A stretch of 64,000 nucleotides of DNA from an uncultured Dehalococcoidia bacterium (GTDB lineage Bacteria; Chloroflexota; Dehalococcoidia; Lucifugimonadales; UBA1123): NCBI GenBank assembly GCA_964640295.1, contig CAZXFX010000005.1, forward strand, positions 21,497 through 85,496, written 5' to 3'. Each line of letters starts with the position of its first letter. The stretch's first letter is position 1. A program made the translations under genes and the position numbers. Below, one piece after another: positions 1 through 64,000 of this stretch. The notes under the pieces are model-generated. The model was not told where the DNA came from. It worked only from the letters and a program-made list of their open reading frames with translations, and searched no databases.

Positions 1-1
1 G

Positions 2-772
2 AAGACGTTCCTGGGGCACACAGGCAATTTCAATGGCGAGGACATCGTTGACATCATAGTGCAGCAGCCCGCCACCGCGCGGTTCATATCCCGTCATCTC
101 TACAACTTCTTCGTCGAGGACGAAGTGCAGGTGCCGTCCTGGAATACAGAGCCGCCAAAGGACGAAGCCGCCATTCAGCAACTGGCGGATGCGTTCATGA
201 GGACAGGCGGACAGATTCGTCCGGTTCTGAGGGAACTGTTCAACTCCGACTTCTTTAAGAACGCCACAGGCTTCAAGAAGGTGAAGAGCCCGACCGAACT
301 GATCGCGGGCGTGCTGAAGCAGACGGGCGAGTTCAGCGAGCCATCGCCAGGAATTCACCAGTTCGCCATTACTACGCTCAACGGCTCGCTCATCGAAGGC
401 CCCATGTCCATAATGGGACAGCGGCTGATGAATCCGCCCACAGTCGAGGGCTGGCACACCGGTCATGAGTGGATAGACTCTGGCACTCTCAGCGAGCGCA
501 TCGGCTTCGTGGAGAGCCAGTTCCAGGATATTTCCAAGCCGGGCGTCAGCGATATGGTGGAGCGAGTTGGAAGCCTGGACGATGACCCGTCCCAGATAGT
601 CAATCGCTGCCTGGATATTCTGGGAGGCATAACTGTCAGCGAAAGCACTTACGCTTCCTTGGTCGCCTACGCCGAAGAATTGAACTCGTTGGGCGGAGAT
701 GAAGACGACGCGGTTGGCGTCCACAATCTTCTTCAGATGACAGCCTCCACCGTTGACTATCAATTCGAGTAA
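2..772 (+). CDS. DUF1800 family protein, C-terminal part (5' end lies upstream of the window)
   Basis: The frame is open from nt 2. KTFLGHTGNFNGEDIVDIIVQQPATARFISRHLYNFF... parallels the two complete DUF1800 paralogs in this window (19071-20501, 23509-24906). A DUF1501 gene, the usual partner, follows 33 nt later. Confidence 0.85.
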   Translation, partial: KTFLGHTGNFNGEDIVDIIVQQPATARFISRHLYNFFVEDEVQVPSWNTEPPKDEAAIQQLADAFMRTGGQIRPVLRELFNSDFFKNATGFKKVKSPTELIAGVLKQTGEFSEPSPGIHQFAITTLNGSLIEGPMSIMGQRLMNPPTVEGWHTGHEWIDSGTLSERIGFVESQFQDISKPGVSDMVERVGSLDDDPSQIVNRCLDILGGITVSESTYASLVAYAEELNSLGGDEDDAVGVHNLLQMTASTVDYQFE

Positions 773-805
773 CCTGACTGAATTACCACGCATACGGGGG
801 AAAAT

Positions 806-1942
806 ATGACCACCAAGAGCAAGGAAAAGACGCTGGTAGTCGTGCAGCTTACCGGCGGCAATGACTTCATGAACACCATAGTGCCATATACCAATGAGCA
901 TTACTACGACGCGCGCAAGAAGGTGGTGATGAGCCAGGAGGACGTCCTCCCCATCAATGACGAGCTTGCGATAAACGCCAACGCAGCGCCTTTCAAGCGT
1001 CTCTACGACGAGGGGAAGATGGCGATCGTGCAGGGCATAGGCTATCCGAACTCCAACCGCTCTCACTTTCGCGGCATGGATATTTGGCATACCGCCGAGC
1101 CGGACCGGGTGGGCAACGAGGGCTGGCTCGGACAAGCCATCAGGGAACTGGACCCGAACGCCGAAAACGTGCTGACCGGGGTGAACGTCGGAATGGGACT
1201 GCCCCGCGCCATGTCGGTTACGGGCGTTCCGGTTACGTCGGTCGGCGACCTCGAAGGCTACGGCGTAATGAACAGCATCGAGCAGCGGCGGCTACGCGAA
1301 AGCGCGCTTGAGACGTTCAAGGGGATATACGGCCAGGCTATCGGCGCCGGCCCTGTCGCCGAGTATATCGGACAGACTGGACTGGACGTGATCAAGGGAG
1401 CGGATCTGCTGGCGGACGTAGCCGACCGCTACGAGTCGGAAATCGAGTACGCGGACAACACAATCGCCAAGAATATGCGCGACATCGCCAGAATCCATCT
1501 GGCCGATCTTGGAACCCGCATCTTCTACACCGCTCACGGCGGGTATGATACCCACGCCAATGAAATGCCCTCGCACCCCAAGCTGATGAATGAACTGTCT
1601 GGCGCTATCTCTGACTTCCTCGACGATTTGAACGCGCATGACGCGGCTGACGACGTAACCGTCTTCGTGTTCACGGAGTTCGGTCGGCGTATGCGAGACA
1701 ATGGCAGCGGAACCGACCACGGATCCGGCGGCGGCGCGTACATCTTCGGGAATGACGTGATTGGAGGCCTGTACAGCGAGTATCCGTCGCTGCATCCCTC
1801 AGACTGGGAACACGGCGAAGACCTGAAGCACACCATAGACTTCAGGGGCATCTACGCGACGCTTCTCGAACAGATTCTGGAAGTGGAGGCCAGGCCAATC
1901 GTAAAGGGCGAGTACGAGCAGATTTCTCCGTTCGCCAATTAG
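806..1942 (+). CDS. DUF1501 (sulfatase-like) family protein
   Basis: 378-aa ORF with family-typical motifs VVVQLTGGNDFMNT, HGGYDTHANE and TEFGRRMRDNGSGTDHGSGG. Lies directly after a DUF1800 gene. Confidence 0.9.
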   Translation: MTTKSKEKTLVVVQLTGGNDFMNTIVPYTNEHYYDARKKVVMSQEDVLPINDELAINANAAPFKRLYDEGKMAIVQGIGYPNSNRSHFRGMDIWHTAEPDRVGNEGWLGQAIRELDPNAENVLTGVNVGMGLPRAMSVTGVPVTSVGDLEGYGVMNSIEQRRLRESALETFKGIYGQAIGAGPVAEYIGQTGLDVIKGADLLADVADRYESEIEYADNTIAKNMRDIARIHLADLGTRIFYTAHGGYDTHANEMPSHPKLMNELSGAISDFLDDLNAHDAADDVTVFVFTEFGRRMRDNGSGTDHGSGGGAYIFGNDVIGGLYSEYPSLHPSDWEHGEDLKHTIDFRGIYATLLEQILEVEARPIVKGEYEQISPFAN

Positions 1943-1969
1943 ACGCAGACAGGATTCAGGAGAAATACG

Positions 1970-3001
1970 ATGAGCAGACCTTACGGATTGCTGAGAGCCG
2001 GCTACCCGTATCTGAAGACGCTGGGAATGAGAAGGGTGATCGGATTTCCTACCGACATAGCTTTCTCGGGGGATGGCAACACCTATATTCTGATGCGCTC
2101 TGAGGGCGGAGCCAGCATAAGGGTGTGGCCTTTGGAGGATATGCCTGAGTTCACGTCTGACATGAAGGGCATCGGAGGCCCGGGAACAGGAGACGGCCAG
2201 TTCGTCTGGCCCGTTCAGATAATCACCGACGATGAAGGCTATATCTACGTTAGCGATGAAGCTACCCACAGAATAACCAAGTTCGACCCGGATGGTGAGT
2301 TCGTCTTGAAGTGGGGCGTTCACGGCAGCGGCGAAGGCGAATTCGACAGGCCCAACGGGATAGGATTCGACCCTGACGGCAACATGGTGGTGGTTGACTC
2401 GGAGAATAGCCGCGTCCAGCGATATACGGCGGATGGCCAGTACCTGGGTGGCTTTGGAGGCGTTCAGGGCGACGCGCCCGGCGAGTTCAACCTGCCCTGG
2501 GGCGTCCACGTGGACGAGTTCGGCGATATATATGTCGCCGACTGGGGCAATGACAGGGTGCAGGCGTTCGACTCCGGCGGCGAACTCAAGATGGTGATTG
2601 GCAAGAAAGGGTCGGGCGACGGCGAATTCGACCGACCAACCGGCGTCGCCGTTGACGCACACGGCGACATATATGTCTCGGACTGGGGCAACAATAGGGC
2701 GCTGATGTTCAACGCGGAAGGCAAGTATGTCTGGAGCTTTGCCGGCGACGCCTCCCTTTCCAGGGTGGCGCGCAGCTATATGATGACCAACGCGATGTCC
2801 AACCGCCTGAGAGAGATGGGGCGCCTGGAAGATGAGAAATACCTGCGCCGTCCCAGGTCGGTCAGGATAGACGACGAGTTCCGCCTGTTCATCCCAGACT
2901 ACGAATCCTATCGCATACAGATATATCAGAAGGACGCGATAGAGCTGGACCGCACTCAGTTCTCCGCGCCGCTCAGGAACGTGACGCTGGAAGTCACATA
3001 G
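1970..3001 (+). CDS. NHL-repeat beta-propeller protein
   Basis: 343 aa with about six repeats of the pattern GxGxGEFxxPxGvavDxxGxiYVaDxxNxRvq. No N-terminal signal peptide is visible. Confidence 0.9.
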   Translation: MSRPYGLLRAGYPYLKTLGMRRVIGFPTDIAFSGDGNTYILMRSEGGASIRVWPLEDMPEFTSDMKGIGGPGTGDGQFVWPVQIITDDEGYIYVSDEATHRITKFDPDGEFVLKWGVHGSGEGEFDRPNGIGFDPDGNMVVVDSENSRVQRYTADGQYLGGFGGVQGDAPGEFNLPWGVHVDEFGDIYVADWGNDRVQAFDSGGELKMVIGKKGSGDGEFDRPTGVAVDAHGDIYVSDWGNNRALMFNAEGKYVWSFAGDASLSRVARSYMMTNAMSNRLREMGRLEDEKYLRRPRSVRIDDEFRLFIPDYESYRIQIYQKDAIELDRTQFSAPLRNVTLEVT

Positions 3002-3035
3002 CCCGAAACCGGACCCAAATCCATCGCTTCTTCAC

Positions 3036-3080
3036 CTGTGGCAGGCGGTCAGCATTGATTCGCCTGCCACAGCTTTCTTT
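3036..3080 (+). terminator. Rho-independent terminator after the NHL gene
   Basis: Perfect 12-bp stem ctgtggcaggcg (3036-3047) / cgcctgccacag (3061-3072) with a 13-nt loop, followed by ctttctttg. Confidence 0.75.
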
Positions 3081-3118
3081 GAGAATGCCAATATCCGGTT
3101 GAACCCAGGAGATTCAAA

Positions 3119-4207
3119 ATGTTCGAGAGTCTGCGGATACGAAACTACCGCGCTTTCAGCGACCTCGAAATAAGCGATCTGGCGCGGATAAACCTGATTG
3201 GCGGCAAGAACAACTCTGGCAAGACGAGCTTGCTGGAGGCGATATTTCTGCTTGCCAGCGGTGGAAACGCGAATGCGCTGATGAATGTGAACGTGATTCG
3301 TGAACTTGTCGCTGAGCCTGCGTCCACTCGGCAAGCGGCGGACGTACTTTGGAAGCCGATTTTTCACAATATGGATATGGGCGTTCCCATAAAAATCGAA
3401 GGACGCCATTCTGAACGCGGTTCGCTTTCTCTAAAGATTTCTGCGGAGCGAGCGTTGACCGCCTCGTTTCCCATTGAAAAATCGGCCATCAAGGGGCAGG
3501 ATGTGGCTTCTATGGATGATGTGGCCAGCGAGCGCGCTCTCAAAGTTCTATATTCCAACAACGGAGAAACGCGAGGTGGGGGGCATATAGTCCTGAAGGG
3601 ACGTGAGTACGAAGTAAAGCAAGACGATCTTGACGTTCCCTTGGCCCTGACTATTCTCAAGCCGAGAAGCGGATATCTGGAAGATGACGCTATACGATTG
3701 GGGAGATTGCGACAGCAGAAGCGTGGCGACCTTCTTCTGAACGCGCTTCGCATAATAGAGCCACGCTTGCAAAGTGTCGAGGATAATTCTGCGAGCGGCG
3801 CGCCTATGATATGGGGAGACGTTGGCCTGTCCGAGTTAGTTCCCCTGGCGGTCATGGGAGAGGGCATGACTAAACTGACGCGCCTAATTCTCGCCATAGC
3901 CAATTCGCCCGGAGGAGCGACGCTTGTGGATGAAGTGGAAAACGGGATTCACCACTCGGTCATGTCCAAAGTGTGGAAGGCGATAGCCGCCGCCGCCAAG
4001 CGGTTCGATACCCAGATATTCGCCACTACGCACAGCTATGAGTGTATTGAGAAGGCGCATGAGGGGCTTGGATCAGAGGGGTTCCTATTCCACAGGGTGA
4101 CGACTAGGAGCGTAGCCGATCATACGCCAATTACACCGGTCCGGTTCACTACTTATACACCTGATATGATCGAAACGGCTATGCGTCATTATATGGAGAT
4201 TCGTTAA
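3119..4207 (+). CDS. ABC/SMC-type AAA ATPase (AAA_15/AAA_21-like, OLD-family ATPase module)
   Basis: Walker A GGKNNSGKTS near the N-terminus, signature-like MGEGMTKLTRL, Walker B ATLVDEVENGIH and H-loop FATTHS. AGGAG RBS 7 nt upstream. Confidence 0.85.
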   Translation: MFESLRIRNYRAFSDLEISDLARINLIGGKNNSGKTSLLEAIFLLASGGNANALMNVNVIRELVAEPASTRQAADVLWKPIFHNMDMGVPIKIEGRHSERGSLSLKISAERALTASFPIEKSAIKGQDVASMDDVASERALKVLYSNNGETRGGGHIVLKGREYEVKQDDLDVPLALTILKPRSGYLEDDAIRLGRLRQQKRGDLLLNALRIIEPRLQSVEDNSASGAPMIWGDVGLSELVPLAVMGEGMTKLTRLILAIANSPGGATLVDEVENGIHHSVMSKVWKAIAAAAKRFDTQIFATTHSYECIEKAHEGLGSEGFLFHRVTTRSVADHTPITPVRFTTYTPDMIETAMRHYMEIR

Positions 4208-4209
4208 GA

Positions 4210-4821
4210 ATGCCTGTCCCCGCTCCAATCGTGTCAAATGTGCAGTTGCTAGTAGAAGGGAATGACCAGAGGAACTTCTTTGGAGCTCTTGCAAGGCACA
4301 TATCAATCGAAAGCATACAAATTCAGAATTTTGGAGGCGTAGATGAACTTAGAGGCTTTCTGGAAACACTGGCGGCCTCTGACGAGTTCAAGGATGGGGT
4401 ACAGAGCCTTGGCATTGTTCGAGACGCGGAAGAATCCGCTCGCTCGGCGTTCCAGAGCGTTCAGTCTTCGCTCAGAAATGCAGGATTGTTCGTTCCAGGG
4501 CGCCCCAGAGAGCGGGCGGGCGACTCGCCTGCGGTGAATGTACTGATATTGCCGGACGATGACAGGCAGGGAATGTTGGAAACACTATTGTGTGAAACTT
4601 TAGCGAACACCCCGATAAACGACTGCATTGACGACTTTCTCGATTGCGCCCGCGCGCTGCCGAACGCAGATATTCAACGACCGGATAAGTCGCGCGCCCA
4701 TGCCTATATCGCAACTCGGCCTGAACCGCAGTTCTCGGTCGGTTACGCGGCAATGAGGGATTACTGGGACCTTGACCATGACGCCCTGAGGAACGCCAGA
4801 CGCTTTCTTCTATCTCTGTGA
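4210..4821 (+). CDS. Toprim-like (DUF4435/DUF3226/DUF4276-like) small protein, partner of the ATPase
   Basis: Starts 2 nt after the ATPase stop. N-terminal LLVEGNDQRNFF (the VEG..D motif typical of OLD/AriB/RloB-type Toprim), then IVRDAEE and ILPDDDRQG acidic clusters. Domain call is from motif recall only. Confidence 0.6.
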   Translation: MPVPAPIVSNVQLLVEGNDQRNFFGALARHISIESIQIQNFGGVDELRGFLETLAASDEFKDGVQSLGIVRDAEESARSAFQSVQSSLRNAGLFVPGRPRERAGDSPAVNVLILPDDDRQGMLETLLCETLANTPINDCIDDFLDCARALPNADIQRPDKSRAHAYIATRPEPQFSVGYAAMRDYWDLDHDALRNARRFLLSL

Positions 4822-4833
4822 AAGAACGGGGAG

Positions 4834-6099
4834 ATGTTTACCATGACTTTGACCGACGCGCGATGTCCAGCGCTGTCCAAGATACGCATTTGCGACTTCA
4901 CAGGCCAACTCGCGGGGGCGGGCGCAACGAAGATGTTGGCCATGTTCGGAGCGCAGGTCATTCGAGTCGAGGACAGACTTAGACAGGGGCAGTGGGACAT
5001 CTTCCGCGGCAATGGTCCCTGGCCTGATGAGCGCAGAGGCATAAACTTGGGAGGAACTTTCAACAACCACAACGTCGAGAAGATGGGCGTCACTCTGGAT
5101 ATGCGAAAGCCTGAAGCGAGCGATATTCTGCGCGAACTCATCTCGGTGAGCGACGTCGTGACCGAAAACTTCAGCAAGGGCGTGCTGGACAGATGGGGCT
5201 TCTCTTACAACGAAATGGTCAAGATAAAGCCAGACATCATATACGTCTCCAATAGCGGGTTCGGTCATTCGGGCCCTTACTCCGAATACAAGACCTGGGG
5301 GCCAATCGTGCAGGCCGTCTCCGGGCTGACGTTCCAGTCGGGGCTGGCCGGAATGCCTCCCGCCGGCTGGGGTTATTCTTACATGGATCACACCGGCGGC
5401 TACCAAATGGCGATAGCCATTCTGATGGCGGTTTATCACCGCTATCGCACAGGCGTCGGTCAGTGGGTGGATATGTCCTGCTCGGACGGCGCGGCGGCGC
5501 TCAACGGCCCAGCCATTCTCGACTATACAGTGAACGGCGTTCCCGCGCGCCGGCCAGGCAACCCGGACAGCAACCGAAGCGCCTATCCCAAAATGGCGCC
5601 GCACGGCATATACAGGTGCGCGGGCGACGACCAGTGGGCGGCTGTCGCCGTCAGAGACCGCGACGACTGGACAGCGATGCGCGAGGTCATGGGCTTTTCC
5701 GACCTTGCCGCAGACGCATCTCTCGATTCGGTTGAGGGCCGGATGAAGCGACACGACGAACTCGATGAGAGAATCACGGCGTGGACAGCCTCTCGAACGC
5801 CAATGGAAGTGATGAAGTCGCTCCAGAACAGGGGCGTTCCCGCAGCAGCCGTTCAGCGTCCAGAAGACCGAATCGAGCATGACCCGAACACCGCCGCATG
5901 GGGGCTTTTCCCGACCGTCGAACACAAGGCGATAGGCAGGATCCGAGTGGACGGCACGGCGGTCAAAATGTCGGAGACGCCGGCGGTCATCGAAAGGGGC
6001 GCGCCGACTCTTGGACAGCACAACGAAGAGGTGTTCGGCGACATACTGGGAATGCATCCCGATAGCGTTCGCGCTCTGTCAGAATCGGGGGTGATCTGA
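4834..6099 (+). CDS. Class III CoA-transferase (CaiB/BaiF family)
   Basis: 421 aa. N-terminal IRICDFTGQLAGAGATKMLAMFGAQVIRVE and overall length are typical of the family. Confidence 0.9.
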   Translation: MFTMTLTDARCPALSKIRICDFTGQLAGAGATKMLAMFGAQVIRVEDRLRQGQWDIFRGNGPWPDERRGINLGGTFNNHNVEKMGVTLDMRKPEASDILRELISVSDVVTENFSKGVLDRWGFSYNEMVKIKPDIIYVSNSGFGHSGPYSEYKTWGPIVQAVSGLTFQSGLAGMPPAGWGYSYMDHTGGYQMAIAILMAVYHRYRTGVGQWVDMSCSDGAAALNGPAILDYTVNGVPARRPGNPDSNRSAYPKMAPHGIYRCAGDDQWAAVAVRDRDDWTAMREVMGFSDLAADASLDSVEGRMKRHDELDERITAWTASRTPMEVMKSLQNRGVPAAAVQRPEDRIEHDPNTAAWGLFPTVEHKAIGRIRVDGTAVKMSETPAVIERGAPTLGQHNEEVFGDILGMHPDSVRALSESGVI

Positions 6100-6100
6100 A

Positions 6101-7375
6101 ATGAAAGGCGAAAAAGACTTGGGAAACAGCGCTCTCGAAGATGTTCGCGTACTGGAAGTGGGCGGCGAATTGGGCGCGTGGTGCGGCAAACTGCTCGCCG
6201 ATATGGGAGCCGACGTGATCAAGGTGGAACCGCCCGGCGGCGACCCGACTCGCGGCTACGAACCGTTCTACCAAAACGAACGGGGCGCTGATAGAAGTCT
6301 CTTCTTCTGGCACTACAATACCAGCAAGCGCGGCGTAACTCTCGACATAGACAAGGAGAGCGGGCGGCGTGTATTCCAGGATATGGCCGCCCGCGCCGAC
6401 GTTGTAGTGGACAGCCATCCTCCGGGGCGCCTATCCTCGCTCGGCTTGGGATACGACAATCTAAGCCGCGCCAACTCCGCCCTCGTCATGGCCTCCATCA
6501 CCCCATTCGGACAGGATGGCCCGTACAGCGACTACGCGAGTACGGACCTCACCGCCCTGGCGTTCGGGGGGCCTGCATGGAGTTGCGGCTACGACGACCA
6601 CGACATACCGCCTGTGCGCGGCGGAGGCAATCAGTCGCATCACACTGTCGGACATTATGCGGTCATGGGAATCATGACCGCTCTGGTGCATCGTCAGTTC
6701 ACCGGCGTGGGCCAGTATATTGACGTCAATATGCACGCCGCGCTGAACATCACGACCGAGGCCGCCACGTATAGCTGGCTGGTCGCGGGAGACACTGTGC
6801 AGAGACAAACGGGACGGCACGCCTCCGTCATACCCACTCCACAGGCACAGGTTCTTTGCAAGGACGGACGCTACGTGAACGTGGGCATTGGAGCTCGAAC
6901 TGAGGAGCAGTGGTTCCATCTGCTGGCGTGGATGGAAGAAGAGGGACTCATCGAGAATCTGGGCGACTACCTGAGCTACCCAAGCCGCGAGGCAATGAGG
7001 CGAGGCGACCCAGACGCCATGGCGCAGCAGCGTCGTGTAGCCGATACGCTCCGCCAGATGGCGGCGAAGACCGACTCCTACGATCTGTTCACGCGGGCGC
7101 AGAAACTGGGATTTCAATGGGGCATCATAAATTCGCCTGAGGATGTTCTGAACGACCCGCACTTCAAGGCGCGCGGATTTCCGGTCGAGGTCGAGCATCC
7201 CGAACTTGGGAAAAGCTTTGTATATCCCGGCGCGCCCTACAAGTTCTCGGAATCCCCTTGGCGCGTCTCGTCAAGAGCGCCAAGGCTCGGTGAACACAAC
7301 GAAGATGTGTATATCGAAGAACTGGGCATGACCGGCGACCAGTTAAACGCGCTCAGGAACGAAGGCGCAATCTAG
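6101..7375 (+). CDS. Class III CoA-transferase (CaiB/BaiF family), paralog
   Basis: 424 aa with VRVLEVGGELGAWCGKLLADMGADVIKVEPPGGD. Starts 1 nt after the previous stop. Confidence 0.9.
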   Translation: MKGEKDLGNSALEDVRVLEVGGELGAWCGKLLADMGADVIKVEPPGGDPTRGYEPFYQNERGADRSLFFWHYNTSKRGVTLDIDKESGRRVFQDMAARADVVVDSHPPGRLSSLGLGYDNLSRANSALVMASITPFGQDGPYSDYASTDLTALAFGGPAWSCGYDDHDIPPVRGGGNQSHHTVGHYAVMGIMTALVHRQFTGVGQYIDVNMHAALNITTEAATYSWLVAGDTVQRQTGRHASVIPTPQAQVLCKDGRYVNVGIGARTEEQWFHLLAWMEEEGLIENLGDYLSYPSREAMRRGDPDAMAQQRRVADTLRQMAAKTDSYDLFTRAQKLGFQWGIINSPEDVLNDPHFKARGFPVEVEHPELGKSFVYPGAPYKFSESPWRVSSRAPRLGEHNEDVYIEELGMTGDQLNALRNEGAI

Positions 7376-7422
7376 CTCTCTCGAATCCATATAGACACTC
7401 GGCGACAGCGCCGCGCTTGGGG

Positions 7423-9510
7423 TCACAGAACCTCGGACAGTTGCAGACTTTCAAGTTCCTCTACTGGAATATGGCAGTTGATCGAGTGACTTTCGCCGCC
7501 CGGACCCTGCTGCTGGGGAGGCGGTTCGGTATCGCAGATGTCGCCTATCTTTCGCGGGCATCTGCCGGCGAAGAAGCATCCTTTGAAGGCCGACCGCAGC
7601 GTCGGCACGGACCCTTCCAGCCGTATGTGAGTAGGTTCGGCGTCGGGGTCTGGAACGGGCGCCGCTGATAGAAGCGCTTCCGTGTACGGATGCGACGGGG
7701 ACGACAGCACCGCTTTGGACGGTCCGTATTCGGCTACGTGCCCCGCGTACAGCACCAGAATATCGTCCGATACATAGCGAACTACGCCCAGATCGTGAGT
7801 TATGAAGACGTATGCGTTGCCCGTTTCGCGCTGACGCTGTTCCAGCAGATTCAGTACCTGCGCCTGAACCGAGACATCCAGAGCGGATACCGCCTCGTCC
7901 GCCACCACCAGGTCCGGGTTTGCCGCGAACGCGCTGGCGAGCGCGACTCTCTGCTGCTGTCCGCCGCTCAGCTCGGAGGGCAGCCTGTCGAGATACATAG
8001 GGTCTAGCCCAACGGCGGTCATCAACTCCTCAGAGCGTTCTCGGATGTCTCTCTGTCTAACGCCCGCGAATTTTCTGAGCGCGCGATTTATGGCGTGCTT
8101 GATGGGCAGTTTGGGATTCAGAGACGCGGTCGGGTTCTGGAACACCATTCGCATAGCCGAACGCTGCTCCTCCGTGCGGTCTTCCACATCGCCTTCCAGT
8201 TGCTGACCGCGCAGTTGCAGGACGCCTCGATCCTTGGATTCGAGTCCCACAATCGCGCGAGCGGCGGTGCTCTTGCCCGAACCGCTCTCCCCAACTATGC
8301 CCAGCGTGCGCCCTCCGTCAACGCTCATATCCACGTCCACAAGCGCTCGAACCGGGGGTCTGACAGGCGGACCGAACAGAATATACTTCTTGCGACCGCC
8401 CCCGTAGAATTTGCGCAGGTCTTTGGCGAAGAGGGCGGGGGTGGCTGTTTCCGATTGGGACTTGGCGACACGTTCATGCAGATCGCCCCAGATGCTGTCA
8501 TCAACTTCATCGTGATAGAAGCATCGCGCTATATGTCCGTTGGAGCCTATGCTTGTCAAAGACGGGGAAGAGCCAACGCACGTTTCATTGGATATGGGAC
8601 AGCGCGGAGCGAACAGGCACGAATTTGTCTGTTCCATCTGCGCGTCGAAGACCGAACCGGGTATGTTTCGGAGCTGACGCTCTACGCCATCGTCGTCCGG
8701 AGGCTGCGGCACGCATGACAGCAAGCCGGCGGTATATGGATGGCTCGGGTTCTTGAAGAGATCGTGCGCGGGCGCCTCTTCCACTATCTCGCCCGCGTAC
8801 ATCACCGCCACCCTGTCCGCCACCCTGGCGATGACCCCCAGATTGTGGCTCACGAACAGGATTCCCGCGTTCACCCTGTCCTTGAGCTCTACTATCAAGT
8901 CCAGAATAGTCGCTTCAGTGGTAACGTCCAAGCCAGTCGTAGGCTCGTCCATGATTAGCAGGTGAGGGTCGCAGGCGAGCGCCATCGCTATCACGACGCG
9001 CTGCTGCATTCCTCCGCTTAGCTGGTGAGGGTAGCGTCGGCCTATCCGTTCGGGATCCGCCAGCCCCACGTTCTCGAAGAGTTCCACGACGCGGCGCTGG
9101 GCTGCCTCTACGTCCATGTCCATGTGCAGTTTCAGCGCTTCTTCTATCTGTGGACCGACTCTCATAGAGGGATTGAGCGAGGTCAGCGGGTCTTGATAGA
9201 CCATGGCTATTCGGTTGCCTCTTAGTTCGCGCAGGTCAGAGTCGCTGAAATCGGATATGTCCGTTCCTTCAAATCGAATCGAGCCCTCCACCTGAGCGGA
9301 GTCGGGAAGATACTTCATCATTGCGAAAGCGACTGTGGACTTGCCGCAGCCGGATTCGCCTACCAGCCCCAGCGTTTCGCCGCGAGCGATTTCCAGCGAC
9401 GCGTCTCGCACCGCGCGGAAAGCGCCTCTGGGCGTATGAAACGTGACCGCCAGGTTTTCGAGTTGAATAAGAGGCGCGTCCGGGTTGTGTCCGTTGTTCA
9501 TCATCGTCAC
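7423..9510 (-). CDS. Fused double ATP-binding subunit of a peptide/nickel-type ABC importer (DppD-DppF fusion)
   Basis: 695 aa with two full NBDs: GESGCGKST ... LSGGMQQR ... LIMDEPTTGLD, and GESGSGKST ... LSGGQQQR ... VVADEAVSALD. Both have the oligopeptide C-terminal extension. Confidence 0.92.
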   Translation of the reverse strand: MTMMNNGHNPDAPLIQLENLAVTFHTPRGAFRAVRDASLEIARGETLGLVGESGCGKSTVAFAMMKYLPDSAQVEGSIRFEGTDISDFSDSDLRELRGNRIAMVYQDPLTSLNPSMRVGPQIEEALKLHMDMDVEAAQRRVVELFENVGLADPERIGRRYPHQLSGGMQQRVVIAMALACDPHLLIMDEPTTGLDVTTEATILDLIVELKDRVNAGILFVSHNLGVIARVADRVAVMYAGEIVEEAPAHDLFKNPSHPYTAGLLSCVPQPPDDDGVERQLRNIPGSVFDAQMEQTNSCLFAPRCPISNETCVGSSPSLTSIGSNGHIARCFYHDEVDDSIWGDLHERVAKSQSETATPALFAKDLRKFYGGGRKKYILFGPPVRPPVRALVDVDMSVDGGRTLGIVGESGSGKSTAARAIVGLESKDRGVLQLRGQQLEGDVEDRTEEQRSAMRMVFQNPTASLNPKLPIKHAINRALRKFAGVRQRDIRERSEELMTAVGLDPMYLDRLPSELSGGQQQRVALASAFAANPDLVVADEAVSALDVSVQAQVLNLLEQRQRETGNAYVFITHDLGVVRYVSDDILVLYAGHVAEYGPSKAVLSSPSHPYTEALLSAAPVPDPDAEPTHIRLEGSVPTLRSAFKGCFFAGRCPRKIGDICDTEPPPQQQGPGGESHSINCHIPVEELESLQLSEVL

Positions 9511-10439
9511 TCTCCGGTCTCAGGCAGGTTCTGCGCCTGTCGTATGCCATCGGCGAGCAGGTTTATGCCGACCACGAGCGACGCCATGGCGAAGCCGGGC
9601 GCGAGCGCGGCGGCCGGAACGATTCCGATGTGGCGGAAGTTCTCGCTGACCATCAGTCCCCAGTCAGGCGTGGGCGGCTGAACCCCCAGACCCAGGAAGC
9701 CGAGCGCCGCCGTAAGCAGCAGGGCGAAACTGAGGCGAATGGCGGCCTCCACTGCGACCACGGGAAGCACGTTCGGGAGTATCTCTCTGAACAGGATGTA
9801 GATGGTGGGTTCGCCTCTGAGACGCGCGCTCTGCACGAATTCGAGCGGCTTGATGGCGAGCGCCGCGCTGCGTATGACGCGGCTGTTGTTGGGCATGAAC
9901 GATATGCCGATGGTGAGTATTACGAGCCAGGATTCGTCTATGCCGCTGAATCTTTGCCTGCTCATGTTTATTATCAGTATGGCGAGCAGCAGCGAGGGTA
10001 TAGCCAGGAACCAGTCCACGAAACGCATGATTATCTGGTCAACCTTGCCTCCAAAGTAGCCGCTTGTAACGCCCACCATCGTCCCAAGCGACACGCCTAA
10101 GATAGTGCCGATAGTGGCTATCCACACAATCGAGCGCGACCCAGCCAGCACTCGGCTAAGCACGTCTCGCCCCTTGTCGTCCGTTCCGAGCAAATACCCG
10201 GAAGATAGAGACGGAGAACTGAATCGGTCCGGCAGGTGGTACTCGGTGGGCGGATACGGGGTTATCCAGGGCCCTATTACGGCTATTACGACGTGAACGA
10301 GGACTATGGCGAACGCGATCCTTCCAGTCCAGGTGCGGAGTATGAGGGAGAGCGCGCTCGACGCGGCGCGCGTGAGTCTTGACAGGGTAGTTGGCCGTCT
10401 GGCGCCTTCGGTCTGGATCGCGGGATTTGTGACAGCCAT
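9507..10439 (-). CDS. ABC peptide-type permease (DppC/OppC-like)
   Basis: The real start is MAVTNPAIQ... at ATG 10439. It overlaps the upstream permease stop by 1 nt (TGATG) and its own stop overlaps the ATPase start. The 557-aa version in the ORF track is an Arg-rich out-of-context extension overlapping the next gene. Confidence 0.88.
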   Translation of the reverse strand: MAVTNPAIQTEGARRPTTLSRLTRAASSALSLILRTWTGRIAFAIVLVHVVIAVIGPWITPYPPTEYHLPDRFSSPSLSSGYLLGTDDKGRDVLSRVLAGSRSIVWIATIGTILGVSLGTMVGVTSGYFGGKVDQIIMRFVDWFLAIPSLLLAILIINMSRQRFSGIDESWLVILTIGISFMPNNSRVIRSAALAIKPLEFVQSARLRGEPTIYILFREILPNVLPVVAVEAAIRLSFALLLTAALGFLGLGVQPPTPDWGLMVSENFRHIGIVPAAALAPGFAMASLVVGINLLADGIRQAQNLPETGE

Positions 10440-11380
10440 CAGGACAGCCTCACTCTGGGATTGAGAGCGCCGTAAGCAAGGTCGGCGGCAAGATTGCTGA
10501 AGGCGTAAACCGCGGCGATGATCATGGCGGTGGTCTGCAAGAGCCTTATGTCTCGCGCGTTGATCGCGGATATGAGCAGGCCGCCCATACCCGGATAGGC
10601 GAACAGGTTCTCGATGATTATGAGTCCGCCGAATAGCCAGCCCACGTTGTTGGCAATGACGGTAATAGTCGGCAGCAGCGCGTTTGGAAGGACGTGTCGC
10701 ACAACGACCGTTCGCATCGGCAAGCCCTTCAGTATTGCCGTGCGGACATAGTTGCTTCCCATTACGTCTATGACGTTGGCGCGCGCCATCCTGAATATGT
10801 ATGCGAACAGCGCGCCCGTGACTGTCAATATGGGCATTATGAGCACTTGCGGATTGCCGAGTATGGTCTCGCCGGGCATCATTATGCTGGACGAGGGCAG
10901 CCATCCGAGCGTGGTCGAGAGTACCAATACCAGCACCGCGCCGGTGACGAATTCTGGCAGGGAGATGGTCAACAGCCCTCCAAGCGTGAAGATTCGGTCC
11001 AGCGGCGTGTTTGAATTGGCGCCCACTATGACGCCCATTACAAGTCCCAGCGGAACAGCTATGAGAAATGCGCCGACGGCTAACAGAGCCGAATTGAACA
11101 GGCGTCCTCCGACGATGCCAGAGATAGGGGCCCCGTTCGCGGTTATGCCCAAGTCGCCTCGCGCCACGCCGCCAATCCATTCCAGATATCGGACGTGTGG
11201 CGGTTTGTCCAGTCCCAGTCGTTCGCGCAGCGCCTTGAGATTGTCCGGGGTGGCGCCTTGCCCCAGTATGATGGCGGCGGCGTCGCCCGGCACGAATTCG
11301 ACCAATGAGAATATGGCAATCGAGACCGCGAGCAGGGTCACTACTATGAGGGATAATCTGACTATGAGGAATCTTGCCAT
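10439..11380 (-). CDS. ABC peptide-type permease (DppB/OppB-like)
   Basis: 313 aa, multi-TM, beginning MARFLIVRLSLIVVTLLAVSIAIF, with a BPD-transport style core. Confidence 0.9.
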   Translation of the reverse strand: MARFLIVRLSLIVVTLLAVSIAIFSLVEFVPGDAAAIILGQGATPDNLKALRERLGLDKPPHVRYLEWIGGVARGDLGITANGAPISGIVGGRLFNSALLAVGAFLIAVPLGLVMGVIVGANSNTPLDRIFTLGGLLTISLPEFVTGAVLVLVLSTTLGWLPSSSIMMPGETILGNPQVLIMPILTVTGALFAYIFRMARANVIDVMGSNYVRTAILKGLPMRTVVVRHVLPNALLPTITVIANNVGWLFGGLIIIENLFAYPGMGGLLISAINARDIRLLQTTAMIIAAVYAFSNLAADLAYGALNPRVRLS

Positions 11381-11434
11381 ATTGTCTTAAGCGCTTTCGT
11401 CTCCAACGCCGAGTTTAGTCTGTCTGATACCGGA

Positions 11435-11476
11435 AAAAGAAGCGGCGAGAACGATTCATCCATCGCCGCTTCTTTT
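11435..11476 (-). terminator. Intercistronic hairpin/terminator between the binding-protein and permease genes
   Basis: 14-nt arms aaaagaagcggcga (11435-11448) / tcgccgcttctttt (11463-11476). On the minus strand the stem is followed by a T-run. Confidence 0.55.
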
Positions 11477-11488
11477 ACTTCGGAAGCC

Positions 11489-13240
11489 TTAGTTCTTGAC
11501 CCACATCTCTTCCATCAGGAAATGAGCGAGCGCGGAGTGCGCCTGAACGCCGCCGATATTCTCCCTGTGGGCGATTATGACCGGCGAGTAGGCCAGATAG
11601 AGAACGGGAACGTCCTCTATGAGGATCTCCTGCATTTCGCGGAAGTACTCTTTGCGTTCCTCGAAATCGGCTGAAGACGCGGCGAGGTCCAGCAACTCAT
11701 CCAGGCGTGGGTTGTTGTAGAACGATTCGTTCCAGACGGTTCCGCCTCTTAGCTGCACGTCAATAGCTGCGTTGGCGGGCCTGCCGCCCCAGTTGCTGGT
11801 CACGAACGGGCAGCACGGATCCATCCATTGCGCTTCCCAGTAAGGGCCTGCGTCGTGGGTCTCGACCTGCACGTTGATGCCGGCTTCGGCTACTGACTGC
11901 TGGAAGGCAAGCGCGGCTTCCTGCTGGAATCCGATGTCGGCCGTGTTCAGCACAATATCAATGCCGTCTGGGTATCCGGCGTCGGCGAGATACTGCTTGG
12001 CCTTGGCTATATCCTGCTCGATGATGGGCTGTTCGTCCCAGTAGTACTGGTCGTTGATGCCGACAGGGTGGTCGTTGGCGGGCGAGCCGCGCCCGAACTG
12101 AGCGGCTTGCACGATGAAGTCGCGGTCAACCGCGTATTGCATCGCCTTGCGCAGATTCTTGTCGGAGAATATCGGGTCGGGGAGTCCCTGGAACTTGGCC
12201 CAGTCATCTTCATTGCCCTGGAGGTGTGAATATGCGGTGTGCATATCTATTACCACAACGCCGGCGGAGGGAGTCTCTGCGATCCGAATGTCTGGATTGC
12301 CGGCGAGGGAACCCAGGAATGCGAGAGGCGGCGTGTAGGCCACATCTATCGCTCCTGTCTTGAGCGCCTCGATTCGCGTTAGCTGTTCAGGTATGTAGAA
12401 GAAGATGATCTGGTCCGAATAGGGTCTGCCCTCTCGCCAGTAGTCGGAATACTTGTGGAAGACTGTGCGCTCAGTGGGATTGTGTTCTCCAAGCGTGTAT
12501 GGGCCGGATCCGTGTTCTTCGTTGGTGAGAGCCTCGCCTTTGACGCCTTCGGGAACTATGCGCGCGTGATAGTCGGTCATGTCTCCGATTAAGAAGGCGT
12601 TAGGATTGCCCAGATTGAGGACGACAGTGTTGGCGTCCGGAGTGTCAATCGTGTCTATATACGAAATCTGGCCTTTGAGCGGCGAAGCGGAATCTTCGTC
12701 CCTGATGCGGTCCAGCGTGTACTTGACGTCCGCGGATGTAAGGGTATCGCCATTGTGGAATTTGATCCCCTCACGCACGTTAAAAGTGTACTGGGACAGG
12801 TCGTCAGTGGAAGACCATGACTCTACCGCCCACGGGGATACGTCCCCATTCCACCAGTACATCACGACGTTGTCGTAGGTAAGTTCGCCGTAGGGCGCCT
12901 GTCCTTGGGACAGTCCCGCCAGCATGGGGTCAAGGGTCCCCTGGTCTATTACGCCCAGTCTGATCGTTCCGCCGTAGGCGGGTTCGTCGCTTGGCATCGA
13001 AGGAACGGCGGTCACCATTACTTCAACTTCTTTTACAACTTCGACTTCTTTTTCGACCTCTTTGACTACCTCAACCTCTTTGACTACCTCTTTTTCGACT
13101 TCGACTTCTTTGACTACCTCGACCTCTTTAATTACCTCGACCACTTCGGGGTCTGAAGCGCAACCAATCGCCGCGACTGCAACCAATGACAGAATCGCGG
13201 CGATCAGGACAGACAATTTTATCTTCTCGCTAAATAGCAT
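11489..13240 (-). CDS. ABC substrate-binding lipoprotein, family 5 (peptide/nickel type) with repetitive linker
   Basis: Start chosen at ATG 13240 (MLFSEKIKLSVLIAAILSLVAVAAIGC, lipobox-like, GAGGAG RBS). The ORF-track start at 13333 adds 31 unlikely residues. The mature N-terminus is an EVVKEVEV repeat tract, followed by an SBP_bac_5-type body. Confidence 0.88.
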   Translation of the reverse strand: MLFSEKIKLSVLIAAILSLVAVAAIGCASDPEVVEVIKEVEVVKEVEVEKEVVKEVEVVKEVEKEVEVVKEVEVMVTAVPSMPSDEPAYGGTIRLGVIDQGTLDPMLAGLSQGQAPYGELTYDNVVMYWWNGDVSPWAVESWSSTDDLSQYTFNVREGIKFHNGDTLTSADVKYTLDRIRDEDSASPLKGQISYIDTIDTPDANTVVLNLGNPNAFLIGDMTDYHARIVPEGVKGEALTNEEHGSGPYTLGEHNPTERTVFHKYSDYWREGRPYSDQIIFFYIPEQLTRIEALKTGAIDVAYTPPLAFLGSLAGNPDIRIAETPSAGVVVIDMHTAYSHLQGNEDDWAKFQGLPDPIFSDKNLRKAMQYAVDRDFIVQAAQFGRGSPANDHPVGINDQYYWDEQPIIEQDIAKAKQYLADAGYPDGIDIVLNTADIGFQQEAALAFQQSVAEAGINVQVETHDAGPYWEAQWMDPCCPFVTSNWGGRPANAAIDVQLRGGTVWNESFYNNPRLDELLDLAASSADFEERKEYFREMQEILIEDVPVLYLAYSPVIIAHRENIGGVQAHSALAHFLMEEMWVKN

Positions 13241-13324
13241 ACCCACTCCTCTCGGATGTATAAATTGTTTTGATTGTTTTTTGAAAAAACGTTCAATAAG
13301 TAAGTGAACGCTCGCATTCAAGAT

Positions 13325-13352
13325 AATATACAAACTGATATGTCAAAGTCAA
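13325..13352 (-). promoter_or_regulatory. Candidate sigma70-type promoter of the peptide ABC operon
   Basis: On the minus strand: TTGACT (13352-13347), 16-nt spacer, TATATT (13330-13325), about 85 nt upstream of the ATG. A 15-nt palindrome gttttttgaaaaaac lies in the leader (13276-13290). Confidence 0.4.
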
Positions 13353-13373
13353 ATTTAGGCGCGCCAAGTCAAT

Positions 13374-13483
13374 CTGTAACGATTTAGTCGGCGCTCCATC
13401 TCGCGCAAAAGTCCCTTCCACCTTGATGGGGGAAGGCTTTTATGGGGGTGATCCAATCCTCCGACCAAACTGATACAGGCTCC
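13374..13483. mobile_element. 110-nt structured intergenic repeat, copy 1 (MITE-like)
   Basis: About 91% identical (hand alignment, ~10 differences) to 28295-28404. Imperfect terminal inverted repeats ctgtaacgatttagtcgg / ccgaccaaactgatacag. Internal hairpin ccttcc...ggaagg. Flanked by a copy-specific direct repeat cgcgcYaagtcaatctg (13360-13376 and 13483-13499). Confidence 0.7.
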
Positions 13484-13597
13484 GCGCTAAGTCAATCTGA
13501 CAGTATTCAATACGCGCGCCTCATATATTATGATTTATGGGGGTCTGATACGCGCCGATGATTAGCTGGATAGAAGCGAAGAGGAAGACGCCAATCC

Positions 13598-13641
13598 CAG
13601 AAAAGCCAGGAGGCGGACTCACGATGGAGTCCGCCTCCTGG
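13598..13641 (-). terminator. Rho-independent terminator of the betaine transporter operon
   Basis: Perfect 15-bp stem ccaggaggcggactc (13606-13620) / gagtccgcctcctgg (13627-13641) with a 6-nt loop. On the minus strand it is followed by cttttctggg. Confidence 0.7.
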
Positions 13642-13681
13642 GATTAAGGTATTCTAAGCGGAAATTACGCGCCGTTCGCCT

Positions 13682-14935
13682 CTAGCTTTCAGGCCAGCCG
13701 TCGGGGATTTCGCCAGCGGCGAGAGCGTCGTCTATCGCCGACTTGGCGTCGTCCGAGACCCACCCGCCCCAGAGGTCTGGGCTGTTGTTCAGCCACCAGA
13801 GAGCGGCGTCCTCGCTGGTCGCGCCTTCATTTTCGGAAAGCCACGCGGCGACGGACTTATATACGCCGATATTGAAGTCCCACGCTCTTAGCATTTGGAC
13901 GACGTCCGGGGCATCGGTCATGACCTCGGGATGCACCGCTATGAGTATAGTCGCGTCTTCGTAGGCGCATGCCTTGGTCGTGAACCAGCACTCATCGCTG
14001 TACGCCGGCTCATCCAGGCGAACCAGGTCCAGAACGAGAGCGGGGTCGTTGGTTCCCCACTGGTATCCGAGCCATGGCTCCTGGTTCTGATACGCCCCAT
14101 ACAGGTCTGCGTTGGCGGCGGCGCCGTCTCCTGGGTTGACCACGTGAACGTGTTCGGCCAGTCCGTAACCTTCAATCTGGGCGGCGTTCACGGTTTCGCA
14201 CGCCCAACCGATTACGCACGAGACCAGTCTCGCCTTCCCTCCGGTTTCCGCCGTCTCGAACAGCATCTTGTATTGATCGTCTTTCAGATCGTCTATGCTG
14301 TCCAGATCAGGATACTGTTCCTGCAGATAGGCGGGAATTACGAATGCGGACTGCCAGTCCTTTCCGAGGCTCTCGCCGACTGAGATCACTTCACCCATGG
14401 ACTGCGCTTCCGCCCACGCTTCGTCCTGGTTGGGCAGCCAGATTTCCATGGTTACGTGAGAGTCGCCGCGCCGCAGTCCTTGGAACAGGGGCAGAGTGGC
14501 GCCGAACACGACATCCGTCGGATAGCCGTAGCCCTCTTCGACGATGTACTGCGCGATGCGGTTCTGCACCTGCGCGCTCGTCCAGTTGAGGTCGCTGAAC
14601 ACGATGGTCTCTTTCGGCCCTTCCGGCGCCATTACTTCCACGACCTTCTCGATGACGACGGTCTCGCCGGGAACTTCCACTTCCTTGACGACCTGCTTCT
14701 CGACGATGACGGTTTCGCCGGGAACTTCCACTTCTTTAATGACTTCTTTTTCGACTACTACTTCTTTAACGATCTCGACAGGCTTTTCGACTTCCTGGAT
14801 CACCACCACTTCTTTTTCGATGATCTCCGGCTCCGAGGAGCAGGCGACGACGGCTGCCATCGCCAAAATTAGCGCCCCGAATAAGAGCATTGATTTCTTT
14901 GCGCTGAATCTCAGCATATTTCTATTTCCTTTCAT
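13682..14935 (-). CDS. proX: Glycine betaine/proline betaine-type ABC substrate-binding lipoprotein (OpuAC/ProX-like) with repetitive linker
   Basis: Signal peptide plus Cys (LILAMAAVVAC), then EKEVV/VPGETV repeats, then an OpuAC-like body (FSDLNWTSAQVQNRIAQYIVEEGYGYP). An alternative start at ATG 14917 has the better RBS (AAGGAA). Confidence 0.85.
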   Translation of the reverse strand: MKGNRNMLRFSAKKSMLLFGALILAMAAVVACSSEPEIIEKEVVVIQEVEKPVEIVKEVVVEKEVIKEVEVPGETVIVEKQVVKEVEVPGETVVIEKVVEVMAPEGPKETIVFSDLNWTSAQVQNRIAQYIVEEGYGYPTDVVFGATLPLFQGLRRGDSHVTMEIWLPNQDEAWAEAQSMGEVISVGESLGKDWQSAFVIPAYLQEQYPDLDSIDDLKDDQYKMLFETAETGGKARLVSCVIGWACETVNAAQIEGYGLAEHVHVVNPGDGAAANADLYGAYQNQEPWLGYQWGTNDPALVLDLVRLDEPAYSDECWFTTKACAYEDATILIAVHPEVMTDAPDVVQMLRAWDFNIGVYKSVAAWLSENEGATSEDAALWWLNNSPDLWGGWVSDDAKSAIDDALAAGEIPDGWPES

Positions 14936-15005
14936 CTAGCGTCTCTGATACTGCGTCTATTGTCCATTATTTAAGCTTCGATATTTTTATTGATCACGAT
15001 TGAGT

Positions 15006-16073
15006 TTAGCCTGCGCTTCTGAGCGATTCCTGGCGACCCCGCGCGACCGACTGAGTCAGCCGGTCTATGACTATGGCCAGAACGACTATGGCCAGGCCCG
15101 CTATCGCGCCGTTGCCCGGCTGGTTCTTTTGCAGGGCGCGCAGCACGTTGTCGCCGAGTCCGCCGGCCGCCACCATGCTGGCAATCGTCACCATCGCAAG
15201 CGCCATCATCGTGGTCTGGTTGATTCCCGCCATGATAGTCGGCATCGCCATGGGTATCTGCACCTTGGTGAGAAGCTGATATGGCGTCGTCCCGAACGAG
15301 CGAGCCGCTTCCACCGCTTCCGCCGAGACCTGCCTGATGCCCAGATTGGTCAGGCGTATGACGGGCGGAACGGCGTAGATTATGGTGGCGAATATCCCCG
15401 CCGGCTTGCCGAGTCCAAAGAACAGTATGCCCGGCAGAAGATATACGAAACTGGGCATAGTCTGCATGGCGTCCAGTATCGGGCGCATCAGATTGTCCAC
15501 TATGCGGCTTCGAGCTCCGATGACGCCCAGGGGAAGTCCCACCGCGACAGAAATCGCTACTGCCACCACCATGAGGGCTATCGTGTCTATCGTGTTTTCC
15601 CAGAGGTCCATGAACCCGACGTACAGAAGCGCGGCGACGGTGAACGCGAGCAACTGCCATCGTCCGACCGCGAACGCGAGTAGCGCGAGCGCGACGATTA
15701 CGGCGGGCCAAGGCAGCCATTTGAGAATGTTCTCTATCCAGACCAGCGCGTGAGTGACTGCGGCGCTGAGACCGTCGAACAGCCAACTGCCCTTGCGGGT
15801 AACCCAGTTGACGGCGTCGTCAATCGAATCGCCGGTTACTTCCCGCACCGTCCTGTCCAGCGTGACCACATTGCCGCTGGAAGTCTGGATTTCCGATGTG
15901 GACACGGTTGTGGGGAAGTCCATATTCGGACCCCACAGCGCCAGGCTTGCCGCCAGAACGACGATAAAGGCTCCCGCGCCCAGAAACCAGAAGTGGCGCG
16001 GCGAGATATTCAATCGCAATATGGCCTCTGCCGGAGATTCCGCCTTCTGCCGCGATTCTTCCAATCTGGCCAT
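15006..16073 (-). CDS. proW: Betaine-type ABC permease (ProW/OpuAB-like)
   Basis: 355 aa, multi-TM, with the typical EAARSFGTTPYQLLTKVQIPMAMPTIMAGINQ motif. Confidence 0.9.
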   Translation of the reverse strand: MARLEESRQKAESPAEAILRLNISPRHFWFLGAGAFIVVLAASLALWGPNMDFPTTVSTSEIQTSSGNVVTLDRTVREVTGDSIDDAVNWVTRKGSWLFDGLSAAVTHALVWIENILKWLPWPAVIVALALLAFAVGRWQLLAFTVAALLYVGFMDLWENTIDTIALMVVAVAISVAVGLPLGVIGARSRIVDNLMRPILDAMQTMPSFVYLLPGILFFGLGKPAGIFATIIYAVPPVIRLTNLGIRQVSAEAVEAARSFGTTPYQLLTKVQIPMAMPTIMAGINQTTMMALAMVTIASMVAAGGLGDNVLRALQKNQPGNGAIAGLAIVVLAIVIDRLTQSVARGRQESLRSAG

Positions 16074-16074
16074 G

Positions 16075-17118
16075 TCACGCCTCCTCGGATTCCGCGGATA
16101 TGCCTGCCAGGAGCGCGCCCCTCGCTACTTCGCCCTTCAGTTTGCCGTCGTCGTCCACAACCGCGATTGGCTGCTCTGATCGAGACGCCAGAGGGACTAT
16201 CTCTTCCAGGTAGGCGTCTATTCCAACGCTGGGGGTAGGCTGCGGGTTGGCGCCGATCATGTCCGGCTCTCCGTCGCTCGCCATCGCCGCGACCACTCTC
16301 CTGGACAGAGCGCCCATCAGCGCTCCTCCCTCATTGACCGCGAAAGCGCGCGCCACCTCCGCGTTCTCCATGGCGTCCAGCGCTTCGCGCGGGCTTTGAG
16401 AGAGGCGGATGGCGCAGACGACTTCGCGCATGATGGATTCGGCCCTGATTACCTTGGACCTGGAGACGTCCTTGACGAACTCGGACACGTATTCGTCCGC
16501 CGGGTTGGACACTATTTCCTGCGGCGAACCCTTCTGCGCTATTTCGCCGTCTCGCAGCACTACTACCGTATCGCCCAGCTTGAGGGCTTCGTCAAGATCG
16601 TGCGTTATGAACACTATCGTCTTGTGAAGTTCGGTTTGCAGGGTGATCAACTCGTCCTGCATTTCGCGCCGAATCAGCGGGTCCAGTCCGCTGAAGGGTT
16701 CGTCCATGAGAAGTACGGGGGAATCCACCGCGAGCGCGCGAGCGAGTCCGACGCGCTGCTGCATTCCGCCGCTCATCTCTTGGGGGAAATAGTCTTCCCA
16801 ACCGCTGAGACCGACAGTCTCGACGGCGATGGAAGCGCGCCTGTAACGTTCAGGTTTATCCATTCCGCGGATTTCCAGCCCGAACGCTACGTTGTCCATG
16901 ACTGTTCGGTGGGGCAGCAGGCCATAGTTCTGGAAGACCATGGACACCTTGTCGCGTCGAAACTCAGTAAGCCGCTCCTGGGTGTATTCCAGAATGTTTT
17001 CGCCATCGAATAAGATGCTGCCCTGGGTAGCTTCGATAAGCCGTGTCAGGCAGCGCACCAAAGTTGACTTTCCACTGCCGGAAAGTCCCATTATCACAAA
17101 GGTTTCGCCCGCTTCCAC
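16075..17118 (-). CDS. proV: Betaine-type ABC ATPase with C-terminal CBS domains (ProV/OpuAA-like); annotated start is probably too short
   Basis: GLSGSGKST, LSGGMQQR and LLMDEPFSGLD motifs plus a CBS-like tail. GTG 17118 is the first ATG/GTG/TTG in the frame. ProV-like sequence (IEVSGLWKVFGDKPERALEP...GLRDISFNV) continues upstream to about 17260 with no canonical start. Confidence 0.85.
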   Translation of the reverse strand: MEAGETFVIMGLSGSGKSTLVRCLTRLIEATQGSILFDGENILEYTQERLTEFRRDKVSMVFQNYGLLPHRTVMDNVAFGLEIRGMDKPERYRRASIAVETVGLSGWEDYFPQEMSGGMQQRVGLARALAVDSPVLLMDEPFSGLDPLIRREMQDELITLQTELHKTIVFITHDLDEALKLGDTVVVLRDGEIAQKGSPQEIVSNPADEYVSEFVKDVSRSKVIRAESIMREVVCAIRLSQSPREALDAMENAEVARAFAVNEGGALMGALSRRVVAAMASDGEPDMIGANPQPTPSVGIDAYLEEIVPLASRSEQPIAVVDDDGKLKGEVARGALLAGISAESEEA

Positions 17119-17291
17119 ATTGAAGGAGATGTCGCGAAGACCGACGACGAGTCCAAGCTCTTCCTGGATTTGCGACCGTGTATGGGAAGAGAACGCAGGT
17201 TCAAGCGCGCGTTCCGGCTTGTCGCCGAATACTTTCCACAGTCCTGAGACTTCTATCTGGCATTCGGGGGAATCGGGGATTTGTAAATCTC

Positions 17292-17897
17292 CTAGGTCGT
17301 CGGGACTCCGGAAACGCCGCTATTATACGTTTGCCACAATTTATGGCTGTCTCCTATCGGATATTCTGCGCTGCCGAAGTGATTGAGGGTATTGACCGCC
17401 TGTATGAGTCCATAGAATTGCAGAGCGGCCGCCCTGATGTCAACCCCAGACCTAACCTCGCCCTTCTGCACGCCAACGGTGAGTTGAGCCTCTATCATCG
17501 CCAGATGCTTATCTATCGAAGCCTGCATGAGGCGCCGCAATTCATCGTCGCCGTTCATCAGAACTTCGGCGATTACCAGGAAAGACACCCCCGTAAGAGT
17601 GGACGGGGCTACATTGTCATGCAGCACTTTTTCGAGTCTTCTAAGACCTGAATCGGGGTCGCCCTCTATCAGGTCAATGCGACGGGTGAGCCTGTAATCT
17701 ATATCCTCTATGACGCCTGCCAGTATCTGCCTCTTGCCGCGAAAGTGTCGGTAGATGGCGCCCTCGCTTACGCCCACGGCGCGCGCGAGGCTTCCAATCG
17801 TCAAAGACTGTATTCCATGCTCGGTAATCACAAGTCGAGCCGCGTCAATGATCTCGCGCTTCCTTACGTTGGTGGGGCGGCGCACCCTGTTTACCAT
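17292..17897 (-). CDS. TetR/AcrR family transcriptional regulator (BetI-like position upstream of the betaine importer)
   Basis: HTH region RKREIIDAARLVITEHGIQSLTIGSLARAVGVSEGAIYRHF. Start set at ATG 17897 (GGGGAG RBS) rather than TTG 17966. Confidence 0.85.
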   Translation of the reverse strand: MVNRVRRPTNVRKREIIDAARLVITEHGIQSLTIGSLARAVGVSEGAIYRHFRGKRQILAGVIEDIDYRLTRRIDLIEGDPDSGLRRLEKVLHDNVAPSTLTGVSFLVIAEVLMNGDDELRRLMQASIDKHLAMIEAQLTVGVQKGEVRSGVDIRAAALQFYGLIQAVNTLNHFGSAEYPIGDSHKLWQTYNSGVSGVPTT

Positions 17898-18049
17898 ATT
17901 CTCCCCATTATCGTCATAATTATTAAAATTTGGAGTCAAAAGCGAATATACGTCAAGTGATTGCAAAGGTCAATTGTGCGAAAATCCTCCGATGAGTGGT
18001 ATCATCAGAGAGACAATGCGACTTTTCAGATTGCAGAAAGGGGGCTACC

Positions 18050-19057
18050 ATGCCTACGAATGTGCCTCCGCAGTATAGAGAAGCGGAGGATAGATTCAGA
18101 AACGCTTCCACCATACAGGCGAAGGTGGCGTCGCTTCAAGAGATGCTTGCCATAATGCCCAAGCATAAAGGCACCGATCATCTCAAGGCGCAGCTTAGAT
18201 CCAGGCTCTCCAAGCTCATGGCCGATCTGGAGCAGAGCTCCGCCAAAGGCAAGGGAAGCGGCAGAATCGAACCCTTCTCCATGCCCAAAGAGGGGGGCGG
18301 ACGCGCCACCCTGATTGGCCCTTCCAATGTCGGCAAATCTTTGCTGCTCAACAACTCGACAGGCGCGAAGAGCAGGGTAGGGGCTTACGAACTCAGCACC
18401 ATGGAGCCTGTCCCCGGAATGCTCATCTACGAAGATGTGCCGATTCAGCTTGTGGACACTCCGCCCATTTCCAACCCTTCGACCCAAGGGCGTCTGTACG
18501 GCCTTCTCAGAAACACGGACGTGTTCATCGTCGTTCTGGACCTGTCAATGGACGCGGAAGCGCAGGTCGAGGAGACGTTCTCGGCGCTGGAAGAGTGGGG
18601 ATTCCGCATGCTTCGGAAAGGGGAGAGTCCGTCGGGGGATAGCCACTGGCTGAACAAGCCGACCATCGTGGTAGGCAATAAGGCGGATATTCCGGGCGCG
18701 CTCGACCAGTACGTCGCCATCGAGGAGAAACTGGGCGAGCGCTATCCGGTCATCATGGCGAGCGCGGAGGAGGGCGTCGGCTTCGAGGAGATCGCGGTCG
18801 AGGCGTTCGAGGCGCTGAAGGTGATTCGCGTATATACGAAGTCGCCGCGCATTAAAGTGGAGGACTATGTGCCGACCGAGCCTCTCGTGCTTCCGGCGGG
18901 CGCGACCGTAATAGAGGCGGCGCGCGGCGTCCATAAAGAGATAGGGCAGGGGCTCAAGTACGCCATTCTCTGGGGAGAGTCCAGCAAGTTCGACGGCCAG
19001 CATGTTGGGCGGACGCACCAACTCAGCGACAAGGACATCATCGAACTGCACACGTGA
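18050..19057 (+). CDS. DRG/Rbg-like GTPase with C-terminal TGS domain
   Basis: N-terminal helical KHKGTDHLKAQLRSRLSKL region. G1 GPSNVGKS, G3 DTPP (not DTPG), G4 NKAD. C-terminal TGS-like VIRVYTKSP...LPAGATVIEAARGVHKEIGQGLKYAILWG. Start at ATG 18050 with a GGGGG RBS. Confidence 0.8.
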   Translation: MPTNVPPQYREAEDRFRNASTIQAKVASLQEMLAIMPKHKGTDHLKAQLRSRLSKLMADLEQSSAKGKGSGRIEPFSMPKEGGGRATLIGPSNVGKSLLLNNSTGAKSRVGAYELSTMEPVPGMLIYEDVPIQLVDTPPISNPSTQGRLYGLLRNTDVFIVVLDLSMDAEAQVEETFSALEEWGFRMLRKGESPSGDSHWLNKPTIVVGNKADIPGALDQYVAIEEKLGERYPVIMASAEEGVGFEEIAVEAFEALKVIRVYTKSPRIKVEDYVPTEPLVLPAGATVIEAARGVHKEIGQGLKYAILWGESSKFDGQHVGRTHQLSDKDIIELHT

Positions 19058-19070
19058 GGCGGGGAGCGAC

Positions 19071-20501
19071 TCAGCAGAGCTGGTACTCGCGGCTTGACGC
19101 TATCATCTTGAATAGCGACAGTATGAGTTCCTGGGACGCTTCTCTGTCCGGCTCCGCCTCAATGCCGCGAGCCGCGAACTCGACCAGCATGGCGAGCGTG
19201 TCTTCCGCGACCTCCATGGGACCGATGACGTCCAGGCAGGCGGACACCAACTCTTCAGGGTCAGACGAGTCGCTCGCGTCGCCTACGCGGGCGACCATGC
19301 TTTTCACGCCCGGCTTGCTCGCGTCGCCCACCCGTTGCGCCACGAAGTTGACTCTGTCCACCAGCGAGCCGCTCGTGATCCACTCCTCGCCCGTGTGCCA
19401 TCCTTCGACCGAAGGCGGGTCGAGCAGCTTTTGGCCCATGAACCCCGCCTCTTCCATTATCATGAAGACACCGTTGTCTCCGCCGTCGGGAACGGCATAT
19501 TCTCCCGTCTTCCTCAGCGCGCCGATTATCACCTCTGTCGGGCTCTTCACCCTGCGGAATCGCGCTTCCTTGAAGAAGTCGGAATTGAACAGAACCCTGA
19601 GTGTGGAGCGAATATCGTGGTCGTATTCGCGGTAGGCTTCCGCGAGCGTGTCTATCGCTTGCGGATCCAGCGGAGGCGTGTCCGACCACTGAGGAACGGG
19701 AACTTCGTCCGCCACGAAGAAGTTGTATAGATGCCTGGCCACGAATCGCGCGGTGGCCGTCTGTTCACAGATTATCCTGACGACGTCTTCCCCGTTGAAA
19801 TCGCCCTGTTCGCCCAGGAACGTCTTCTCTCCGTCATCGTGGTCGTAGTCGCGGTACTCGTGATGCCAAAGTATCCTGCCATAAGGCCAGATGGAGTCTT
19901 TCTGAGCCATCATCGCCATGTATTCGCCATTCTTGACAGTCCAGCCCGTGAACGCGCGGGAGGCGCTCTTGATGTCGTCCTCGCCGTAATTGCCGACGCC
20001 CATGGAGAAGAGTTCGAGTATCTCGCGCCCGTAGTTTTCGTTTATGGAATCTTTGTGATTCGTGTGATTGTCCAGCCAGATTATCATGGCGGGGTCTTTG
20101 GACAGTTCGACCAGCAGATTGTCGAAGCGGCCCAAACCGTGCCTTCTGAATGTCTCTATCTGATTGGTGAGAGAGCCGAGGTTGTTGAGCTTGCCTTCGC
20201 CCGTGGCGAAGACGCCGTGCCAGAAGAGAGCTATCTTCTCTTCGAGAGGATTTTGCGTGGAAAGCAGCCTGTACGCCCAGTACGCCGCGTTGTGTCCCTG
20301 CATCGCGTGGAGGTCGGCGTGTCGCCTGAAGATGAGGTCGTCCGGGATGTGGCGCGAGTCGTCGGGGCTGAGAAATCGCTCCACAAGAGCCTCGTAGCCG
20401 ATATCCTCGTAGCCGTCCAGCTCTTCCGGCGTCGCTCCGAAACCCGCTCGCCTGGCGAGGTGCGCTATCAGATTTCTTTCGTGGGAACCCATCTCTTCCA
20501 T
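19071..20501 (-). CDS. DUF1800 family protein
   Basis: Conserved LIAHLARRAGFGATPEEL N-terminus and the FNSDFF / PPSVEGWHTGEEWI C-terminal motifs. Start placed at the ATG cluster 20501/20492. The ORF-track start 20603 would overlap the DUF502 gene. Confidence 0.85.
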   Translation of the reverse strand: MEEMGSHERNLIAHLARRAGFGATPEELDGYEDIGYEALVERFLSPDDSRHIPDDLIFRRHADLHAMQGHNAAYWAYRLLSTQNPLEEKIALFWHGVFATGEGKLNNLGSLTNQIETFRRHGLGRFDNLLVELSKDPAMIIWLDNHTNHKDSINENYGREILELFSMGVGNYGEDDIKSASRAFTGWTVKNGEYMAMMAQKDSIWPYGRILWHHEYRDYDHDDGEKTFLGEQGDFNGEDVVRIICEQTATARFVARHLYNFFVADEVPVPQWSDTPPLDPQAIDTLAEAYREYDHDIRSTLRVLFNSDFFKEARFRRVKSPTEVIIGALRKTGEYAVPDGGDNGVFMIMEEAGFMGQKLLDPPSVEGWHTGEEWITSGSLVDRVNFVAQRVGDASKPGVKSMVARVGDASDSSDPEELVSACLDVIGPMEVAEDTLAMLVEFAARGIEAEPDREASQELILSLFKMIASSREYQLC

Positions 20502-20553
20502 TTCCTCCAAAACCCTAATGTATCCGGTCAGTAAATCACACAAAGCCCATTGT

Positions 20554-21270
20554 CTATGTTCTCGCGTCCTCTTCCGGTTCCGCCTGGCGTGAAGTTTCCA
20601 CACTGTACCCGCCGTAGGCGTCGAACGTATCGGTATCTTCCTCTACCGGCACTCGCGCCAGCGCGAAATTCTGAGGAAGGGATATGCCGCCCGAGAAGAC
20701 GAGTTTCATCGCGTCTTCGACCGACATGTCGGTTTCTATGATGTGGTCTTCCAGCACCAGCGCCATGTTGCCGCTGGTGGGATTTGGCACGGTTGGAACG
20801 TAAACGACGGCCAGCGTTTCCCCCGTCTTATCTGAATACGCGCGCCCGGTAACGAATCCCATCGCTACCATGTTCTCGCGGGGCCACTCGATGAACACCA
20901 CGCGCGAGAAGTTGTACTGAGCGGACATCGAGGTCATTATCTGGCGAGATACGCCAAAAACGGATTTGACGAATGGAATGCGGAGCATGAGCGTGTCAAT
21001 TCCCCTCATGCCCTTCGCGCCCACCCGCGATGATATACACAGACCAATGACGTATGACACGACGACCAGTATGATCACCCCGACGCCCGGAAAGTCCCAA
21101 AGTCGGCCTTGAATGAAAGGCAGCGGCCTTATAAAAGAGTCGGCGTATCCTATGAGAACTATGACGACGATGATCGTAATAAGCGTCGGCGCTATTTCAA
21201 CCATACCGTCCACGGTCTTGGACTGAAAGTGATTCTTTATTCTATAAAGAAATCCTCGATTTTGTCTCAT
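20554..21270 (-). CDS. DUF502 family membrane protein
   Basis: 238 aa, two N-terminal TM helices, and a conserved RIPFVKSVFGVSRQI...FIEWPRENMVAMGFVTG core. Confidence 0.8.
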   Translation of the reverse strand: MRQNRGFLYRIKNHFQSKTVDGMVEIAPTLITIIVVIVLIGYADSFIRPLPFIQGRLWDFPGVGVIILVVVSYVIGLCISSRVGAKGMRGIDTLMLRIPFVKSVFGVSRQIMTSMSAQYNFSRVVFIEWPRENMVAMGFVTGRAYSDKTGETLAVVYVPTVPNPTSGNMALVLEDHIIETDMSVEDAMKLVFSGGISLPQNFALARVPVEEDTDTFDAYGGYSVETSRQAEPEEDART

Positions 21271-21435
21271 GTGAGAAAATCATTCCCGCCATGGCCTGGA
21301 GTTGCCAAATATCTACCCCTATTATTTGCATATTGCATATATTGTCAAGGCGTGTTGCGCGGCGACGGCTTTCGCGCTGCGAGAGTTCGCGCGGGGTTGC
21401 GCTAACGCCACCGGAATTTCCCGCAAAGCGGCGCT

Positions 21436-22434
21436 CTACTGCTCATATATCTGAATCCTGTGCCTGCTGTGTTCTGTGACATACAGGCGGTCTTCCGAGT
21501 CCAGCTTTACCGACACCGGTCCCCAGAATAGCGGCTCGGTCTGAGACGCGACGTGATAAGGAGTTCGCAGATGGTCGGGCAACTCTTCCACCAGCAGCCG
21601 AGACGCCTTTCGCGCGTCATACTCGTCCAGATTCACTTCCAGCCACTCCTCCGCCCACTTCGACAGCGTGGCTTCTCCGCGCAGAATCTGATGAAACGAG
21701 CCGTCCCGGTTCAGAACCTGGACTCGCTCGTTGCCCCAGTCCGCCACGTGCATCTTTCCATCGCCGTCAACCGCGACTGAGCTTGGGCGATGGAATTGCC
21801 CTTCGCCGTCGCCCGATTCGCCATAGGCGGCGATGAATTCGCCGTCCGGCGTAAACTTCTGTATTCGGTCATTTCGCCAGTCGGCCACATAGACATCGCC
21901 ATGGCGGTCAACTGTCACGCCCCATGGCAGGTCGAACTGCCCCGGTCCGTCTCCCCGTTCGCCCCAGGACAAGACGCGGTCTCCATCGGCAGTCAGCTTA
22001 TGCACCCGCGCCGCGTATTGTTCGACCACATATACGGAGCCGTCTTCGCCATGCGCCACGCCGGCGGGCCCGTCCAGGGATCCCGCTCCGTTCGCGTCCT
22101 TGCCCCATTTCCTCAAGAAATTGCCCCGGCTGTCGAATACCTTCACCTCGTTCAGCGACTCGTCGGTTACGTACAGGTTGTCTTGTCCGTCGAACGCCAT
22201 GCACACCGGAACCCTGAACTGGTCGTCTCCGTCGCCCGGGCCTGTGCTGAACTCGCCAAGCCAGTCCTCGTCGAACGTGCAAATCTGGATGCGTATGCCG
22301 AGCGGGTTCAGTCCGCCCATTCTGTTCAGGACGAATATGCGCCCGTCGCGGCTGAAGGCGATGTCATACGGGTAGTTGAAGCCGCGCCCTATGGGCTGGT
22401 TGGAGTTGAAGCCAATCGTCTTGAGATATTTCAT
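21436..22434 (-). CDS. NHL-repeat beta-propeller protein
   Basis: 332 aa with repeated GxGxGQFxxPxGVxVDxxGxvYVADxxNxRIQ blades. No signal peptide. Confidence 0.9.
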   Translation of the reverse strand: MKYLKTIGFNSNQPIGRGFNYPYDIAFSRDGRIFVLNRMGGLNPLGIRIQICTFDEDWLGEFSTGPGDGDDQFRVPVCMAFDGQDNLYVTDESLNEVKVFDSRGNFLRKWGKDANGAGSLDGPAGVAHGEDGSVYVVEQYAARVHKLTADGDRVLSWGERGDGPGQFDLPWGVTVDRHGDVYVADWRNDRIQKFTPDGEFIAAYGESGDGEGQFHRPSSVAVDGDGKMHVADWGNERVQVLNRDGSFHQILRGEATLSKWAEEWLEVNLDEYDARKASRLLVEELPDHLRTPYHVASQTEPLFWGPVSVKLDSEDRLYVTEHSRHRIQIYEQ

Positions 22435-22447
22435 CGCGGGCGCGCCC

Positions 22448-23452
22448 CTAGATGTTGAATTGCGGATCGCTGTAGTCCATTAGCTTGTTGTATATCTGAA
22501 TGCGCCATCGCTGAGTGTCGGCGACCATGAGCCGCGAGTTGGCCGGATCGAACGCCACCGCGCTGGGCAGCGCGAACCGCCATTCTGGCTCTAGCGAATA
22601 GACTCGTCTGCGCGCCTTGTAAACGTCCGGGTTGCTATTGACGTACTCTAGCTGCCACTTGGAGAGTTCCTGCGCGTCGCCTATGAACGTGGTGAGGTAT
22701 TTTCCTGCCGAGTCGTATGCCTGAACGCGGTGATTCGCCCAGTCGCATACGTAGATGTCGCCATCCGGGTCAACCGCGACATCCGACGGGTGGTCGAACT
22801 CGTAATCGCCGCTGCCGCGGCTGCCGAGCGCGAATACGAAATCGCCGTCCGAATCAAACTTCTGTATGCGGTGGTTCTTATGGTCGGCGACGTATATGAA
22901 GCCGTCCGAGTCTGTGGTTATACCCCAAGGCGAGTCGAAATCGCCCTCTCCCGAGCCTCTCTTCCCCCACTCCGACACATATTGACCGCTTGCAGTGAGT
23001 TTCTGCACACGGTGATTGTGCGTATCCACTACCAGCAGATTCCCTTCCGCGTCTGTGGCTATGCCGGCCGGCCTGCTGAACTGGCCTTGCCCGTAACCGC
23101 TCTCGCCAAACATTCCCAGAAATTCTCCGTCGCGATCGAACTTAGAGACGCGATTCGTCCATGCGTCCGTCACGAAGAAGTTCGAGTCGCCGTCGAGCGC
23201 GATTCCTGACGGCCACATAAACTGTCCAGGCTCTTCGCCTTTGCCGCCCATGAGCTTGATGACTTCCTCTTCGCCCGCTCTGTCGCCCACGTGAAACCGG
23301 GTCACGTTGCATGTCCCCTCTATTCGCGTAATGACCGCGAACATATCGCCATCCAATCCGGGAGTCAGCGCCACCGGTCCCATAACTTCATTTCTTCCTC
23401 CAACCACGTGGCTGAAGTCATAAACGCGATCCCCTACGATTTTCGTTAGCAT
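22448..23452 (-). CDS. NHL-repeat beta-propeller protein
   Basis: 334 aa, same blade pattern. Paralog of 21436-22434 and 1970-3001. All three end ...RIQIY(Q/E/N)(K/Q). Confidence 0.9.
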   Translation of the reverse strand: MLTKIVGDRVYDFSHVVGGRNEVMGPVALTPGLDGDMFAVITRIEGTCNVTRFHVGDRAGEEEVIKLMGGKGEEPGQFMWPSGIALDGDSNFFVTDAWTNRVSKFDRDGEFLGMFGESGYGQGQFSRPAGIATDAEGNLLVVDTHNHRVQKLTASGQYVSEWGKRGSGEGDFDSPWGITTDSDGFIYVADHKNHRIQKFDSDGDFVFALGSRGSGDYEFDHPSDVAVDPDGDIYVCDWANHRVQAYDSAGKYLTTFIGDAQELSKWQLEYVNSNPDVYKARRRVYSLEPEWRFALPSAVAFDPANSRLMVADTQRWRIQIYNKLMDYSDPQFNI

Positions 23453-23508
23453 CTAACACGAATCCTTACGCTCTTGTCCCGCTTTCTCTTTCGATGAATG
23501 TCGCCGCG

Positions 23509-24906
23509 CTACGCGAACTGGTATTCGCGGGTCGCCACTATCAGTTGAAGTATCTCAGACACTCGCTGGGCGGATTCCGCTTCGTTAGCTTCATCCCAAA
23601 CCAGGTCTCCTTTGAGCGAAGCGTGTCCCACCAGTTCCGACAGTGTTTCGTCGGTGACTTCCACTCCCCCCAATCGCTCCAGGCACTCGCTCACCACCGA
23701 TTCCGGCGACGCGCATTTGGCTCTCACCCCGTCCACGATGCTCCGCACGCCGGGCCGTTCGACGTCGCTCATCATGTCCGATACGAAGTTGGCCCGCTTC
23801 ATCAGAGAGCCGCTGTTTATCCATTCGACGCCCGAATGCCAGCCCTCGACGCTGGGCGGGTTCAGCAGTTCCTGTCCCATGAAGGTTATCTGGTTCGCCC
23901 ACTCGAACACGTCTGGGCCCGCCAGTTCCACTCCGCCCGCCATTCTGACCGTTCCGACCACGACTTCCGTGGGGTTCTTTATCTTGGCGAAGCGCGCCTC
24001 TTTGAAGAAATCCGAATTGAACAGTACCCTGAGCGCGTGGCTGATGTCGAAGCCGGACTCTGCCAGCGCGCCGGCGATGGTCTCCACTGCTTCAGGGTCT
24101 CGCGGAGGCGTTACCGACCACGCCGGCACCTGCACCTCGTCCGCCACGAAGATGTTGTAATGGTGGCGAGCGTTTAAACGCGCTGTGGCGGGCTGCGCCA
24201 GCACAATGTCAATTATCTGCTCGCCGTCGAACTCTCCCTTATATCCAAGGAACGTCTTCTCGCCGTAATCGTGGTCGTCGTCTCGGAACTCGAAATGCCA
24301 GTCCCACCTGCCCATGTGGAAGCGCGGCAGCTTGGGAGTCATAGTCCAGCCGGTGAAAGCCCGCGAACACTCATACACGTCTTCCTCCGTGTAATTGCCG
24401 ACGCCCATCGTGAAAAGTTCCAGCAGTTCGCGCCCCCAGTTCTCATTGACGGCGGTCGCGTGATTTTCGTGGTTGTCCAGCCAGAACAGCATCGCCGGAT
24501 TTCTGGACACTTCCAGCAGCAGCTCTCGATACTTGCCCAGTCCCTTCTCGCGGAACAGGTCTATCATGTCCGTAATCTCGTCGTAGTGGTCAACCTTCGA
24601 GACGCCCGTAGCGAAAAGCTGATGCCAGAACAGGCACATCTTCTCTTGAAGCGGCGCGTTGGTGTTCACCATTCTCCAGACCCAGCCGGTCTGTCCGCGC
24701 CCGCCCGCCGTTCCCGGCTTCCACTGGAAGTGGTAGTATCTCAGGAACTCGTAGATGTCCACCGGTTCCTGTTCGTCGGGTCGCAGAAGCTCTTCCACAG
24801 TAGCTTCGTACCCATTGGAAAGCCGCTCATCCAACTCTTCGCGGGTCGCGCCGAATCCAGCTCTCCGCATCAGATGCGCCATTAGCGCAAGGTCGTCGTT
24901 TGCCAT
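23509..24906 (-). CDS. DUF1800 family protein
   Basis: 465 aa with LMAHLMRRAGFGATREEL, NHENHATAVNENWGRELLELFTMG and PPSVEGWHSGVEWI. Confidence 0.88.
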   Translation of the reverse strand: MANDDLALMAHLMRRAGFGATREELDERLSNGYEATVEELLRPDEQEPVDIYEFLRYYHFQWKPGTAGGRGQTGWVWRMVNTNAPLQEKMCLFWHQLFATGVSKVDHYDEITDMIDLFREKGLGKYRELLLEVSRNPAMLFWLDNHENHATAVNENWGRELLELFTMGVGNYTEEDVYECSRAFTGWTMTPKLPRFHMGRWDWHFEFRDDDHDYGEKTFLGYKGEFDGEQIIDIVLAQPATARLNARHHYNIFVADEVQVPAWSVTPPRDPEAVETIAGALAESGFDISHALRVLFNSDFFKEARFAKIKNPTEVVVGTVRMAGGVELAGPDVFEWANQITFMGQELLNPPSVEGWHSGVEWINSGSLMKRANFVSDMMSDVERPGVRSIVDGVRAKCASPESVVSECLERLGGVEVTDETLSELVGHASLKGDLVWDEANEAESAQRVSEILQLIVATREYQFA

Positions 24907-25142
24907 TGGCGATGTCTCCTGGCGCGGTCACTCTATCGGGCGCGTATATCCCGAAATGCCGCAGTCCGTTTTCAAATGCCGATAAAATACCGTATGTCGC
25001 CAGAATTATATTATTGACTGACTCAGTAGGCAAATCCAATTCGGATACGGCTTCTTCGCGGTCTCATAACTTTTCGCGCCCAAAAACTCAAAGACAAGCG
25101 CGCGCGCCCCCAAAATCGCCAGTCCCGCGCTCGAGTTTTGTA

Positions 25143-25171
25143 TTGACACTCCAACCGCTCAATCCTATACT
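25143..25171 (+). promoter_or_regulatory. Near-consensus sigma70-type promoter upstream of pyrG
   Basis: TTGACA (25143-25148), exactly 17-nt spacer, TATACT (25166-25171). Predicts a leader of about 230 nt before ATG 25407. Confidence 0.6.
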
Positions 25172-25406
25172 CTTGCCAGCGTTCATTTATCGAGAGGACG
25201 GTCTTGCAGTGGCGCTCAGAGACTCCACAGCCGCCGGTTACGAGAATGTCTAGCGCGCGTCCTTCGACGCACAGCACGCCTTCGCTCCTCTCTCTCGAAC
25301 TGTCCCTAACCGACCCGTTTTCGGCTGTTTCGCATGAGTTGGACGCCCTGCGTCCAAGCGGCGGCCGATTGTGTGGGTTCTCATTGTTCAGGCATCCGGT
25401 GACCAC

Positions 25407-27044
25407 ATGACAAAGATCATTTTCGTTACGGGCGGAGTCGTAAGTTCCATCGGCAAGGGAGTCAGCGTCGCTTCGATTGGGCGCGTCCTGAAGAGCCGCG
25501 GCGTTTCCGTTTCCCTGATGAAACTCGACCCATATCTCAATGTGGACCCCGGCACGATGTCTCCATATCAGCACGGCGAAGTGTTCGTAACGCAGGACGG
25601 CTCCGAGACGGATCTGGACCTAGGCCACTACGAACGTTTCGTGGACATGAATCTGTCCAAGCTCTCCAACATTACCGCCGGCCAGATATATAGGGAAGTG
25701 ATAGCGCGCGAAAGACGGGGCGAGTTTCTGGGAGGCACTATACAGGCGATTCCTCATGTAACGGACGCCATCAAACGGCGAATTCTGAAACTGGCTGAGG
25801 ACTCTCAGGCCGACGTCGTGGTAGTCGAAGTCGGAGGCACGGTCGGCGACATAGAGGGCCTGCCATTCCTCGAGGCTATACGGCAGATGCGAAACGAAGT
25901 GGGACGCGATAACGTATTCTACGCCCATCTCACGTTCCTGCCTTATATATCGTCCGCCGGCGAACTCAAGACCAAGCCGACCCAGCACAGCGTCCGGGAA
26001 CTGCGCGGCATCGGAATCCAGCCCGACGCGATAGTGTGCCGTTCAGACCACGAAGTGGATGACGACATCAAGAAGAAGATTTCGATTCACTGCGACGTGC
26101 CGAACGAAGCGGTGATTACCCTGCCGACAGTGTCCAGCATCTACCAGGTGCCGCTGATACTTCAGGATGAAGGTCTGTGCGATCTGATAATAGACAAGCT
26201 CGAATTGAGGGGATACGAACAAGACCTGTCGGGCTGGCGCGAAATGGTAGGGGCTATTCACGCACCCAAGCGCGCGCTGCCAATCGCTATCGTCGGAAAG
26301 TATGTTGACTTGCAAGACTCATACATCTCCGTCAAGGAAGCGCTGCTTCACGCCGGTCTGTATTTCGGCCTCGATGTGGACGTCCAGTGGATCAATTCAG
26401 AAAGCATCGAGGAAGAAGGCGCGGACGAACTGCTGGCTTCTGCGGTTGGCATAGTAGTGCCTGGCGGTTTCGGACACAGGGGCGTGGAAGGCATGATAAC
26501 GACGGCCGCCTACGCTCGCATTCACGACGTTCCGTATCTGGGACTCTGCCTCGGTTTGCAGGTAATGGTGATAGACGTCGCCCGCAACGTCATGGGACTC
26601 GAAGGCGCCAACTCGACCGAGATGGACCCCTCCACTCCATATCCGGTAATTGACCTCATGGACAGCCAGCGCGACGTTACGGATATGGGGGGAACTATGC
26701 GACTGGGCGCGTATCCGTGCAAGACCATACCGGACACGCTCGCCGCCAACGCCTACGGAAAGGATGTCGTCCAGGAACGTCATCGCCATCGCTGGGAGTT
26801 CAACAACGACTATCTGGAACGATTCGAGGCGGTGAACCTGCAGCCCACGGGAATATCGCCGGACGGGAGCCTCGTGGAAATCATGGAATATGAGCCCGCC
26901 AGATTCATGCTCGGCACTCAGTTCCACCCTGAATTTCTGTCCAGACCTAACAGACCTCATCCACTCTTTCGAGAGTTCATGGGAGCCGCTCAGGAAATCG
27001 TCCGCGAGGGCGGACAGCCGCCACTCCCGCTGTCTCAGAGCTGA
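25407..27044 (+). CDS. pyrG: CTP synthase
   Basis: MTKIIFVTGGVVSSIGKG N-terminus, GTVGDIE, and a C-terminal GATase with GLCLGLQ. Start at ATG 25407, not the upstream alternative start 25371. Confidence 0.95.
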   Translation: MTKIIFVTGGVVSSIGKGVSVASIGRVLKSRGVSVSLMKLDPYLNVDPGTMSPYQHGEVFVTQDGSETDLDLGHYERFVDMNLSKLSNITAGQIYREVIARERRGEFLGGTIQAIPHVTDAIKRRILKLAEDSQADVVVVEVGGTVGDIEGLPFLEAIRQMRNEVGRDNVFYAHLTFLPYISSAGELKTKPTQHSVRELRGIGIQPDAIVCRSDHEVDDDIKKKISIHCDVPNEAVITLPTVSSIYQVPLILQDEGLCDLIIDKLELRGYEQDLSGWREMVGAIHAPKRALPIAIVGKYVDLQDSYISVKEALLHAGLYFGLDVDVQWINSESIEEEGADELLASAVGIVVPGGFGHRGVEGMITTAAYARIHDVPYLGLCLGLQVMVIDVARNVMGLEGANSTEMDPSTPYPVIDLMDSQRDVTDMGGTMRLGAYPCKTIPDTLAANAYGKDVVQERHRHRWEFNNDYLERFEAVNLQPTGISPDGSLVEIMEYEPARFMLGTQFHPEFLSRPNRPHPLFREFMGAAQEIVREGGQPPLPLSQS

Positions 27045-27063
27045 GATCGAGGCTGGCCTAGAC

Positions 27064-28272
27064 ATGAGAGATGGAAATCGAGACGCGGGGGCGGGCGTAG
27101 ATCGAACGCCGAGCGTCTATGGCGACGACGGAGTTACCATCATCGGCATGATTGGGGTGATTCGGGAGAGTTCCGACAGGCGGGGCGCTACCCTGAGCGT
27201 GTTTGGAGGAGGCATCAACCCTGGTTCCGAAGCGCCGTCCGGAGTTGACCCTGAATATATTCTGGATTTCGCTCGCGCTCACGAAGACGCGGGGTTCGAC
27301 ATGGTTCTCACCGGCTACTCATCTTCCACCCCGGACGGGTTCGAGGTGGCGGGTTACGCCGCGGCGCATACTGAGCGGCTGGGCTACCTGATAGCTCACC
27401 GTCCCGGATTCGTAGCTCCCACTCTTGCCGCTCGCAAAGCCGCCACGCTGGATCAACTTACGGGCGGACGCATCGCGCTTCACATAATCACAGGGGGCAG
27501 CGACGTAGAGCAGCGGCAGGATGGGGACTGGCTGGACCACGACGCGCGCTACCGGCGCACCGACGAATATATGGACATAATGCGTCGGGTCTGGACCGCC
27601 GCAGAGCCGTTCGACCACCAAGGCGAGTTCTATCGTTTAGAGGGCGCGTACAGCCAGGCGCGCTGTCGCCAGCGGCCCCACCTGCCGCTCTTCTTCGGGG
27701 GAGCTTCCGACATTGCGCTGGACGTAGCCAGCCGCCGCGCCGACCTGCTGGCGTTGTGGGGAGAGCCGCGAGCCGCGATTTCCGAGCGCATCGCCGACGC
27801 GCGCCGACGGGTGGCCGTCGCCGGACGCGACCCGGAACAGATGCGTTTCAGCCTGTCCGCGCGACCTATTTTGGCCGACACGGAAGAGAAAGCGTGGGAA
27901 AAAGCCGAGAGAATTCTCGCGCGCGTTAAACAGTCAACCTCCGGCCGCGTCGCTCAGGGCGTCCCCACGCGGCTTCAGTCAGAAGGAGCGTGGCGACTGA
28001 TGCGCTTCGCCGCCGAAGGGGATGTCCACGACGAACGGCTGTGGATGCCCATAGCCGCCGCAAGCGGAGCGTCGGGAAGCACCACCTGCCTGGTCGGAAC
28101 GCCCCGTCAGGTGGCCGATTCGCTTTTAGCGTACTACGACCTGGGATGCGGCGCTTTCATAATACGCGGCTTCGACCCACTGGCCGACGCCATTGACTAC
28201 GGACGCGAGCTCATACCCCTGCTCCGCGAAGGCGTAGCTATGCGGCGTAAAGAAGATCCGCGCAAGCGTTGA
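27064..28272 (+). CDS. LLM-class (luciferase-like) flavin-dependent oxidoreductase
   Basis: LSVFGGG...DFARAHEDAGFDMVLTGY...GGRIALHIITG pattern. The ORF-track start 26890 overlaps pyrG. ATG 27064 or ATG 27148 are plausible starts. Confidence 0.82.
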   Translation: MRDGNRDAGAGVDRTPSVYGDDGVTIIGMIGVIRESSDRRGATLSVFGGGINPGSEAPSGVDPEYILDFARAHEDAGFDMVLTGYSSSTPDGFEVAGYAAAHTERLGYLIAHRPGFVAPTLAARKAATLDQLTGGRIALHIITGGSDVEQRQDGDWLDHDARYRRTDEYMDIMRRVWTAAEPFDHQGEFYRLEGAYSQARCRQRPHLPLFFGGASDIALDVASRRADLLALWGEPRAAISERIADARRRVAVAGRDPEQMRFSLSARPILADTEEKAWEKAERILARVKQSTSGRVAQGVPTRLQSEGAWRLMRFAAEGDVHDERLWMPIAAASGASGSTTCLVGTPRQVADSLLAYYDLGCGAFIIRGFDPLADAIDYGRELIPLLREGVAMRRKEDPRKR

Positions 28273-28294
28273 TACAGTTTCCACACTCACGAAC

Positions 28295-28404
28295 CTGTAA
28301 CGATTTAGTCGGTGGCCCACTTCGGGCAAAAGTCCCTTCCACCTTGATGGGGAAAGGCTAGGATGGGGGTGATCCAATCCTCCGACCAAACTGATACAGG
28401 CTCC
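28295..28404. mobile_element. 110-nt structured intergenic repeat, copy 2 (MITE-like)
   Basis: Same element as 13374-13483. Flanked by its own direct repeat tccacaYtcacg (28280-28291 and 28402-28413). Confidence 0.7.
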
Positions 28405-28471
28405 ACATTCACGCGAGACTGGAAATTTACGCGGATAGGGATTACATTTATATACAGGAGGTATAAGGCTT

Positions 28472-29146
28472 ATGACCAGCATTCAGACAAAGGAGGATTT
28501 CCTCCGCGCGCTCGCCGATGACCCGGCGTTCAAGACAGCGGTGCGGGATGCGCTGATGTCTGAAGTCTTGGCGGACATCCTCGATGAATTGCGAGAGAGC
28601 CGGAAGATACAGGAGTTGATGCTGGCTTCAATAGGAAGGATGTCTGGGGACATCAACAGCATGTCTGGTAGAATCGACAGCATGGCAACCGACATAGGAC
28701 ACTTGATTGGCGACAACCTCGAGAGGAAGATGGGATACGCTCTGCCATCCGAGCTACGCACTGGCTACGGCGTTCGGGAGATGAGTGTGCTGGTCTATCC
28801 CGCAAGAGAAGATGTGGTCACGCCGGAATTCCTGAATGACCTTGACGCCGCGCGGGCGTCAGGGACTATCACAGAAGATGAGCGAGCGCGAGTCCTCAAT
28901 ACCGACATGATCATCTCCGAACTTGGCGACGACGGCCAACGAACCAGATTCTTCGCGGCGGAGGCGTCCAACTCCATCAACAATGATGATATTGACCGCG
29001 CCGTCCGGACAGCGGAGATAATGGAGAAAATTCACGGGCTTCCCGTTGTTCCTATCGCCTTCGGACACCAGGTAGGCGATGCTGTAAGGAGGTATAACAA
29101 TCGGGAAGGAAGGAGAAGGGTTCGAATCATAACATTGAACAGATAG
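28472..29146 (+). CDS. Hypothetical protein: coiled-coil N-terminus plus possible PD-(D/E)XK-like C-terminus
   Basis: 224 aa. N-terminal heptad-like region (GRMSGDINSMSGRIDSMATDIGHL). C-terminal DMIISE...FFAAEASNSINNDDIDRAVRTAEIM...PVVPIAFG resembles a multi-copy family seen in Thermus, Chloroflexi and cyanobacteria. Function not established. Confidence 0.55.
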   Translation: MTSIQTKEDFLRALADDPAFKTAVRDALMSEVLADILDELRESRKIQELMLASIGRMSGDINSMSGRIDSMATDIGHLIGDNLERKMGYALPSELRTGYGVREMSVLVYPAREDVVTPEFLNDLDAARASGTITEDERARVLNTDMIISELGDDGQRTRFFAAEASNSINNDDIDRAVRTAEIMEKIHGLPVVPIAFGHQVGDAVRRYNNREGRRRVRIITLNR

Positions 29147-29273
29147 GGGGTCGCAATTCATCGGCCGTTCGCGCGCCCATTCACGCCACGTCATTCCACG
29201 TATGCGTAAATCGCTATACCCACCCAAGTTCCGGCAACATCCTCGGTATATCTCGCTCCGGTAGTCGTCAGTT

Positions 29274-30653
29274 TTATACCCCCGCTCTCACCCCCATCCC
29301 GGGCGCAATCCCCTCTGCGACCTCGCCTCGCTCCACCACCGGCGTTCCGCCCACCACGACGAACTCGATGCCTGTCGGGGGAAGACTCGGCTCCTCATAG
29401 GTGGAGTTATCAACCACCGTATCCGCATTGAAGATTACGATGTCCGCGTCCATACCCTGTCCTATTCTTCCCTTCCGAGCGAAGGCGGGCGCCCTGTCCT
29501 GAAGCCTGCGAGCGGGCATGAGCGAACACTTGGACAGCGCGTCCGACAGCGACAGCAGCCTGCGCTCGCGCACATATCTTCCGAGTATCAGCGAGTACGT
29601 CCCCGCCGTCCGGGGATGCCCTTTGCCCTTGCGCAGAAAGCCGTCCGTCGCTATAGCGCAGAGCGGACTGGTGACAGCGGTGTCAACAGCGTCCTGCGGC
29701 GTAGAGTGAACGATTACCATGCCGCCCGTCTCTCGGTATTCCGCAAACGTGGACGAGGTGAGCCGCTCTCCCGTCTCCGCCCACTGGAGGCTGTCGTAGC
29801 TAATCCCATACTTCTGCTGCCAGCCCTCGCTGAACAGCGCTGAATCTATCGCCGTCATTCCCGCAGAATACGGATAGCACTCGGTTGTCACATCCAGACC
29901 GCGTTCCCGCGCCCCCTGAATCATGGCGAGCGTATTTCCCGTAGCGTGCATACCAGTGCTTTGGACGTGGACGATGTGCAGCGGGGCGCCCGTCACCGCC
30001 GAGGCCGCTATCACCTCGCCGGCCGCTTCTATGCTGCTCATCGGGTCCTGATGTCCCTTGCCGCGAAGGTGAACATGACACGGCGCGCCATACCTGGCCG
30101 CTATCCTGAATACCTCGATTACCTCCCACTTGGAGCAGCCGCGCGTGTAGTCAAGCCCAAACCCGACCGCCAGCGCGCCGCGCCGCAGTCCATGCTCGAC
30201 GCCTTCTTTGATGCGCCCAAGCTCCTCCGCCGTCGCTTCGCGGTACGCCGCGTCCGCCACAGGCAGGAAATCGCCCGGGTCGTCCATGACCTGGATGCGA
30301 ACCGGGATATGCCCCACGCTCGCGCCATAATTGACCAGCGAATAGCCTCGCCGCCGTTCATACCATGAATCAACGTCTCCCACTCCCACCTCAAGCTCCA
30401 GCGCGGTGGTAACGCCGTCCCGCGCCTGAACCTCGTAGTTCTCGGCGTCCTGTCCGTGCGAGTGCAGATCAATGAATCCGGGCGCGACTACCAGGCCGCT
30501 CGCGTCTATCGCCATGTCGCCCGCGATTTTAGCGTCCGTCAGCGTCTCTATCCGCCCTCCATTCACCCCGATGTTCCGAATGGCGTCAAGGCCGGACTCC
30601 GGGTCTATGACTCTGCCGCCGATGATTGCCAGATCGTAGGTCATGTATTTCAC
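29274..30653 (-). CDS. D-aminoacylase-type amidohydrolase (N-acyl-D-amino-acid deacylase family)
   Basis: YDLAIIGGRVIDPESG...GGRIETL...ASGLVVAPGFIDLHSHGQD N-terminus and 459-aa length are typical of the family. Confidence 0.88.
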   Translation of the reverse strand: MKYMTYDLAIIGGRVIDPESGLDAIRNIGVNGGRIETLTDAKIAGDMAIDASGLVVAPGFIDLHSHGQDAENYEVQARDGVTTALELEVGVGDVDSWYERRRGYSLVNYGASVGHIPVRIQVMDDPGDFLPVADAAYREATAEELGRIKEGVEHGLRRGALAVGFGLDYTRGCSKWEVIEVFRIAARYGAPCHVHLRGKGHQDPMSSIEAAGEVIAASAVTGAPLHIVHVQSTGMHATGNTLAMIQGARERGLDVTTECYPYSAGMTAIDSALFSEGWQQKYGISYDSLQWAETGERLTSSTFAEYRETGGMVIVHSTPQDAVDTAVTSPLCAIATDGFLRKGKGHPRTAGTYSLILGRYVRERRLLSLSDALSKCSLMPARRLQDRAPAFARKGRIGQGMDADIVIFNADTVVDNSTYEEPSLPPTGIEFVVVGGTPVVERGEVAEGIAPGMGVRAGV

Positions 30654-31411
30654 CTCTGGTACAAATTCGATACAGGCAGAAACTCATCCGCCGACTCGAC
30701 GCGCCTCTCCACCACTTCTCCCCTTTGGACATACAGCGTATAAACGCCCGCGTCCGGCGCCGCGGGCAGAACTTTATAGCCATTGTCAACGACCGCCAGT
30801 GCGCAGTCGTTGTCTATAGCTATGCCGACGCCCCCCTTCCTCTTCACCATGTCGTGAAAGCTCTGCCGCCTTGGGACGCCGTCCGTCTCCCCGTTGTAGT
30901 GCGGACATGCCAGTCCCCTGACCAACCCCATTCCGGTAACCGCGATATAGTCCCAGCCTTCAGGACGATAGAAGGACATCGAGTCGCTGTGTCCGCTGTC
31001 GAACCAGCATATCGCGCCCGCGCTCACGCCGCACAGTACCGCGCCGCGCGCGTGAGCGTCCCGCAGAAGCGCGTCAACGCCGAGCCTGCGCCAGCGACGC
31101 ATCATCTTCAGCGTGTTGCCGCCTCCTACGTAGATTATGTCTGCCCACACTATCTTTCGGGCGACTTCCGACGGCTCCGGATCCTTCCCCAGCAGATACA
31201 GAACGTCGGTATCGCATCCATAGGCGACGCGATAAGCGCCGTCGAACGACTCCCAATACTCAATCGAATCACTGCTAGCGGTCGGTATGAACAGCGCGTT
31301 CAACCTATCCGAGCCGGCTCGCTTGGGCGCCATCTCCATGATCGCCCTATCTATCGGCTCAGTAGCCAGGGCGCCCAGGTCTCCCCCTCCGATAGCCACA
31401 ATCTTTCCCAT
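30650..31411 (-). CDS. Peptidase S51 family (dipeptidase E / cyanophycinase-like)
   Basis: VAIGGGDL..., IYVGGGNTLKMM and GVSAGAICWF (nucleophile Ser context). 4-nt overlap with the downstream gene. Confidence 0.85.
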   Translation of the reverse strand: MGKIVAIGGGDLGALATEPIDRAIMEMAPKRAGSDRLNALFIPTASSDSIEYWESFDGAYRVAYGCDTDVLYLLGKDPEPSEVARKIVWADIIYVGGGNTLKMMRRWRRLGVDALLRDAHARGAVLCGVSAGAICWFDSGHSDSMSFYRPEGWDYIAVTGMGLVRGLACPHYNGETDGVPRRQSFHDMVKRKGGVGIAIDNDCALAVVDNGYKVLPAAPDAGVYTLYVQRGEVVERRVESADEFLPVSNLYQR

Positions 31412-31424
31412 CTGAAACCTCCGC

Positions 31425-32825
31425 TTATATCAGGTTAGCGGGATGTCGCGTGTGCCAGTCCGTCACGGACTGGTAGCGTCTTCCAATCGCCAAGCACACG
31501 TTCTCATCATACGCTCTCGACATGAACTGTATCCCTGTCGGCATGCCGTCTGCGTCGAAACCGCTCGGAACCGAAATGGACGGCAGCCCGCAGCCGTTGC
31601 CGACAGCCCCCATCACGTCGCCCGGGCCCCTAATCGTCCGCCTGAACTGTTCGTCAATCGGAGTGGCAGTCGTGAGCGACGTCGGCGCGGCTATGGCGTC
31701 ATAGCCAGACATGACCGCGTCAACCTCCCGCGCCATCAACCCGCGCAGCCGCAGCGCCTTTATATAGTCGCTGGCCAGAATCGCGGTTCTCGCGTATGGG
31801 CCATAGTGGTCTTCCGGCGCAGTCAAGCCCGCCGGGCCGCCTTCGGCGATGAAGTCCTCGAACGCGCTCGCCGACTCCACCATCAGAATCGTCCTCGTGA
31901 CCTGCGCGTAGGGCAGGTCTGGGAACTCCATCTCCTCCACGTCCACGAAATCGGCCAGCGCGCCAAGCGCCGCCTCGAAGTTGGTTTTCACTTCATCCTG
32001 CGCGCCCTCCGTCACGTCCTTGAGGACCCCTAGCTTGAATTTTCGACCGGGATCGTACTCGGCGTCGTACTCGAACGGCTGGGAGTAGGTCGTGGGGTCG
32101 TTCGGGTCTGGACCCGCTATTGCCTCGAGGACTATGCCGCAATCGTCAGCCGTCAGGCACAGCGGCCCAAGCTTGTCCAGCGTCCAGCACAGCGCCATCG
32201 CGCCATGTCGGCTGACTCGCCCATAAGTAGGCCGCAGACCCGAAAGGCCGCAGTTGTTCGACGGCGACAGTATGGACCCCCACGTTTCCGAGCCTATTGC
32301 AAATGGAACGAGCCCAGCGGCGACCGCCGCGCCCGACCCGCTTGACGACCCGCCCGTCCAGCGCTCCCTGTTCCATGGATTCCGAGGCGGTCCCGTAAAC
32401 GACGCGTTCGGCTGGTTGTATCCCATCCCGCCCGCAAGCTCGATCATGGCGAGCTTGGCTGCCAGAGGCGCGCCCGCGCTTTCCAGTCTGCTTATCACGG
32501 TCGCGTCTCGGTCGAATTTCTGCTCGCTGAACGGCGCGGCTCCCCATGACGTCGGTATGCCGCCTGACGTGGCGAGCAGATCCTTCGCTCCCCAGGGTAT
32601 GCCCGCCAGCGCGCCGAGCTCGCGACCGGCGGCAATATCCGATTCGATTCGACGCGCCGTTTCCAGCGCGCGCTCTGACGTGAGAGTCACCAGCGCGTTG
32701 TGCGAAGGACCGAACTCGCCCAGGCGAGCCAGGCACGTTTCAGTTAGCTCAACCGGCGATACTGAGCCGTCTCGTATCAGCCTCGCCAACTCTCTAACAG
32801 GCGTGAATACCAGTTGATCAGCCAT
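31425..32825 (-). CDS. Amidase-signature family amidase (GatA/AtzE-like)
   Basis: GGSSSGSGAAVAAG signature. Start set at ATG 32825 (MADQLVFTPVRELARLIRDG), which overlaps the stop of the upstream small ORF (ATGGCTGA). Confidence 0.9.
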   Translation of the reverse strand: MADQLVFTPVRELARLIRDGSVSPVELTETCLARLGEFGPSHNALVTLTSERALETARRIESDIAAGRELGALAGIPWGAKDLLATSGGIPTSWGAAPFSEQKFDRDATVISRLESAGAPLAAKLAMIELAGGMGYNQPNASFTGPPRNPWNRERWTGGSSSGSGAAVAAGLVPFAIGSETWGSILSPSNNCGLSGLRPTYGRVSRHGAMALCWTLDKLGPLCLTADDCGIVLEAIAGPDPNDPTTYSQPFEYDAEYDPGRKFKLGVLKDVTEGAQDEVKTNFEAALGALADFVDVEEMEFPDLPYAQVTRTILMVESASAFEDFIAEGGPAGLTAPEDHYGPYARTAILASDYIKALRLRGLMAREVDAVMSGYDAIAAPTSLTTATPIDEQFRRTIRGPGDVMGAVGNGCGLPSISVPSGFDADGMPTGIQFMSRAYDENVCLAIGRRYQSVTDWHTRHPANLI

Positions 32826-33036
32826 TGTCGTCGCTCCTATAAGGCTTGAAGATGGAAAAGGGCTCGACATCATTCGTCAATCGTATGTTTCGCATTGGCT
32901 TGAAGAGTTCGGACAGCCCGATCACCGTATTCCGCGCCTCAGCCAACTGCTCGTCGTTCAGCAGATGTCCGTACTTCTCCTTGACCACCGCGTACATAAG
33001 GTCCTGCTCCAGCGACTTTCTGGTCGTGTCGTCCAT
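32818..33036 (-). CDS. Small GatC/AtzG-like (DUF4089-like) protein translationally coupled to the amidase
   Basis: 72 aa from ATG 33036 (GGGAGGAAG RBS). Size, helical character and position immediately upstream of an amidase-signature enzyme match the AtzG/GatC arrangement. The sequence-level assignment is unverified. Confidence 0.5.
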   Translation of the reverse strand: MDDTTRKSLEQDLMYAVVKEKYGHLLNDEQLAEARNTVIGLSELFKPMRNIRLTNDVEPFSIFKPYRSDDNG

Positions 33037-33173
33037 AAAATTCTTCCTCCCGATTATCAATCAGAAACCCAAGCGCCTATATATTATCATGCCAGTTTAG
33101 TGTATTTTGTTATCATGCCCCTATTGGCCACAATGGTTCTGCGGGCGTTGAGCGGTTCAGCAACAGGAGGAAG

Positions 33174-33437
33174 ATGATGGGCAAGTATTCTCCGTTAAAA
33201 GAACGTTTGATCAGCGACGAACGGAAGGGAAAGATCGAAGTTCCTATGTCTTTCGGCGAAATAGAAGCGATTATAGATGACGAATTACCCATCTCGGCAT
33301 ACAGCTACAGGCCCTGGTGGACTAACTCCAGGAACACAGAGATATCCGGCGCAAAGAACGGGTGGATAGCGGCCAACTGGCAAGTAAAATCTGTTGATCT
33401 GACACAGAAAACGGTCGTTTTTCGCCGAGCGACTTAA
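33174..33437 (+). CDS. Small conserved hypothetical protein
   Basis: 87 aa with an AGGAGG RBS. The pattern MSFGEIEAIIDDELPISAYSYRPWWTN...GWIAANWQVKSVDL..KTVVFRR recalls a widespread small domain of unknown function. Confidence 0.6.
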   Translation: MMGKYSPLKERLISDERKGKIEVPMSFGEIEAIIDDELPISAYSYRPWWTNSRNTEISGAKNGWIAANWQVKSVDLTQKTVVFRRAT

Positions 33438-33467
33438 TTCTGACGCTAAAATAGTTGATATACTGCA

Positions 33468-34316
33468 ATGACGCGTTTAGCGGGCATATTCGGATATCCA
33501 ATCCGACACTCTATCTCTCCCGCCATGCACAACGCCGCGTTCGAGCGCGCCGGCATTGACGCGGTGTACGAGCCTTGGGAGACGCGACCTGGCGATCTTG
33601 CCGACGGCGTGGCTTCTCTTAGAAGCGAACGCTATCTGGGCGCCAACGTAACTGTGCCGCACAAGCAGGCTGTAATGCCGCATCTTGACCACATTGACGA
33701 CCTGGCGACTAGAATCGGCGCCGTAAACACCATCTCCAACCAAAATGGCCTACTTACAGGCTCCAACACTGACGCGCTCGGGTTCATCGAGTCGCTGCGA
33801 GTCGAGGCCGGAGCGACCGTTACAGGCTTCAATATCGCGCTTATAGGCGCGGGCGGGGCGGCGCGCGCCGCCGCATACGCGCTTGCGGACGCGGGCGTGG
33901 GCGCGCTCGCGATTGCCAACCGCACGGTCGAACGCGCCGAGTCTCTCGCAGACGAGATACGCGGGACAGGAACCGGCGCGTCTGCGTATAGCGTTGCGGA
34001 CAGCGATTTTCGCGCATTCTGCGAGCGCGCCGACCTGATAGTCAACTCCACGTCGGTCGGCATGCTGCACGGCCCCGCGGAAGGCGAGTCTCCGATTCCC
34101 GCGGATGTCATCTCCCCCGGCTGCATAGTCTATGACATGGTATATAACCCTCCATTGACGCCGCTTCTCATGGACGCAGAGAAAGTGGGCGCGCGAATCG
34201 TCGGCGGTCTGCCCATGCTGGTTTACCAAGGAGCCGCCGCCTGGTCTCTCTGGACGGGACGGGACGCGCCGGTCGAAGTGATGTTCACCGCGGCCCAGGA
34301 AGCGCTCGGATTGTAA
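33468..34316 (+). CDS. aroE: Shikimate dehydrogenase
   Basis: GIFGYPIRHSISPAMHNAAF, NVTVPHK, NTD and GAGGAARA motifs. Confidence 0.92.
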   Translation: MTRLAGIFGYPIRHSISPAMHNAAFERAGIDAVYEPWETRPGDLADGVASLRSERYLGANVTVPHKQAVMPHLDHIDDLATRIGAVNTISNQNGLLTGSNTDALGFIESLRVEAGATVTGFNIALIGAGGAARAAAYALADAGVGALAIANRTVERAESLADEIRGTGTGASAYSVADSDFRAFCERADLIVNSTSVGMLHGPAEGESPIPADVISPGCIVYDMVYNPPLTPLLMDAEKVGARIVGGLPMLVYQGAAAWSLWTGRDAPVEVMFTAAQEALGL

Positions 34317-34405
34317 TAGCGACTCAGTGAACTCGATAACGCTAGACGCCTCCTTGCGCTGTTTCTAAAATTTATTCAAGAAACAGTCAAAAAGAGGCGC
34401 TCCCC

Positions 34406-35206
34406 ATGAAATACAGTTCAGCCCCCAATGTCTATCTGGTCAGCAGACCGTCCGTTGACTGGGATCAGATCGCCGCGTTCCTATCCGACGAGGACCTGCC
34501 GCCCATTCCGAGCAGCATACGCGCGGGCGCGGACGACGCCAACGCGATCATCGAGACATCTGCCAGGCTGTGCTACATGAGCTTTGGACGTGGTCGAAGC
34601 GACATCGAAGACTTCATCTACAACCTTCTCGGCATGAAAGACGGCTCGGTATTCGAACACGTAAACTACGGATTTGTCGTTACCGGCGTCTCGCGCAGCC
34701 TGACGCACGAACTTGTGCGACACAGGGCCGGGTTCGCTTACAGCCAGCGCTCGCAGAGATACGTTGACGAGACTGAGGGGTCATTTGTCATGCCGCCCGC
34801 GCTGGTCATGGAAAACGGCGCGGCGGACGACGCCCGCGCGGTCTTCGAAAACGCGCTTGAGTCCGCCGCCGACAGCTACGTAAAACTCGTCGAAGAGCTG
34901 GAGGAGGTTCTTCCCAAAGAGCGATTCCCGCGCAACACGGACAGACGCAAGGCAATAAGGCAGGCCGCCCGTTCCGTTCTGCCGAACGCCACCGAAACCA
35001 AGATATTCGTGACCGGCAATGTTCGCGCCTGGCGACACTTCATCGAGATGCGCGCCGCGCCTTTCGCCGACTGGGAAATTCGCTCGCTCGCCCTGCGGAT
35101 TCTCGAACTGCTGCGGAAAGAGGCGCCCCTGATGTTCGGCGACTTCGAGGTGTCGGACCTGACCGATGGCACACAGGTCGCCAAGCCGCGATACTCAAAG
35201 GTCTGA
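34406..35206 (+). CDS. thyX: FAD-dependent thymidylate synthase
   Basis: ThyX signature RHRAGFAYSQRSQRY. Confidence 0.92.
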   Translation: MKYSSAPNVYLVSRPSVDWDQIAAFLSDEDLPPIPSSIRAGADDANAIIETSARLCYMSFGRGRSDIEDFIYNLLGMKDGSVFEHVNYGFVVTGVSRSLTHELVRHRAGFAYSQRSQRYVDETEGSFVMPPALVMENGAADDARAVFENALESAADSYVKLVEELEEVLPKERFPRNTDRRKAIRQAARSVLPNATETKIFVTGNVRAWRHFIEMRAAPFADWEIRSLALRILELLRKEAPLMFGDFEVSDLTDGTQVAKPRYSKV

Positions 35207-35330
35207 ATTAGCCTGAATTAGCGCTCTTGCAGGATATGCTCTCAGGTATATTTACTCGCGCGTCGTCAATGCTACATCGCCAATGTCTGCGCGTTTTGCT
35301 GTGACCATATTGCAGCCAGAAGCGAGCGGG

Positions 35331-35606
35331 TTAGGCGTCGTATTCGACCAGGTGCGACTTTTCGGCGTCTTCCAGCGCCGCCTCTATCGCGCGCACCAAC
35401 TCACGCGCAGACTTCGCGGAAAGTTCCACAGGCACGCGGGCGTCCAGCCCCAGGCTCTCATTGACGAAATCTATGTTCAGCGTATGGTCGCCTTGCGAAT
35501 GAAATGGATGATCGTAGTAAACTCGCGCGCCGGTCAGCTTGAACCATCCCTTATGTCCTCGTCCGCTCCCATCTATCTCCGCGTGTTCGGTAACGTATGT
35601 GCACAT
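35331..35606 (-). CDS. Small conserved hypothetical protein (DUF6295-like by recollection)
   Basis: MCTYVTEHAEIDGSGRGHKGWFKLTGARVYYDHPFH...HTLNIDF. Start at the second ATG (35606) fits the GGAG RBS spacing. The overlapping plus-strand ORF 35283-35690 was rejected. Confidence 0.5.
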   Translation of the reverse strand: MCTYVTEHAEIDGSGRGHKGWFKLTGARVYYDHPFHSQGDHTLNIDFVNESLGLDARVPVELSAKSARELVRAIEAALEDAEKSHLVEYDA

Positions 35607-35676
35607 GGACATATCTCCGCGTATCTCGGCCCCGCGGGGCCAGCGTCTATTTCAGCGTTATCATGGGGGAAGCGTA

Positions 35677-36378
35677 CTATTCGCAGTTAGTGGTGTCAAC
35701 GAACCGCTCAGACGCAATTTTACTCGTCTTGAATCCGAATACATCCCCGAACTTTTTCACCAATATCGGAGCTACTTTAGCCACCGACGCATTCTGACCA
35801 ATCTCGAGGTTTAACGATGTTGCGCGGCTTTCTGGCATTCCGCACGGGACTATGTGATCGAAATACGACAGGTCAGGGGATACGTTTAGCGCAAAGCCAT
35901 GTGTGGTCGCGCGTCGACTCACTTTCACTCCGATGGCCGCTATCTTGCGGTCTTCCACCCACACTCCGGTTGGACGCCCTTCGCTCTCGGCGCAGACGCC
36001 GAACTCCGCCAGCGTCTCTATCAGCGTCCTCTCCAACGCGCGCACGTATTTCAGCGGCCCTCCGCCCCAGCGACGCAGATTGATGATCGGATATCCAACA
36101 AGCTGACCGGGTCCATGGTACGTGACCTCGCCGCCTCTGTCGGTGTGATGGACTTCGATTCCCAGCCTTTCGAGCGAGTCCGCGCCAAGCAGTATGTCCG
36201 CTTCCTGTCCGCGACGCCCAAGCGTATAGACGTGAGGATGCTCCAATAGAAGCAGCGTATCCGGACTGTCGCCTTCCGCAACCTCTCCGTGAATGCGCGA
36301 CTGAATATCCCGCGCCTCTCCGTATGGGACGAGTCCAAGCCATGTCGCGACAATTTGATTCTTAATGTCTGTCGCCAT
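35677..36378 (-). CDS. lipB: Lipoyl(octanoyl) transferase
   Basis: LLLLEHPHVYTLGRRG, TDRGGEVTYHGPGQLVGYPI and KIAAIGVKV motifs. Confidence 0.92.
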   Translation of the reverse strand: MATDIKNQIVATWLGLVPYGEARDIQSRIHGEVAEGDSPDTLLLLEHPHVYTLGRRGQEADILLGADSLERLGIEVHHTDRGGEVTYHGPGQLVGYPIINLRRWGGGPLKYVRALERTLIETLAEFGVCAESEGRPTGVWVEDRKIAAIGVKVSRRATTHGFALNVSPDLSYFDHIVPCGMPESRATSLNLEIGQNASVAKVAPILVKKFGDVFGFKTSKIASERFVDTTNCE

Positions 36379-36457
36379 CTGTGATAGGCTTTTGTAGAGT
36401 CAAATACAGCATGAATCCAAATTCGCAATTCTGAATTCACCATTCCAAATCACGCGC

Positions 36458-36600
36458 AATATCAGAGAAGCGGTCGGCGACAAAGTTGATCTGCTGATAG
36501 GCACGCACGACCAGATGACTACGTCCAGCGCCATACGACTCGCCAAGCGGCTCAAACCGCAGGACCCGCTCTGGTTTGAAGAACCCGTGCCGCCCTATTC
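36458..36600 (+). pseudogene. Remnant of an enolase-superfamily (mandelate racemase/muconate lactonizing enzyme type) gene
   Basis: No start codon. The in-frame translation NIREAVGDKVDLLIGTHDQMTTSSAIRLAKRLKPQDPLWFEEPVPP parallels VRDAVGPNVEILVEVHAKFSVYTAIHLGQRLEKYRPFWFEEPTSQ of the intact paralog at 54111-55250. Both the N- and C-terminal parts are missing. Confidence 0.6.
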
Positions 36601-36662
36601 ACTGTTTCCGCCAATCATATGTTGGGTATATCGTCCTAAGTTCTCGCAGCCACAGTTCCTGA

Positions 36663-36905
36663 TTAGCGAACCGCTGGAGAAACCCTGAGTGGTGTACGTC
36701 CTGAGAACGGCTTATCTGGCTCTCGACCTCTCTCGGCGCACACGGCTAGATAGTCGTCTATGGAAAACCGAAACTCTTCCTGAAGCTGTTCGACAGACGT
36801 TCCCTCAAAGACTATTACGTCCTTGGTATGTACCACCTCGCCATGAAACACACCCGCGTCCGAATCGAAAGTCACTGAGGCCCAATAGCCCTTATATTCT
36901 ATCAT
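36663..36905 (-). CDS. hicB: HicB-family antitoxin, apparently lacking the C-terminal DNA-binding domain
   Basis: MIEYKGYWASVTFDSDAGVFHGEV...DDYLAVCAERGREPDKPFSG is the HicB N-domain. The ORF stops at ...RVSPAVR, where homologs continue into an RHH domain. Confidence 0.8.
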   Translation of the reverse strand: MIEYKGYWASVTFDSDAGVFHGEVVHTKDVIVFEGTSVEQLQEEFRFSIDDYLAVCAERGREPDKPFSGRTPLRVSPAVR

Positions 36906-37156
36906 GGTTCTATCCCCGTCTTTCGCAAGAATTTTCTCAGGGATTCTACTGCGCCTTTTCTGGTCTCTCTTTCAGGATGTGGTCTATGAAAGTGAGCTCC
37001 AACATCGTTCAATTCTATATACACCCTGGCTCCCGTCCTTTCTTCAATGTACGCTCCGCAGGCCAATAGCATTGATTCAATTTCGTCCCATCGAAGACCT
37101 GCTTGTGTGGGTCTCCGGAAGATCGCTTCCAATGTCCTGCGATGCTTTCTTCTCAT
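36902..37156 (-). CDS. hicA: HicA-family mRNA interferase toxin
   Basis: 84 aa with KHRRTLEAIFRRP...LRWDEIESMLLACGAYIEERTGARV...HFHRPHP. 4-nt overlap with hicB. Confidence 0.85.
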   Translation of the reverse strand: MRRKHRRTLEAIFRRPTQAGLRWDEIESMLLACGAYIEERTGARVYIELNDVGAHFHRPHPERETRKGAVESLRKFLRKTGIEP

Positions 37157-37220
37157 AAGTGGACTATATCATATAATTGCGTCACACTAAGAACTAAAAA
37201 CTAACGACTAAAAACTGAAC

Positions 37221-38216
37221 ATGACCAAATTCCTTACATTCGGAGAAACCCTCGTACAGCGCAACGCCGACTACATCGGTCCCTACGACCCGGACGGCCC
37301 CTACACCTGGCACGTCGCGGGCGCGGAGTCTAATGTCGCCCTCGACCTGCGAAGGCTGACGCCGGACATAGAGGCCATCTGGGTGAGCCGGCTCGGTCGG
37401 GACGAGGACGGCGACATGATACTCGGCCAATTGCGAGACAGGATAACCGTCCGCGCCGCCCAGTTCGACGATGAGCGAACTGGTATCCAGCTACTCAATC
37501 ATCTGGGCGGCGGCGAGGTTCTGCGCCGATACAGGCGAGCGGGAAGCGCGGCAAGCCGTCTGACCGCCGCCGAAGTCCTGCCCCATCTGGACGGCAGCGA
37601 CCTCGTTCATGTTACAGGCATAACGCCTGCGCTGAGCGACATCTGTCGCCGGACGGTCATGGATGTAATGCAAGCCGCCGCCGAACGCCGAATCCCCGTC
37701 AGCATGGATGTCAACTACCGCGACGCTCTCTGGACGCCGCTAGAAGCGAGGGCGGTCTGCGACGAGATGCGCCAATTCGCTACCTTGTTCAAGGTAGGCC
37801 ACGACGAGGCCGAAACCATTTGGGGGCGTGGTTATTCGGCGGAAGAATACGCGCAATACTTCTTCAGCGGCAATACGCGCCTCACGCTAATTACCACCGG
37901 CGATAGCGGCGCGGTCGCCTGCGATGGCGATCAGGTCGTTGCCCATCCCGGATTCACAGTAGAAATGGTGGACCCCGTTGGAGCGGGCGACGCATTCGTA
38001 GCCGGGTTCCTGGCAGGCATATTCCAGCGATGCGAGTTGCCTGCGCTTCTCGATATGGGCACGGACGCCCGCGCCGACATACTCTACCACGCTCTTGCGA
38101 TAGCCAACGCCTGCGGCGCGCTCGTCTGCACCCAACATGGCGACACCGAACCCATGCCGGATATGCGCCAGGCGGAGGAGTTCATCGCGCGCAATAGAAC
38201 GAAAGCGGATGACTAA
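37221..38216 (+). CDS. PfkB-family sugar kinase (2-dehydro-3-deoxygluconokinase-like)
   Basis: 331 aa with the C-terminal DPVGAGDAFVAGF motif and overall PfkB layout. The last 65+ nt are duplicated at 38951-39015. Confidence 0.88.
   Translation: MTKFLTFGETLVQRNADYIGPYDPDGPYTWHVAGAESNVALDLRRLTPDIEAIWVSRLGRDEDGDMILGQLRDRITVRAAQFDDERTGIQLLNHLGGGEVLRRYRRAGSAASRLTAAEVLPHLDGSDLVHVTGITPALSDICRRTVMDVMQAAAERRIPVSMDVNYRDALWTPLEARAVCDEMRQFATLFKVGHDEAETIWGRGYSAEEYAQYFFSGNTRLTLITTGDSGAVACDGDQVVAHPGFTVEMVDPVGAGDAFVAGFLAGIFQRCELPALLDMGTDARADILYHALAIANACGALVCTQHGDTEPMPDMRQAEEFIARNRTKADD
38127..38191. repeat. 65-nt direct repeat, copy A (inside the kinase 3' end)
   Basis: Identical at all 65 positions to 38951-39015: tgcacccaacatggcgacaccgaacccatgccggatatgcgccaggcggaggagttcatcgcgcg. 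Confidence 0.95.
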
Positions 38217-38288
38217 GGAAAATTATATTCCAAAATAAAATACCGTTCTACTCTCGGAAGCGGTACTTTAGGTTGCACTTTCAGCATA

Positions 38289-38564
38289 CTAATTGCTGAG
38301 TGCGAAGAATTCCTCTACTTGTCTTTCGGGAACGTTTTCCGAGCGCATAGCGATCAATGCTTGGCACGCTGTCTCTATTCCACGTTCCAAATCGTATGTC
38401 CAAATCCCTACGTCGTCGGCGTTGCTTCTAACAATAAAAAATCTGCGCCGTCCAGATTGGTCAATCGTTATTGAAACAAAGTCGCTACCATCCCTGACCA
38501 ATATATTGCCCTCTTTGGTTTGCTCAACGGTGAACTGTTCTCCTGAGTACTCATATGTCCGCAT
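38289..38564 (-). CDS. Hypothetical small protein (cassette ORF B)
   Basis: 91 aa, ATG preceded by AAGGAAGGAGAA. No recognisable motif. More AT-rich than its surroundings. Confidence 0.55.
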   Translation of the reverse strand: MRTYEYSGEQFTVEQTKEGNILVRDGSDFVSITIDQSGRRRFFIVRSNADDVGIWTYDLERGIETACQALIAMRSENVPERQVEEFFALSN

Positions 38565-38799
38565 TGTTTTCTCCTTCCTTCTGCCGTCTTGGGAATATCG
38601 TGTTAGAAATCAGGGTTATTGGAAATTGGACACGCTGTCCGCTAGCATCGCGAAACCAGTATTGCATTGTGGGCATAAATCCGTCTTCGACACCTACAAT
38701 TAGTTCAGTGACCGAGTCGGAAACAATTTGAGGGTTACGACCTGTCAATTCCATGACCAACTCTTCAGGACGATTCCATGCATTCAGGATTTCTTCCAA
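38551..38799 (-). CDS. Hypothetical small protein (cassette ORF A)
   Basis: 82 aa from TTG 38799 (AAGAGG upstream), or shorter from ATG 38754. Its 3' end contains the RBS and start of ORF B (14-nt overlap). No recognisable motif. Confidence 0.4.
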   Translation of the reverse strand: MEEILNAWNRPEELVMELTGRNPQIVSDSVTELIVGVEDGFMPTMQYWFRDASGQRVQFPITLISNTIFPRRQKEGENNADI

Positions 38800-38950
38800 T
38801 GTGCCCTTAGCCTCTTTTCTTCCCTAGCTGCGCGGTTGCTGATACCGCCATTGGCCCTTTGGGCGGGCAGTCGAAGTTCAGAATCATTCTCGTTACATTC
38901 TACAAACTATCCATACAGTCTAGTCAGCCCTTGGCTAATTGGTCAACCAT

Positions 38951-39034
38951 TGCACCCAACATGGCGACACCGAACCCATGCCGGATATGCGCCAGGCGGA
39001 GGAGTTCATCGCGCGTTCACAGAACCGCAGTTGA
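38951..39034 (+). pseudogene. Orphan 3' end of the PfkB kinase gene (65-nt repeat copy B plus its own tail and stop)
   Basis: Reads (C)TQHGDTEPMPDMRQAEEFIARSQNRS-stop in the kinase frame. Sits 30 nt from the convergent glnS stop, as expected for the ancestral gene end. Confidence 0.8.
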
Positions 39035-39063
39035 ACCACGCGGCTGAATAGAAGCGGACCGTT

Positions 39064-40755
39064 TTACCGCCCTCCCTGACGCTGTATCCGCGCCCACGTG
39101 TCTCTCAGAGACACCGCCCTGTTGAACACGGGCGTGTCCGTCGTCGAATCCCTGTCCTTGGCAAAGTATCCGATGCGCTCGAACTGGTACGTCTCGCCGA
39201 CATTCGCCTCGGATAGCGATGGCTCTGTCTTGCATCCTGTCAGGACACTCAGCGAGTCCGGATTGATGAACTCCGTCCATTCCCTGCCGTCCGGCGCATC
39301 GTTCGGGTTCGGAATGGTGAACAGGTTGTCATACAGCCTCACCTCCGCGTCCACAGCGTGTTCGGCGGACACCCAGTGCAGAGTGGCGCGCACTCGCCTG
39401 CCGTCCGGCGCGGAGCCGCCGCGCGTCTCCGGGTCATACGCGCATCGAAGCTCGATCACATTGCCGTCTGCGTCCTTGACGGCTTCCTCGCACTTGATGA
39501 AGTACCCGTATCTGAGCCGAACTTCGCGGCCCGGCGCTAGACGATAGAACCTGCGCGGCGGGTCTTCCATGAAATCGTCCCGCTCTATGTACATCTCCCG
39601 CGTAAACGGAACGCGCCGCGTTCCCGCGCTTTCGTCTTCCGGGTTATTTATAGCGTCCAGATAGTCCGTCTCGCCCTCAGGAAAGTTCTCTATGACGACT
39701 TTCAGCGGATTCAGAACCGCCATGCGCCGCTCCGCGCGCCTGTTCAGATCGTTGCGCAGATTGTGTTCCAGCAGCGCCATCTCGGTTAGCGATTCCGTTT
39801 TGTTTATGCCCACTTCCGCGCAGAAGTCACGCAGCGCTTCAGGCGTATATCCACGCCGTCTCATCCCTGCCAGCGTCGGCATACGCGGATCGTCCCAGCC
39901 GTCAACATAGCCGTCCTCCACCAGCCTTATAAGACGCCGTTTGCTCAGGACTGTATGTGAGATATTGAATCGTGCGAACTCTATCTGCTGGGGACGGTAC
40001 AGCCCAAGTTCTTCGAGGAACCAGTCGTACAGCGGACGATGGTCCTCGTACTCCATACTGCACAGCGAGTGCGTAATACCCTCTATCGAATCCGAAATCG
40101 GGTGCGCGTAGTCATACATCGGGTAGATATGCCACTTGTCTCCGGTCTGATGGTGCGGAACATTGCGTATCCGATAGATGGTCGGGTCGCGCATATTCAT
40201 GTTGGGCGAAGCCATATCTATCTTTGCGCGCAGCACGTGGGCGCCGTCCTCGAATTCGCCGTCCCGCATTCGGCGCAGCAGATCCAGATTCTCTTGCGCC
40301 GACCTCTCTCTATACGGGCTGTTCCTACCCGGTTCGGTAAGAGCGCCCCTGTACTCGCGTATCTCCTCCGCGCTCAGACTGTCAACATACGCCTTGCCGT
40401 CCATCACAAGTTGTTCGGCGAGTTCGTACAGCCGCTCGAAGTAGCCGGAGGCGAAGAACTCGCGGTCACCCCATTCGAAACCCAGCCACCTCGTATCTTC
40501 TTTTTGCGACTCGACGTACTCCATCTCTTCGGCGAGAGGGTTCGTGTCGTCGAATCGGAAGTTGCACAGCCCCTCGAAATCCGCAGCTATCCCAAAGTTG
40601 AGGCAGATAGCGGTAGCGTGTCCCAGATGCAGATACCCGTTCGGCTCCGGCGGCCAGCGAGTGTGCACCCTGCCGCCAAACCTGCCAGTTTCGTTGTCTT
40701 CGACGATACGCGCCCTTATGAAGTCCTTTGACGCGAGCGTGGATTTGTCCGACAT
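39064..40755 (-). CDS. glnS: Glutamine--tRNA ligase
   Basis: [28 protein letters not shown]...[10 protein letters not shown]...[17 protein letters not shown] is near-collinear with canonical bacterial GlnRS. Confidence 0.95.
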
Positions 40756-40877
40756 GCTAAAGCCTCTCCATTGTTTCGGGAAATTACCTCAAAGTATATG
40801 CAACTCTCAGTTCGCTTACAATTCTCCGAGCGCTTCTGGCGCTTCATGGACTTACGTTGACCTATTCCGCCAGCGCT

Positions 40878-41609
40878 CTAACCTTCTATGCGGCGCAGTC
40901 GCTCTTCCAGTTCCCGAATGCGCTTCTCGGCGTCCAGGCGCAGCCTTCGCTCTTCCTCTTTTAACCGACTCTCGGATTCCAGGCTGGGGATGTAGTCTTC
41001 TGTGAGTTGGTTGTACCAGTCCAGACTTCCCCGTCGCCAGCATAGATACAGAGCTAACTCCTCGCTGTATCCCCTGATCTCGCCATCAGGAAGTTCATCT
41101 ATGGTGATTGGCTCATACCGACCGTTCACCAGACGGCCCCCGGCCAGATGGGCGCCGTGAAACTCGCCCGTCTCGTCGAAGCGCCAGTACTCCCGCACTC
41201 CCAGGTCCGCGTAGAAATCCACCTTCGCGCCAACGTCTATGTGGCCTGTGTGTCGGGAGGCGATTTCCAACACGAAATCCGGCGGCTTGCCCTGCAATGA
41301 CACGACATAGCCGTTGTTGGCTTCGTACAAGTCAGGGTCGGCCTCAAAAGCCACCAGCAGGTCGGGGTAGCGCTTCGGCGCGCCCGGGGCGGAGCAGACG
41401 TAGCGCTCGCCGGATAGGATGGTGGCTTCAGGATAGCCCAGATGTCGCTTGACGCGCCCTGCGTTGCCGGTCTCGGCCAAGTGTTTGAAGCTAGTCATGT
41501 CGTCGGGGTGCTTCTCCGGGATGTCGGGCAGGCGGTATGCCCTAGGGTCGAGCGTCGCCGCCTGCGTGGAGTGAATGTCTGCCATGAGAGTTCCTCCTTC
41601 GTCAGTCAT
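40878..41609 (-). CDS. Uma2-family (DUF820) restriction-endonuclease-like protein with coiled-coil tail
   Basis: PDLLVAFE...PPDFVLEIAS...K..FYADLGVREYWRFD core, plus a C-terminal EEERRLRLDAEKRIRELEERLRRIEG. Confidence 0.85.
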   Translation of the reverse strand: MTDEGGTLMADIHSTQAATLDPRAYRLPDIPEKHPDDMTSFKHLAETGNAGRVKRHLGYPEATILSGERYVCSAPGAPKRYPDLLVAFEADPDLYEANNGYVVSLQGKPPDFVLEIASRHTGHIDVGAKVDFYADLGVREYWRFDETGEFHGAHLAGGRLVNGRYEPITIDELPDGEIRGYSEELALYLCWRRGSLDWYNQLTEDYIPSLESESRLKEEERRLRLDAEKRIRELEERLRRIEG

Positions 41610-41732
41610 TTCCCGCTCTCAGCCGATTTTGTGTCTCCGCGCACGATACGCCGGGGTCCCTATGATAACCGATATTCGCTCCACCATGTCCAAGGCTGGT
41701 TGCCTCACGGAATGTTGAACTCCGCTCGCGTA

Positions 41733-43295
41733 TCACCAACTCTGAACCGTTGCCATCGCTTCCCCCAAGGTCAGCCGCGCCGTCCTCCGTCCCGCTTCTT
41801 TCAGTACCCGAAAGTCCGACAGCGCCTGGGCGTCCGTGAACATTCCGAATGTAAAGTTCTCTCCCGGGACCGCAATGTCTCGCTCGCGCGAAGACGTGAT
41901 CATCATCGCTGCCAAGTTATTCGGGCCGCCCTTGTGAAGTTGGCCTGTCGAATGCAGGTAGCGCGGTCCGTAGCCCAGCGTCGTCGCAATACGGAACTTT
42001 CTCAGAAGCGCCAGCCTCAGCCGCGACAGCGCATCGTCGTTCTCCGCCGTCTGGGGTATATAAGCCAGAATCGCCAGGTAGTCGCCCTGCTTCATGCTTG
42101 AAAGAAGCTCGGCAAGCGAACCCTCTGAACTCGATTGCAAACCGGTTTCACCCGATTTTGAAGCCTCAAGCGCTTCCCGCGTGAGACGTTTGGCGCGCTC
42201 GACGTCGGGCTGGTTGAATGGATGCACTCCCATCAGCGCTCCCGCCGTCGCCGTGGCGAATTGCCATCGAAAGAACTCTCCGCCCAACTCGCTCGCCGTC
42301 TCGATCTCATATCGAATTACAGGGTGTCCCGCAAGCGACAGCTCTTCGCACAGGCTGTCGGCCTCAGAATCTTCTCCGCACATCTTCAAATAGACGAACT
42401 GCCTGTCTCGCCTGTAGTGGCGCGCTTCTGCAAGAGGCTCCAATGTCACCGGCGCCATGCCTTTGCCGTCTTTTCCGAGGCTCTCCGCGATAAGCTGCTC
42501 GATCCATAGCGCGAACGACGCGAGGGACGGAGAAGTGAGAATAGTCAACTTGTCGCGGCCCGCTTCCAGATTGGAGACGAGTTCGACTCCCAGCCACGCG
42601 CCCGGGTTCTCTTGTATCGGAACTTCCGCGGAACTCTGCGAGCGCATCGCGGCGGCGCTTTCCAGTATGCTGGCGATGTCATATCCGGCCAGCGCGGCTG
42701 GCGCGAGACCGAAGCGGCTCAGTACAGAATAGCGTCCGCAAATATCGGGCGGATTCAGGAAAATTTCTCTGAACCCGTCGCGTCTCGCAAGCAGTTCGAG
42801 CGGAGATCCCGGGTCCGTAATGGCTGTGAATCGTTCGCCGCCAAGCCCCAGTTCTTCCATCCTGTGTCTGAACAGCCTGTACAACAACATCGGCTCGATG
42901 GTTGATCCCGATTTGGACGATACGATCACCAGCGAGCGTTCCAGATCAATAGAGTTCATCGTCAACTCAATCTGGGCGGGTAGGGCGGAATCGAGAACCG
43001 CAAGCCGCGGCCAACCCTCGGTATGACCCAGGCTTCGCCTGAGAGTCTCCGCGCCCAGGCTGCTTCCGCCCATGCCTATCAGGATGACGTGCCTGACGCC
43101 CTCGTCTCGCGCTCGCTGCGCGAATCCCGTCAGCGCATCCACTTCGCGCCGCATCGAATCGGCGACGTCCAGCCAGCCCAGCCTGTCGGTGATTTCAGTC
43201 GGATAGTCGGACCAAAGTGTATAGTCTCTGGCCCAAATGCGATTGACTACACTCTTGATATCCAGAGCCTCCGTCGGGCGCGCGACGGTCGTCAT
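41733..43295 (-). CDS. pgi: Glucose-6-phosphate isomerase
   Basis: VILIGMGGSSLG and VSSKSGSTIEP SIS motifs, 520 aa. Start overlaps the tal stop (ATGA). Confidence 0.9.
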   Translation of the reverse strand: MTTVARPTEALDIKSVVNRIWARDYTLWSDYPTEITDRLGWLDVADSMRREVDALTGFAQRARDEGVRHVILIGMGGSSLGAETLRRSLGHTEGWPRLAVLDSALPAQIELTMNSIDLERSLVIVSSKSGSTIEPMLLYRLFRHRMEELGLGGERFTAITDPGSPLELLARRDGFREIFLNPPDICGRYSVLSRFGLAPAALAGYDIASILESAAAMRSQSSAEVPIQENPGAWLGVELVSNLEAGRDKLTILTSPSLASFALWIEQLIAESLGKDGKGMAPVTLEPLAEARHYRRDRQFVYLKMCGEDSEADSLCEELSLAGHPVIRYEIETASELGGEFFRWQFATATAGALMGVHPFNQPDVERAKRLTREALEASKSGETGLQSSSEGSLAELLSSMKQGDYLAILAYIPQTAENDDALSRLRLALLRKFRIATTLGYGPRYLHSTGQLHKGGPNNLAAMMITSSRERDIAVPGENFTFGMFTDAQALSDFRVLKEAGRRTARLTLGEAMATVQSW

Positions 43296-44428
43296 GACCC
43301 GCCTGCCGCGCTCGACGCGCCCCGCGTCAGGCTCATTCTTTTGGCTTCGATGTCATCCAGCAGCAACTCGAAGGAGTCCGCGAACGCTTTTACTCCGTCG
43401 CGCGTCAGGTCGGCGGTCACCGCCTCCATGCTGATGCCGCCCTCTTCCAGCTTGCTCAGCGCTTCACGCGACTCGTCCGCGCCCAGTTCGATGGTGTCGC
43501 TTACCTTGCCATGATCCAGGAACGCCGCGAGCGTCGCGTCCGGCATCGTGTTCACAGTGTCTTTGCCAATGAGCGTCTCCACGTACAGCGTGTCGCTGTA
43601 AAGCGGATTCTTCGTGCTGGTGGACGCCCACAGCGGCCTCTGGACACGCGCGCCTTTGCGCGCGAAACGCTGGAATCGTCCTGTGCTGAAGGTTCGCTTG
43701 AAATCCTGGTAAGCGACCTTGGCGTTGGCGATTGCCGCCTTGCCCTTCAGGTGTTCCAGCGCGCCGCCGCGCCGCTCGATAATATCGTCCACCGACGTAT
43801 CAACCCTGCTCACGAAGAACGACGCCACCGACGCCACCGCGCCCAGGTCGCCGCCCGCCTCGTCCAGGAGCTTCAGCCCCGCGATGTACGCCTCCCGCAC
43901 TCTCATGTACATATCCAGCGAAAATATGAGCGTAACATTGACGTTGACGCCCCGCCCAATCAGGTCGCGTATCGCAGGTATTCCCGCGGAAGTCGCCGGC
44001 ACTTTTATCATCGCGTTCGGTCTGTCCAGCGCGTCGAACAGTCTGAGAGCCGCCTCTACCGTGCCGTCCGTGTCATGCGCCAGACGCGGACTGACCTCCA
44101 GAGACGCGAACCCGTCCGCTCCTCCGCTGCGTTCATACACGGGCCTCAGAACGTCCGCCGCCGCCCGTATATCCTCGATCGCCAGCGCCTCGAATAATCG
44201 CTCTCCCGCGAGTCCGGCGGAAGCGTATTCTATGATCGAAGAGTCATAATCGTCGCCGGACGCTATCGCCTTCTGGAATATCGTCGGGTTGGAGGTGAGT
44301 CCGGTTACCCCCATCGCCACAAGACGCTCCAATTCACCTGTTTCTATCAGCGCTCGATACATGTTGTCGTACCAGACGCTCTGACCGAGTCTGCCCAGTT
44401 GCTGCAATGCGTTTATCGTTTCAGACAT
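43292..44428 (-). CDS. tal: Transaldolase
   Basis: LGQSVWYDNMYR..., VTGLTSNPTIFQKAI, MIKVPAT and NVTLIFS motifs. Confidence 0.92.
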   Translation of the reverse strand: MSETINALQQLGRLGQSVWYDNMYRALIETGELERLVAMGVTGLTSNPTIFQKAIASGDDYDSSIIEYASAGLAGERLFEALAIEDIRAAADVLRPVYERSGGADGFASLEVSPRLAHDTDGTVEAALRLFDALDRPNAMIKVPATSAGIPAIRDLIGRGVNVNVTLIFSLDMYMRVREAYIAGLKLLDEAGGDLGAVASVASFFVSRVDTSVDDIIERRGGALEHLKGKAAIANAKVAYQDFKRTFSTGRFQRFARKGARVQRPLWASTSTKNPLYSDTLYVETLIGKDTVNTMPDATLAAFLDHGKVSDTIELGADESREALSKLEEGGISMEAVTADLTRDGVKAFADSFELLLDDIEAKRMSLTRGASSAAGGS

Positions 44429-44604
44429 GGTATAGCTCCGCTGATTTCGAGTAAGTCCAGTTGTCGTAAGTCGGGCATTCTCGGCGCCCTCTGATCCATG
44501 AAGGTTTTAATGCCCATCTATGTCAAGAATGCCGTAAGATCGTAATATGAATCGCGCTGTCCGGCTTAGACGCGAATCCGTCGCATTTCCATGAATGCCG
44601 CCAA

Positions 44605-45807
44605 TCACACGATTATTAGCGGTATCAGCATCTCGTCCGGGGTCAGGCCTGAGTGATGCCCGTTCAGCTTCAACATCCTCCCCGAGCCGCGCGAGGCGTT
44701 GTACTCCAGTATATCCGCCCCCGACGACACTACCACGAGATCTCCCAGCCTCTCTCTCGCCTCTTGGGTCGGCTCTGTCGGCCCAAACAGTTGCAGTTTG
44801 ATGGCGTCTTCCATATCCACCACCATGAATACCTGCCCGAACCGCTGCTCAAAGTAGCGTCGCACACGTTCCCTCGCCCACTCCAGCGTATATAGGTACA
44901 TTACTCTGGCGTCGCCCGACGGCATGAGCCTGAACATTGGCTGGAGCTGGCGATTCACTCTCAGTGTGTGCCGCTTGGGCGGCGGAGCGTCCAGAAAGCC
45001 GTGATCAGCCGTTATGACTATTCGCGCTTTGTCTCCCATCAAATTGGCGAATCGTTCGATCTCTCTTGCGACTTCTCTCAGCGCGTGGCTAACCTCGGGA
45101 CGCGACATTCCGTACAGATGCGCCTGGCTGTCCACGCGCGATGAATATAGATACGTGAAGGTCTTGCCCTCCGCTTCCGTAATGTGTTTTACCGCCGAGT
45201 CCACGCCGTTCGCAAGCGATTCGTAGCCGATGGTCTTGCGTCCCCCCGTGAAATAGGTGGAATAGACCGAACCGGCTATGGCCTTTGGAACCACCGCCAG
45301 CACGTCTCTGGGCATGGACTTCCACGCGGACTGCACAGGGAACGTATCCTCCGGCTGTATGCCGCTTTTGAGCAGACTCTGATTGTTCCCGCGCGCGGTG
45401 TAGCCCAGTATCATCGCGGAAGAACCCAGCGCCGGCAGGTGCGTCCACCAGCCGGTTACGGCGTGGTCCTGCGGCCACTCGCCCGTCGTCAGGGACGTTA
45501 GCGCCACGGCGGTGGTGGACGGAAACACCGTCTGCATCTGTTCCCATATATGCCGACGCAGGAACGAATCCGCCGGAAGCGATTCCAACAGGTTCATCCC
45601 CAGACCGTCAATGAGAACCAGCGCTATATGCTCCGCTTCTCCGATAGACTTGGCGATATCCTTCGCGTTCTCGGACAGTTCAAATCTGTTTACTCCGCAG
45701 AGATGGGCGACCGCCCTGGACATATCAACCAGGTTTCGTACTTCCGGACGCGGACGCAGCAAGTCGCCTTCCGCGAACGCCTCCACAAGGTATGCTACTC
45801 CCGACAT
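44605..45807 (-). CDS. Alkaline-phosphatase-superfamily protein (nucleotide pyrophosphatase/phosphodiesterase-like)
   Basis: LVLIDGLGMNLL, VFPSTTAVALTSLTTGEWPQDHAVTGW and VITADHGF. Start set at ATG 45807. Confidence 0.8.
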   Translation of the reverse strand: MSGVAYLVEAFAEGDLLRPRPEVRNLVDMSRAVAHLCGVNRFELSENAKDIAKSIGEAEHIALVLIDGLGMNLLESLPADSFLRRHIWEQMQTVFPSTTAVALTSLTTGEWPQDHAVTGWWTHLPALGSSAMILGYTARGNNQSLLKSGIQPEDTFPVQSAWKSMPRDVLAVVPKAIAGSVYSTYFTGGRKTIGYESLANGVDSAVKHITEAEGKTFTYLYSSRVDSQAHLYGMSRPEVSHALREVAREIERFANLMGDKARIVITADHGFLDAPPPKRHTLRVNRQLQPMFRLMPSGDARVMYLYTLEWARERVRRYFEQRFGQVFMVVDMEDAIKLQLFGPTEPTQEARERLGDLVVVSSGADILEYNASRGSGRMLKLNGHHSGLTPDEMLIPLIIV

Positions 45808-45916
45808 CGAATATCGCGCTCCACGCAATCTCGTTCAATTCGTGCTAACATTATAAACGATTGAAGTGATAGTAGCGCCAATGCAGCATTAGAGCGAATA
45901 CTCCGGGTTTTGGACT

Positions 45917-48115
45917 GTGAAATCGCCAACTAAATCCGATACCCTCAACACGATCTCCTCCCAGTGGAATGGCGCGTTGTCCGAACTCGATTCGTCCGCC
46001 ATCGCCATGATAGAGTGTATGGTGGAAGGGCAAGCCGCCTATGGCGAAGTGCGGATGCGCGTCGAGGAATCCGTGGCAGGCTGGCGGGTCGGAGTATCCA
46101 CTGACGCCAGATCCAATTCCTTGCCGCTGGTGGCCGGCCTGCTCACTTCCAACGGGCTCGATATCCGACAGGCCGACATCTTCACGCTCAGAACTGCCCC
46201 CCGTCCGACTCGCCAACTGCGTCGCCGTCCCACGTCTTCGCGCTACCGGTCGCGCAGGCTCCGAAAGGGAGCGTCAGGCCATATCACGCGAGGCGCGCAT
46301 CGTCGTATCGTCATGATGTTCGAGCTAACTGAGCGCGCCGCCATTCCGAGTTGGGACAAGATTGAAAGCGACATCAGAACGGTCGCCAAACAGGCTCTCT
46401 CGGGCCGCATAGAGTCTGCGATGTCCGATGTGATAGACCGCTTCGCCCAAGCCATGAGAGACGCGGGACAGGGCGGCGACGACCAGCTTCCTCTGGATAT
46501 TCACACCGACGTCGCCTCTTCGGAACGCCATACTCTTATAACCATCAGTTCGCTTGACACGCCCGGATTCCTGTTTTCATTCACCAACGCTCTCTCCAGC
46601 ATACACGTCAACATAGCTCGCGCCACCATACGAACCCATGGCGATGTTGTCGAGGACACCTTCTGGCTTACCGACTCGTCCGGCAACAAGATCGAAGACG
46701 ACCACAGGCTAACTCAACTGTGGGTGGCCGCCGCGCTCATCAAGCAGTTCACCTACCATCTCCCAGTCGCCCCCGACCCCGCCCTGGCGCTGCGTCAGTT
46801 CAATTCTCTGACTTCTCAACTGCTCTCGATGCGCGACTGGACTTCCAAACTGCGCGATCTGGGTTCGCCCGATGTCATGCAGACGCTCGCCATGATGATG
46901 GGGGCGAGTCGCTTTCTGTGGGAAGACTTCCTCAGGATGCAGCACGACAACCTGTTCCCGGTTCTGCTCGACGCCGAATCGCTGGATGAGTCAATGTCGC
47001 TCCGCCAATTGGAACTGTCTGTCGCTTCAGAACTCGAATCTTGCGAATCGCTGGATGAGCGCGCGCGCGTCCTGAACGATTTCAAGGACCGACAGATGTT
47101 CAGGGTTGACCTGCGCTATATCACGGACAGGGTTGACCTCAAGCAATTCTCGCGCGAACTCACCAGCGTTGCCGACGCCCTCGTCAGAAAGGCGTTCGCG
47201 ATTAGCTATGACGCGGTCTCCGAACGGCGCGGCGTTCCGCGCTTAGGCGACGGCTCCGCCTGCGGGTGTGGCATATTCGCGCTGGGCAAGTTCGGCGGGC
47301 GAGACATGGGTTTCGGCTCGGATATCGAGTTGCTATTCGTCTATGAATCCGAAGGCATGAGCGACGGACAAGATTCCGTTCGCAATTCCACATTCTTCGA
47401 GGAAGTCGCAAGAGAGTTCCTGGGCGTTCTCGAGATACGACCGCAGGGAACCTTCGAGATTGATATGCGTCTGCGCCCTTATGGGAGCAAAGGTCCGCTG
47501 ATGTCCTCGCTTGCCGCTTTCCAGAATTATTATTCGCCGGATGGCGGCGCTCGCCAATTCGAGCGTCTCGCGTTGGCGCGGATGCGTCCCGTATCCGGAG
47601 ACGAGGAGCTGATTCGAGCCGTCATGTCGGCGCGCGATGAATTCGTCTATTCAGAGGAGCCGCTGGACGTGGACGACATCCTGCATCTTCGCCGCAGGCA
47701 GGCCAGCGAACTGGTGAAGAGGGGGGACGTGAACGCCAAGCTGAGCCCGGGCGGCGTCGTGGACATAGAGTATTATGTACAGGCGTGGCAGATAGCGCGG
47801 GGCAGGGAAGACCGACGCCTGCGCCTCACCAACACCTTGGAAGCCGTCGAGGCGCTGCGCTCCAAGGGACATCTGAGCGACACGCTCGCCGGTGGCCTGA
47901 GCGAGTCCTACACGCTTCTTCGCAAGCTCATAGACGGGTTGCGAGTCGTGCGCGGAAACGCCAAAGACCTGAACATACCGGCGCGCGACTCCAATGAGTT
48001 CCAGCGACTGGCGCATCGCATATCAGAGATCGGCTCAGATCACCTCAGCGCCCATGTCGCAGACCACATGGGCTTCGCCAGGCGCGTCTGGGAAGACTAC
48101 CCGCCGCCGCGCTAG
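45917..48115 (+). CDS. GlnE-like nucleotidyltransferase with N-terminal ACT-like domains
   Basis: The C-terminal half has FALGKFGGRDMGFGSDIELLFVYE and FEIDMRLRPYG (glutamine-synthetase adenylyltransferase-type NTase). The N-terminal half has two ACT-like units (WRVGVSTDARSNSLPLVAGLLTSNGLDIRQADIFT; HTLITISSLDTPGFLFSFTNALSSIHVNIARATIRTHGDVVEDTFWL). GTG start. Confidence 0.8.
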   Translation: MKSPTKSDTLNTISSQWNGALSELDSSAIAMIECMVEGQAAYGEVRMRVEESVAGWRVGVSTDARSNSLPLVAGLLTSNGLDIRQADIFTLRTAPRPTRQLRRRPTSSRYRSRRLRKGASGHITRGAHRRIVMMFELTERAAIPSWDKIESDIRTVAKQALSGRIESAMSDVIDRFAQAMRDAGQGGDDQLPLDIHTDVASSERHTLITISSLDTPGFLFSFTNALSSIHVNIARATIRTHGDVVEDTFWLTDSSGNKIEDDHRLTQLWVAAALIKQFTYHLPVAPDPALALRQFNSLTSQLLSMRDWTSKLRDLGSPDVMQTLAMMMGASRFLWEDFLRMQHDNLFPVLLDAESLDESMSLRQLELSVASELESCESLDERARVLNDFKDRQMFRVDLRYITDRVDLKQFSRELTSVADALVRKAFAISYDAVSERRGVPRLGDGSACGCGIFALGKFGGRDMGFGSDIELLFVYESEGMSDGQDSVRNSTFFEEVAREFLGVLEIRPQGTFEIDMRLRPYGSKGPLMSSLAAFQNYYSPDGGARQFERLALARMRPVSGDEELIRAVMSARDEFVYSEEPLDVDDILHLRRRQASELVKRGDVNAKLSPGGVVDIEYYVQAWQIARGREDRRLRLTNTLEAVEALRSKGHLSDTLAGGLSESYTLLRKLIDGLRVVRGNAKDLNIPARDSNEFQRLAHRISEIGSDHLSAHVADHMGFARRVWEDYPPPR

Positions 48116-48124
48116 GCCCGCACA

Positions 48125-48613
48125 TTATTCGGCATCGTCTAAAATGCGTTCTATGTTCACGTTGGACGGCATTTGAAACAGGAAGCGCGTTTGGCGGCCA
48201 ACATTGGTAATGACAAAGTCGCCCATAGTAATGATGTCCATTCCAATCAATACCTCTACGCCGCCTGACAGTCTGCACTCGGCAACTGTTATGTCTCTGA
48301 TAGTTACGCCATTCGGCAATCCGATGTCCACCATGAACATTCTCACCTCGATTTGCCCATCTACATGAAAGAGTATATCCCGGCCAATTGGGCGTAGGCT
48401 GCATGACCGGACTACTTCCGGGGATATAACGCTGCTTGTGGCGCCTGTATCCCAGATGGCGTGAAAGCGATTCTCCTTAGGTGGTTCGCGACGCGACTCA
48501 GTATATTCAAGTGGCCTCGCGCCCCGCGAGATAATGCATTCGCTTGCCACTTCCCTCTGAAGGCCGCCATATTCAATAGTGAAGGTATTAAACGGCGATG
48601 TTTCTCTATTCAA
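48125..48613 (-). CDS. Retropepsin-like (clan AA) aspartic protease
   Basis: HAIWDTGATSSVIS active-site motif and a downstream LIGMDII motif. 162 aa. Confidence 0.8.
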   Translation of the reverse strand: MNRETSPFNTFTIEYGGLQREVASECIISRGARPLEYTESRREPPKENRFHAIWDTGATSSVISPEVVRSCSLRPIGRDILFHVDGQIEVRMFMVDIGLPNGVTIRDITVAECRLSGGVEVLIGMDIITMGDFVITNVGRQTRFLFQMPSNVNIERILDDAE

Positions 48614-48858
48614 GGCAGCCTAATCCGAGAGTGGAGTGTGAGTGTGTATGCTTCGTTCCCTTCGCTTACCCTCTGGATAAGGAACGTTCCCAACTCAAAC
48701 TTCTTCTGCATCTCCCTCACAGCTTCCGCCTCGTTCTCAAAGACTCCGATAACGTTCTCATCTACGATGGCGATCACCATTCCGTCATGTTGCGCTACGA
48801 GTTCGTCTTGATGTTCTAGATAGTAGTGGAATTCCTTTTTCAAGTCGTCAGTAGTCAT
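48610..48858 (-). CDS. Small hypothetical protein coupled to the aspartic protease
   Basis: 82 aa from ATG 48858 (MTTDDLKKEFHYYLEHQDELVAQHDGMVIAIVDENVIGVFENEAEAVRE...). Its stop overlaps the protease start by 4 nt. The ORF-track N-terminal extension is unlikely. Confidence 0.6.
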   Translation of the reverse strand: MTTDDLKKEFHYYLEHQDELVAQHDGMVIAIVDENVIGVFENEAEAVREMQKKFELGTFLIQRVSEGNEAYTLTLHSRIRLP

Positions 48859-48986
48859 CACAATGCACCCCCACATAGTAAACCATGCAACGAGCCAACA
48901 TATTCGCGCGTCAACCGGGACGTAAGGAATTCGAGTCCCGGACACATCCGATTATCGCATCTTTACAACATTCGTCGCTAGACACT

Positions 48987-49418
48987 TCAAAATCGCCTGC
49001 GTCGCGCCGCCGCAACCAGGTCGAACGCTATCGGGACGGCGTTGCCGCCAATCAGCGCTCCCCATACCAGGTTTCCCAACTCCGGTATGCCCGGCATACC
49101 CGCCATGATGTAAACGCCCCTGCCGTACTCCAGTCCCGCCCACGCGCCCAACACTCCCGCGACGACTCCAACACCCATCCTGACCGTCAACTGTCTTCGC
49201 GTAAGCTCCAGCATCCACGAACTGGACGACGCTCCAATGGCTACCCCTATGCCAATCGCCAGGACGTTCATTACTTCGTCGAACAGCGGAGTGACCAGAA
49301 AGAACGAGTGCATGATGAAGCGCGCCATCACCCAACTCACGAAACCCGTTATGCACGAGAAGAATACGCCGGCGCAGGTACGGAACAGAAACCAGGCTAG
49401 TCCAACAGAAGGCAACAT
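48987..49418 (-). CDS. Hypothetical integral membrane protein
   Basis: 143 aa, about 4 hydrophobic helices, AGGAGG RBS directly upstream of ATG 49418. Confidence 0.6.
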   Translation of the reverse strand: MLPSVGLAWFLFRTCAGVFFSCITGFVSWVMARFIMHSFFLVTPLFDEVMNVLAIGIGVAIGASSSSWMLELTRRQLTVRMGVGVVAGVLGAWAGLEYGRGVYIMAGMPGIPELGNLVWGALIGGNAVPIAFDLVAAARRRRF

Positions 49419-49466
49419 ATTCCTCCTGAGAACTCAAGGAGAGCGAGTCGCTCCATTCCGCGTCGG

Positions 49467-50393
49467 CTATGTCTGGCGCAGGCGCGGATCGAGATGGTCG
49501 CGCAGCCAGTCCCCCGTAAAGTTGAGCGACATCACCGTCAGGAATATGGCGAGGCCGGGCCAGAACGAAATCCACCACGCTATCCGCAGGTCGTTTTGCC
49601 CTTCACCCACCATCAGTCCCCACGCGGCGACATTGGACGGGAGGCCTGCTCCGAGGAATGTGAGCGTTGCTTCAGCCAGAATCAGGCCGCCCACATTCAA
49701 TGTCGCGATCACCACGATTGTATTCACTACGCCCGGCAGAATGTGCTTGTACATGATATAGAAGGGAGACGCTCCAGCTACTCTGGCGAGCGCCACGTAG
49801 TCGCGTTCCTTCAGCGACAGCACTTCAGCGCGCACATTGCGAACGAACGGACTCCACGCAGTCAGCGCGAGAACCAGCATCATAACCGTAAGCGTCTGAC
49901 CAAGAACTATTACTACCACAAGCGCTACCAGCAGGAAGGGCAGAGCGTACCAGATATCTACTATCCGGGCGATGATCTCATCAATTATCCCGCCATACCA
50001 GCCGCCAATAAGACCTAAGGTAGAACCAACCAGAATCCCGCTCACCAAAGACACGGTCGCTACCATCAATGATATGCGAGCGCCATAGATGATGCGACTT
50101 AATATATCGCGACCTAAGTTATCTGCGCCGAGTATGTACTCCGTATTGCTCTCTACTCGCTTTTCCACTCTCTCTTCAGTAGCCCAAATCGGAGGTACGT
50201 ACTGGTGCCTCAGGGACTGTTTTAGCGGCTCCTTTGGCGCCAGCCACGGCGCGAATACAGCGAAAATCGCCATAACTGTAAGAATGAACATCGGAATAAT
50301 TGGCCATCTGCGGAACACAAGCCAAGCGCGCCACAAGCGGTTGCGCTGCCGTTGCTCGAGCTGAGCTTCGAATGCTATGCCTTCGTTTATCAT
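49467..50393 (-). CDS. ABC peptide-type permease (DppC/OppC-like)
   Basis: 308 aa, with the N-terminal OppC-type extension and a BPD-transport core (ERDYVALARVAGASPFYIMYKHILP). Confidence 0.9.
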   Translation of the reverse strand: MINEGIAFEAQLEQRQRNRLWRAWLVFRRWPIIPMFILTVMAIFAVFAPWLAPKEPLKQSLRHQYVPPIWATEERVEKRVESNTEYILGADNLGRDILSRIIYGARISLMVATVSLVSGILVGSTLGLIGGWYGGIIDEIIARIVDIWYALPFLLVALVVVIVLGQTLTVMMLVLALTAWSPFVRNVRAEVLSLKERDYVALARVAGASPFYIMYKHILPGVVNTIVVIATLNVGGLILAEATLTFLGAGLPSNVAAWGLMVGEGQNDLRIAWWISFWPGLAIFLTVMSLNFTGDWLRDHLDPRLRQT

Positions 50394-50433
50394 GGACGGC
50401 CTCTTTGGTTATCTAGGGTTGAATGATTCTCTT

Positions 50434-51384
50434 TTACGAGTATCGTATCCTCGGGTCGGCCCATGCGTAGAGCATATCCGCCACGAAGTTCATGATGAGA
50501 TAGATTATGGTGAAAATGAAGATAGCGCCTGTAAGAAGCGGAAAGTCGTTATTGCCGACCGCTTCCACTAGCGCCACACGACCAAGTCCTGGCCACGCGA
50601 ACACTACCTCAGCAACCACCGCGCCGTTCATAAGTCCTGCCAGCAGCAGCGCGGACAGCGTTAGCGGCGGTATCAGCGCGTTCTTGAAAGCGTGCTTCCA
50701 GACTACCGCGCTGGTGCTTGCCCCTTTCGCCCGCGCCAACTTTACGAACTCAGAGTCCAATACCTCCAGCATCGCCGACCGAGTTATTCGCAGGTATCCG
50801 GCCGCCGCGCCCCAGCCTATGGTAATAGTTGGCAGTATGAAATGCTGTATGTGGAACCCGTTTGGATCATCTGACGGAGCCTTGAACGCGGCAGGCAACA
50901 GCTCCCATGTCACTGAAAATAGCAGCACAAGCATTACGCCGACCCAAAAGGCCGGCAGCGCTTGACCAAACAGCGCCACGCTCCTGCCTAAATAGTCCCA
51001 TACGGTGCCGCGCTTCACCGCGGACAGCACCCCTAGCGGAACGCCTATTATCGTAGCGAACAGCCAGCCTGCAAACGCCAACTGGAATGTGTTCCATATC
51101 TTTTCTTGTATTACTTCGATTACAGGACGCTCAGCAAGCAGCGTACGCCCCAAATCGCCTTGAGCTAACTGCCAAACCCACCTTAGATACTGTATTACCA
51201 ATGGCCTGTCAGTTCCGAGTTTCTTGCGAAGGTTATCCAGATAGTCTTCAGAGCCGTATCCCGCCGGCTTGGCGTATAGCAACACTGGGTCTCCCGCCAT
51301 CCTGGACAAGGCGAATACGAACGCAGTCGCTCCGATGAGCGATATGAACACGAAGGCAATTCTGCGAATCAGGAAAGAGGACAT
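50434..51384 (-). CDS. ABC peptide-type permease (DppB/OppB-like)
   Basis: 316 aa with MSSFLIRRIAFVFISLIGATAFVF and SEFVKLARAKGASTSAVVWKHAFKNA. Confidence 0.9.
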   Translation of the reverse strand: MSSFLIRRIAFVFISLIGATAFVFALSRMAGDPVLLYAKPAGYGSEDYLDNLRKKLGTDRPLVIQYLRWVWQLAQGDLGRTLLAERPVIEVIQEKIWNTFQLAFAGWLFATIIGVPLGVLSAVKRGTVWDYLGRSVALFGQALPAFWVGVMLVLLFSVTWELLPAAFKAPSDDPNGFHIQHFILPTITIGWGAAAGYLRITRSAMLEVLDSEFVKLARAKGASTSAVVWKHAFKNALIPPLTLSALLLAGLMNGAVVAEVVFAWPGLGRVALVEAVGNNDFPLLTGAIFIFTIIYLIMNFVADMLYAWADPRIRYS

Positions 51385-51480
51385 ATCTGGACTTTCTTTC
51401 TCTTAGAATTTCAACAGGGGTTACAAGATAGCTTTGATAATAGGTTTGTGGATACCCGCTAAATCAACCTTGTATCAATC

Positions 51481-51514
51481 AATAAAACAGGGCGGCGACT
51501 TTGCCGCCGCCCTG
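51481..51514 (-). terminator. Rho-independent terminator/attenuator after the binding-protein gene
   Basis: 10-bp GC stem cagggcggcg (51488-51497) / cgccgccctg (51505-51514). On the minus strand it is followed by TTTTATT. Confidence 0.7.
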
Positions 51515-51539
51515 CGTTAATCAGCTAACTACTAGCTGT

Positions 51540-53639
51540 CTATCTGCCAACGGGCACGATATCCTCAGGGTTGTTCCAAGTAGAGAACAACGCGGGATCC
51601 ATAGGCCACTCCGAGATTTTCTTCGGGTTGTATGCGATGGGAGACGGAACTCCAACCACGCCGAAGCTGACAGCGTGATCGAACAAGTACTGCGCCAAGG
51701 CGTTGTTCATCTCGATTTGCTTCGCCGGGTCAGGCTCGCCCGCGACTGCCAGCCAGGTGTCCGCCGCTTGCTTTATCTCCAGACCGCAACCGAAGCCGCC
51801 GCGCGTCAGCGAAGTGTGGTCCTGGGACTTCGGCCATTCCCAAGGCCATGTGCTCTTGCCGTCGTCGCAAGCGGTTATCCACGGCAATGTCGTAGCGCGA
51901 GCCACGATTGTGGGGCGATACACCGAGTATGCATACTTCTGAACTGCGGTTACTGCGCCAATCTCGTCCCAGAATCCTGAAACTGCGTCAGCAATATCTA
52001 CGAAGGCGCCATTGCTGTCGGTGTACAGAGGTATATCGAATCGCTTGCCATTCCTCTCAGGGTATCCAGCCTGGTCAAGAAGACGGCCAGCCTCGTCCGG
52101 ATCGTATGGATACTCCCATGCAGAGTTCCAGTTCGGGTTGTTTGGATTGAACTGGTTGAGGTAGATTGGCTGACCCAATCCGTTCAGAATCACTTCATTG
52201 ATCAAGTCGCGGTCAATCGCTCTCGCCAGAGCGTTTCGAACCAGGACGCCTTCCTCAAAGTCGGAACATCCATCCGGGCACTTTCCGCCATCATCTGGGC
52301 TGGGATTTCCAATCCATGGCAGGTCTCTCATATAGACTGCGGCGGTATCCAGCGAGTCGCCGGTTACTACGTGGTTGCTTTCCCACAGGTTGCCAGAGAA
52401 TACGACAGAGGCATGATTCGCAAGCCCTGTGTCAGCAGTCTTGAAACCACCTTCCAACATGCGCGGCAAATGCCTGAGCTGAATCGGAGCGGCGTCAATT
52501 TCGCCCGTCTCCATCAGCGCGATCTGCGTGTTCTGCTCACCCACTTCTCTGAAGACTATCCTGTCCACCTTCGAGTTGGCGTTCCAGTGGTCATAAGGGA
52601 CGGCTTCCAGGATCGCGGTATCATCCTGAACCCATTCCAGTATGTGCAGCGGGCCGGTGCCAATGAAGTTGGTGTCCTGCATCTCGGTCTTGCCGACTTC
52701 CTCAAAGCGGTGCAGGCTCTGTACGCTGAACGCCTGCGCCGCGTCGTTCATCAGGTTCGCATTCCAGCGCGGGTCGTATAGCGGATCGCCATTCTGCGTC
52801 GTGTTGAACGTAAGGCTTACCGTTGTGTCATCAACGGCGAGAGCCTCGTTGCTGCCGAACATCGCCGCGAAATCCCCCGCCTGCCAGTGAATGCTGTTCG
52901 GGTTGACTGCGTTGTTGCCGTCGTTGATGGTGAACGCGATGTCGTGCGCCGTCATCGGCCCCCAGCTTCCGCCTTCGTGGCTGCGGTCGCCAAGACCCTC
53001 GCCGTGGAATATCACGTCGTCGCGAATCGTGAGCGTCGCGCCTTCAGGCTGACCCGCGTCGTTGAATCTTAGCTCCCAGGCGCTTGCCAACATGGGAGCG
53101 ACAACACCGGGCGCCACGAACTTCATCGTGACTTCACCAACGCCCCAGTAGTGCATGGAGTCCGTCAACTGAGTGGACCCTAGTCCAACTCCGGGAGGAA
53201 CATCTGTGATGGCGATATTGATGGTGCCTGCGTCACCCCTTGGATCCGGCGCCGGCACTGCCGACACTATTTCCACGACAGGAGTCGGTGTAACGACGAG
53301 CTCGACCTCTTTGACGACCTCAACCTCGACAACCTTCTCAACCTCGACCTCTCTCACGACTTCCTTCTCGACCACGACGGTCTCGCCAGGAACGTTGACC
53401 TCTCTCACGACTTCCTTCTCGACCACCACGGTCTCGCCAGGAACCGTGACCTCTTTCACGACTTCCTTCTCGACCACCACGGTCTCGCCAGGAACCTCGA
53501 CTTCTTTAATCACTTCCTGCGTTACAATCTTCTCTACTTCGATTATCTCCGGGTCGCTCTGACACGCAACCGCGAACGCCAATGCGAACACAGCTATGAT
53601 CGGTATCAGTATCCCCGCCTTTCTCAGTCTTCCAAACAT
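51540..53639 (-). CDS. ABC substrate-binding lipoprotein, family 5, with repetitive linker
   Basis: 699 aa with signal plus Cys (FALAFAVAC), then three tandem 16-aa units VPGETVVVEKEVV(K/R)EV, then a large SBP_bac_5-type body. Confidence 0.88.
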   Translation of the reverse strand: MFGRLRKAGILIPIIAVFALAFAVACQSDPEIIEVEKIVTQEVIKEVEVPGETVVVEKEVVKEVTVPGETVVVEKEVVREVNVPGETVVVEKEVVREVEVEKVVEVEVVKEVELVVTPTPVVEIVSAVPAPDPRGDAGTINIAITDVPPGVGLGSTQLTDSMHYWGVGEVTMKFVAPGVVAPMLASAWELRFNDAGQPEGATLTIRDDVIFHGEGLGDRSHEGGSWGPMTAHDIAFTINDGNNAVNPNSIHWQAGDFAAMFGSNEALAVDDTTVSLTFNTTQNGDPLYDPRWNANLMNDAAQAFSVQSLHRFEEVGKTEMQDTNFIGTGPLHILEWVQDDTAILEAVPYDHWNANSKVDRIVFREVGEQNTQIALMETGEIDAAPIQLRHLPRMLEGGFKTADTGLANHASVVFSGNLWESNHVVTGDSLDTAAVYMRDLPWIGNPSPDDGGKCPDGCSDFEEGVLVRNALARAIDRDLINEVILNGLGQPIYLNQFNPNNPNWNSAWEYPYDPDEAGRLLDQAGYPERNGKRFDIPLYTDSNGAFVDIADAVSGFWDEIGAVTAVQKYAYSVYRPTIVARATTLPWITACDDGKSTWPWEWPKSQDHTSLTRGGFGCGLEIKQAADTWLAVAGEPDPAKQIEMNNALAQYLFDHAVSFGVVGVPSPIAYNPKKISEWPMDPALFSTWNNPEDIVPVGR

Positions 53640-54110
53640 ATACTACCTCCTGAGAGTTACCCTGCTATCCTCTGGCGCGGGCGGAACCATACGCTCCCCC
53701 GCCATTACAAATAGGCTGCTCAACGCCCCATTCAAGGCGCCTCGCAGACCTATGCCTCCATTCGCTTAACCAATATGGTAAGCGAATGGGATGCTACCAA
53801 ACCAATTATTATGTGTCAAACGAATACGCATCATGCTGGAATCTAATACATAGCCCCAGCAACGTGAAATATCTCACAAATTGCGGACTCAGGTCAAGTC
53901 TGCTTGGAATCTCGGAGCCCCTGTCAGTCAAGCCCGCGCTACACCTAAGTCTAAAGCCGCATCCCCTTCGATGGGTTCACAGGGTAGGCAAGCCAAGCCA
54001 GCCAGCCAATTCTAAATTGACCATTCCCTATTCACTATTCATCTCCCTTGCCCGCAGCGCCCGCTATTTGTAAACTCTCAATATCCTGATCCTGAAACTT
54101 GGATAGTCCC

Positions 54111-55250
54111 ATGAAGATAACCGGCATAAAGACCAACATTTTTTCATCCCAACACAAGAACGCTAAGAGAAACTGGCTAATTCTTCGTCTGCAAACCGAC
54201 GAAGGCATGGAGGGCATCGGCGAAGCCTCCATGCTCTCCTACGATCCTTTGGTCGCCAGCCTTCTGGAACAGTGGACCGAGTCATACCTCGTCGGCAAAG
54301 ACCCCATGGCGCACGAACTCCACTGGATGCGCATGCACCAGGACAACGCCGACCGCGGCGGCCGACTCTTCTCCACGGCGCTCTCCGGCATAGACATCGC
54401 GCTCTGGGACCTCAAAGGCAAAGCGCTCGGCGTTCCCATCTACCAACTGCTCGGCGGCCCCATCCGCGACCGAATACGAGTCTATGCCAACGGCTGGTAC
54501 ACCAACCCAGGCTCCCCCCAGCAGAACGCCGAGGAAGCGCTGCGGGTCGCCGAGATGGGCTACACCGCCATGAAGTTCGACCCCTTCGGCCAGCATAATT
54601 ACTACACCATTTCCCCGGAGGAAGCGCAACTCGCCGAGGACCGGGTGGCCGCCGTCAGAGACGCGGTCGGTCCCAACGTCGAGATACTCGTCGAGGTTCA
54701 CGCCAAGTTCAGCGTTTACACTGCTATCCATCTTGGACAAAGACTGGAAAAGTACAGGCCGTTCTGGTTTGAAGAGCCGACCTCTCAGGAGAATGTTGGC
54801 GAGATGGCGCAGGTGCGCCAAAATGTCAATATACCGATAGCCACCGGCGAGCGCCTCTACCTCAAGTTCCCGTTCTATGATCTCGTAAAGGCGGACGCCG
54901 TGGACATTCTTCAACCAGATATGTGCAACGCCGGCGGAATAACCGAACTCAAGAAGATCGCCGCCATCGCCGAGCCCAGACACGTTCTCATGGCCCCGCA
55001 CAACACCAACTCGGCTGTCGGAACGGTCGCCAGTTTCCATCTCGACGCCGCCACCCCCAATTTCCTGATCCAGGAATACCACGCCGAATTCTACGAGCCG
55101 CACTACTTCGATGTTTTCGACGGCCTTCCGCGTCAACGGGACGGATATGTCGAGTTGCCCACCGGACCCGGACTCGGTTTGACCTTCAACGAAGAAGTGG
55201 CGAACGCGCATCCCTACCTGCCGCTCACCCCCAGCGAGCGCGGCATATAG
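54111..55250 (+). CDS. Enolase-superfamily enzyme (mandelate racemase/muconate lactonizing family, sugar-acid dehydratase-like)
   Basis: MKITGIKTNIF..., GIGEAS, DIALWDLKGK, FWFEEP, IATGER and DILQPD motifs. ATG 54111 preferred over TTG 54099. Confidence 0.9.
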   Translation: MKITGIKTNIFSSQHKNAKRNWLILRLQTDEGMEGIGEASMLSYDPLVASLLEQWTESYLVGKDPMAHELHWMRMHQDNADRGGRLFSTALSGIDIALWDLKGKALGVPIYQLLGGPIRDRIRVYANGWYTNPGSPQQNAEEALRVAEMGYTAMKFDPFGQHNYYTISPEEAQLAEDRVAAVRDAVGPNVEILVEVHAKFSVYTAIHLGQRLEKYRPFWFEEPTSQENVGEMAQVRQNVNIPIATGERLYLKFPFYDLVKADAVDILQPDMCNAGGITELKKIAAIAEPRHVLMAPHNTNSAVGTVASFHLDAATPNFLIQEYHAEFYEPHYFDVFDGLPRQRDGYVELPTGPGLGLTFNEEVANAHPYLPLTPSERGI

Positions 55251-55286
55251 CGAGCGCGCTGAACGAATCCCGCGGGAGAGCTTGTC

Positions 55287-55592
55287 ATGACGACTACGAA
55301 TGAACAGCCCGGGCGTCCAGTCTGGAAAGACAGGATCGTTAAGAATCCACAGATACTGGCGGGCAAACCCACCGTGAAAGGCACCAGAATCTCGGTCGAA
55401 CTGATAACCGACCTTCTGAAGGGCGGACACTCAGAGGCCGAGATAATTGAGAATTATCCTCATATTACGCAGGAGGACATAGAAGCCTGCGTCCAGTATA
55501 AAGCTACCGGAGCCAAGCTATCCTATGTTACTTGGGCGGACATTGACGCCATCATGGATGGAACATATAAACCCAGCCCCGGGTCTCTATGA
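55287..55592 (+). CDS. DUF433 domain protein
   Basis: ILAGKPTVKGTRISVELITDLLKGGHSEAEIIENYPHITQEDIEACVQY is the DUF433 core. No PIN/DUF5615 partner lies adjacent. Confidence 0.75.
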   Translation: MTTTNEQPGRPVWKDRIVKNPQILAGKPTVKGTRISVELITDLLKGGHSEAEIIENYPHITQEDIEACVQYKATGAKLSYVTWADIDAIMDGTYKPSPGSL

Positions 55593-55664
55593 AAATACTC
55601 GCTGACCGGAATATAGCGCTATACTGTCTCTACATCTAACTTCTGCCTGTCCAAGGAGAAAGCA

Positions 55665-55841
55665 ATGGCAACAGGTACTGCCAGCGTCGAAGAACGTGTC
55701 AGCAAACTGGAAGGCGCATACGACCACTTAGCCACCAAGGCGGACTTGGCTCAACTGGAATCTCGCCTTATATGGAAGGTCGCAGGATTGCAGATTGCGT
55801 CCATGGTAGCCATAGCCGCCATCTTGAGATTTCTGGCATAG
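55665..55841 (+). CDS. Unlisted 58-aa ORF: coiled-coil plus C-terminal TM anchor
   Basis: AAGGAGAAAGCA-ATG. Translation MATGTASVEERVSKLEGAYDHLATKADLAQLESRLIWKVAGLQIASMVAIAAILRFLA. Below the ORF-track length cutoff. Confidence 0.45.
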   Translation: MATGTASVEERVSKLEGAYDHLATKADLAQLESRLIWKVAGLQIASMVAIAAILRFLA

Positions 55842-55859
55842 CAACAAAACAAGAGGTCA

Positions 55860-56902
55860 ATGGGGAACCACAAGTGAAAATACTCGGAATAGAAACATCC
55901 TGCGACGAAACCGCCGCCGCCGTCATAGAAGACGGACGCCATATCATCTCCAACGTAGTCGCCACACAGGTCGAGATGCACGCTCGATACGGCGGCATCG
56001 TACCCGAAATAGCCTCGCGCGAGCACATGCGCGCGCTCATCCCCGTAGTAGACAGCGCGCTCGAACAGGCCGGCATGGAACTCCCCCAACTCGACGGCGT
56101 GGCGGTCACGCACGGACCCGGACTCGCCGGCGCGCTGCTCGTCGGCGTCAACACCGCCAAGGGACTGGCGCTGTCTCACAACCTGCCTTTTATCGGCGTG
56201 AACCACCTCGAAGGCCACATCTACGCCGCCTGGCTGGAAGAGGGCGTTGACCCCGAAGCGCGCCCCGGATTCCCCCTCATGTGCCTGATAACATCCGGCG
56301 GACACACAGACCTCATCCTCATGGAAGGACACGGAATCTACACCCTGCTGGCCAGAACCAGGGACGACGCGGCCGGCGAAGCGTTCGACAAAGCCGCGCG
56401 CGTTCTAGGACTTGGCTTCCCTGGCGGCCCCGAAATCCAGAGAGTCGCCGAAAGCGCCGCCGGCGTCGAGCCGGATCTGCCGCGCCCGCGCATCAGAAAT
56501 TCGCTCGACTTCAGCTTCAGCGGACTCAAGACAGCCGTCCTGCGCCGAGCCGAACTCAAGGGTATGTATCCGCCCCCCGACGACGGCGACCTCGACCAGT
56601 CCGAAGTGTCCGAAGTCGCGCACGCATTCCAGGAGGCAATCGTTGACTCCATGGTCCGCCGAACCATGGACGCCGTGAAGAAACATCGCGTCAACGGCAT
56701 AATCCTCGGCGGCGGAGTCGCCGCCAATTCACGCCTGAGACAGAAGATGGCGGAGCAGTCGCCCGTCGAAGTGATAGTTCCGCGACCGGGGCTATGCACC
56801 GACAACGGCGCCATGATTGGCGCGGCCGCCGGATTCGCGTTCGACAGAGGTCCCGACTTCCAGTGGGACCTGGACGTAATCCCCAGCCTAAGGCTGGGCT
56901 AA
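55860..56902 (+). CDS. tsaD: tRNA N6-adenosine threonylcarbamoyltransferase
   Basis: KILGIETSCDETAAAV, YGGIVPEIASREH, GPGLAGALLVG and GGGVAAN motifs. Start at ATG 55860 (AAGAGG RBS) or GTG 55874. Confidence 0.92.
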
Positions 56903-56930
56903 CCCCAATCAGCCGTCAGATAATTCCAAA

Positions 56931-56953
56931 TTCACCATTCAAATAATGGTGAA
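56931..56953. terminator. Hairpin between convergent genes
   Basis: Perfect 9-bp stem ttcaccatt / aatggtgaa with a 5-nt loop. A T-rich tract is present only on the minus-strand side. Confidence 0.45.
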
Positions 56954-56964
56954 GGCTCAGCGCT

Positions 56965-57543
56965 CTAACGCAGCGACAGCCACTCGTCCAGGTTGTACTG
57001 AGACTCTCTCTTCGCCCGATACAGAGCGTTGATGAAACCATACACCTCTTTCGACTCAGATCCCCCATCGAATGGCCACTCTATTTCCGCGTCTCGCGCC
57101 TTGAAGAAGGCCGAGGGCCGTCCCTTTTCGGTGAGGCGGTCCACTATCAGATACACGCCCATCGCCAGAACGACCAGCGGAATGGCGATCCTCATCAGAT
57201 CATGCCCTATATATGAATACAGTATGAGGCTCATTATCGCGGACAGAGCGGCCCACAGATACGGACCCACGCCTTCGGAGAAGATGAGCCTGACGGTGAC
57301 CGACTCCACGTCCTGAACGGAGAGCATCGTCGTCTGACGCCTGCCGCCTTCGCCAGAAACGTGAATTAGCCGGCTGCTCGTGAGCAGCAGCGCGTCCGAC
57401 TCCCCGGAGAGTCGCTTTCCGCCTCGCTCGATCGCGCTCAGTCTCTCGATGATCCGTTCGCCGTCGAGCAGTTCCAACTCGCCCGCGCCAAACTCCTCTA
57501 AACTCAAACGCGCCCTCCCCAAATCTTGCTGTCCTCTGATCAT
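56965..57543 (-). CDS. Hypothetical membrane protein (bacterial PH-like N-domain plus 2 TM helices)
   Basis: 192 aa. Soluble N-terminal region, then LWAALSAIMSLILYSYIG and IAIPLVVLAMGVYLIV helices. No catalytic motif. Confidence 0.55.
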   Translation of the reverse strand: MIRGQQDLGRARLSLEEFGAGELELLDGERIIERLSAIERGGKRLSGESDALLLTSSRLIHVSGEGGRRQTTMLSVQDVESVTVRLIFSEGVGPYLWAALSAIMSLILYSYIGHDLMRIAIPLVVLAMGVYLIVDRLTEKGRPSAFFKARDAEIEWPFDGGSESKEVYGFINALYRAKRESQYNLDEWLSLR

Positions 57544-57549
57544 AGCAAA

Positions 57550-58785
57550 CTAGCCCTTGCCGATTCGGTCCGCCACGATCCGCCCGCCCTGTACCACGAG
57601 CCTGACCGACTTGCCCCACTCCAGGCTTGCGACGTTCGAGATCGGGTCCTCGTCCACCAGTATCAGATCCGCCGCCTTGCCGCGCTCCACAGTCCCCACC
57701 CGCGAATCCAGCCCCAGGCACTCCGCAGCGCGGCTCGTGGCCGCCGTTAGCGCCGACTCGGGCGACAGTCCCGCCTCCGCCAGACACCGTATCTCTTCCG
57801 CGTTATTGCCGTGCACCCATCCTCCCGCGTCCGTGCCCGCCACAATCTTCACGCCTTCTCTTTCCGCCAACTCCAGGCTGCGAATATGATGCTCACGCAG
57901 CCTCGCCGACCGCTCTCTGCCGTGCGGCGTCCCCTGTTCACGATGATATACATACACGCTGAAAGTGGGTATGTAGAAGATGTTCTTGTCCGCCATCATC
58001 TTGGCCAGGTCCGGGTCTTCATCCAGATTCGTCCCATGCTCTATCGAATCCACCCCCGCCTCTATCGCCATACGCAGACCGGGCCCGCCCAGCGCGTGGC
58101 ACATCACGTTCCGCCCATGCTCATGCGCCTCGTCCACCAATGCCTCCATCTCTTCTCTGTTCATAAGATGATCCGACGGACCGAAATCGGGCCGCGAACT
58201 CGCCCCGCCCGTCGTCGCCGTCTTTATCGCGTCCGCTCCCGCCCTCACCATCTCGCGCACCTTGCCGCGCATCCCGTCCGGTCCGTTCGCCACCCCGTCC
58301 GGCAGCGCCGGATCCGGCGGCCCCGGCGGATGGTGCCCGGACGGACTGCGATGCTCGCCCAGCCCGCCCGGCGGAGTTATGGGCAGCAGCACGACCTGGA
58401 GGCGCGGCCCCGGCACGATTCCTTGTTCCACCGCCATCCTGAATCCCGCGTCCAGTCCGCCCGCGTCCCTCACCGTCGTATAGCCCGACTCCAGCGTCTG
58501 CTTCAGGGTCGCCGCCACCCTCATGTGCCTGGTCGAAGTCGGCTCGGTCAGCGCCCACTTGTCCGCGAGCCCGTACCCAAACGAATTCAGATGATCGTGG
58601 CAGTCTATCAGCCCCGGCGTCAGCGTCATCCCGCCGCCGTCAATCACCCGCGCCCCTTCCGGCGTCGCCGCCTCCGAGTCGCGCCCCGCCCACGCGATGT
58701 CGCTCCCCTCTATCGCCACCGCCATTCCTTCCCGTGTCGGCGCGCCCGTTCCGTCCCAGAGCCTCACATTTCTGATAACCAACAT
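57550..58785 (-). CDS. Metal-dependent amidohydrolase (imidazolonepropionase / Xaa-Pro dipeptidase-related family)
   Basis: LTPGLIDCHDHL, MCHALG and GTDAGG motifs. The start is uncertain among GTG 58800, ATG 58785 and TTG 58782. Confidence 0.85.
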   Translation of the reverse strand: MLVIRNVRLWDGTGAPTREGMAVAIEGSDIAWAGRDSEAATPEGARVIDGGGMTLTPGLIDCHDHLNSFGYGLADKWALTEPTSTRHMRVAATLKQTLESGYTTVRDAGGLDAGFRMAVEQGIVPGPRLQVVLLPITPPGGLGEHRSPSGHHPPGPPDPALPDGVANGPDGMRGKVREMVRAGADAIKTATTGGASSRPDFGPSDHLMNREEMEALVDEAHEHGRNVMCHALGGPGLRMAIEAGVDSIEHGTNLDEDPDLAKMMADKNIFYIPTFSVYVYHREQGTPHGRERSARLREHHIRSLELAEREGVKIVAGTDAGGWVHGNNAEEIRCLAEAGLSPESALTAATSRAAECLGLDSRVGTVERGKAADLILVDEDPISNVASLEWGKSVRLVVQGGRIVADRIGKG

Positions 58786-58916
58786 CTCCTGGCACCTCAC
58801 TGTCGGACTGGTAAATTCCCGCCTCTTATGTTATGACAGTTTACGCACTGCATGATAGACCTCTAATGCCCAACAGCGAGGCGACATAGATCGCCCACAA
58901 CCGACCGGAGATTGCC

Positions 58917-59960
58917 ATGGAACGCCCCATTATGAAACCGATAGGAACGCCCGTCCAGGAACTCGACACGCCCGCGCTCGTCGTTGACCTGGACATACTC
59001 GAAACCAACATCGCCGACTGCCACGCTCACTTCCAGCTCTCAGATACCAAGATCCGCCCCCACATCCAGGCGCACCTCTCGCCCGCCATAGCCCACATGC
59101 AGATCCACGCCCAGGGAACGATGGGCGGCATAGCCGTCTCCACGCTTGGCCAGGCCGAGATATTCGCCCAGCGCGGCTTCCACGACATTCTCATCACCAA
59201 CCTCGCCGTCACTGCCCCCAAGATAGCCCGGGTCGCCGCGCTCTCAAAGAGAACAAACCTCACAGTCTGCGCCGACGACCCCGGAAGCGCTCTCCTCCTT
59301 GCCCATGACGTCGCGCTGGCCCTCTCTACCGTATCCGTCATGGTCGTCGCGCGCGACCAGGACGAATCAATCGGCGTAACCCCGCAGAACGTCGCCGACA
59401 CGGTCTCCATGATAAAAAGCGCGGTCCCCCTCAGATTCGCCGGATTCATCTCTTCCAGCGCCAGCGTTCTGCTGGAGGCGGCTTCCAACTACCCGAACGA
59501 CGAAATCGAAACCGTTCTCGCGCTGCCTGAAGGCGAGGGAATGCCCGACTCCACGTCCGGAATAACCCAGATAGTTACCGGCTCATACGCGCTCATGGAC
59601 GCCGCCAACCAGTCCGCGCTGCCCGATATGCGGCCCGCCGCCAACATACTCGCCACCGTAATGACACACCAGGAAGAAGGACTCGTCTGGCTCGACGCCG
59701 GCCAGAAAGCCACCAGCATAGACACCGGCCTCCCCCTCGTGGACGGCATCCCGGGCGCCTCCGTCAGCCGCATGAGCGCCGAACACGGCGGCATGGTCCT
59801 CGACGAGGGCGCGACTTGGGACGTGGACATCGGTACCAAAGTGCGGCTCATTCCTCACAACATCGCCAACACCGTCAACGTTTACGACTTCATACACGCC
59901 GTCCGCGACGGCAAACTGGAAGCCGTCTGGGAAGTCGCCGCCCGAGGTCGCTACGACTAG
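58917..59960 (+). CDS. D-Ser dehydratase / D-Thr aldolase-like (alanine-racemase-fold) protein lacking the PLP lysine
   Basis: LDTPALVVDLDILETNI... then IRPHIQAHLSPAIA, where family members have RPHxKxHK. Both lysines are replaced (Q, L). Confidence 0.8.
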   Translation: MERPIMKPIGTPVQELDTPALVVDLDILETNIADCHAHFQLSDTKIRPHIQAHLSPAIAHMQIHAQGTMGGIAVSTLGQAEIFAQRGFHDILITNLAVTAPKIARVAALSKRTNLTVCADDPGSALLLAHDVALALSTVSVMVVARDQDESIGVTPQNVADTVSMIKSAVPLRFAGFISSSASVLLEAASNYPNDEIETVLALPEGEGMPDSTSGITQIVTGSYALMDAANQSALPDMRPAANILATVMTHQEEGLVWLDAGQKATSIDTGLPLVDGIPGASVSRMSAEHGGMVLDEGATWDVDIGTKVRLIPHNIANTVNVYDFIHAVRDGKLEAVWEVAARGRYD

Positions 59961-60013
59961 CGCGCGCCGACCTCTCCACACACCCTGATCCAGACATGCA
60001 AGAGGTGATTCAC

Positions 60014-61114
60014 ATGACCGCCCCCAATCCAGCCATCGGAACCCCCATTTCCCAGCTCGACACCCCCGCGCTGCTCGTCGAACTCGACGCGCTCGAAAGC
60101 AACTTCGCCCACGTAGCCGCGCTCTACTCCGACTCCGTCTGCAAAATGCGCGAACACGCCAAGAACATCAAGACGCCCGCCATACTGCACAAGCAGATAG
60201 AGGCCGGCGGCACCGTCGGCGGAGTGTGCGCCGCCAAAGTGGCCGAAGCCGAAGTCATGGTCGAAGGCGGCATCAAGGACATCCTCATCACCAGCCAGGT
60301 CGTCACCCCCGACAAGATAGCGCGCGTCTGCTCGCTCTCCCGCGAGGCCGACACCAAAGTCGCCATAGACGACGAACGCAACCTACGCCTCATCTCCTCC
60401 ATATCCCAGACCGCCGACACCCAGGTTGGCGTCGTCATCGAAGTCAACACCTCCATGGACCGCGCCGGCATACGCCGAACCGAGCAGGGCATCAGCCTCG
60501 CCCGACTCGCCACCGAACTGCCCGGCGTAGATTTCCGAGGCGTGATGAGCCACCAGTCCATAAGCGGAGACCCCGACCGCGAAACCCGCTTCGCCGAGGG
60601 CCGACGCTGGATGCAGATGTGCGTTGACGTCGCCAACGCCATCCAGGACGCCGGCATCCCCGTCGAAATAGTCTCCACCGGCGAAACCTTCACCATAGAC
60701 GTAGCGCCCGAAATGCCCGAGGTAACCGAAGTGCAGGGCGGCACCTACGCCCTCATGAACACCACCAGCGCCTACATGGAAGACTTCCAGTTCGCCGCCA
60801 AGATACTCGCCACCGTCATCAGCCGCCCTTCCGACAACATCGCCATAGGCGACGTCGGCTACCGCGCGCTCGCAGCCCCCAACGGAGTCCTTCCCTCAGT
60901 CGAGGGCCACGACGACATCCGGGTGGACTCCCTCGCGCCCGACCACATCGTCCTCAAATCCCAAGGCCCCATGCCCCTCGACGTGCGCGACCAGTTCCTG
61001 CTCCTCAGCGCCCAGCAAGACATCCTCGTCAACCGCTGGGACCGCTTCATAGCCGTCCGAAACGCCCAAGTCGAAGCCGTCTGGCCCATACTGGCAAGAG
61101 GCTGCCACCACTGA
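60014..61114 (+). CDS. D-Ser dehydratase / D-Thr aldolase-like PLP enzyme
   Basis: LDTPALLVELDALESNF... then MREHAKNIKTPAIL (lysines retained). Start at ATG 60014 (AGAGGTGA RBS). The ORF-track start 59816 overlaps the previous gene. Confidence 0.85.
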   Translation: MTAPNPAIGTPISQLDTPALLVELDALESNFAHVAALYSDSVCKMREHAKNIKTPAILHKQIEAGGTVGGVCAAKVAEAEVMVEGGIKDILITSQVVTPDKIARVCSLSREADTKVAIDDERNLRLISSISQTADTQVGVVIEVNTSMDRAGIRRTEQGISLARLATELPGVDFRGVMSHQSISGDPDRETRFAEGRRWMQMCVDVANAIQDAGIPVEIVSTGETFTIDVAPEMPEVTEVQGGTYALMNTTSAYMEDFQFAAKILATVISRPSDNIAIGDVGYRALAAPNGVLPSVEGHDDIRVDSLAPDHIVLKSQGPMPLDVRDQFLLLSAQQDILVNRWDRFIAVRNAQVEAVWPILARGCHH

Positions 61115-61116
61115 CT
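61056..61116. repeat. Direct repeat copy 1 (3' end of the 60014-61114 gene including its stop)
   Basis: 60 of 61 positions identical to 62030-62090. Continues for 9 more nt (acgatagcc) at 61254-61262 after the inserted 129-nt element. Confidence 0.9.
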
Positions 61117-61245
61117 CAGGGACTTTCGATTATCTGAGATCCGTTCGTCCTGAGTTTGTCGAAGGACGCCTGCTGAATGGCGCCTGTTGAATGGCGCTGT
61201 CAGTCAGTTCGTAGGCATATTGTAGAATAACCGAAAGACCCTGAT
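61117..61245. mobile_element. 129-nt MITE-like insertion
   Basis: Terminal inverted repeats CAGGGACTTTCGATTAT (61117-) versus the reverse complement of ataaccgaaagaccctg (-61243), 15/17 matching. Flanked by 8-nt direct repeat cactgact (61109-61116 and 61246-61253). Interior has cgtcc..ggacg and a tandem tgaatggcgc x2. Confidence 0.65.
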
Positions 61246-61316
61246 CACTGACTACGATAGCCCATGCTAAAATATCCAGATAAAACTACCCAACAAAACC
61301 GATAGAGAGTCGCGCA

Positions 61317-61562
61317 ATGGTCAGCGTCACCATAAACGATCTGGACGAATCCTTAGAACAACGCCTTCGCATGAGGGCGGCGCAGAAAGGCGTCTCCGTC
61401 GAGCAAGAAGCGAGGAACATCCTGGCCGCCGCCCTGCGCGACCAACCCCCGCCCCATGCAGACCTCGCAAGCTCTATCCGCTCCAAATTCGCCCCCTTCG
61501 GCGGCGTCGAACTGGAGTTGCCCGCTCGAGACGCTATTCGTCCCACGCCTCACTTTGACTGA
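61317..61562 (+). CDS. vapB: RHH-type antitoxin (VapB/FitA-like)
   Basis: MVSVTINDLDESLEQRLRMRAAQKGVSVEQEARNILAAAL is a ribbon-helix-helix N-terminus. Immediately upstream of a PIN gene. Confidence 0.8.
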   Translation: MVSVTINDLDESLEQRLRMRAAQKGVSVEQEARNILAAALRDQPPPHADLASSIRSKFAPFGGVELELPARDAIRPTPHFD

Positions 61563-61572
61563 GACGCAAGAT

Positions 61573-62013
61573 ATGATAATACTTGACACGAACGTCGTCT
61601 CCGAACTGATGCTTCCCATTTCTGATCAGAACGTGGTTGAATGGGTTATCAGCCAAGACCCCATGACTCTCTATCTTTCAGTCATAACTGAGGCTGAATT
61701 GCGTTATGGCATTGAGATAATGCCTCCAGGACAACGACGCGAGGGACTCCACGCTGCAATGGAAGCCATGTTTCAAGAAGACTTTGCTGGACGCATTTTG
61801 CCTTTCGATAGGGCGTCCGCTCACTCCTATGCTGCGATTGCCGCGTCTCGACGATCATCAGGGCGTCCTATCAGCCACTCAGATTGTCAAATAGCCGCGA
61901 TTGCGAGTACGCACGACGCCTCAGTCGCTACCAGAGACGTAGCAGGCTTTGAAGGCTGCGAAGTCAATATCATCAACCCATGGACTGACGCAATGAAATT
62001 TCCCGAAACATAA
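61573..62013 (+). CDS. vapC: PIN-domain toxin (VapC/FitB-like)
   Basis: MIILDTNVVSEL..., SVITEAEL, and DCQIAAIA...ATRD acidic residues. The ORF-track start 61456 overlaps vapB. Confidence 0.88.
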   Translation: MIILDTNVVSELMLPISDQNVVEWVISQDPMTLYLSVITEAELRYGIEIMPPGQRREGLHAAMEAMFQEDFAGRILPFDRASAHSYAAIAASRRSSGRPISHSDCQIAAIASTHDASVATRDVAGFEGCEVNIINPWTDAMKFPET

Positions 62014-62029
62014 GTTCGCTTCACGGCAA

Positions 62030-62099
62030 TCCGAAACTCCCAAGTCGAAGCCGTCTGGCCCATACTGGCAAGAGGCTGCCACCACTGACTACGATAGCC
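62030..62099. repeat. Direct repeat copy 2 (uninterrupted 70-nt version)
   Basis: tccgaaactcccaagtcgaagccgtctggcccatactggcaagaggctgccaccactgactacgatagcc. Matches 61056-61116 plus 61254-61262. Confidence 0.9.
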
Positions 62100-62252
62100 T
62101 CGACCGCAGTGTGGGTATATTGACTGCTACTACCCGCAAATGATACAAACTCACGCAGGACTAGCGTATTCCGAAATATATGTGTAGCCAAAGCGGAACT
62201 CGTGTTGGCGAATGCAGTCTCTTTACGGTGGGCGTATTCAGGAGGATGATTC

Positions 62253-64000
62253 ATGGTATCCCAAGGTTCAGACAATATATACAGGACCATAATAGTCGGC
62301 GCGGGAAGCTCAGCCGCCAACTTCATTCCAGAGTTCTGTCGCTCTGAGTCCGAAAACGTCCGAGTCACATTCATAGACCACGATTTGGATCAAATAGATG
62401 ACCTCCGCAGGCAATTGTCAAGTGTCCTCGATGAGGACTCCCTTAATACAGTACATGTCAATAAGCCTGAAACTGCCAGGGCCAATTTCAGGTCCAAGGT
62501 TCAGGAACTTGGATTCTCATACGAAAGGATAAACTGGGATAGAGAGGTCGCCCCGGATACACCTCCTGTCATACGGATTTTGACCCACATACAGTGGGAT
62601 GAGATTAAGAGAGCTATTGACGATCATATCCAGAAAAATCTGGATGACACCCCTACTGCCGAAAATAGAATAGTCTACGTCTTTGGCGTAACAGGCATGA
62701 CCTCCAGCACCGTAGCCATGGAAGCTTCGAAATTGTACAGAAAGCGCCTGAAAGACTGGGCCAGAGAGCGCGCCTCCACCAGTAGCCAGGAAATCAGACA
62801 AATCGGACTTGCGCTTATGTCTCCCACTCCGACTCTTGGGATTAGCGCGTATAATATCGAGCAAGGCTACAAAATTTGCACGATGCTCTCTGAAACAGTC
62901 CCGGACGAATACGCAAGTCTAAAGCAAAGAGAAGCCTTCCCTTTCGACAATTTGTTCCTCATAGATGGAAGCGGATTCGGTGGTGAAGACCGGCAGGATC
63001 AGCGAGAATTCAGTAAATGGTCTGCCGAAACTCTTTCCATGTTGTTATATCCCAAAGGACAGGACAGACATGGAAGTATAGATACCAACGAAATATTGGG
63101 CGAGCTGAGAGGCTACCGTAGTATAGCTCTTGGTCGGGCAGGCTGGAACCCAGAAGAGATAATTGAGGTTCAAGACCAGGTAGTTCTTAACTCATTGGTT
63201 GAAATCGGTCTTGATTCAGGCCTTGCATCAGAAGATGTAAAAAGAGTTCTGAGACAGCTTAAGAGCGGCGATGAAGATGTTCGAAAACAACTAGAAGGAA
63301 TGATTGTTGCCCTTGATGATGAAGAGGACGCTAAAGGGGAGCTCGAAAAGTTCAATTCACGATGGTACCGTAGAGTGGGTGGGGGAAGGCTGGAGCGGGA
63401 GAATAGACTCAAAGAGGCTGTAGCTAATGCGGATAGCGTATTTGAAGGTTTGGAGAATATGGTGGAGGCTCGCGCTGATAAACTAGACAAGAAATTTAGA
63501 GGTCGCAGACTCAAGTTCCTGTGGAGTACCCCATCGCTCAGAGAGACCATTAGATTGGTGGAAAATAGAGGGCCTGGGAGTGTATTGACTAACTTTGAAT
63601 CTCTGGAGTCATCTGATCAGCAGCGTTTCAGAACGGATCGCGACAGTATGCTTATGCGTATGATAGATCCATCTACTGAACATGATACAAGAACGAAAAG
63701 CATTAAATCATGGGAAATGGGACCGTCTGATGGCAGACAGATGCTTGGATTCCCCACAGAAGATTTGCAGTATGAAATGATGGACAATAGAGATGACCCA
63801 GTAGAAGTAGCCGAATATGAACTGAGCGGGGATATGCTCTATTCATTGATGTTCTGGATTCCTGCGGATGGAAAGATTATGCCCAGATACTACCGTAACC
63901 AATCCAATCCTGAACGCAATCGCTTGCCTGAAGATAAAGACGCTTGGCCCGAATCTGTAGATTCAACCAGCGATGACGTAGATAAGATGCTGAGGCATGG
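62253..64000 (+). CDS. Large hypothetical protein, 3'-truncated by the window (at least 582 aa); possible degenerate tubulin/FtsZ-like N-domain
   Basis: Hand-translated codon by codon with no stop from ATG 62253 (AGGAGG RBS 7 nt upstream) to the window end. Absent from the ORF track, presumably because it has no stop. AT-rich. Motifs TIIVGAGSSAANF (aa 12-24), VTFIDHDLD, VYVFGVTGMTSSTV (aa 141-154) and FLIDGSGFGG (aa 235-244). Confidence 0.75.
   Translation, partial: MVSQGSDNIYRTIIVGAGSSAANFIPEFCRSESENVRVTFIDHDLDQIDDLRRQLSSVLDEDSLNTVHVNKPETARANFRSKVQELGFSYERINWDREVAPDTPPVIRILTHIQWDEIKRAIDDHIQKNLDDTPTAENRIVYVFGVTGMTSSTVAMEASKLYRKRLKDWARERASTSSQEIRQIGLALMSPTPTLGISAYNIEQGYKICTMLSETVPDEYASLKQREAFPFDNLFLIDGSGFGGEDRQDQREFSKWSAETLSMLLYPKGQDRHGSIDTNEILGELRGYRSIALGRAGWNPEEIIEVQDQVVLNSLVEIGLDSGLASEDVKRVLRQLKSGDEDVRKQLEGMIVALDDEEDAKGELEKFNSRWYRRVGGGRLERENRLKEAVANADSVFEGLENMVEARADKLDKKFRGRRLKFLWSTPSLRETIRLVENRGPGSVLTNFESLESSDQQRFRTDRDSMLMRMIDPSTEHDTRTKSIKSWEMGPSDGRQMLGFPTEDLQYEMMDNRDDPVEVAEYELSGDMLYSLMFWIPADGKIMPRYYRNQSNPERNRLPEDKDAWPESVDSTSDDVDKMLRH

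What the first reader, a model, noticed from the sequence alone, without database searches (positions are those of the whole stretch)
61056..62099. VapBC cassette bracketed by a ~70-nt duplication of the upstream gene's 3' end: same design as the kinase-associated cassette
Seen: the last 59 nt of the 60014-61114 gene including its stop, plus 11 nt downstream, recur at 62030-62099 with one mismatch. Between the copies lie only the 129-nt MITE and a vapB-vapC pair. After subtracting the MITE and its duplication, the repeat spacing is 837 nt, close to the 824 nt of the cassette at 38127-39015. Neither cassette has a recombinase. Beyond the second copy starts a long AT-rich ORF. Inference: the 3' end of this gene is an attachment site that has been used at least once, and possibly serially (tandem islets). 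Recombinase-less two-gene mini-cassettes that duplicate gene 3' ends may be a recurrent mobile unit in this genome.
Basis: partly seen in the sequence, partly recalled or inferred. Interest (0 to 1): 0.65.

Follow-up and report, generated by a model that had tools for sequence, protein, structure and literature searches.

The report
Toxin-antitoxin cassette with gene-end scar
A toxin-antitoxin gene pair lies just after a metabolic gene and is followed by a leftover second copy of that gene's last 70-80 bases; related genomes show this spot is a long-standing hotspot where foreign genes pile up, more likely by ordinary recombination than by a new kind of mobile cassette.

Summary
The last 72 nt of the DSD1-family gene (60014-61114) plus 11 nt downstream recur at 62017-62099. 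The 70-nt core has one mismatch. Between the copies lie a true MITE and an intact FitAB/VapBC pair.

Comparison with about 40 orthologous loci from uncultured marine Dehalococcoidia changes the interpretation. The vapBC operon sits at this same junction in six lineages at 75-83% nt identity, so it is old and tied to this locus. Genomes without it exist, and some have an almost empty site.

The site is the edge of a hypervariable islet hotspot between this gene and argC. It carries TA, restriction-modification, vWA/PP2C/kinase and IS cargo. Other genomes carry one or two extra stubs of the gene's 3' end. The stubs start at different positions (-80, -72, -57, -56, -39, -13). Three are fused to fragments of the native downstream sequence. 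None shares an element-side motif.

I found no tyrosine or serine recombinase at this site or at the kinase site.

The best reading is scars of homology-anchored plus illegitimate recombination, with stubs reused as homology patches. A fixed attachment site or a discrete recombinase-less mobile cassette is less likely. The kinase cassette behaves the same way. Interest is moderate to low.

The parts
60014..61114 (+). Conserved flanking gene 'c0': a DSD1-family PLP enzyme (D-serine dehydratase-like / 3-hydroxy-D-aspartate aldolase-like), 366 aa and intact.
   Evidence: Pfam PF01168 + PF14031. NCBIfam BhcC-like, below the family cutoff. Full-length 366-aa orthologues occur in 30+ Dehalococcoidia genomes.
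61043..61116 (+). Left copy of the repeat: the functional 3' end of c0 including the stop codon. It continues at 61254-61262 on the far side of the MITE.
61117..61245 (.). A 129-nt MITE inserted on the c0 stop codon. The 8-bp target duplication CACTGACT lies at 61109-61116 and 61246-61253. The 17-nt imperfect terminal inverted repeats read CAGGGACTTTCGATTAT / CAGGGTCTTTCGGTTAT.
   Evidence: z-score -2.76. It is absent from the same position in L029, L010 and L036. The same TIR family occurs in L001, L002, L007 and L036.
61254..61316 (+). vapB leader ('J'): 11 nt (CTACGATAGCC, of which ACGATAGCC lies at 61254-61262), then the conserved CATGCTAAAAT (an extended -10-like motif) at 61263-61273.
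   Evidence: This junction sequence is homologous in W, L029, L010, L036, L044 and L045. The promoter assignment is an inference; the consensus scan did not call it.
61317..61562 (+). vapB / fitA-like ribbon-helix-helix antitoxin, 81 aa.
   Evidence: PF22513, E 3.5e-14. An identical protein is encoded on Logan contig L001.
61573..62013 (+). vapC / fitB-like PIN-domain toxin, 146 aa. The four acidic PIN residues are present (D5, E42, D104, D122 by alignment to FitB).
   Evidence: PF01850, E 2.2e-12. FitB 2H1O/2BSQ, E 1.3e-28, with alignment. 7163 homologues at E<=1e-20.
62017..62099 (+). Right copy: a non-functional stub of the c0 3' end (72 nt including the stop at 62086-62088) plus 11 nt of the vapB leader. 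It starts 3 nt after the vapC stop.
62253..64000 (+). AT-rich ORF ('c17', 582+ aa, runs off the window). It is the next layer of cargo and its function is unknown.
   Evidence: No Pfam, NCBIfam, PADLOC or PDB hit. 30-34% identical relatives (about 650 aa in the full-length copies) sit at the same hotspot in L005 and L008; a 653-aa gene in the corresponding position of L044 was not compared directly. GC is 0.46-0.49.
37221..38216 (+). PfkB-family sugar kinase. Its last 25 nt (tail NRTKADD*) are supplied by the inserted cassette.
   Evidence: PF00294. Sequence. C-terminal tails of orthologues are hypervariable.
38127..38191 (+). Left copy of the 65-nt kinase repeat.
38289..38799 (-). Two overlapping small ORFs (91 aa at 38289-38564; 82 aa at 38551-38799). 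This is the kinase-associated cassette, of unknown function.
   Evidence: No Pfam, NCBIfam, PADLOC or credible PDB hits. The same pair occurs at the same locus in L043.
38951..39034 (+). Right copy of the 65-nt kinase repeat plus the displaced original kinase tail (SQNRS*).
   Evidence: L040's single kinase end aligns to both copies.

Best explanation
The locus holds an intact FitAB/VapBC-type toxin-antitoxin operon. It has long resided immediately downstream of a DSD1-family PLP-enzyme gene. This is the left edge of a hypervariable islet hotspot, lying between that gene and argC, in a clade of uncultured marine Dehalococcoidia.

The second copy of the gene's end is a dead stub. I infer it was left when DNA from a related genome was spliced in by homologous recombination on one side and a non-homologous, microhomology-level join on the other. 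That could have been homology-facilitated illegitimate recombination, or equivalently a circularised fragment integrating by a single crossover. Only short stubs (13-90 nt) persist, because longer ones would either support clean replacement or delete the cargo by recombination between the copies.

Stubs then act as homology patches for later exchanges, so cargo accretes in layers, each marked by a stub. In this window the stub's left 22 nt are old and diverged. Its right 61 nt, plus 11 nt of the vapB leader, are identical to the present gene end. I infer a later recombination or gene conversion inside the stub, probably the event that placed the AT-rich cargo next to it. A MITE then landed on the gene's stop codon.

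Shown: the anatomy, the TA identity, the conservation of the vapBC junction in six lineages, the before/after pairs, the variable stub boundaries with fused native-gene fragments, and the absence of recombinase genes in the ORFs scanned.

Inferred: the recombination mechanism, the order of events, and that no trans-acting recombinase is involved.
For: (1) TA identity and integrity.

(2) Same junction in six lineages. The arrangement c0 stop - leader - CATGCTAAAAT - vapB is homologous in W, L029, L010, L036, L044 and L045. vapBC is 75-83% identical at the nt level, against 81-87% for c0. In L010, L044 and L045 only vapB or a piece of it is left, followed by other cargo.

(3) Hotspot. Upstream synteny and downstream argC-side synteny are conserved. 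The interval between c0 and argC ranges from about 145 nt (L011-L013, L016) to 7 kb, and in several genomes argC is not reached within the 10 kb fetched. It carries Uma2, methyltransferase, vWA/PP2C/kinase, type I R-M, IS1/IS5/IS66, DUF5678 + Asp-protease and c17 cargo.

(4) Before/after pairs. L004 versus L029 (vapBC + 82-nt stub). L005 versus L008 (a 7.4-kb island + stub). L004-like versus L002 (two stubs). L040/L041 versus the window for the kinase site.

(5) Stub boundaries differ: -72 (W), about -80 (L029), -57 and -56 (L002), -39 (L008), -13 (L036). There is no shared element-side sequence. In L002 and L008 the stub is fused to a 5' fragment of the native neighbour gene (methyltransferase c9) at two different junctions, one at the microhomology TCCG. 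The third L002 stub is fused to an internal piece of the L004-type downstream region.

(6) In L002, L029 and L008 the functional gene end and the stub belong to different synonymous allele classes (GCAAGAGG/GCCAGAGG against GCCCGCGG). One of the two therefore came from another lineage.

(7) No tyrosine or serine recombinase was found among 30 islet ORFs scanned in Pfam, in the window cassettes, or in the precomputed Pfam lists of L036 and L038-L046.

(8) The kinase cassette is also locus-bound. L043 carries it (79% nt) with the same right end but no duplication. L042 has different cargo at the same spot.
Against: The last 61 nt of c0 are abruptly more divergent between genomes (74-89%) than the 40 nt just upstream (mostly 90-100%; 82-85% against L045). 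The W and L029 stubs begin inside that conserved block. This is also the pattern expected if a site-specific recombinase crossed over at a conserved core and each element supplied its own gene end.

The two L002 stubs start within 1-2 nt of each other, which could hint at a preferred breakpoint.

The microhomologies at the junctions are short (2-5 nt) and were not tested against chance.

Which side carried the homologous anchor cannot be decided.

The 24 kb of the source contig outside the window was not available, so an integrase or a third copy to the right cannot be excluded.

Natural competence, or any other DNA-uptake route, was not examined in these organisms.
Confidence: 0.55

Rival explanations
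1. This would be site-specific integration by a recombinase encoded elsewhere. The cassettes would be non-autonomous elements (CIME-like or satellite-like). Their attP would carry the gene's 3' end, the repeats would be attL and attR, and arrays would arise by tandem accretion.
For: Direct repeats restore the target gene's 3' end. Copies occur in tandem in L002. Nucleotide conservation changes abruptly about 61 nt from the gene end, next to a highly conserved 40-nt block. The W and L029 stubs start inside that block. The two L002 stubs start at nearly the same base.
Against: No integrase was found in any islet at either site across about 45 loci. Stub left ends range from -80 to -13 and share no element-side arm. 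Three stubs are fused to fragments of native chromosomal sequence, not to a dedicated att arm. The cassette is old and locus-bound, and its relatives at other loci lack repeats. L043 carries the kinase cassette without attR.
Confidence: 0.2
2. The cassette would spread on its own as a selfish circle. Recombination between the two repeats would excise a vapBC circle carrying one hybrid copy of the gene end. That circle would re-integrate into the same gene of related cells by a RecA-dependent single crossover, stabilised by TA addiction.
For: The mosaic right copy in the window (22 diverged nt, then 72 nt identical to the gene end plus leader) is what an excise-and-reintegrate cycle would give. 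The cassette is present, absent or truncated in a patchy way among close relatives.
Against: Re-integration explains the 11 leader nucleotides in the right copy only if the recipient already had them. Stubs in L036 (13 nt) and the absent stubs in L010, L044 and L045 are too short or missing for such cycling. vapBC divergence of 75-83% between lineages fits vertical descent. No circular form has been observed.
Confidence: 0.12
3. The rearrangement would be purely local, with no incoming DNA. A small tandem duplication spanning the gene end would be followed by divergence or gene conversion, and vapBC would simply sit inside it.
For: In the window both copies belong to the same allele class and are nearly identical. 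Junctions of the type 'downstream fragment | gene 3' end' are formally tandem-duplication junctions.
Against: In L002, L029 and L008 the two copies belong to different synonymous allele classes. The cargo between copies differs between genomes and is absent in the 'before' relatives. A tandem duplication would duplicate the cargo, and that is not seen.
Confidence: 0.08
4. The duplication would be an assembly artefact.
For: None specific. L001, a short-read Logan contig, has different sequence to the left of the MITE. This shows that repeats here can mislead short-read assemblers.
Against: The same architecture occurs in independent genomes, including the chromosome-level L029. The copies differ at 5 positions. 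Flanking sequence is unique on both sides.
Confidence: 0.02

Closest known systems
FitAB / VapBC type II toxin-antitoxin systems (Neisseria gonorrhoeae FitAB, PDB 2H1O/2BSQ)
   Same: An RHH antitoxin gene lies 10 nt upstream of a PIN-domain toxin gene. The toxin aligns with FitB over residues 1-137 (E 1.3e-28), and the four acidic PIN residues are conserved.
   Different: Sequence similarity is all that has been shown. No activity, target RNA or autoregulation was tested. NCBIfam VapC models match only below their cutoffs.
HGT hotspots / flexible genomic islets between conserved core genes, turned over by homologous recombination in the flanks (own knowledge: Oliveira, Touchon & Rocha 2017; Rodriguez-Valera 'flexible genomic islands')
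   Same: Conserved flanks (the DSD1-family gene and argC) enclose highly variable content rich in TA, R-M and other defence-like genes. Most variants carry no integrase.
   Different: Here successive acquisitions leave visible stubs of the flanking gene's 3' end, giving a layered record. To my knowledge such stubs are not a described hallmark of integrase-free hotspots.
Homology-facilitated illegitimate recombination in natural transformation (own knowledge: de Vries & Wackernagel 2002, Acinetobacter; Prudhomme et al. 2002, S. pneumoniae)
   Same: There is one homologous anchor and one junction at a few bases of microhomology, with foreign DNA retained between them. Junctions such as c9-5'|TCCG|c0-3' fit this.
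   Different: This is inferred from scars in uncultured organisms. Competence is unknown. The join falls inside or upstream of the anchor gene's end, so it duplicates 13-90 nt instead of deleting recipient DNA.
Integrase-mediated islands that duplicate a gene's 3' end, including tandem arrays and integrase-less derivatives (own knowledge: Dehalococcoides ssrA genomic islands, McMurdie et al. 2011; Dichelobacter nodosus vap regions at tRNA genes; CIMEs of Streptococcus ICEs)
   Same: Direct repeats are derived from the target gene's 3' end. The gene is restored by incoming sequence. Repeats occur in tandem in L002. The cargo includes vapBC-type genes, and the taxonomic class is the same as for the ssrA islands.
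   Different: No integrase was found at either site in about 45 loci. Repeat boundaries vary. Stubs are fused to native gene fragments. The cassette is not seen moving to other att-like sites.
MITEs (non-autonomous TIR transposon derivatives)
   Same: It is 129 nt long with 17-nt imperfect TIRs and an 8-bp target duplication, and it has no ORF. It is absent from orthologous positions. Further copies with the same TIRs but different interiors occur in related genomes.
   Different: The parent transposase family was not identified. Only one copy lies in this 64-kb window.

Membership tests
Type II TA, VapBC/FitAB | Toxin with a PIN domain and four conserved acidic residues. | tested here: met
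   PF01850, E 2.2e-12. The FitB alignment shows D5, E42, D104 and D122 conserved.
Type II TA, VapBC/FitAB | A small DNA-binding antitoxin gene immediately upstream in the same operon. | tested here: met
   PF22513 FitA-like RHH, 81 aa. Its stop at 61562 is 10 nt before the vapC start at 61573.
Type II TA, VapBC/FitAB | The toxin is toxic and is neutralised by the antitoxin. | not testable with these tools
   This needs expression experiments.
Integrative element / CIME with att sites | Direct repeats at both ends, derived from the target (the gene's 3' end). | tested here: met
Integrative element / CIME with att sites | A cognate tyrosine or serine recombinase in the element, an adjacent element or a related array. 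| tested here: not met
   None was found in the window cassettes or in 30 islet ORFs from the related loci. None appears in the precomputed Pfam lists of L036 and L038-L046. The region to the right of the window and the rest of each genome were not examined.
Integrative element / CIME with att sites | The same crossover and boundary in independent insertions, with a conserved att arm on the element side. | tested here: not met
   Stub starts are at -80, -72, -57, -56, -39 and -13, with no common flanking sequence. Caveat: there is an abrupt conservation switch at about -61.
Integrative element / CIME with att sites | Excision to a circle and an empty site in the same population. | not testable with these tools
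   No reads are available. No conspecific genome was found: the best c0 match is 92% aa, and exact-pattern metagenome scans were empty.
Integron gene cassette | An attC recombination site at the cassette end and an IntI integrase with attI nearby. | not tested
   No attC model was run. The repeats are copies of coding sequence of the flanking gene, which is not the integron design.
MITE | Terminal inverted repeats, a target-site duplication, small size and no coding capacity. | tested here: met
   17-nt TIRs (15/17), an 8-bp TSD, 129 nt.
MITE | Multiple copies, and presence/absence polymorphism at orthologous sites. | tested here: met
   It is absent at the same position in L029, L010 and L036. 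The same TIRs occur in L001, L002, L007 and L036.
HGT hotspot with HFIR-type scars | Conserved flanking genes with variable intervening content among relatives. | tested here: met
   c0 site; kinase site
HGT hotspot with HFIR-type scars | Illegitimate junctions at short microhomology joined to a homologous anchor. | tested here: inconclusive
   TCCG at the L008 junction, and 2-5 nt at the L002 junctions. No chance expectation was computed, and donor sequences are unknown for W and L029.
HGT hotspot with HFIR-type scars | A DNA-uptake or transfer route in these organisms (competence genes, GTA, vesicles). | not tested
   The genomes were not screened.

The most novel reading that the evidence does not exclude
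In this Dehalococcoidia clade, the 3' ends of particular conserved genes (the DSD1-family gene, the PfkB kinase and possibly many more) would be programmed entry points. A dedicated mechanism, either an unrecognised trans-acting recombinase or a systematic homology-plus-microhomology pathway, would add small TA or defence cassettes while rebuilding the gene end. It would leave a stratified series of stubs that records the order of acquisitions.
Probability: 0.15. Interest if true: 0.65.

Novelty: new member of a known kind. Interest (0 to 1): 0.35.

Why it matters
The TA pair itself is ordinary. What is useful is that this locus, read together with about 40 related loci, gives natural before/after snapshots of how an integrase-free gene-transfer hotspot grows. 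Each acquisition pushes a short stub of the flanking gene's end downstream, so the stubs act as layer markers.

If a genome-wide survey of the many complete Dehalococcoidia MAGs confirmed this, it would document homology-anchored illegitimate recombination operating in uncultured marine bacteria (possibly host-associated). It would also give a simple sequence signature, short 3'-end stubs 0.5-10 kb downstream of intact genes, for finding such hotspots and ordering their acquisitions.

The result also warns against reading every gene-end duplication as an attachment site of a mobile element.

Tried and rejected
1. Extending the window to the right. Exact-protein look-ups of c0 and VapC found nothing, and VapB found only a 1-kb Logan contig. 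The cluster look-up shows that the source contig is 88,228 nt, but it could not be retrieved. Exact-pattern scans of JGI metagenomes for the MITE end and for the right junction returned zero hits.

2. Finding a conspecific empty site. The closest c0 proteins are only 88-92% identical. Empty and alternative states therefore come from other species.

3. L001 as evidence that the cassette sits at another locus: rejected. Similarity to the window starts exactly at the first MITE base. The differences lie only in the first half of the MITE, and the rest is 100% identical. It is most simply a short-read path switching between two MITE copies, or a MITE-mediated rearrangement.

4. A transposon bounded by two MITE ends around vapBC: rejected. 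The window has no further TIR copy.

5. Assigning functions to the two kinase-cassette ORFs and to the AT-rich ORF. Pfam, NCBIfam, PADLOC and PDB sequence searches gave nothing credible. The designed WD-repeat hits have no significant stretch.

6. A motif shared between the kinase 65-mer and the c0 70-mer. Only a weak CCCAT-N-C-N-GG resemblance was seen by eye, and I judged it chance.

7. The idea that the allele class of the gene end travels with vapBC: rejected. L010 and L036 carry vapB or vapBC with the other allele class.

8. Literature searches for HFIR with duplication, and for TA systems in sponge Dehalococcoidia, returned nothing directly relevant.

9. The consensus promoter and terminator scan around the cassette gave no more hits than shuffled sequence.
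Full report
**1. The observation**

The repeat is real. The repeat finder reports 61043-61116 matching 62017-62090 (74 nt, 93%) and 61246-61262 matching 62083-62099 (17/17). The two blocks are separated on the left side by a 129-nt element (61117-61245). That element has 17-nt imperfect terminal inverted repeats (CAGGGACTTTCGATTAT / CAGGGTCTTTCGGTTAT) and an 8-bp target duplication CACTGACT that includes the TGA stop of the upstream gene.

With the element and one target copy removed, the copies align over 83 nt. The first 22 nt carry five mismatches and the remaining 61 nt are identical.

In the whole window only this pair and the kinase pair (38127-38191 / 38951-39015, 65/65) have this design. 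The diverged left part of the right copy still encodes RFTAIRNSQ, against RFIAVRNAQ in the gene. It is therefore a fragment of coding sequence, not a chance match.

**2. The parts**

- The upstream gene (60014-61114, 'c0') is a 366-aa DSD1-family PLP enzyme (PF01168 + PF14031). A paralogue lies just upstream (58917-59960).
- The cassette is a FitA-like RHH antitoxin (61317-61562) and a PIN toxin (61573-62013). The toxin matches FitB of Neisseria over residues 1-137 at E 1.3e-28, and D5, E42, D104 and D122 are conserved. The pair looks intact.
- The ORF after the second copy (62253 to the window end) has no match in Pfam, NCBIfam, PADLOC or the PDB. It lies in 46-49% GC DNA, against 63-65% for the flanking gene region.

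**3. The organism and the locus in relatives**

A scan of GTDB species representatives with c0 returned 34 distinct loci (L002-L035). Of these, 29 (L002-L029 and L031) are syntenic orthologous loci in Dehalococcoidia / SAR202-type MAGs, many at chromosome level. The best protein identity is 92%. L030 is a short partial contig and L032-L035 are only 28-33% identical.

Upstream synteny is conserved everywhere. Downstream, the conserved neighbour is an argC-like gene followed by a fixed gene series.

The interval between c0 and argC is extremely variable:
- In L011, L012, L013 and L016, argC follows after about 145 nt.
- Elsewhere there are one to three Uma2 genes, a methyltransferase (c9), a vWA/PP2C/kinase set, type I R-M M and S subunits, IS1/IS5/IS66 transposases, a DUF5678 + aspartyl-protease pair, an HTH_GRAD + HSP70-like pair, or relatives of the AT-rich ORF.

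This is a classic hypervariable hotspot loaded with TA and defence-type genes.

**4. vapBC is old and tied to this locus**

The junction 'c0 stop - about 11 nt - CATGCTAAAAT - vapB' is homologous in six lineages:
- the window;
- L029 (complete vapBC);
- L036 (a TARA scaffold, complete vapBC);
- L010, L044 and L045 (vapB or a piece of it, followed by different cargo).

Nucleotide identity of vapB or vapBC to the window is 75-83%, against 81-87% for c0.

L004 and L046 have the L029-type downstream island but no vapBC. The nearest VapC relatives elsewhere (about 74% and 70% aa; 69-71% nt) sit in unrelated contexts in L038 and L039, with no flanking repeats.

The cassette is therefore not hopping between sites. 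It is a long-standing resident of this junction, and it has been lost, truncated or overlaid repeatedly.

**5. Stubs of the gene end are common at this site, and their boundaries vary**

Extra copies of the c0 3' end occur in L029 (82 nt, 85% identity, spacing 846), L002 (two extra copies), L008 (one, 7.5 kb downstream) and L036 (only the last 13 nt, used by vapC as its own C-terminus and stop).

Their left ends lie at about -80, -72 (window), -57, -56, -39 and -13 nt. The sequences to their left have nothing in common.

In L002 and L008 the stub is fused to the first 44 or 57 nt of the methyltransferase gene c9. That gene is the native neighbour of c0 in L006, L019, L021, L023 and L036. The two junctions differ, and the L008 junction lies at the shared tetranucleotide TCCG. 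The third L002 stub is fused to an internal piece of the L004-type downstream region.

In L002, L029 and L008 the functional gene end and the stub belong to different synonymous allele classes (Ala-Arg-Gly as GCAAGAGG/GCCAGAGG against GCCCGCGG). The two copies therefore come from different lineages.

Clear before/after pairs exist:
- L004 to L029;
- L005 to L008 (L008's stub and everything after it are collinear with L005's gene end and downstream genes at 78%);
- L004-like to L002.

**6. No recombinase**

Thirty islet ORFs from twelve loci were scanned against Pfam, along with the window cassettes. The precomputed Pfam annotation of ten further loci (L036, L038-L046) was also read. None shows a tyrosine or serine recombinase. 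Only IS transposases appear in some islets.

**7. The kinase cassette behaves the same way**

L040 and L041 have the PfkB kinase followed after 57 nt by glnS, which is the empty site. L040's single kinase end aligns with both window copies.

L043 carries the same 91-aa + 82-aa pair (79% nt) at the same place with the same right end (...TCAAC[C/T]AT), but with no duplicate. L042 carries different cargo.

Kinase C-terminal tails are hypervariable across orthologues. This shows that downstream DNA has been exchanged at the very end of this gene many times.

The 837 versus 824 nt similarity is incidental.

**8. The most likely mechanism**

The data fit recombination between related genomes that is homologous on one side (in c0 or in the downstream core genes) and illegitimate on the other. 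The illegitimate join falls within the last 13-90 nt of c0, or joins a donor fragment that begins there. A circularised fragment integrating by one crossover gives the same product.

Short stubs survive for a reason. Longer terminal homology would give clean replacement, or would delete the cargo by recombination between the copies.

Stubs can then serve as homology patches. In the window, the right 61 nt of the stub plus 11 nt that belong to the vapB leader are identical to the present gene end, while the left 22 nt are old. The simplest account is a later exchange or conversion inside the stub, plausibly the event that brought the AT-rich cargo. The MITE came last, because the right copy spans its insertion point uninterrupted.

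These steps are inferences. The anatomy and the comparative pattern are shown.

**9. What speaks for the rival att-site model**

The last 61 nt of c0 are sharply more diverged between genomes (74-89%) than the preceding 40 nt (mostly 90-100%). The W and L029 stubs begin inside that conserved block, and the two L002 stubs begin within 1-2 nt of each other.

A site-specific recombinase acting in trans therefore cannot be excluded. I give it 0.2. It would, however, need eroded stubs in L002, L008 and L036, fusion to native gene fragments by further events, and a recombinase that was never seen near these sites.

**10. The MITE and L001**

The MITE call is supported. It is absent at the same position in L029, L010 and L036. 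Elements with the same TIRs but other interiors occur in L002 (abutting its third stub), L007 and L036.

L001 is a 1-kb short-read contig. It is identical to the window from the middle of the MITE through vapB and vapC, but different to the left of the MITE. It is best read as a path through another MITE copy, not as a second location of the cassette.

**11. Verdict**

- The gene end is a recurrent, serially used entry point with no recombinase in sight, and empty sites exist.
- The evidence does not support a discrete mobile mini-cassette or a fixed attachment site.
- The feature is a member of a known kind: a TA module in an integrase-free HGT hotspot.
- It has an instructive extra, layered stubs of the flanking gene end. 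Interest is 0.35.

Noticed in passing
window 61117-61245; L001 400-514; L002 about 15300-15412; L007 from 8482; L036 from 11083: A MITE family with conserved TIRs CAGGG[AT]CTTTCG[AG]TTAT and variable interiors (some share the hairpin GTTCGTCCTGAG..GTCGAAGGA) occurs across these Dehalococcoidia genomes. In L002 one copy abuts and truncates the third stub of the gene end. The parent transposase is unknown.
   Followed up: partly
window 13371-13483 and 28292-28404: A second, unrelated 113-nt intergenic repeat family (90% identical copies, about 15 kb apart).
   Followed up: no
window 60014-61114 (c0), last 61 nt against nt 1001-1040: Between genomes, the last 61 nt of the gene are only 74-89% identical, although the encoded peptide is conserved. 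The 40 nt just upstream are mostly 90-100% identical. Two synonymous allele classes (GCAAGAGG against GCCCGCGG) are distributed patchily. This suggests repeated replacement of the gene end.
   Followed up: partly
window 38192-38216 and 39016-39034; kinase orthologues P0122-P0199: The C-terminal tail of the PfkB kinase after '...EFI' differs in length and sequence in almost every orthologue (2 to about 20 residues). This indicates many independent exchanges of downstream DNA at the extreme 3' end of this gene.
   Followed up: partly
window 62253-64000; L005 3551-5512 and 2634-3536; L008 19411-21093; L044 9381-12253: The AT-rich ORF belongs to a family of roughly 650-aa proteins. The N-terminus has a GxGxxG-like motif, and the L005 copy has hydrophobic segments in its middle region. 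In L005 and L044 it is paired with a roughly 300-aa protein. There is no Pfam, PADLOC, NCBIfam or PDB match. It recurs as cargo at this same hotspot in either orientation.
   Followed up: partly
window 37186-37222; L036 6440-6473; L008 about 18540-18562; L002 about 14630-14656: An AACTAA-rich leader (for example TAAGAACTAAAAACTAACGACTAAAAACTGA) precedes the start codons of the kinase gene and of the c9 methyltransferase genes. It may be a lineage-typical 5' leader or translation signal.
   Followed up: no
L045 9154-13079; L007 14093-14838: There are other small modules at the same hotspot. In L045 a vapB remnant is followed by an HTH_GRAD protein and an HSP70-like protein. L007 has a DUF5678 + retropepsin-like aspartyl protease pair. 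Both look like defence or TA-type cargo.
   Followed up: no
L025 11097-11261 and 14680-14845: A 166-nt direct repeat (86% identity) beginning exactly at the c0 stop codon flanks four genes (thioredoxin-reductase-like, SDR, methyltransferase, NUDIX). This is another bracketed segment at the same site, here duplicating intergenic sequence rather than coding sequence.
   Followed up: no
L036 6400-6441: In the TARA scaffold, vapC reads through into the last 13 nt of the displaced c0 end, so the toxin ends with the c0 residues Cys-His-His and uses the old c0 stop codon.
   Followed up: yes
window 14644-14812, 53312-53531 and 13019-13144: Coding tandem repeats with periods of 51 nt and 12/18 nt are shared between two distant genes on the minus strand. 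They are likely repetitive acidic or low-complexity protein segments.
   Followed up: no
window about 36800-37150 (minus strand); L040-L042 4334-4684: A HicB-family antitoxin gene lies directly upstream of the kinase in relatives, and apparently in the window too. The kinase is therefore flanked by small TA-type genes on both sides.
   Followed up: no

Follow-up and report, generated by a model that had tools for sequence, protein, structure and literature searches.

The window analysed in this work is a stretch of 64,000 nucleotides from an uncultured Dehalococcoidia bacterium, and at its 3' end it holds a gene that we call TubL (tubulin/FtsZ-like). The features found in and around this gene are the following:

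61043..61116, + strand: direct repeat (family D1, 74 nt), copy 1, the authentic 3' end of a D-serine-dehydratase-like gene
61317..61562, + strand: vapB-type antitoxin (FitA-like RHH; Pfam PF22513, E 3.5e-14), a neighbour outside the system
61573..62013, + strand: vapC-type PIN toxin (Pfam PF01850, E 2.3e-12), a neighbour outside the system
62017..62090, + strand: direct repeat, copy 2 (93% identical), which duplicates that gene end and forms the far boundary of the VapBC insertion
62120..62150, + strand: promoter-like element TTGACT-N15-TGATACAAAC, about 100 nt 5' of the start codon, recognised by conservation only
62240..62245, + strand: ribosome-binding site AGGAGG, 7 nt 5' of the ATG, by direct reading
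62253..64000, + strand: TubL gene, codons 1-582 of 587, the first gene of the operon
62298..62321, + strand: T1-loop equivalent GAGSSAAN, residues 16-23, paired by hhalign with GlGGTG of the FtsZl1 family
62370..62384, + strand: S2/T2 equivalent FIDHD, residues 40-44, aligned with FtsZl1 F-l-x-(I/V)-D-(T/S)-(D/E)
62685..62711, + strand: degenerate T4 signature loop GVTGMTSST, residues 145-153, from the hhalign alignment to FtsZl1
62940..62975, + strand: S6/T6 equivalent PFDNLFLIDGSG, residues 230-241, matching PFDxx(F/Y)L(V/I)D of FtsZl1 in the alignment
63072..63104, + strand: putative T7 loop and H8, GSIDTNEILGE, residues 274-284, from the model
63150..63665, + strand: long helical (coiled-coil-like) hairpin, residues 300-471, AlphaFold2 helices within the C-terminal domain
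63693..63950, + strand: C-terminal beta-sheet region and tail motif, from the AlphaFold2 model, reached by the Foldseek alignments to FtsZ

An earlier note on this DNA had described an uninterrupted frame of 582 codons with a good ribosome-binding site, AT-rich relative to its neighbours and running off the window edge. In agreement with this, the translation is stop-free (62253-64000, + strand) and AGGAGG lies upstream; the ORF does leave the window, but barely, as the full-length protein (P0001, 587 aa, 100% identical to the window ORF) has only five codons beyond the edge. The ORF is missing from the ORF track because that list leaves out ORFs running past the end of the source. The start codon is fixed because all homologues begin MVSQG..., and GGGAGG and AGGGAGG are the equivalent ribosome-binding sites in L005 and L003. 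The TTGACT ... TGGTACAAAC element is also kept in the intergenic regions of these two loci, although a consensus promoter scan did not call it in the window because its second hexamer, TACAAA, lacks the final T. The G+C content of the gene is 47% compared with about 62% in the flanks (in 500-nt windows, 0.456-0.484 across the ORF and 0.60-0.65 over 59-61 kb), and its GC3 is 0.47 compared with 0.68-0.83 in the flanking genes. Furthermore, the motifs quoted in that note were all recovered in the translation with the same spacing: TIIVGAGSSAANF at residues 12-24, VRVTFIDHDLD at 36-46, RIVYVFGVTGMTSSTVAMEAS at 138-158, FDNLFLIDGSGFGG at 231-244 and the charged helical stretch at 326-366.

The AlphaFold2 model of TubL has a pLDDT of 86 and a pTM of 0.86, while a first model made from seven close homologues reached a pLDDT of 44 and was left out of all fold searches. 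In a Foldseek search against the PDB, the top 28 matches were FtsZ or gamma-tubulin (E 7e-6 to 3e-4), FtsZ being the best of them (E 7e-6), with a TM of about 0.62 normalised to the FtsZ target. The alignments with FtsZ cover about 547 columns and extend into the C-terminal sheet, with an rmsd of 9-11 Å, and therefore the two domains do not superpose jointly. TubL has an FtsZ-type N-terminal nucleotide-binding fold, from S1-H1 through S6-H7, with the secondary-structure elements in the same order as in FtsZ. The topology of the model and the extent of the alignments point to an equivalent C-terminal domain, and hence to the two-domain tubulin/FtsZ fold. When the viral structure library was searched, a phage tubulin was the sole significant match (E 3.7e-5, TM 0.44), much weaker than the one to FtsZ. 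TubZ and PhuZ share with TubL a divergent prokaryotic tubulin fold but, unlike them, TubL has neither a plasmid nor a phage context, lacks partition-type partners and does not show the canonical GGGTG signature.

At the sequence level, TubL was compared with FtsZl1, a family found by searching for a GGGTG(S/T)G-like motif (PMC2875224; Makarova & Koonin 2010). The TubL family aligned by hhalign with a profile of 16 diverse FtsZl1 proteins, taken from the supplement of PMC2875224, over 234 columns from the T1 loop to H7, that is, over the nucleotide-binding core from S1 onwards (probability 94.2, P 1.1e-7). A reversed profile gave P 0.11, and the maximum scores were 18 in 40 column shuffles and 31.9 in 40 block shuffles compared with 59.8 for the real pair. 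Both TubL sub-clades matched FtsZl1 separately (P 5.5e-5 and 1.8e-6), and FtsZl1 against FtsZ gave P 1.5e-5 in the same set-up. With cyanobacterial FtsZl1 sequences of low diversity the match had been marginal (P 0.031), and only the diverse set made it decisive. A direct comparison of TubL with FtsZ (3-sequence alignment) was not significant (P 0.37-0.43); the link to FtsZ runs only transitively through FtsZl1 and through the modelled structure. The motifs in common with FtsZl1 are hhhhGxGxxG, FxxxD(T/H)D, xIR in T3, the proline of T5 and PFDxxxLxD in S6. Together with the Foldseek ranking, this alignment bears out the suggestion of the earlier note that the ORF is a degenerate tubulin/FtsZ protein related to PF13809 with most of the glycines replaced.

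However, TubL was missed by the models that define its relatives. The comparison with Pfam Tubulin, FtsZ_C and Tubulin_2 (PF13809) that the note had proposed gave no match to TubL at E <= 10 and none to ten distant members at E <= 1, and a home-made FtsZl1 HMM matched no TubL-family protein, whereas genuine FtsZl1 relatives all have PF13809. To FtsZ itself, TubL likewise has no significant sequence or profile similarity. A search of Pfam, NCBIfam, PADLOC and the PDB sequences with the single TubL protein gave no genuine match, and a seven-sequence profile gave only coiled-coil noise in the PDB. A match to ATP synthase subunit b in the sequence libraries was rejected as a coiled-coil artefact.

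In FtsZ and tubulin the glycine-rich T1, T3 and T4 loops hold the phosphates via backbone amides, and the site of the T4 loop is where the phosphates of GTP lie. In TubL these signatures are replaced: GGTG by GSSA in T1, GAGQIR by TPPVIR in T3 and GGTGSG by GMTSST in T4, the canonical GGGxG-type T1 and GGGTG(S/T)G T4 signatures being absent. The residues G148-M149-T150-S151-S152-T153, which hhalign aligns with G-G-T-G-S-G of FtsZl1, retain from that core a single glycine, the Thr and a single Ser, while in 25 out of 25 FtsZl1 sequences from the supplement the site still has GG or more. As three of the four T4 glycines and the T3 glycines are replaced, nucleotide binding may be lost or altered.

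Nearly all of the family-invariant residues lie in the equivalents of T1, T2, T4, T5, T6, H7 and T7, on strand ends and loops of the AlphaFold2 model. The invariant or near-invariant positions are G16, G18, H43, F144, T147, G148, T150, V154, E157, G185, P191, P193, G196, G205, F231, D238, W256, D277, E280 and G297; G16, G18, T147, G148, T150, F231 and D238 are invariant across the family, H43 nearly so, and D277 and E280 are invariant in 19 out of 19 members. These last two residues, at the beginning of the helix that comes after H7, could correspond to the acidic residues of the catalytic T7 'synergy' loop (NxDxxD in FtsZ, DxxE in alpha-tubulin) and thus to an acidic pair at the T7/H8 position. 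In the model the putative T7 loop sits between the helices 250-265 and 278-284, which are followed by a strand at 287-297, and the only local hhalign segment against FtsZ, which is not significant (P 0.37), covers this region and pairs D277 with the second Asp of NLDFAD.

A further difference from FtsZ is a helical hairpin of about 170 residues that interrupts the C-terminal domain, with modelled helices at 300-318, 326-335, 341-368, 379-422 and 453-471 and a tip near residues 369-378. FtsZl1 has a coiled-coil region (PMC2875224), and the helices of TubL likewise come after the core; unlike FtsZl1, some TubL members carry a transmembrane hairpin in the insert, since two hydrophobic transmembrane-like segments are found at the hairpin tip in six distant members. 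The C-terminal region has a beta-sheet (strands 481-490, 518-523 and 528-537) and a conserved tail motif, W-x-P-x-D-G-x-x-M-P-R-Y-Y-R ... L-P-x-x-K-D-A-W-P, in which W535, Y547, L558, P559, W565 and P566 are invariant and which FtsZl1 does not share.

The TubL family is very small, with 25 representatives among 1.84 billion proteins and members as little as 22-27% identical overall, and its genome matches all belong to Dehalococcoidia, in contrast to FtsZl1, which is found in most bacterial phyla and in archaea. These genome matches were obtained with a reduced alignment, as the full alignment was too divergent to yield patterns; the genome scan with the single TubL protein gave no match, and a homologue search with a 19-sequence alignment returned the close clade only. 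No family member was found in viral contigs, plasmids or phages. As in the case of FtsZl1, TubL coexists with canonical FtsZ, whose gene lies on the L006 contig together with a family member.

The earlier note had placed the partners of the ORF outside the window, and we did find them on contigs extending it. A homologous partner gene lies 3' of the TubL gene in 15 out of 16 loci, a conserved partner of its own that sets the family apart from FtsZl1. Its product (about 300 aa) is bitopic, with one N-terminal and one C-terminal hydrophobic segment, and presents no similarity to Pfam families or PDB sequences. In the close clade, of which L001 and L002 (100% identical to the window) are part, the partner gene is followed by genes for a TerY-like vWA protein and a Ser/Thr kinase with a transmembrane segment. 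Pfam VWA/VWA_2 matches the vWA proteins of L001 and L003, with the DxSxS site in LLVDVSLSM. The kinase (about 1000 aa, weak Pfam Pkinase matches) has a single transmembrane segment, an extracellular region (about 600 aa) in which Pro/Thr linkers abound and, by eye, a Cys/His motif (C-x5-H-x8-C-x2-C) after the kinase domain. In L003 there are, besides these, another three vWA genes, one for a PP2C phosphatase and one for a second kinase. PP2C_2 was found in L003 only (E 5.6e-53); the contigs of L001 and L002 end inside the kinase gene, and there is no PP2C 3' of the kinase in L005. Among the distant loci, kinase homologues adjoin the members in L012 and L013, and vWA genes that in L012, while no vWA or kinase gene lies next to those of L006, L007, L009 and L010, where only TubL and its partner are present; phosphorylation control is therefore not family-wide. 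An apparent kinase beside L010, L014 and L015 turned out to be a trypsin-like peptidase with pentapeptide repeats, matched through low-complexity similarity.

FtsZl1 operons typically contain vWA and protein-kinase genes together with many membrane proteins (PMC2875224), and Planctomycetes have FtsZ-like proteins with a fused kinase domain (PMC9871819). The same kinds of neighbours (vWA, Ser/Thr kinase and membrane proteins) surround TubL in the window's clade and in L012. Our preferred explanation, to which we give a probability of roughly 0.6 as a whole, including its mechanism, is that the ORF belongs to an undescribed and very rare branch of the tubulin/FtsZ superfamily whose closest described family is FtsZl1 (Pfam Tubulin_2), and that TubL heads, in the window's clade, a membrane-associated operon with the partner membrane protein, the vWA protein and the transmembrane kinase. 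TubL would be cytoplasmic and act at the membrane, anchored by its own transmembrane hairpin or, in the window's clade, by the short basic cytoplasmic tail of the partner or by the kinase. There it could self-assemble head to tail as other members of the superfamily do, by means of its conserved pocket and of D277/E280, the invariant pair at the putative T7/H8. In the window's lineage this assembly would be controlled by a vWA/kinase phospho-switch, with or without PP2C, and the large, fast-evolving extracellular region of the kinase might sense events outside the cell. The likeliest role is envelope surveillance or remodelling; a role in cell division is not favoured because canonical FtsZ coexists with a family member on the L006 contig.

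It is possible, but unlikely in our view, that the operon is instead an anti-phage or conflict system, in which a TerY-P-like sensor, the tubulin-like effector and the membrane protein would arrest or kill the infected cell. The molecular identity of TubL would be the same as in our preferred explanation and the biological role alone would differ. According to PMC11090510, which describes the work of Anantharaman et al. (2012) and Gao et al. (2020), TerY-P consists of a TerY-like vWA, PP2C and a Ser/Thr kinase, and such triads are stand-alone antiphage systems in the words of Gao et al. (2020) quoted in the same article. L003 resembles them in having small vWA proteins of about 225-245 aa with DxSxS, PP2C_2 and Ser/Thr kinases in one co-directional string, and the Cys/His motif noted by eye after the kinase domain is a further resemblance. 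Moreover, identity between genomes is only 44-67% for the operon genes but 84-92% for the genes that flank them, the codon usage of the operon is atypical (GC3 0.42-0.50 compared with 0.68-0.83), the gene content varies after the four-gene core, and the window, L003 and L009 have toxin-antitoxin pairs close by. However, in place of the OB fold or terminal zinc ribbon of TerY-P, the kinases have a transmembrane segment followed by a large extracellular region, PP2C is found only in L003, and the vWA/kinase module is subordinate to the TubL gene and its partner. Distant members have the two-gene core only. The PADLOC check suggested by the earlier note gave no model for TubL or its partner, nor for three out of four vWA proteins or the PP2C; the remaining vWA protein had a single weak, unrelated match (E 0.0044) and the kinases matched only generic kinase-domain models. 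In addition, the chromosomal position is fixed in five lineages, unlike that of a shuffling defence island, and no member of the family turned up in the phage, plasmid and viral collections searched.

We consider about equally unlikely that TubL is a pseudo-NTPase, a tubulin fold that neither binds or hydrolyses nucleotide nor polymerises and whose role towards the partner and the kinase would be that of a static scaffold or adaptor. The replacement of the phosphate-holding T1, T3 and T4 loops by GSSA, TPPVIR and GMTSST speaks in its favour, as does the fact that Makarova and Koonin doubted standard filament formation by FtsZl1 (PMC2875224). Against it, T147, G148, T150, G16, G18, H43, D238, D277 and E280 are invariant or nearly so among proteins with as little as 22-27% overall identity, and such conservation of the replaced loops themselves is what one would expect from a functional pocket and interface, and not from a decayed site.

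The earlier note had regarded the ORF as horizontally acquired at an integration hotspot next to VapBC; taken as a recent acquisition, this is an explanation that we find improbable. The low G+C and GC3 and the adjoining toxin-antitoxin cassette would agree with it. However, in five lineages (the window, L017, L005, L018 and L003) the TubL gene comes directly after one and the same D-serine-dehydratase-like gene, VapBC apart, with proteins that have diverged to 51-81% identity; the note had counted synteny among relatives as evidence against its own proposal, and such synteny exists in the close clade. The neighbouring pair fits the definition of VapBC, an RHH antitoxin followed by an adjacent PIN toxin, and is present in the window only, being missing from L003, L005, L017 and L018. 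It is the VapBC cassette that is the insertion and the newcomer, bounded by the 74-nt direct repeat that duplicates the end of the upstream gene, and beyond copy 2 the intergenic region has 163 nt compared with 175-195 nt in the relatives. Furthermore, no tRNA, integrase or Rfam/other RNA gene was found in the window. A recent acquisition is thus refuted. The operon cassette nevertheless has foreign codon usage and diverges several-fold faster than its flanks, and it is plausible that the clade's ancestor acquired it long ago or that alleles have been replaced, perhaps repeatedly, at this fixed position.

A still more doubtful idea is that phosphorylation replaces the nucleotide switch, with the kinase, and PP2C where it occurs, acting on the invariant Thr/Ser-rich T4 loop (T147-G-M-T150-S-S-T153) so that the extracellular signal, and not GTP hydrolysis, drives assembly at the membrane; it is mildly disfavoured because distant members keep the loop with no adjacent kinase. 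Finally, the Rossmann-like alternative of the earlier note, an NAD(P)/FAD enzyme with a GxGxxA dinucleotide-binding motif, is hardly tenable, since, although GAGSSA comes after the first beta-strand and Foldseek also matched short-chain dehydrogenases (rank 29 onwards, E 3e-4), these rank below the 28 FtsZ/tubulin matches, cover only 220-290 columns with a target-normalised TM of 0.32-0.39 (about 0.35, against 0.62 for FtsZ), no Pfam NAD/FAD family matches TubL, hhalign ties the whole N-terminal domain to FtsZl1, and most of the distant members have GGGxS at T1 and not GxGxxA.

To the best of our knowledge, the characterised proteins of the tubulin/FtsZ superfamily all use a glycine-rich GTP pocket and polymerise, and FtsZl1 is the most divergent relative described, of which we know no experimental study since 2010. 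The TubL family of Dehalococcoidia extends this branch, as the fold is retained and the pocket strongly conserved while most of the signature glycines are replaced, and it adds a membrane-directed helical insert and a fixed membrane partner. The family would have escaped any Pfam-based survey of the kind of the 2023 FtsZ/tubulin census. TubL is therefore a natural test of which tubulin features are required for nucleotide binding and assembly, and the four-gene module of tubulin-like protein, partner, vWA protein and transmembrane kinase offers a place to study the long-suspected link between FtsZl1 and vWA/kinase genes.

We assign TubL, the protein encoded by the stop-free frame of 582 codons at window 62253-64000 (+), to the tubulin/FtsZ superfamily with a probability of about 0.9. 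The ORF is essentially complete within the window; P0001, a full-length protein 100% identical to the window TubL, has 587 aa, and two short public contigs match the window over 1.9 kb with 100% identity and reach 2.7 kb beyond it. The gene is preceded by the following site, read directly from the DNA:

62240-62245 (+): ribosome-binding site AGGAGG, 7 nt before the tubL ATG

A TTGACT ... TG(A/G)TACAAAC element upstream of tubL is conserved in three genomes and was not called by a promoter consensus scan. The G+C content of tubL is 0.46-0.48 versus 0.60-0.65 upstream, and its GC3 is 0.47 versus 0.68-0.83 in seven flanking metabolic genes, so the gap reflects codon usage and not just amino-acid content.

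TubL had no match in Pfam, NCBIfam, PADLOC or PDB-sequence searches, and none of ten distant homologues had a meaningful match in Pfam. The family has very few members: homologues form 7 clusters among 5.8 billion proteins, an exhaustive profile search gave 25 representatives among 1.84 billion proteins, the seven matches among 185,579 species-representative genomes all come from Dehalococcoidia MAGs, and no member was found in the viral contigs, plasmids and phages searched. AlphaFold2 reached a pLDDT of 44 on 7 close homologues and gave a confident model on 19 sequences including distant members (mean pLDDT 86, pTM 0.86). When this model was compared with the PDB by Foldseek, ranks 1-28 were FtsZ and gamma-tubulin (E 7e-6 to 3e-4), with a TM of ~0.6 to FtsZ, normalised to FtsZ chains of ~300 residues, and alignments of ~547 columns running from residue ~10 to the C-terminal sheet. 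The rmsd to FtsZ/tubulin was 9-11 Å, which means that the two domains of TubL do not superpose jointly. Short-chain dehydrogenases appeared from rank 29 onward (TM 0.32-0.39), and phage tubulin was the sole significant match in a viral structure library. Furthermore, the secondary-structure elements follow the same order as in FtsZ.

Elements of the TubL AlphaFold2 model (residues)
S1 11-16, H1, S2 36-42, H2, S3 64-68, H3 104-123
S4 138-145, H4 149-172, S5 182-189, H5 201-215, S6 233-238
H7 250-265, loop, H8 278-284, S7 287-297, H9 300-318
Helical hairpin after H9, extending to residue 471
C-terminal part, 481-537: three further strands and two helices

According to the model, the hairpin would be a ~170-residue insertion inside the C-terminal domain, and the invariant D277 and E280 may be the counterparts of the catalytic T7/H8 acidic residues. 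The hhalign comparison of the family with FtsZ gave a single segment, spanning H7-T7-H8-S7, that was not significant (P 0.37).

FtsZ-like 1 (FtsZl1) was described by Makarova and Koonin (2010; PMC2875224) as an FtsZ-type core alignable only up to H5 and followed by a coiled-coil region, encoded in operons with vWA proteins, protein kinases and numerous membrane proteins. A 160-aa FtsZl1 seed rebuilt from the supplement of that paper retrieved only proteins labelled PF13809, and FtsZl1 is therefore Pfam Tubulin_2. The match of the TubL family to a low-diversity FtsZl1 alignment was marginal and had its centre at the T4 loop (P 0.031). When 16 diverse FtsZl1 N-terminal domains, transcribed from the same supplement, were used, hhalign aligned 234 columns from S1 to H7 with a probability of 94.2 and P 1.1e-7. 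The reversed profile gave P 0.11, and the best scores of 40 column shuffles and of 40 shuffles of 15-column blocks were 18.0 and 31.9, versus 59.8 with the real profile. The match was also found with the close clade (the window and its syntenic relatives) alone (P 5.5e-5) and with the distant members alone (P 1.8e-6); in the same set-up FtsZl1 matched FtsZ with P 1.5e-5, and the TubL family compared with FtsZ gave P 0.43. A plain FtsZl1 HMM missed every family member at E <= 10, and this accounts for the lack of Pfam matches. The structural intuition of the earlier note, that this could be a tubulin/FtsZ-like protein, was thus right on both the Foldseek ranking and the FtsZl1 match, and all the motifs that it quoted are found where it placed them in the tubL translation. 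The TubL family is a new family-level branch of the known, uncharacterised FtsZl1/Tubulin_2 kind.

Nucleotide-pocket loops aligned by hhalign (FtsZl1, then TubL)
T1: GxGGTG, GAGSSA
S2/T2: FxxxD(T/S)(D/E), FIDHD
T3: GAGQIRxxGR, TPPVIR
T4: GGTGSG, G148-M-T150-S-S-T153
H4: acidic D, E157
T5: P, P191
S6: PFDxx(F/Y)L(V/I)D, PFDNLFLID

TubL keeps just one of the four T4 glycines of FtsZl1, and it is possible, although we think it unlikely, that TubL is a non-polymerising pseudo-NTPase scaffold. Overall identity among family members is only 22-27%, and the invariant residues are G16, G18, H43, T147, G148, T150, V154, E157, G185, P191, P193, G196, G205, F231, D238, W256, D277, E280 and G297. Nearly all of them fall in the mapped loops despite the lost T4 glycines, a pattern easier to reconcile with a functional pocket and subunit interface than with decayed ones.

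A homologous partner gene, which encodes 280-318 aa and no known domain, follows tubL after 0-90 nt in 15 of 16 distinct loci. The partner protein has one hydrophobic segment near each terminus; between them lie ~230 residues that include two invariant cysteines and a GRPW motif, and a short basic tail follows the C-terminal segment. From this we predict a bitopic membrane protein that exposes most of its mass outside the cell. In six distant TubL family members, the tip of the helical insert contains two hydrophobic segments, so that in some lineages the TubL-like protein is itself predicted to be anchored in the membrane.

In the close clade, the partner is followed by a TerY-like vWA protein (223 aa, DxSxS site) and a Ser/Thr kinase. 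In two syntenic loci this kinase has ~1000 aa:

L003 13742-16750: ~1000-aa kinase
L005 10123-13140: ~1000-aa kinase

Both have a C-x5-H-x8-C-x2-C motif immediately after the kinase domain, one transmembrane segment and a long extracellular region, whose modules, without Pfam match, are separated by long Pro/Thr-rich linkers of (T/P) repeats. Further downstream, L003 encodes three additional vWA proteins, a PP2C_2 phosphatase (E 5.6e-53) and a second kinase, a string that resembles the TerY-P triad (as defined in PMC11090510). In the distant loci L012 and L013, family members likewise have kinase homologues next to them, in L012 together with vWA genes; these genes stand in other orientations, and their presence supports a functional link to the family. 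L012 (4808-16462) has its family member amid three kinase-like genes and at least one vWA gene on the opposite strand; two shorter vWA-like ORFs (14832-15344 and 15369-15632) resemble fragments of one disrupted gene. Three further loci (L006, L007 and L009) have the two-gene core of TubL and partner only. Tubulin_2 proteins fused to a kinase domain have been reported in Planctomycetes in a 2023 FtsZ/tubulin census (PMC9871819). A weak kinase match in L010, L014 and L015 was dropped, as it is a 745-aa trypsin-like peptidase with many pentapeptide repeats, encoded at 10855-13092 (-) on these three Dehalococcoidia chromosomes, directly after the partner gene and convergent to it.

The earlier note had also proposed that tubL was horizontally acquired at an integration hotspot next to VapBC, and as a recent event this does not hold. 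The upstream order of the window (SBP_bac_5, MR_MLE, TsaD, an unknown gene, an amidohydrolase and two D-serine-dehydratase-like genes) is kept in L003, L005, L017 and L018, where tubL lies 175-195 nt past the second dehydratase-like gene. VapBC is at this site in the window only, being missing from these four relatives:

61317-61562: vapB, FitA-like RHH antitoxin, GC3 0.70
61573-62013: vapC, PIN toxin, GC3 0.47

The VapBC cassette (61043-62090) has a copy of a 74-nt direct repeat at each end; this repeat, 93% identical between the copies, duplicates the 3' end of the upstream dehydratase-like gene, so the recent insertion is VapBC and not tubL. A 17-nt repeat, CACTGACTACGATAGCC, lies at 61246-61262, ~129 nt (61117-61245) past the stop codon of that gene, and again at 62083-62099, directly past the second copy of the 74-nt repeat, which points to a nested junction or a further small insertion at this site. 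Small toxin-antitoxin modules recur at differing points of the neighbourhood in different genomes: L003 has a DUF433 and DUF5615/PIN_10 pair inserted between MR_MLE and TsaD (3878-4554), and L009 a similar pair upstream of its family member (3132-4192). No tRNA, tmRNA or Rfam family reached the gathering threshold in the whole 64-kb window.

Among three genomes compared, identity is 83-92% in TsaD, the amidohydrolase and the second dehydratase-like gene versus 44-67% in the four operon genes. In the window as well as in L003, the four-gene core (TubL, partner, vWA protein and kinase) has a low GC3. Low GC3 and fast divergence fit an old, never-ameliorated acquisition, diversifying selection or allele replacement at a fixed locus. 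The two tandem paralogous Ala_racemase_N/D-ser_dehydrat genes (58917-61114) evolve at very different rates, with between-genome identities of 64-66% for the first versus 89-92% for the second. In L018 and L019, two long-read contigs of a single sample, several genes of the syntenic block and operon look split or shortened, among them a family fragment of 369 aa and a D-ser_dehydrat piece of 100 aa; these are probably assembly frameshift errors, not pseudogenes.

A canonical FtsZ gene (L006 20833-21927 (-); Pfam Tubulin and FtsZ_C, ~1e-105 to Staphylococcus and Bacillus FtsZ) lies ~9 kb from a family member on the same Dehalococcoidia contig, so the latter is no replacement for FtsZ there. Starting from the established fold, FtsZl1 homology, degenerate but conserved pocket, insert, operon structure and predicted membrane topology of the partners, TubL would be a cytoplasmic, membrane-tethered, self-assembling protein of tubulin fold that acts together with the extracytoplasmic partner. 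In the window lineage, it could be controlled by a vWA/kinase phospho-switch, with or without PP2C, responding to events outside the cell. The most likely role of this system would be envelope surveillance or remodelling. A dedicated anti-phage role of the operon is a serious rival, as is the pseudo-NTPase scaffold; we hold each to be unlikely, and both concern role or activity and leave the identity of TubL undisputed. TubL extends an existing family and opens no new category. The TubL family nevertheless adds a genuine and unusual branch to the tubulin superfamily, and what it implies about the features needed for nucleotide binding and assembly can be tested.
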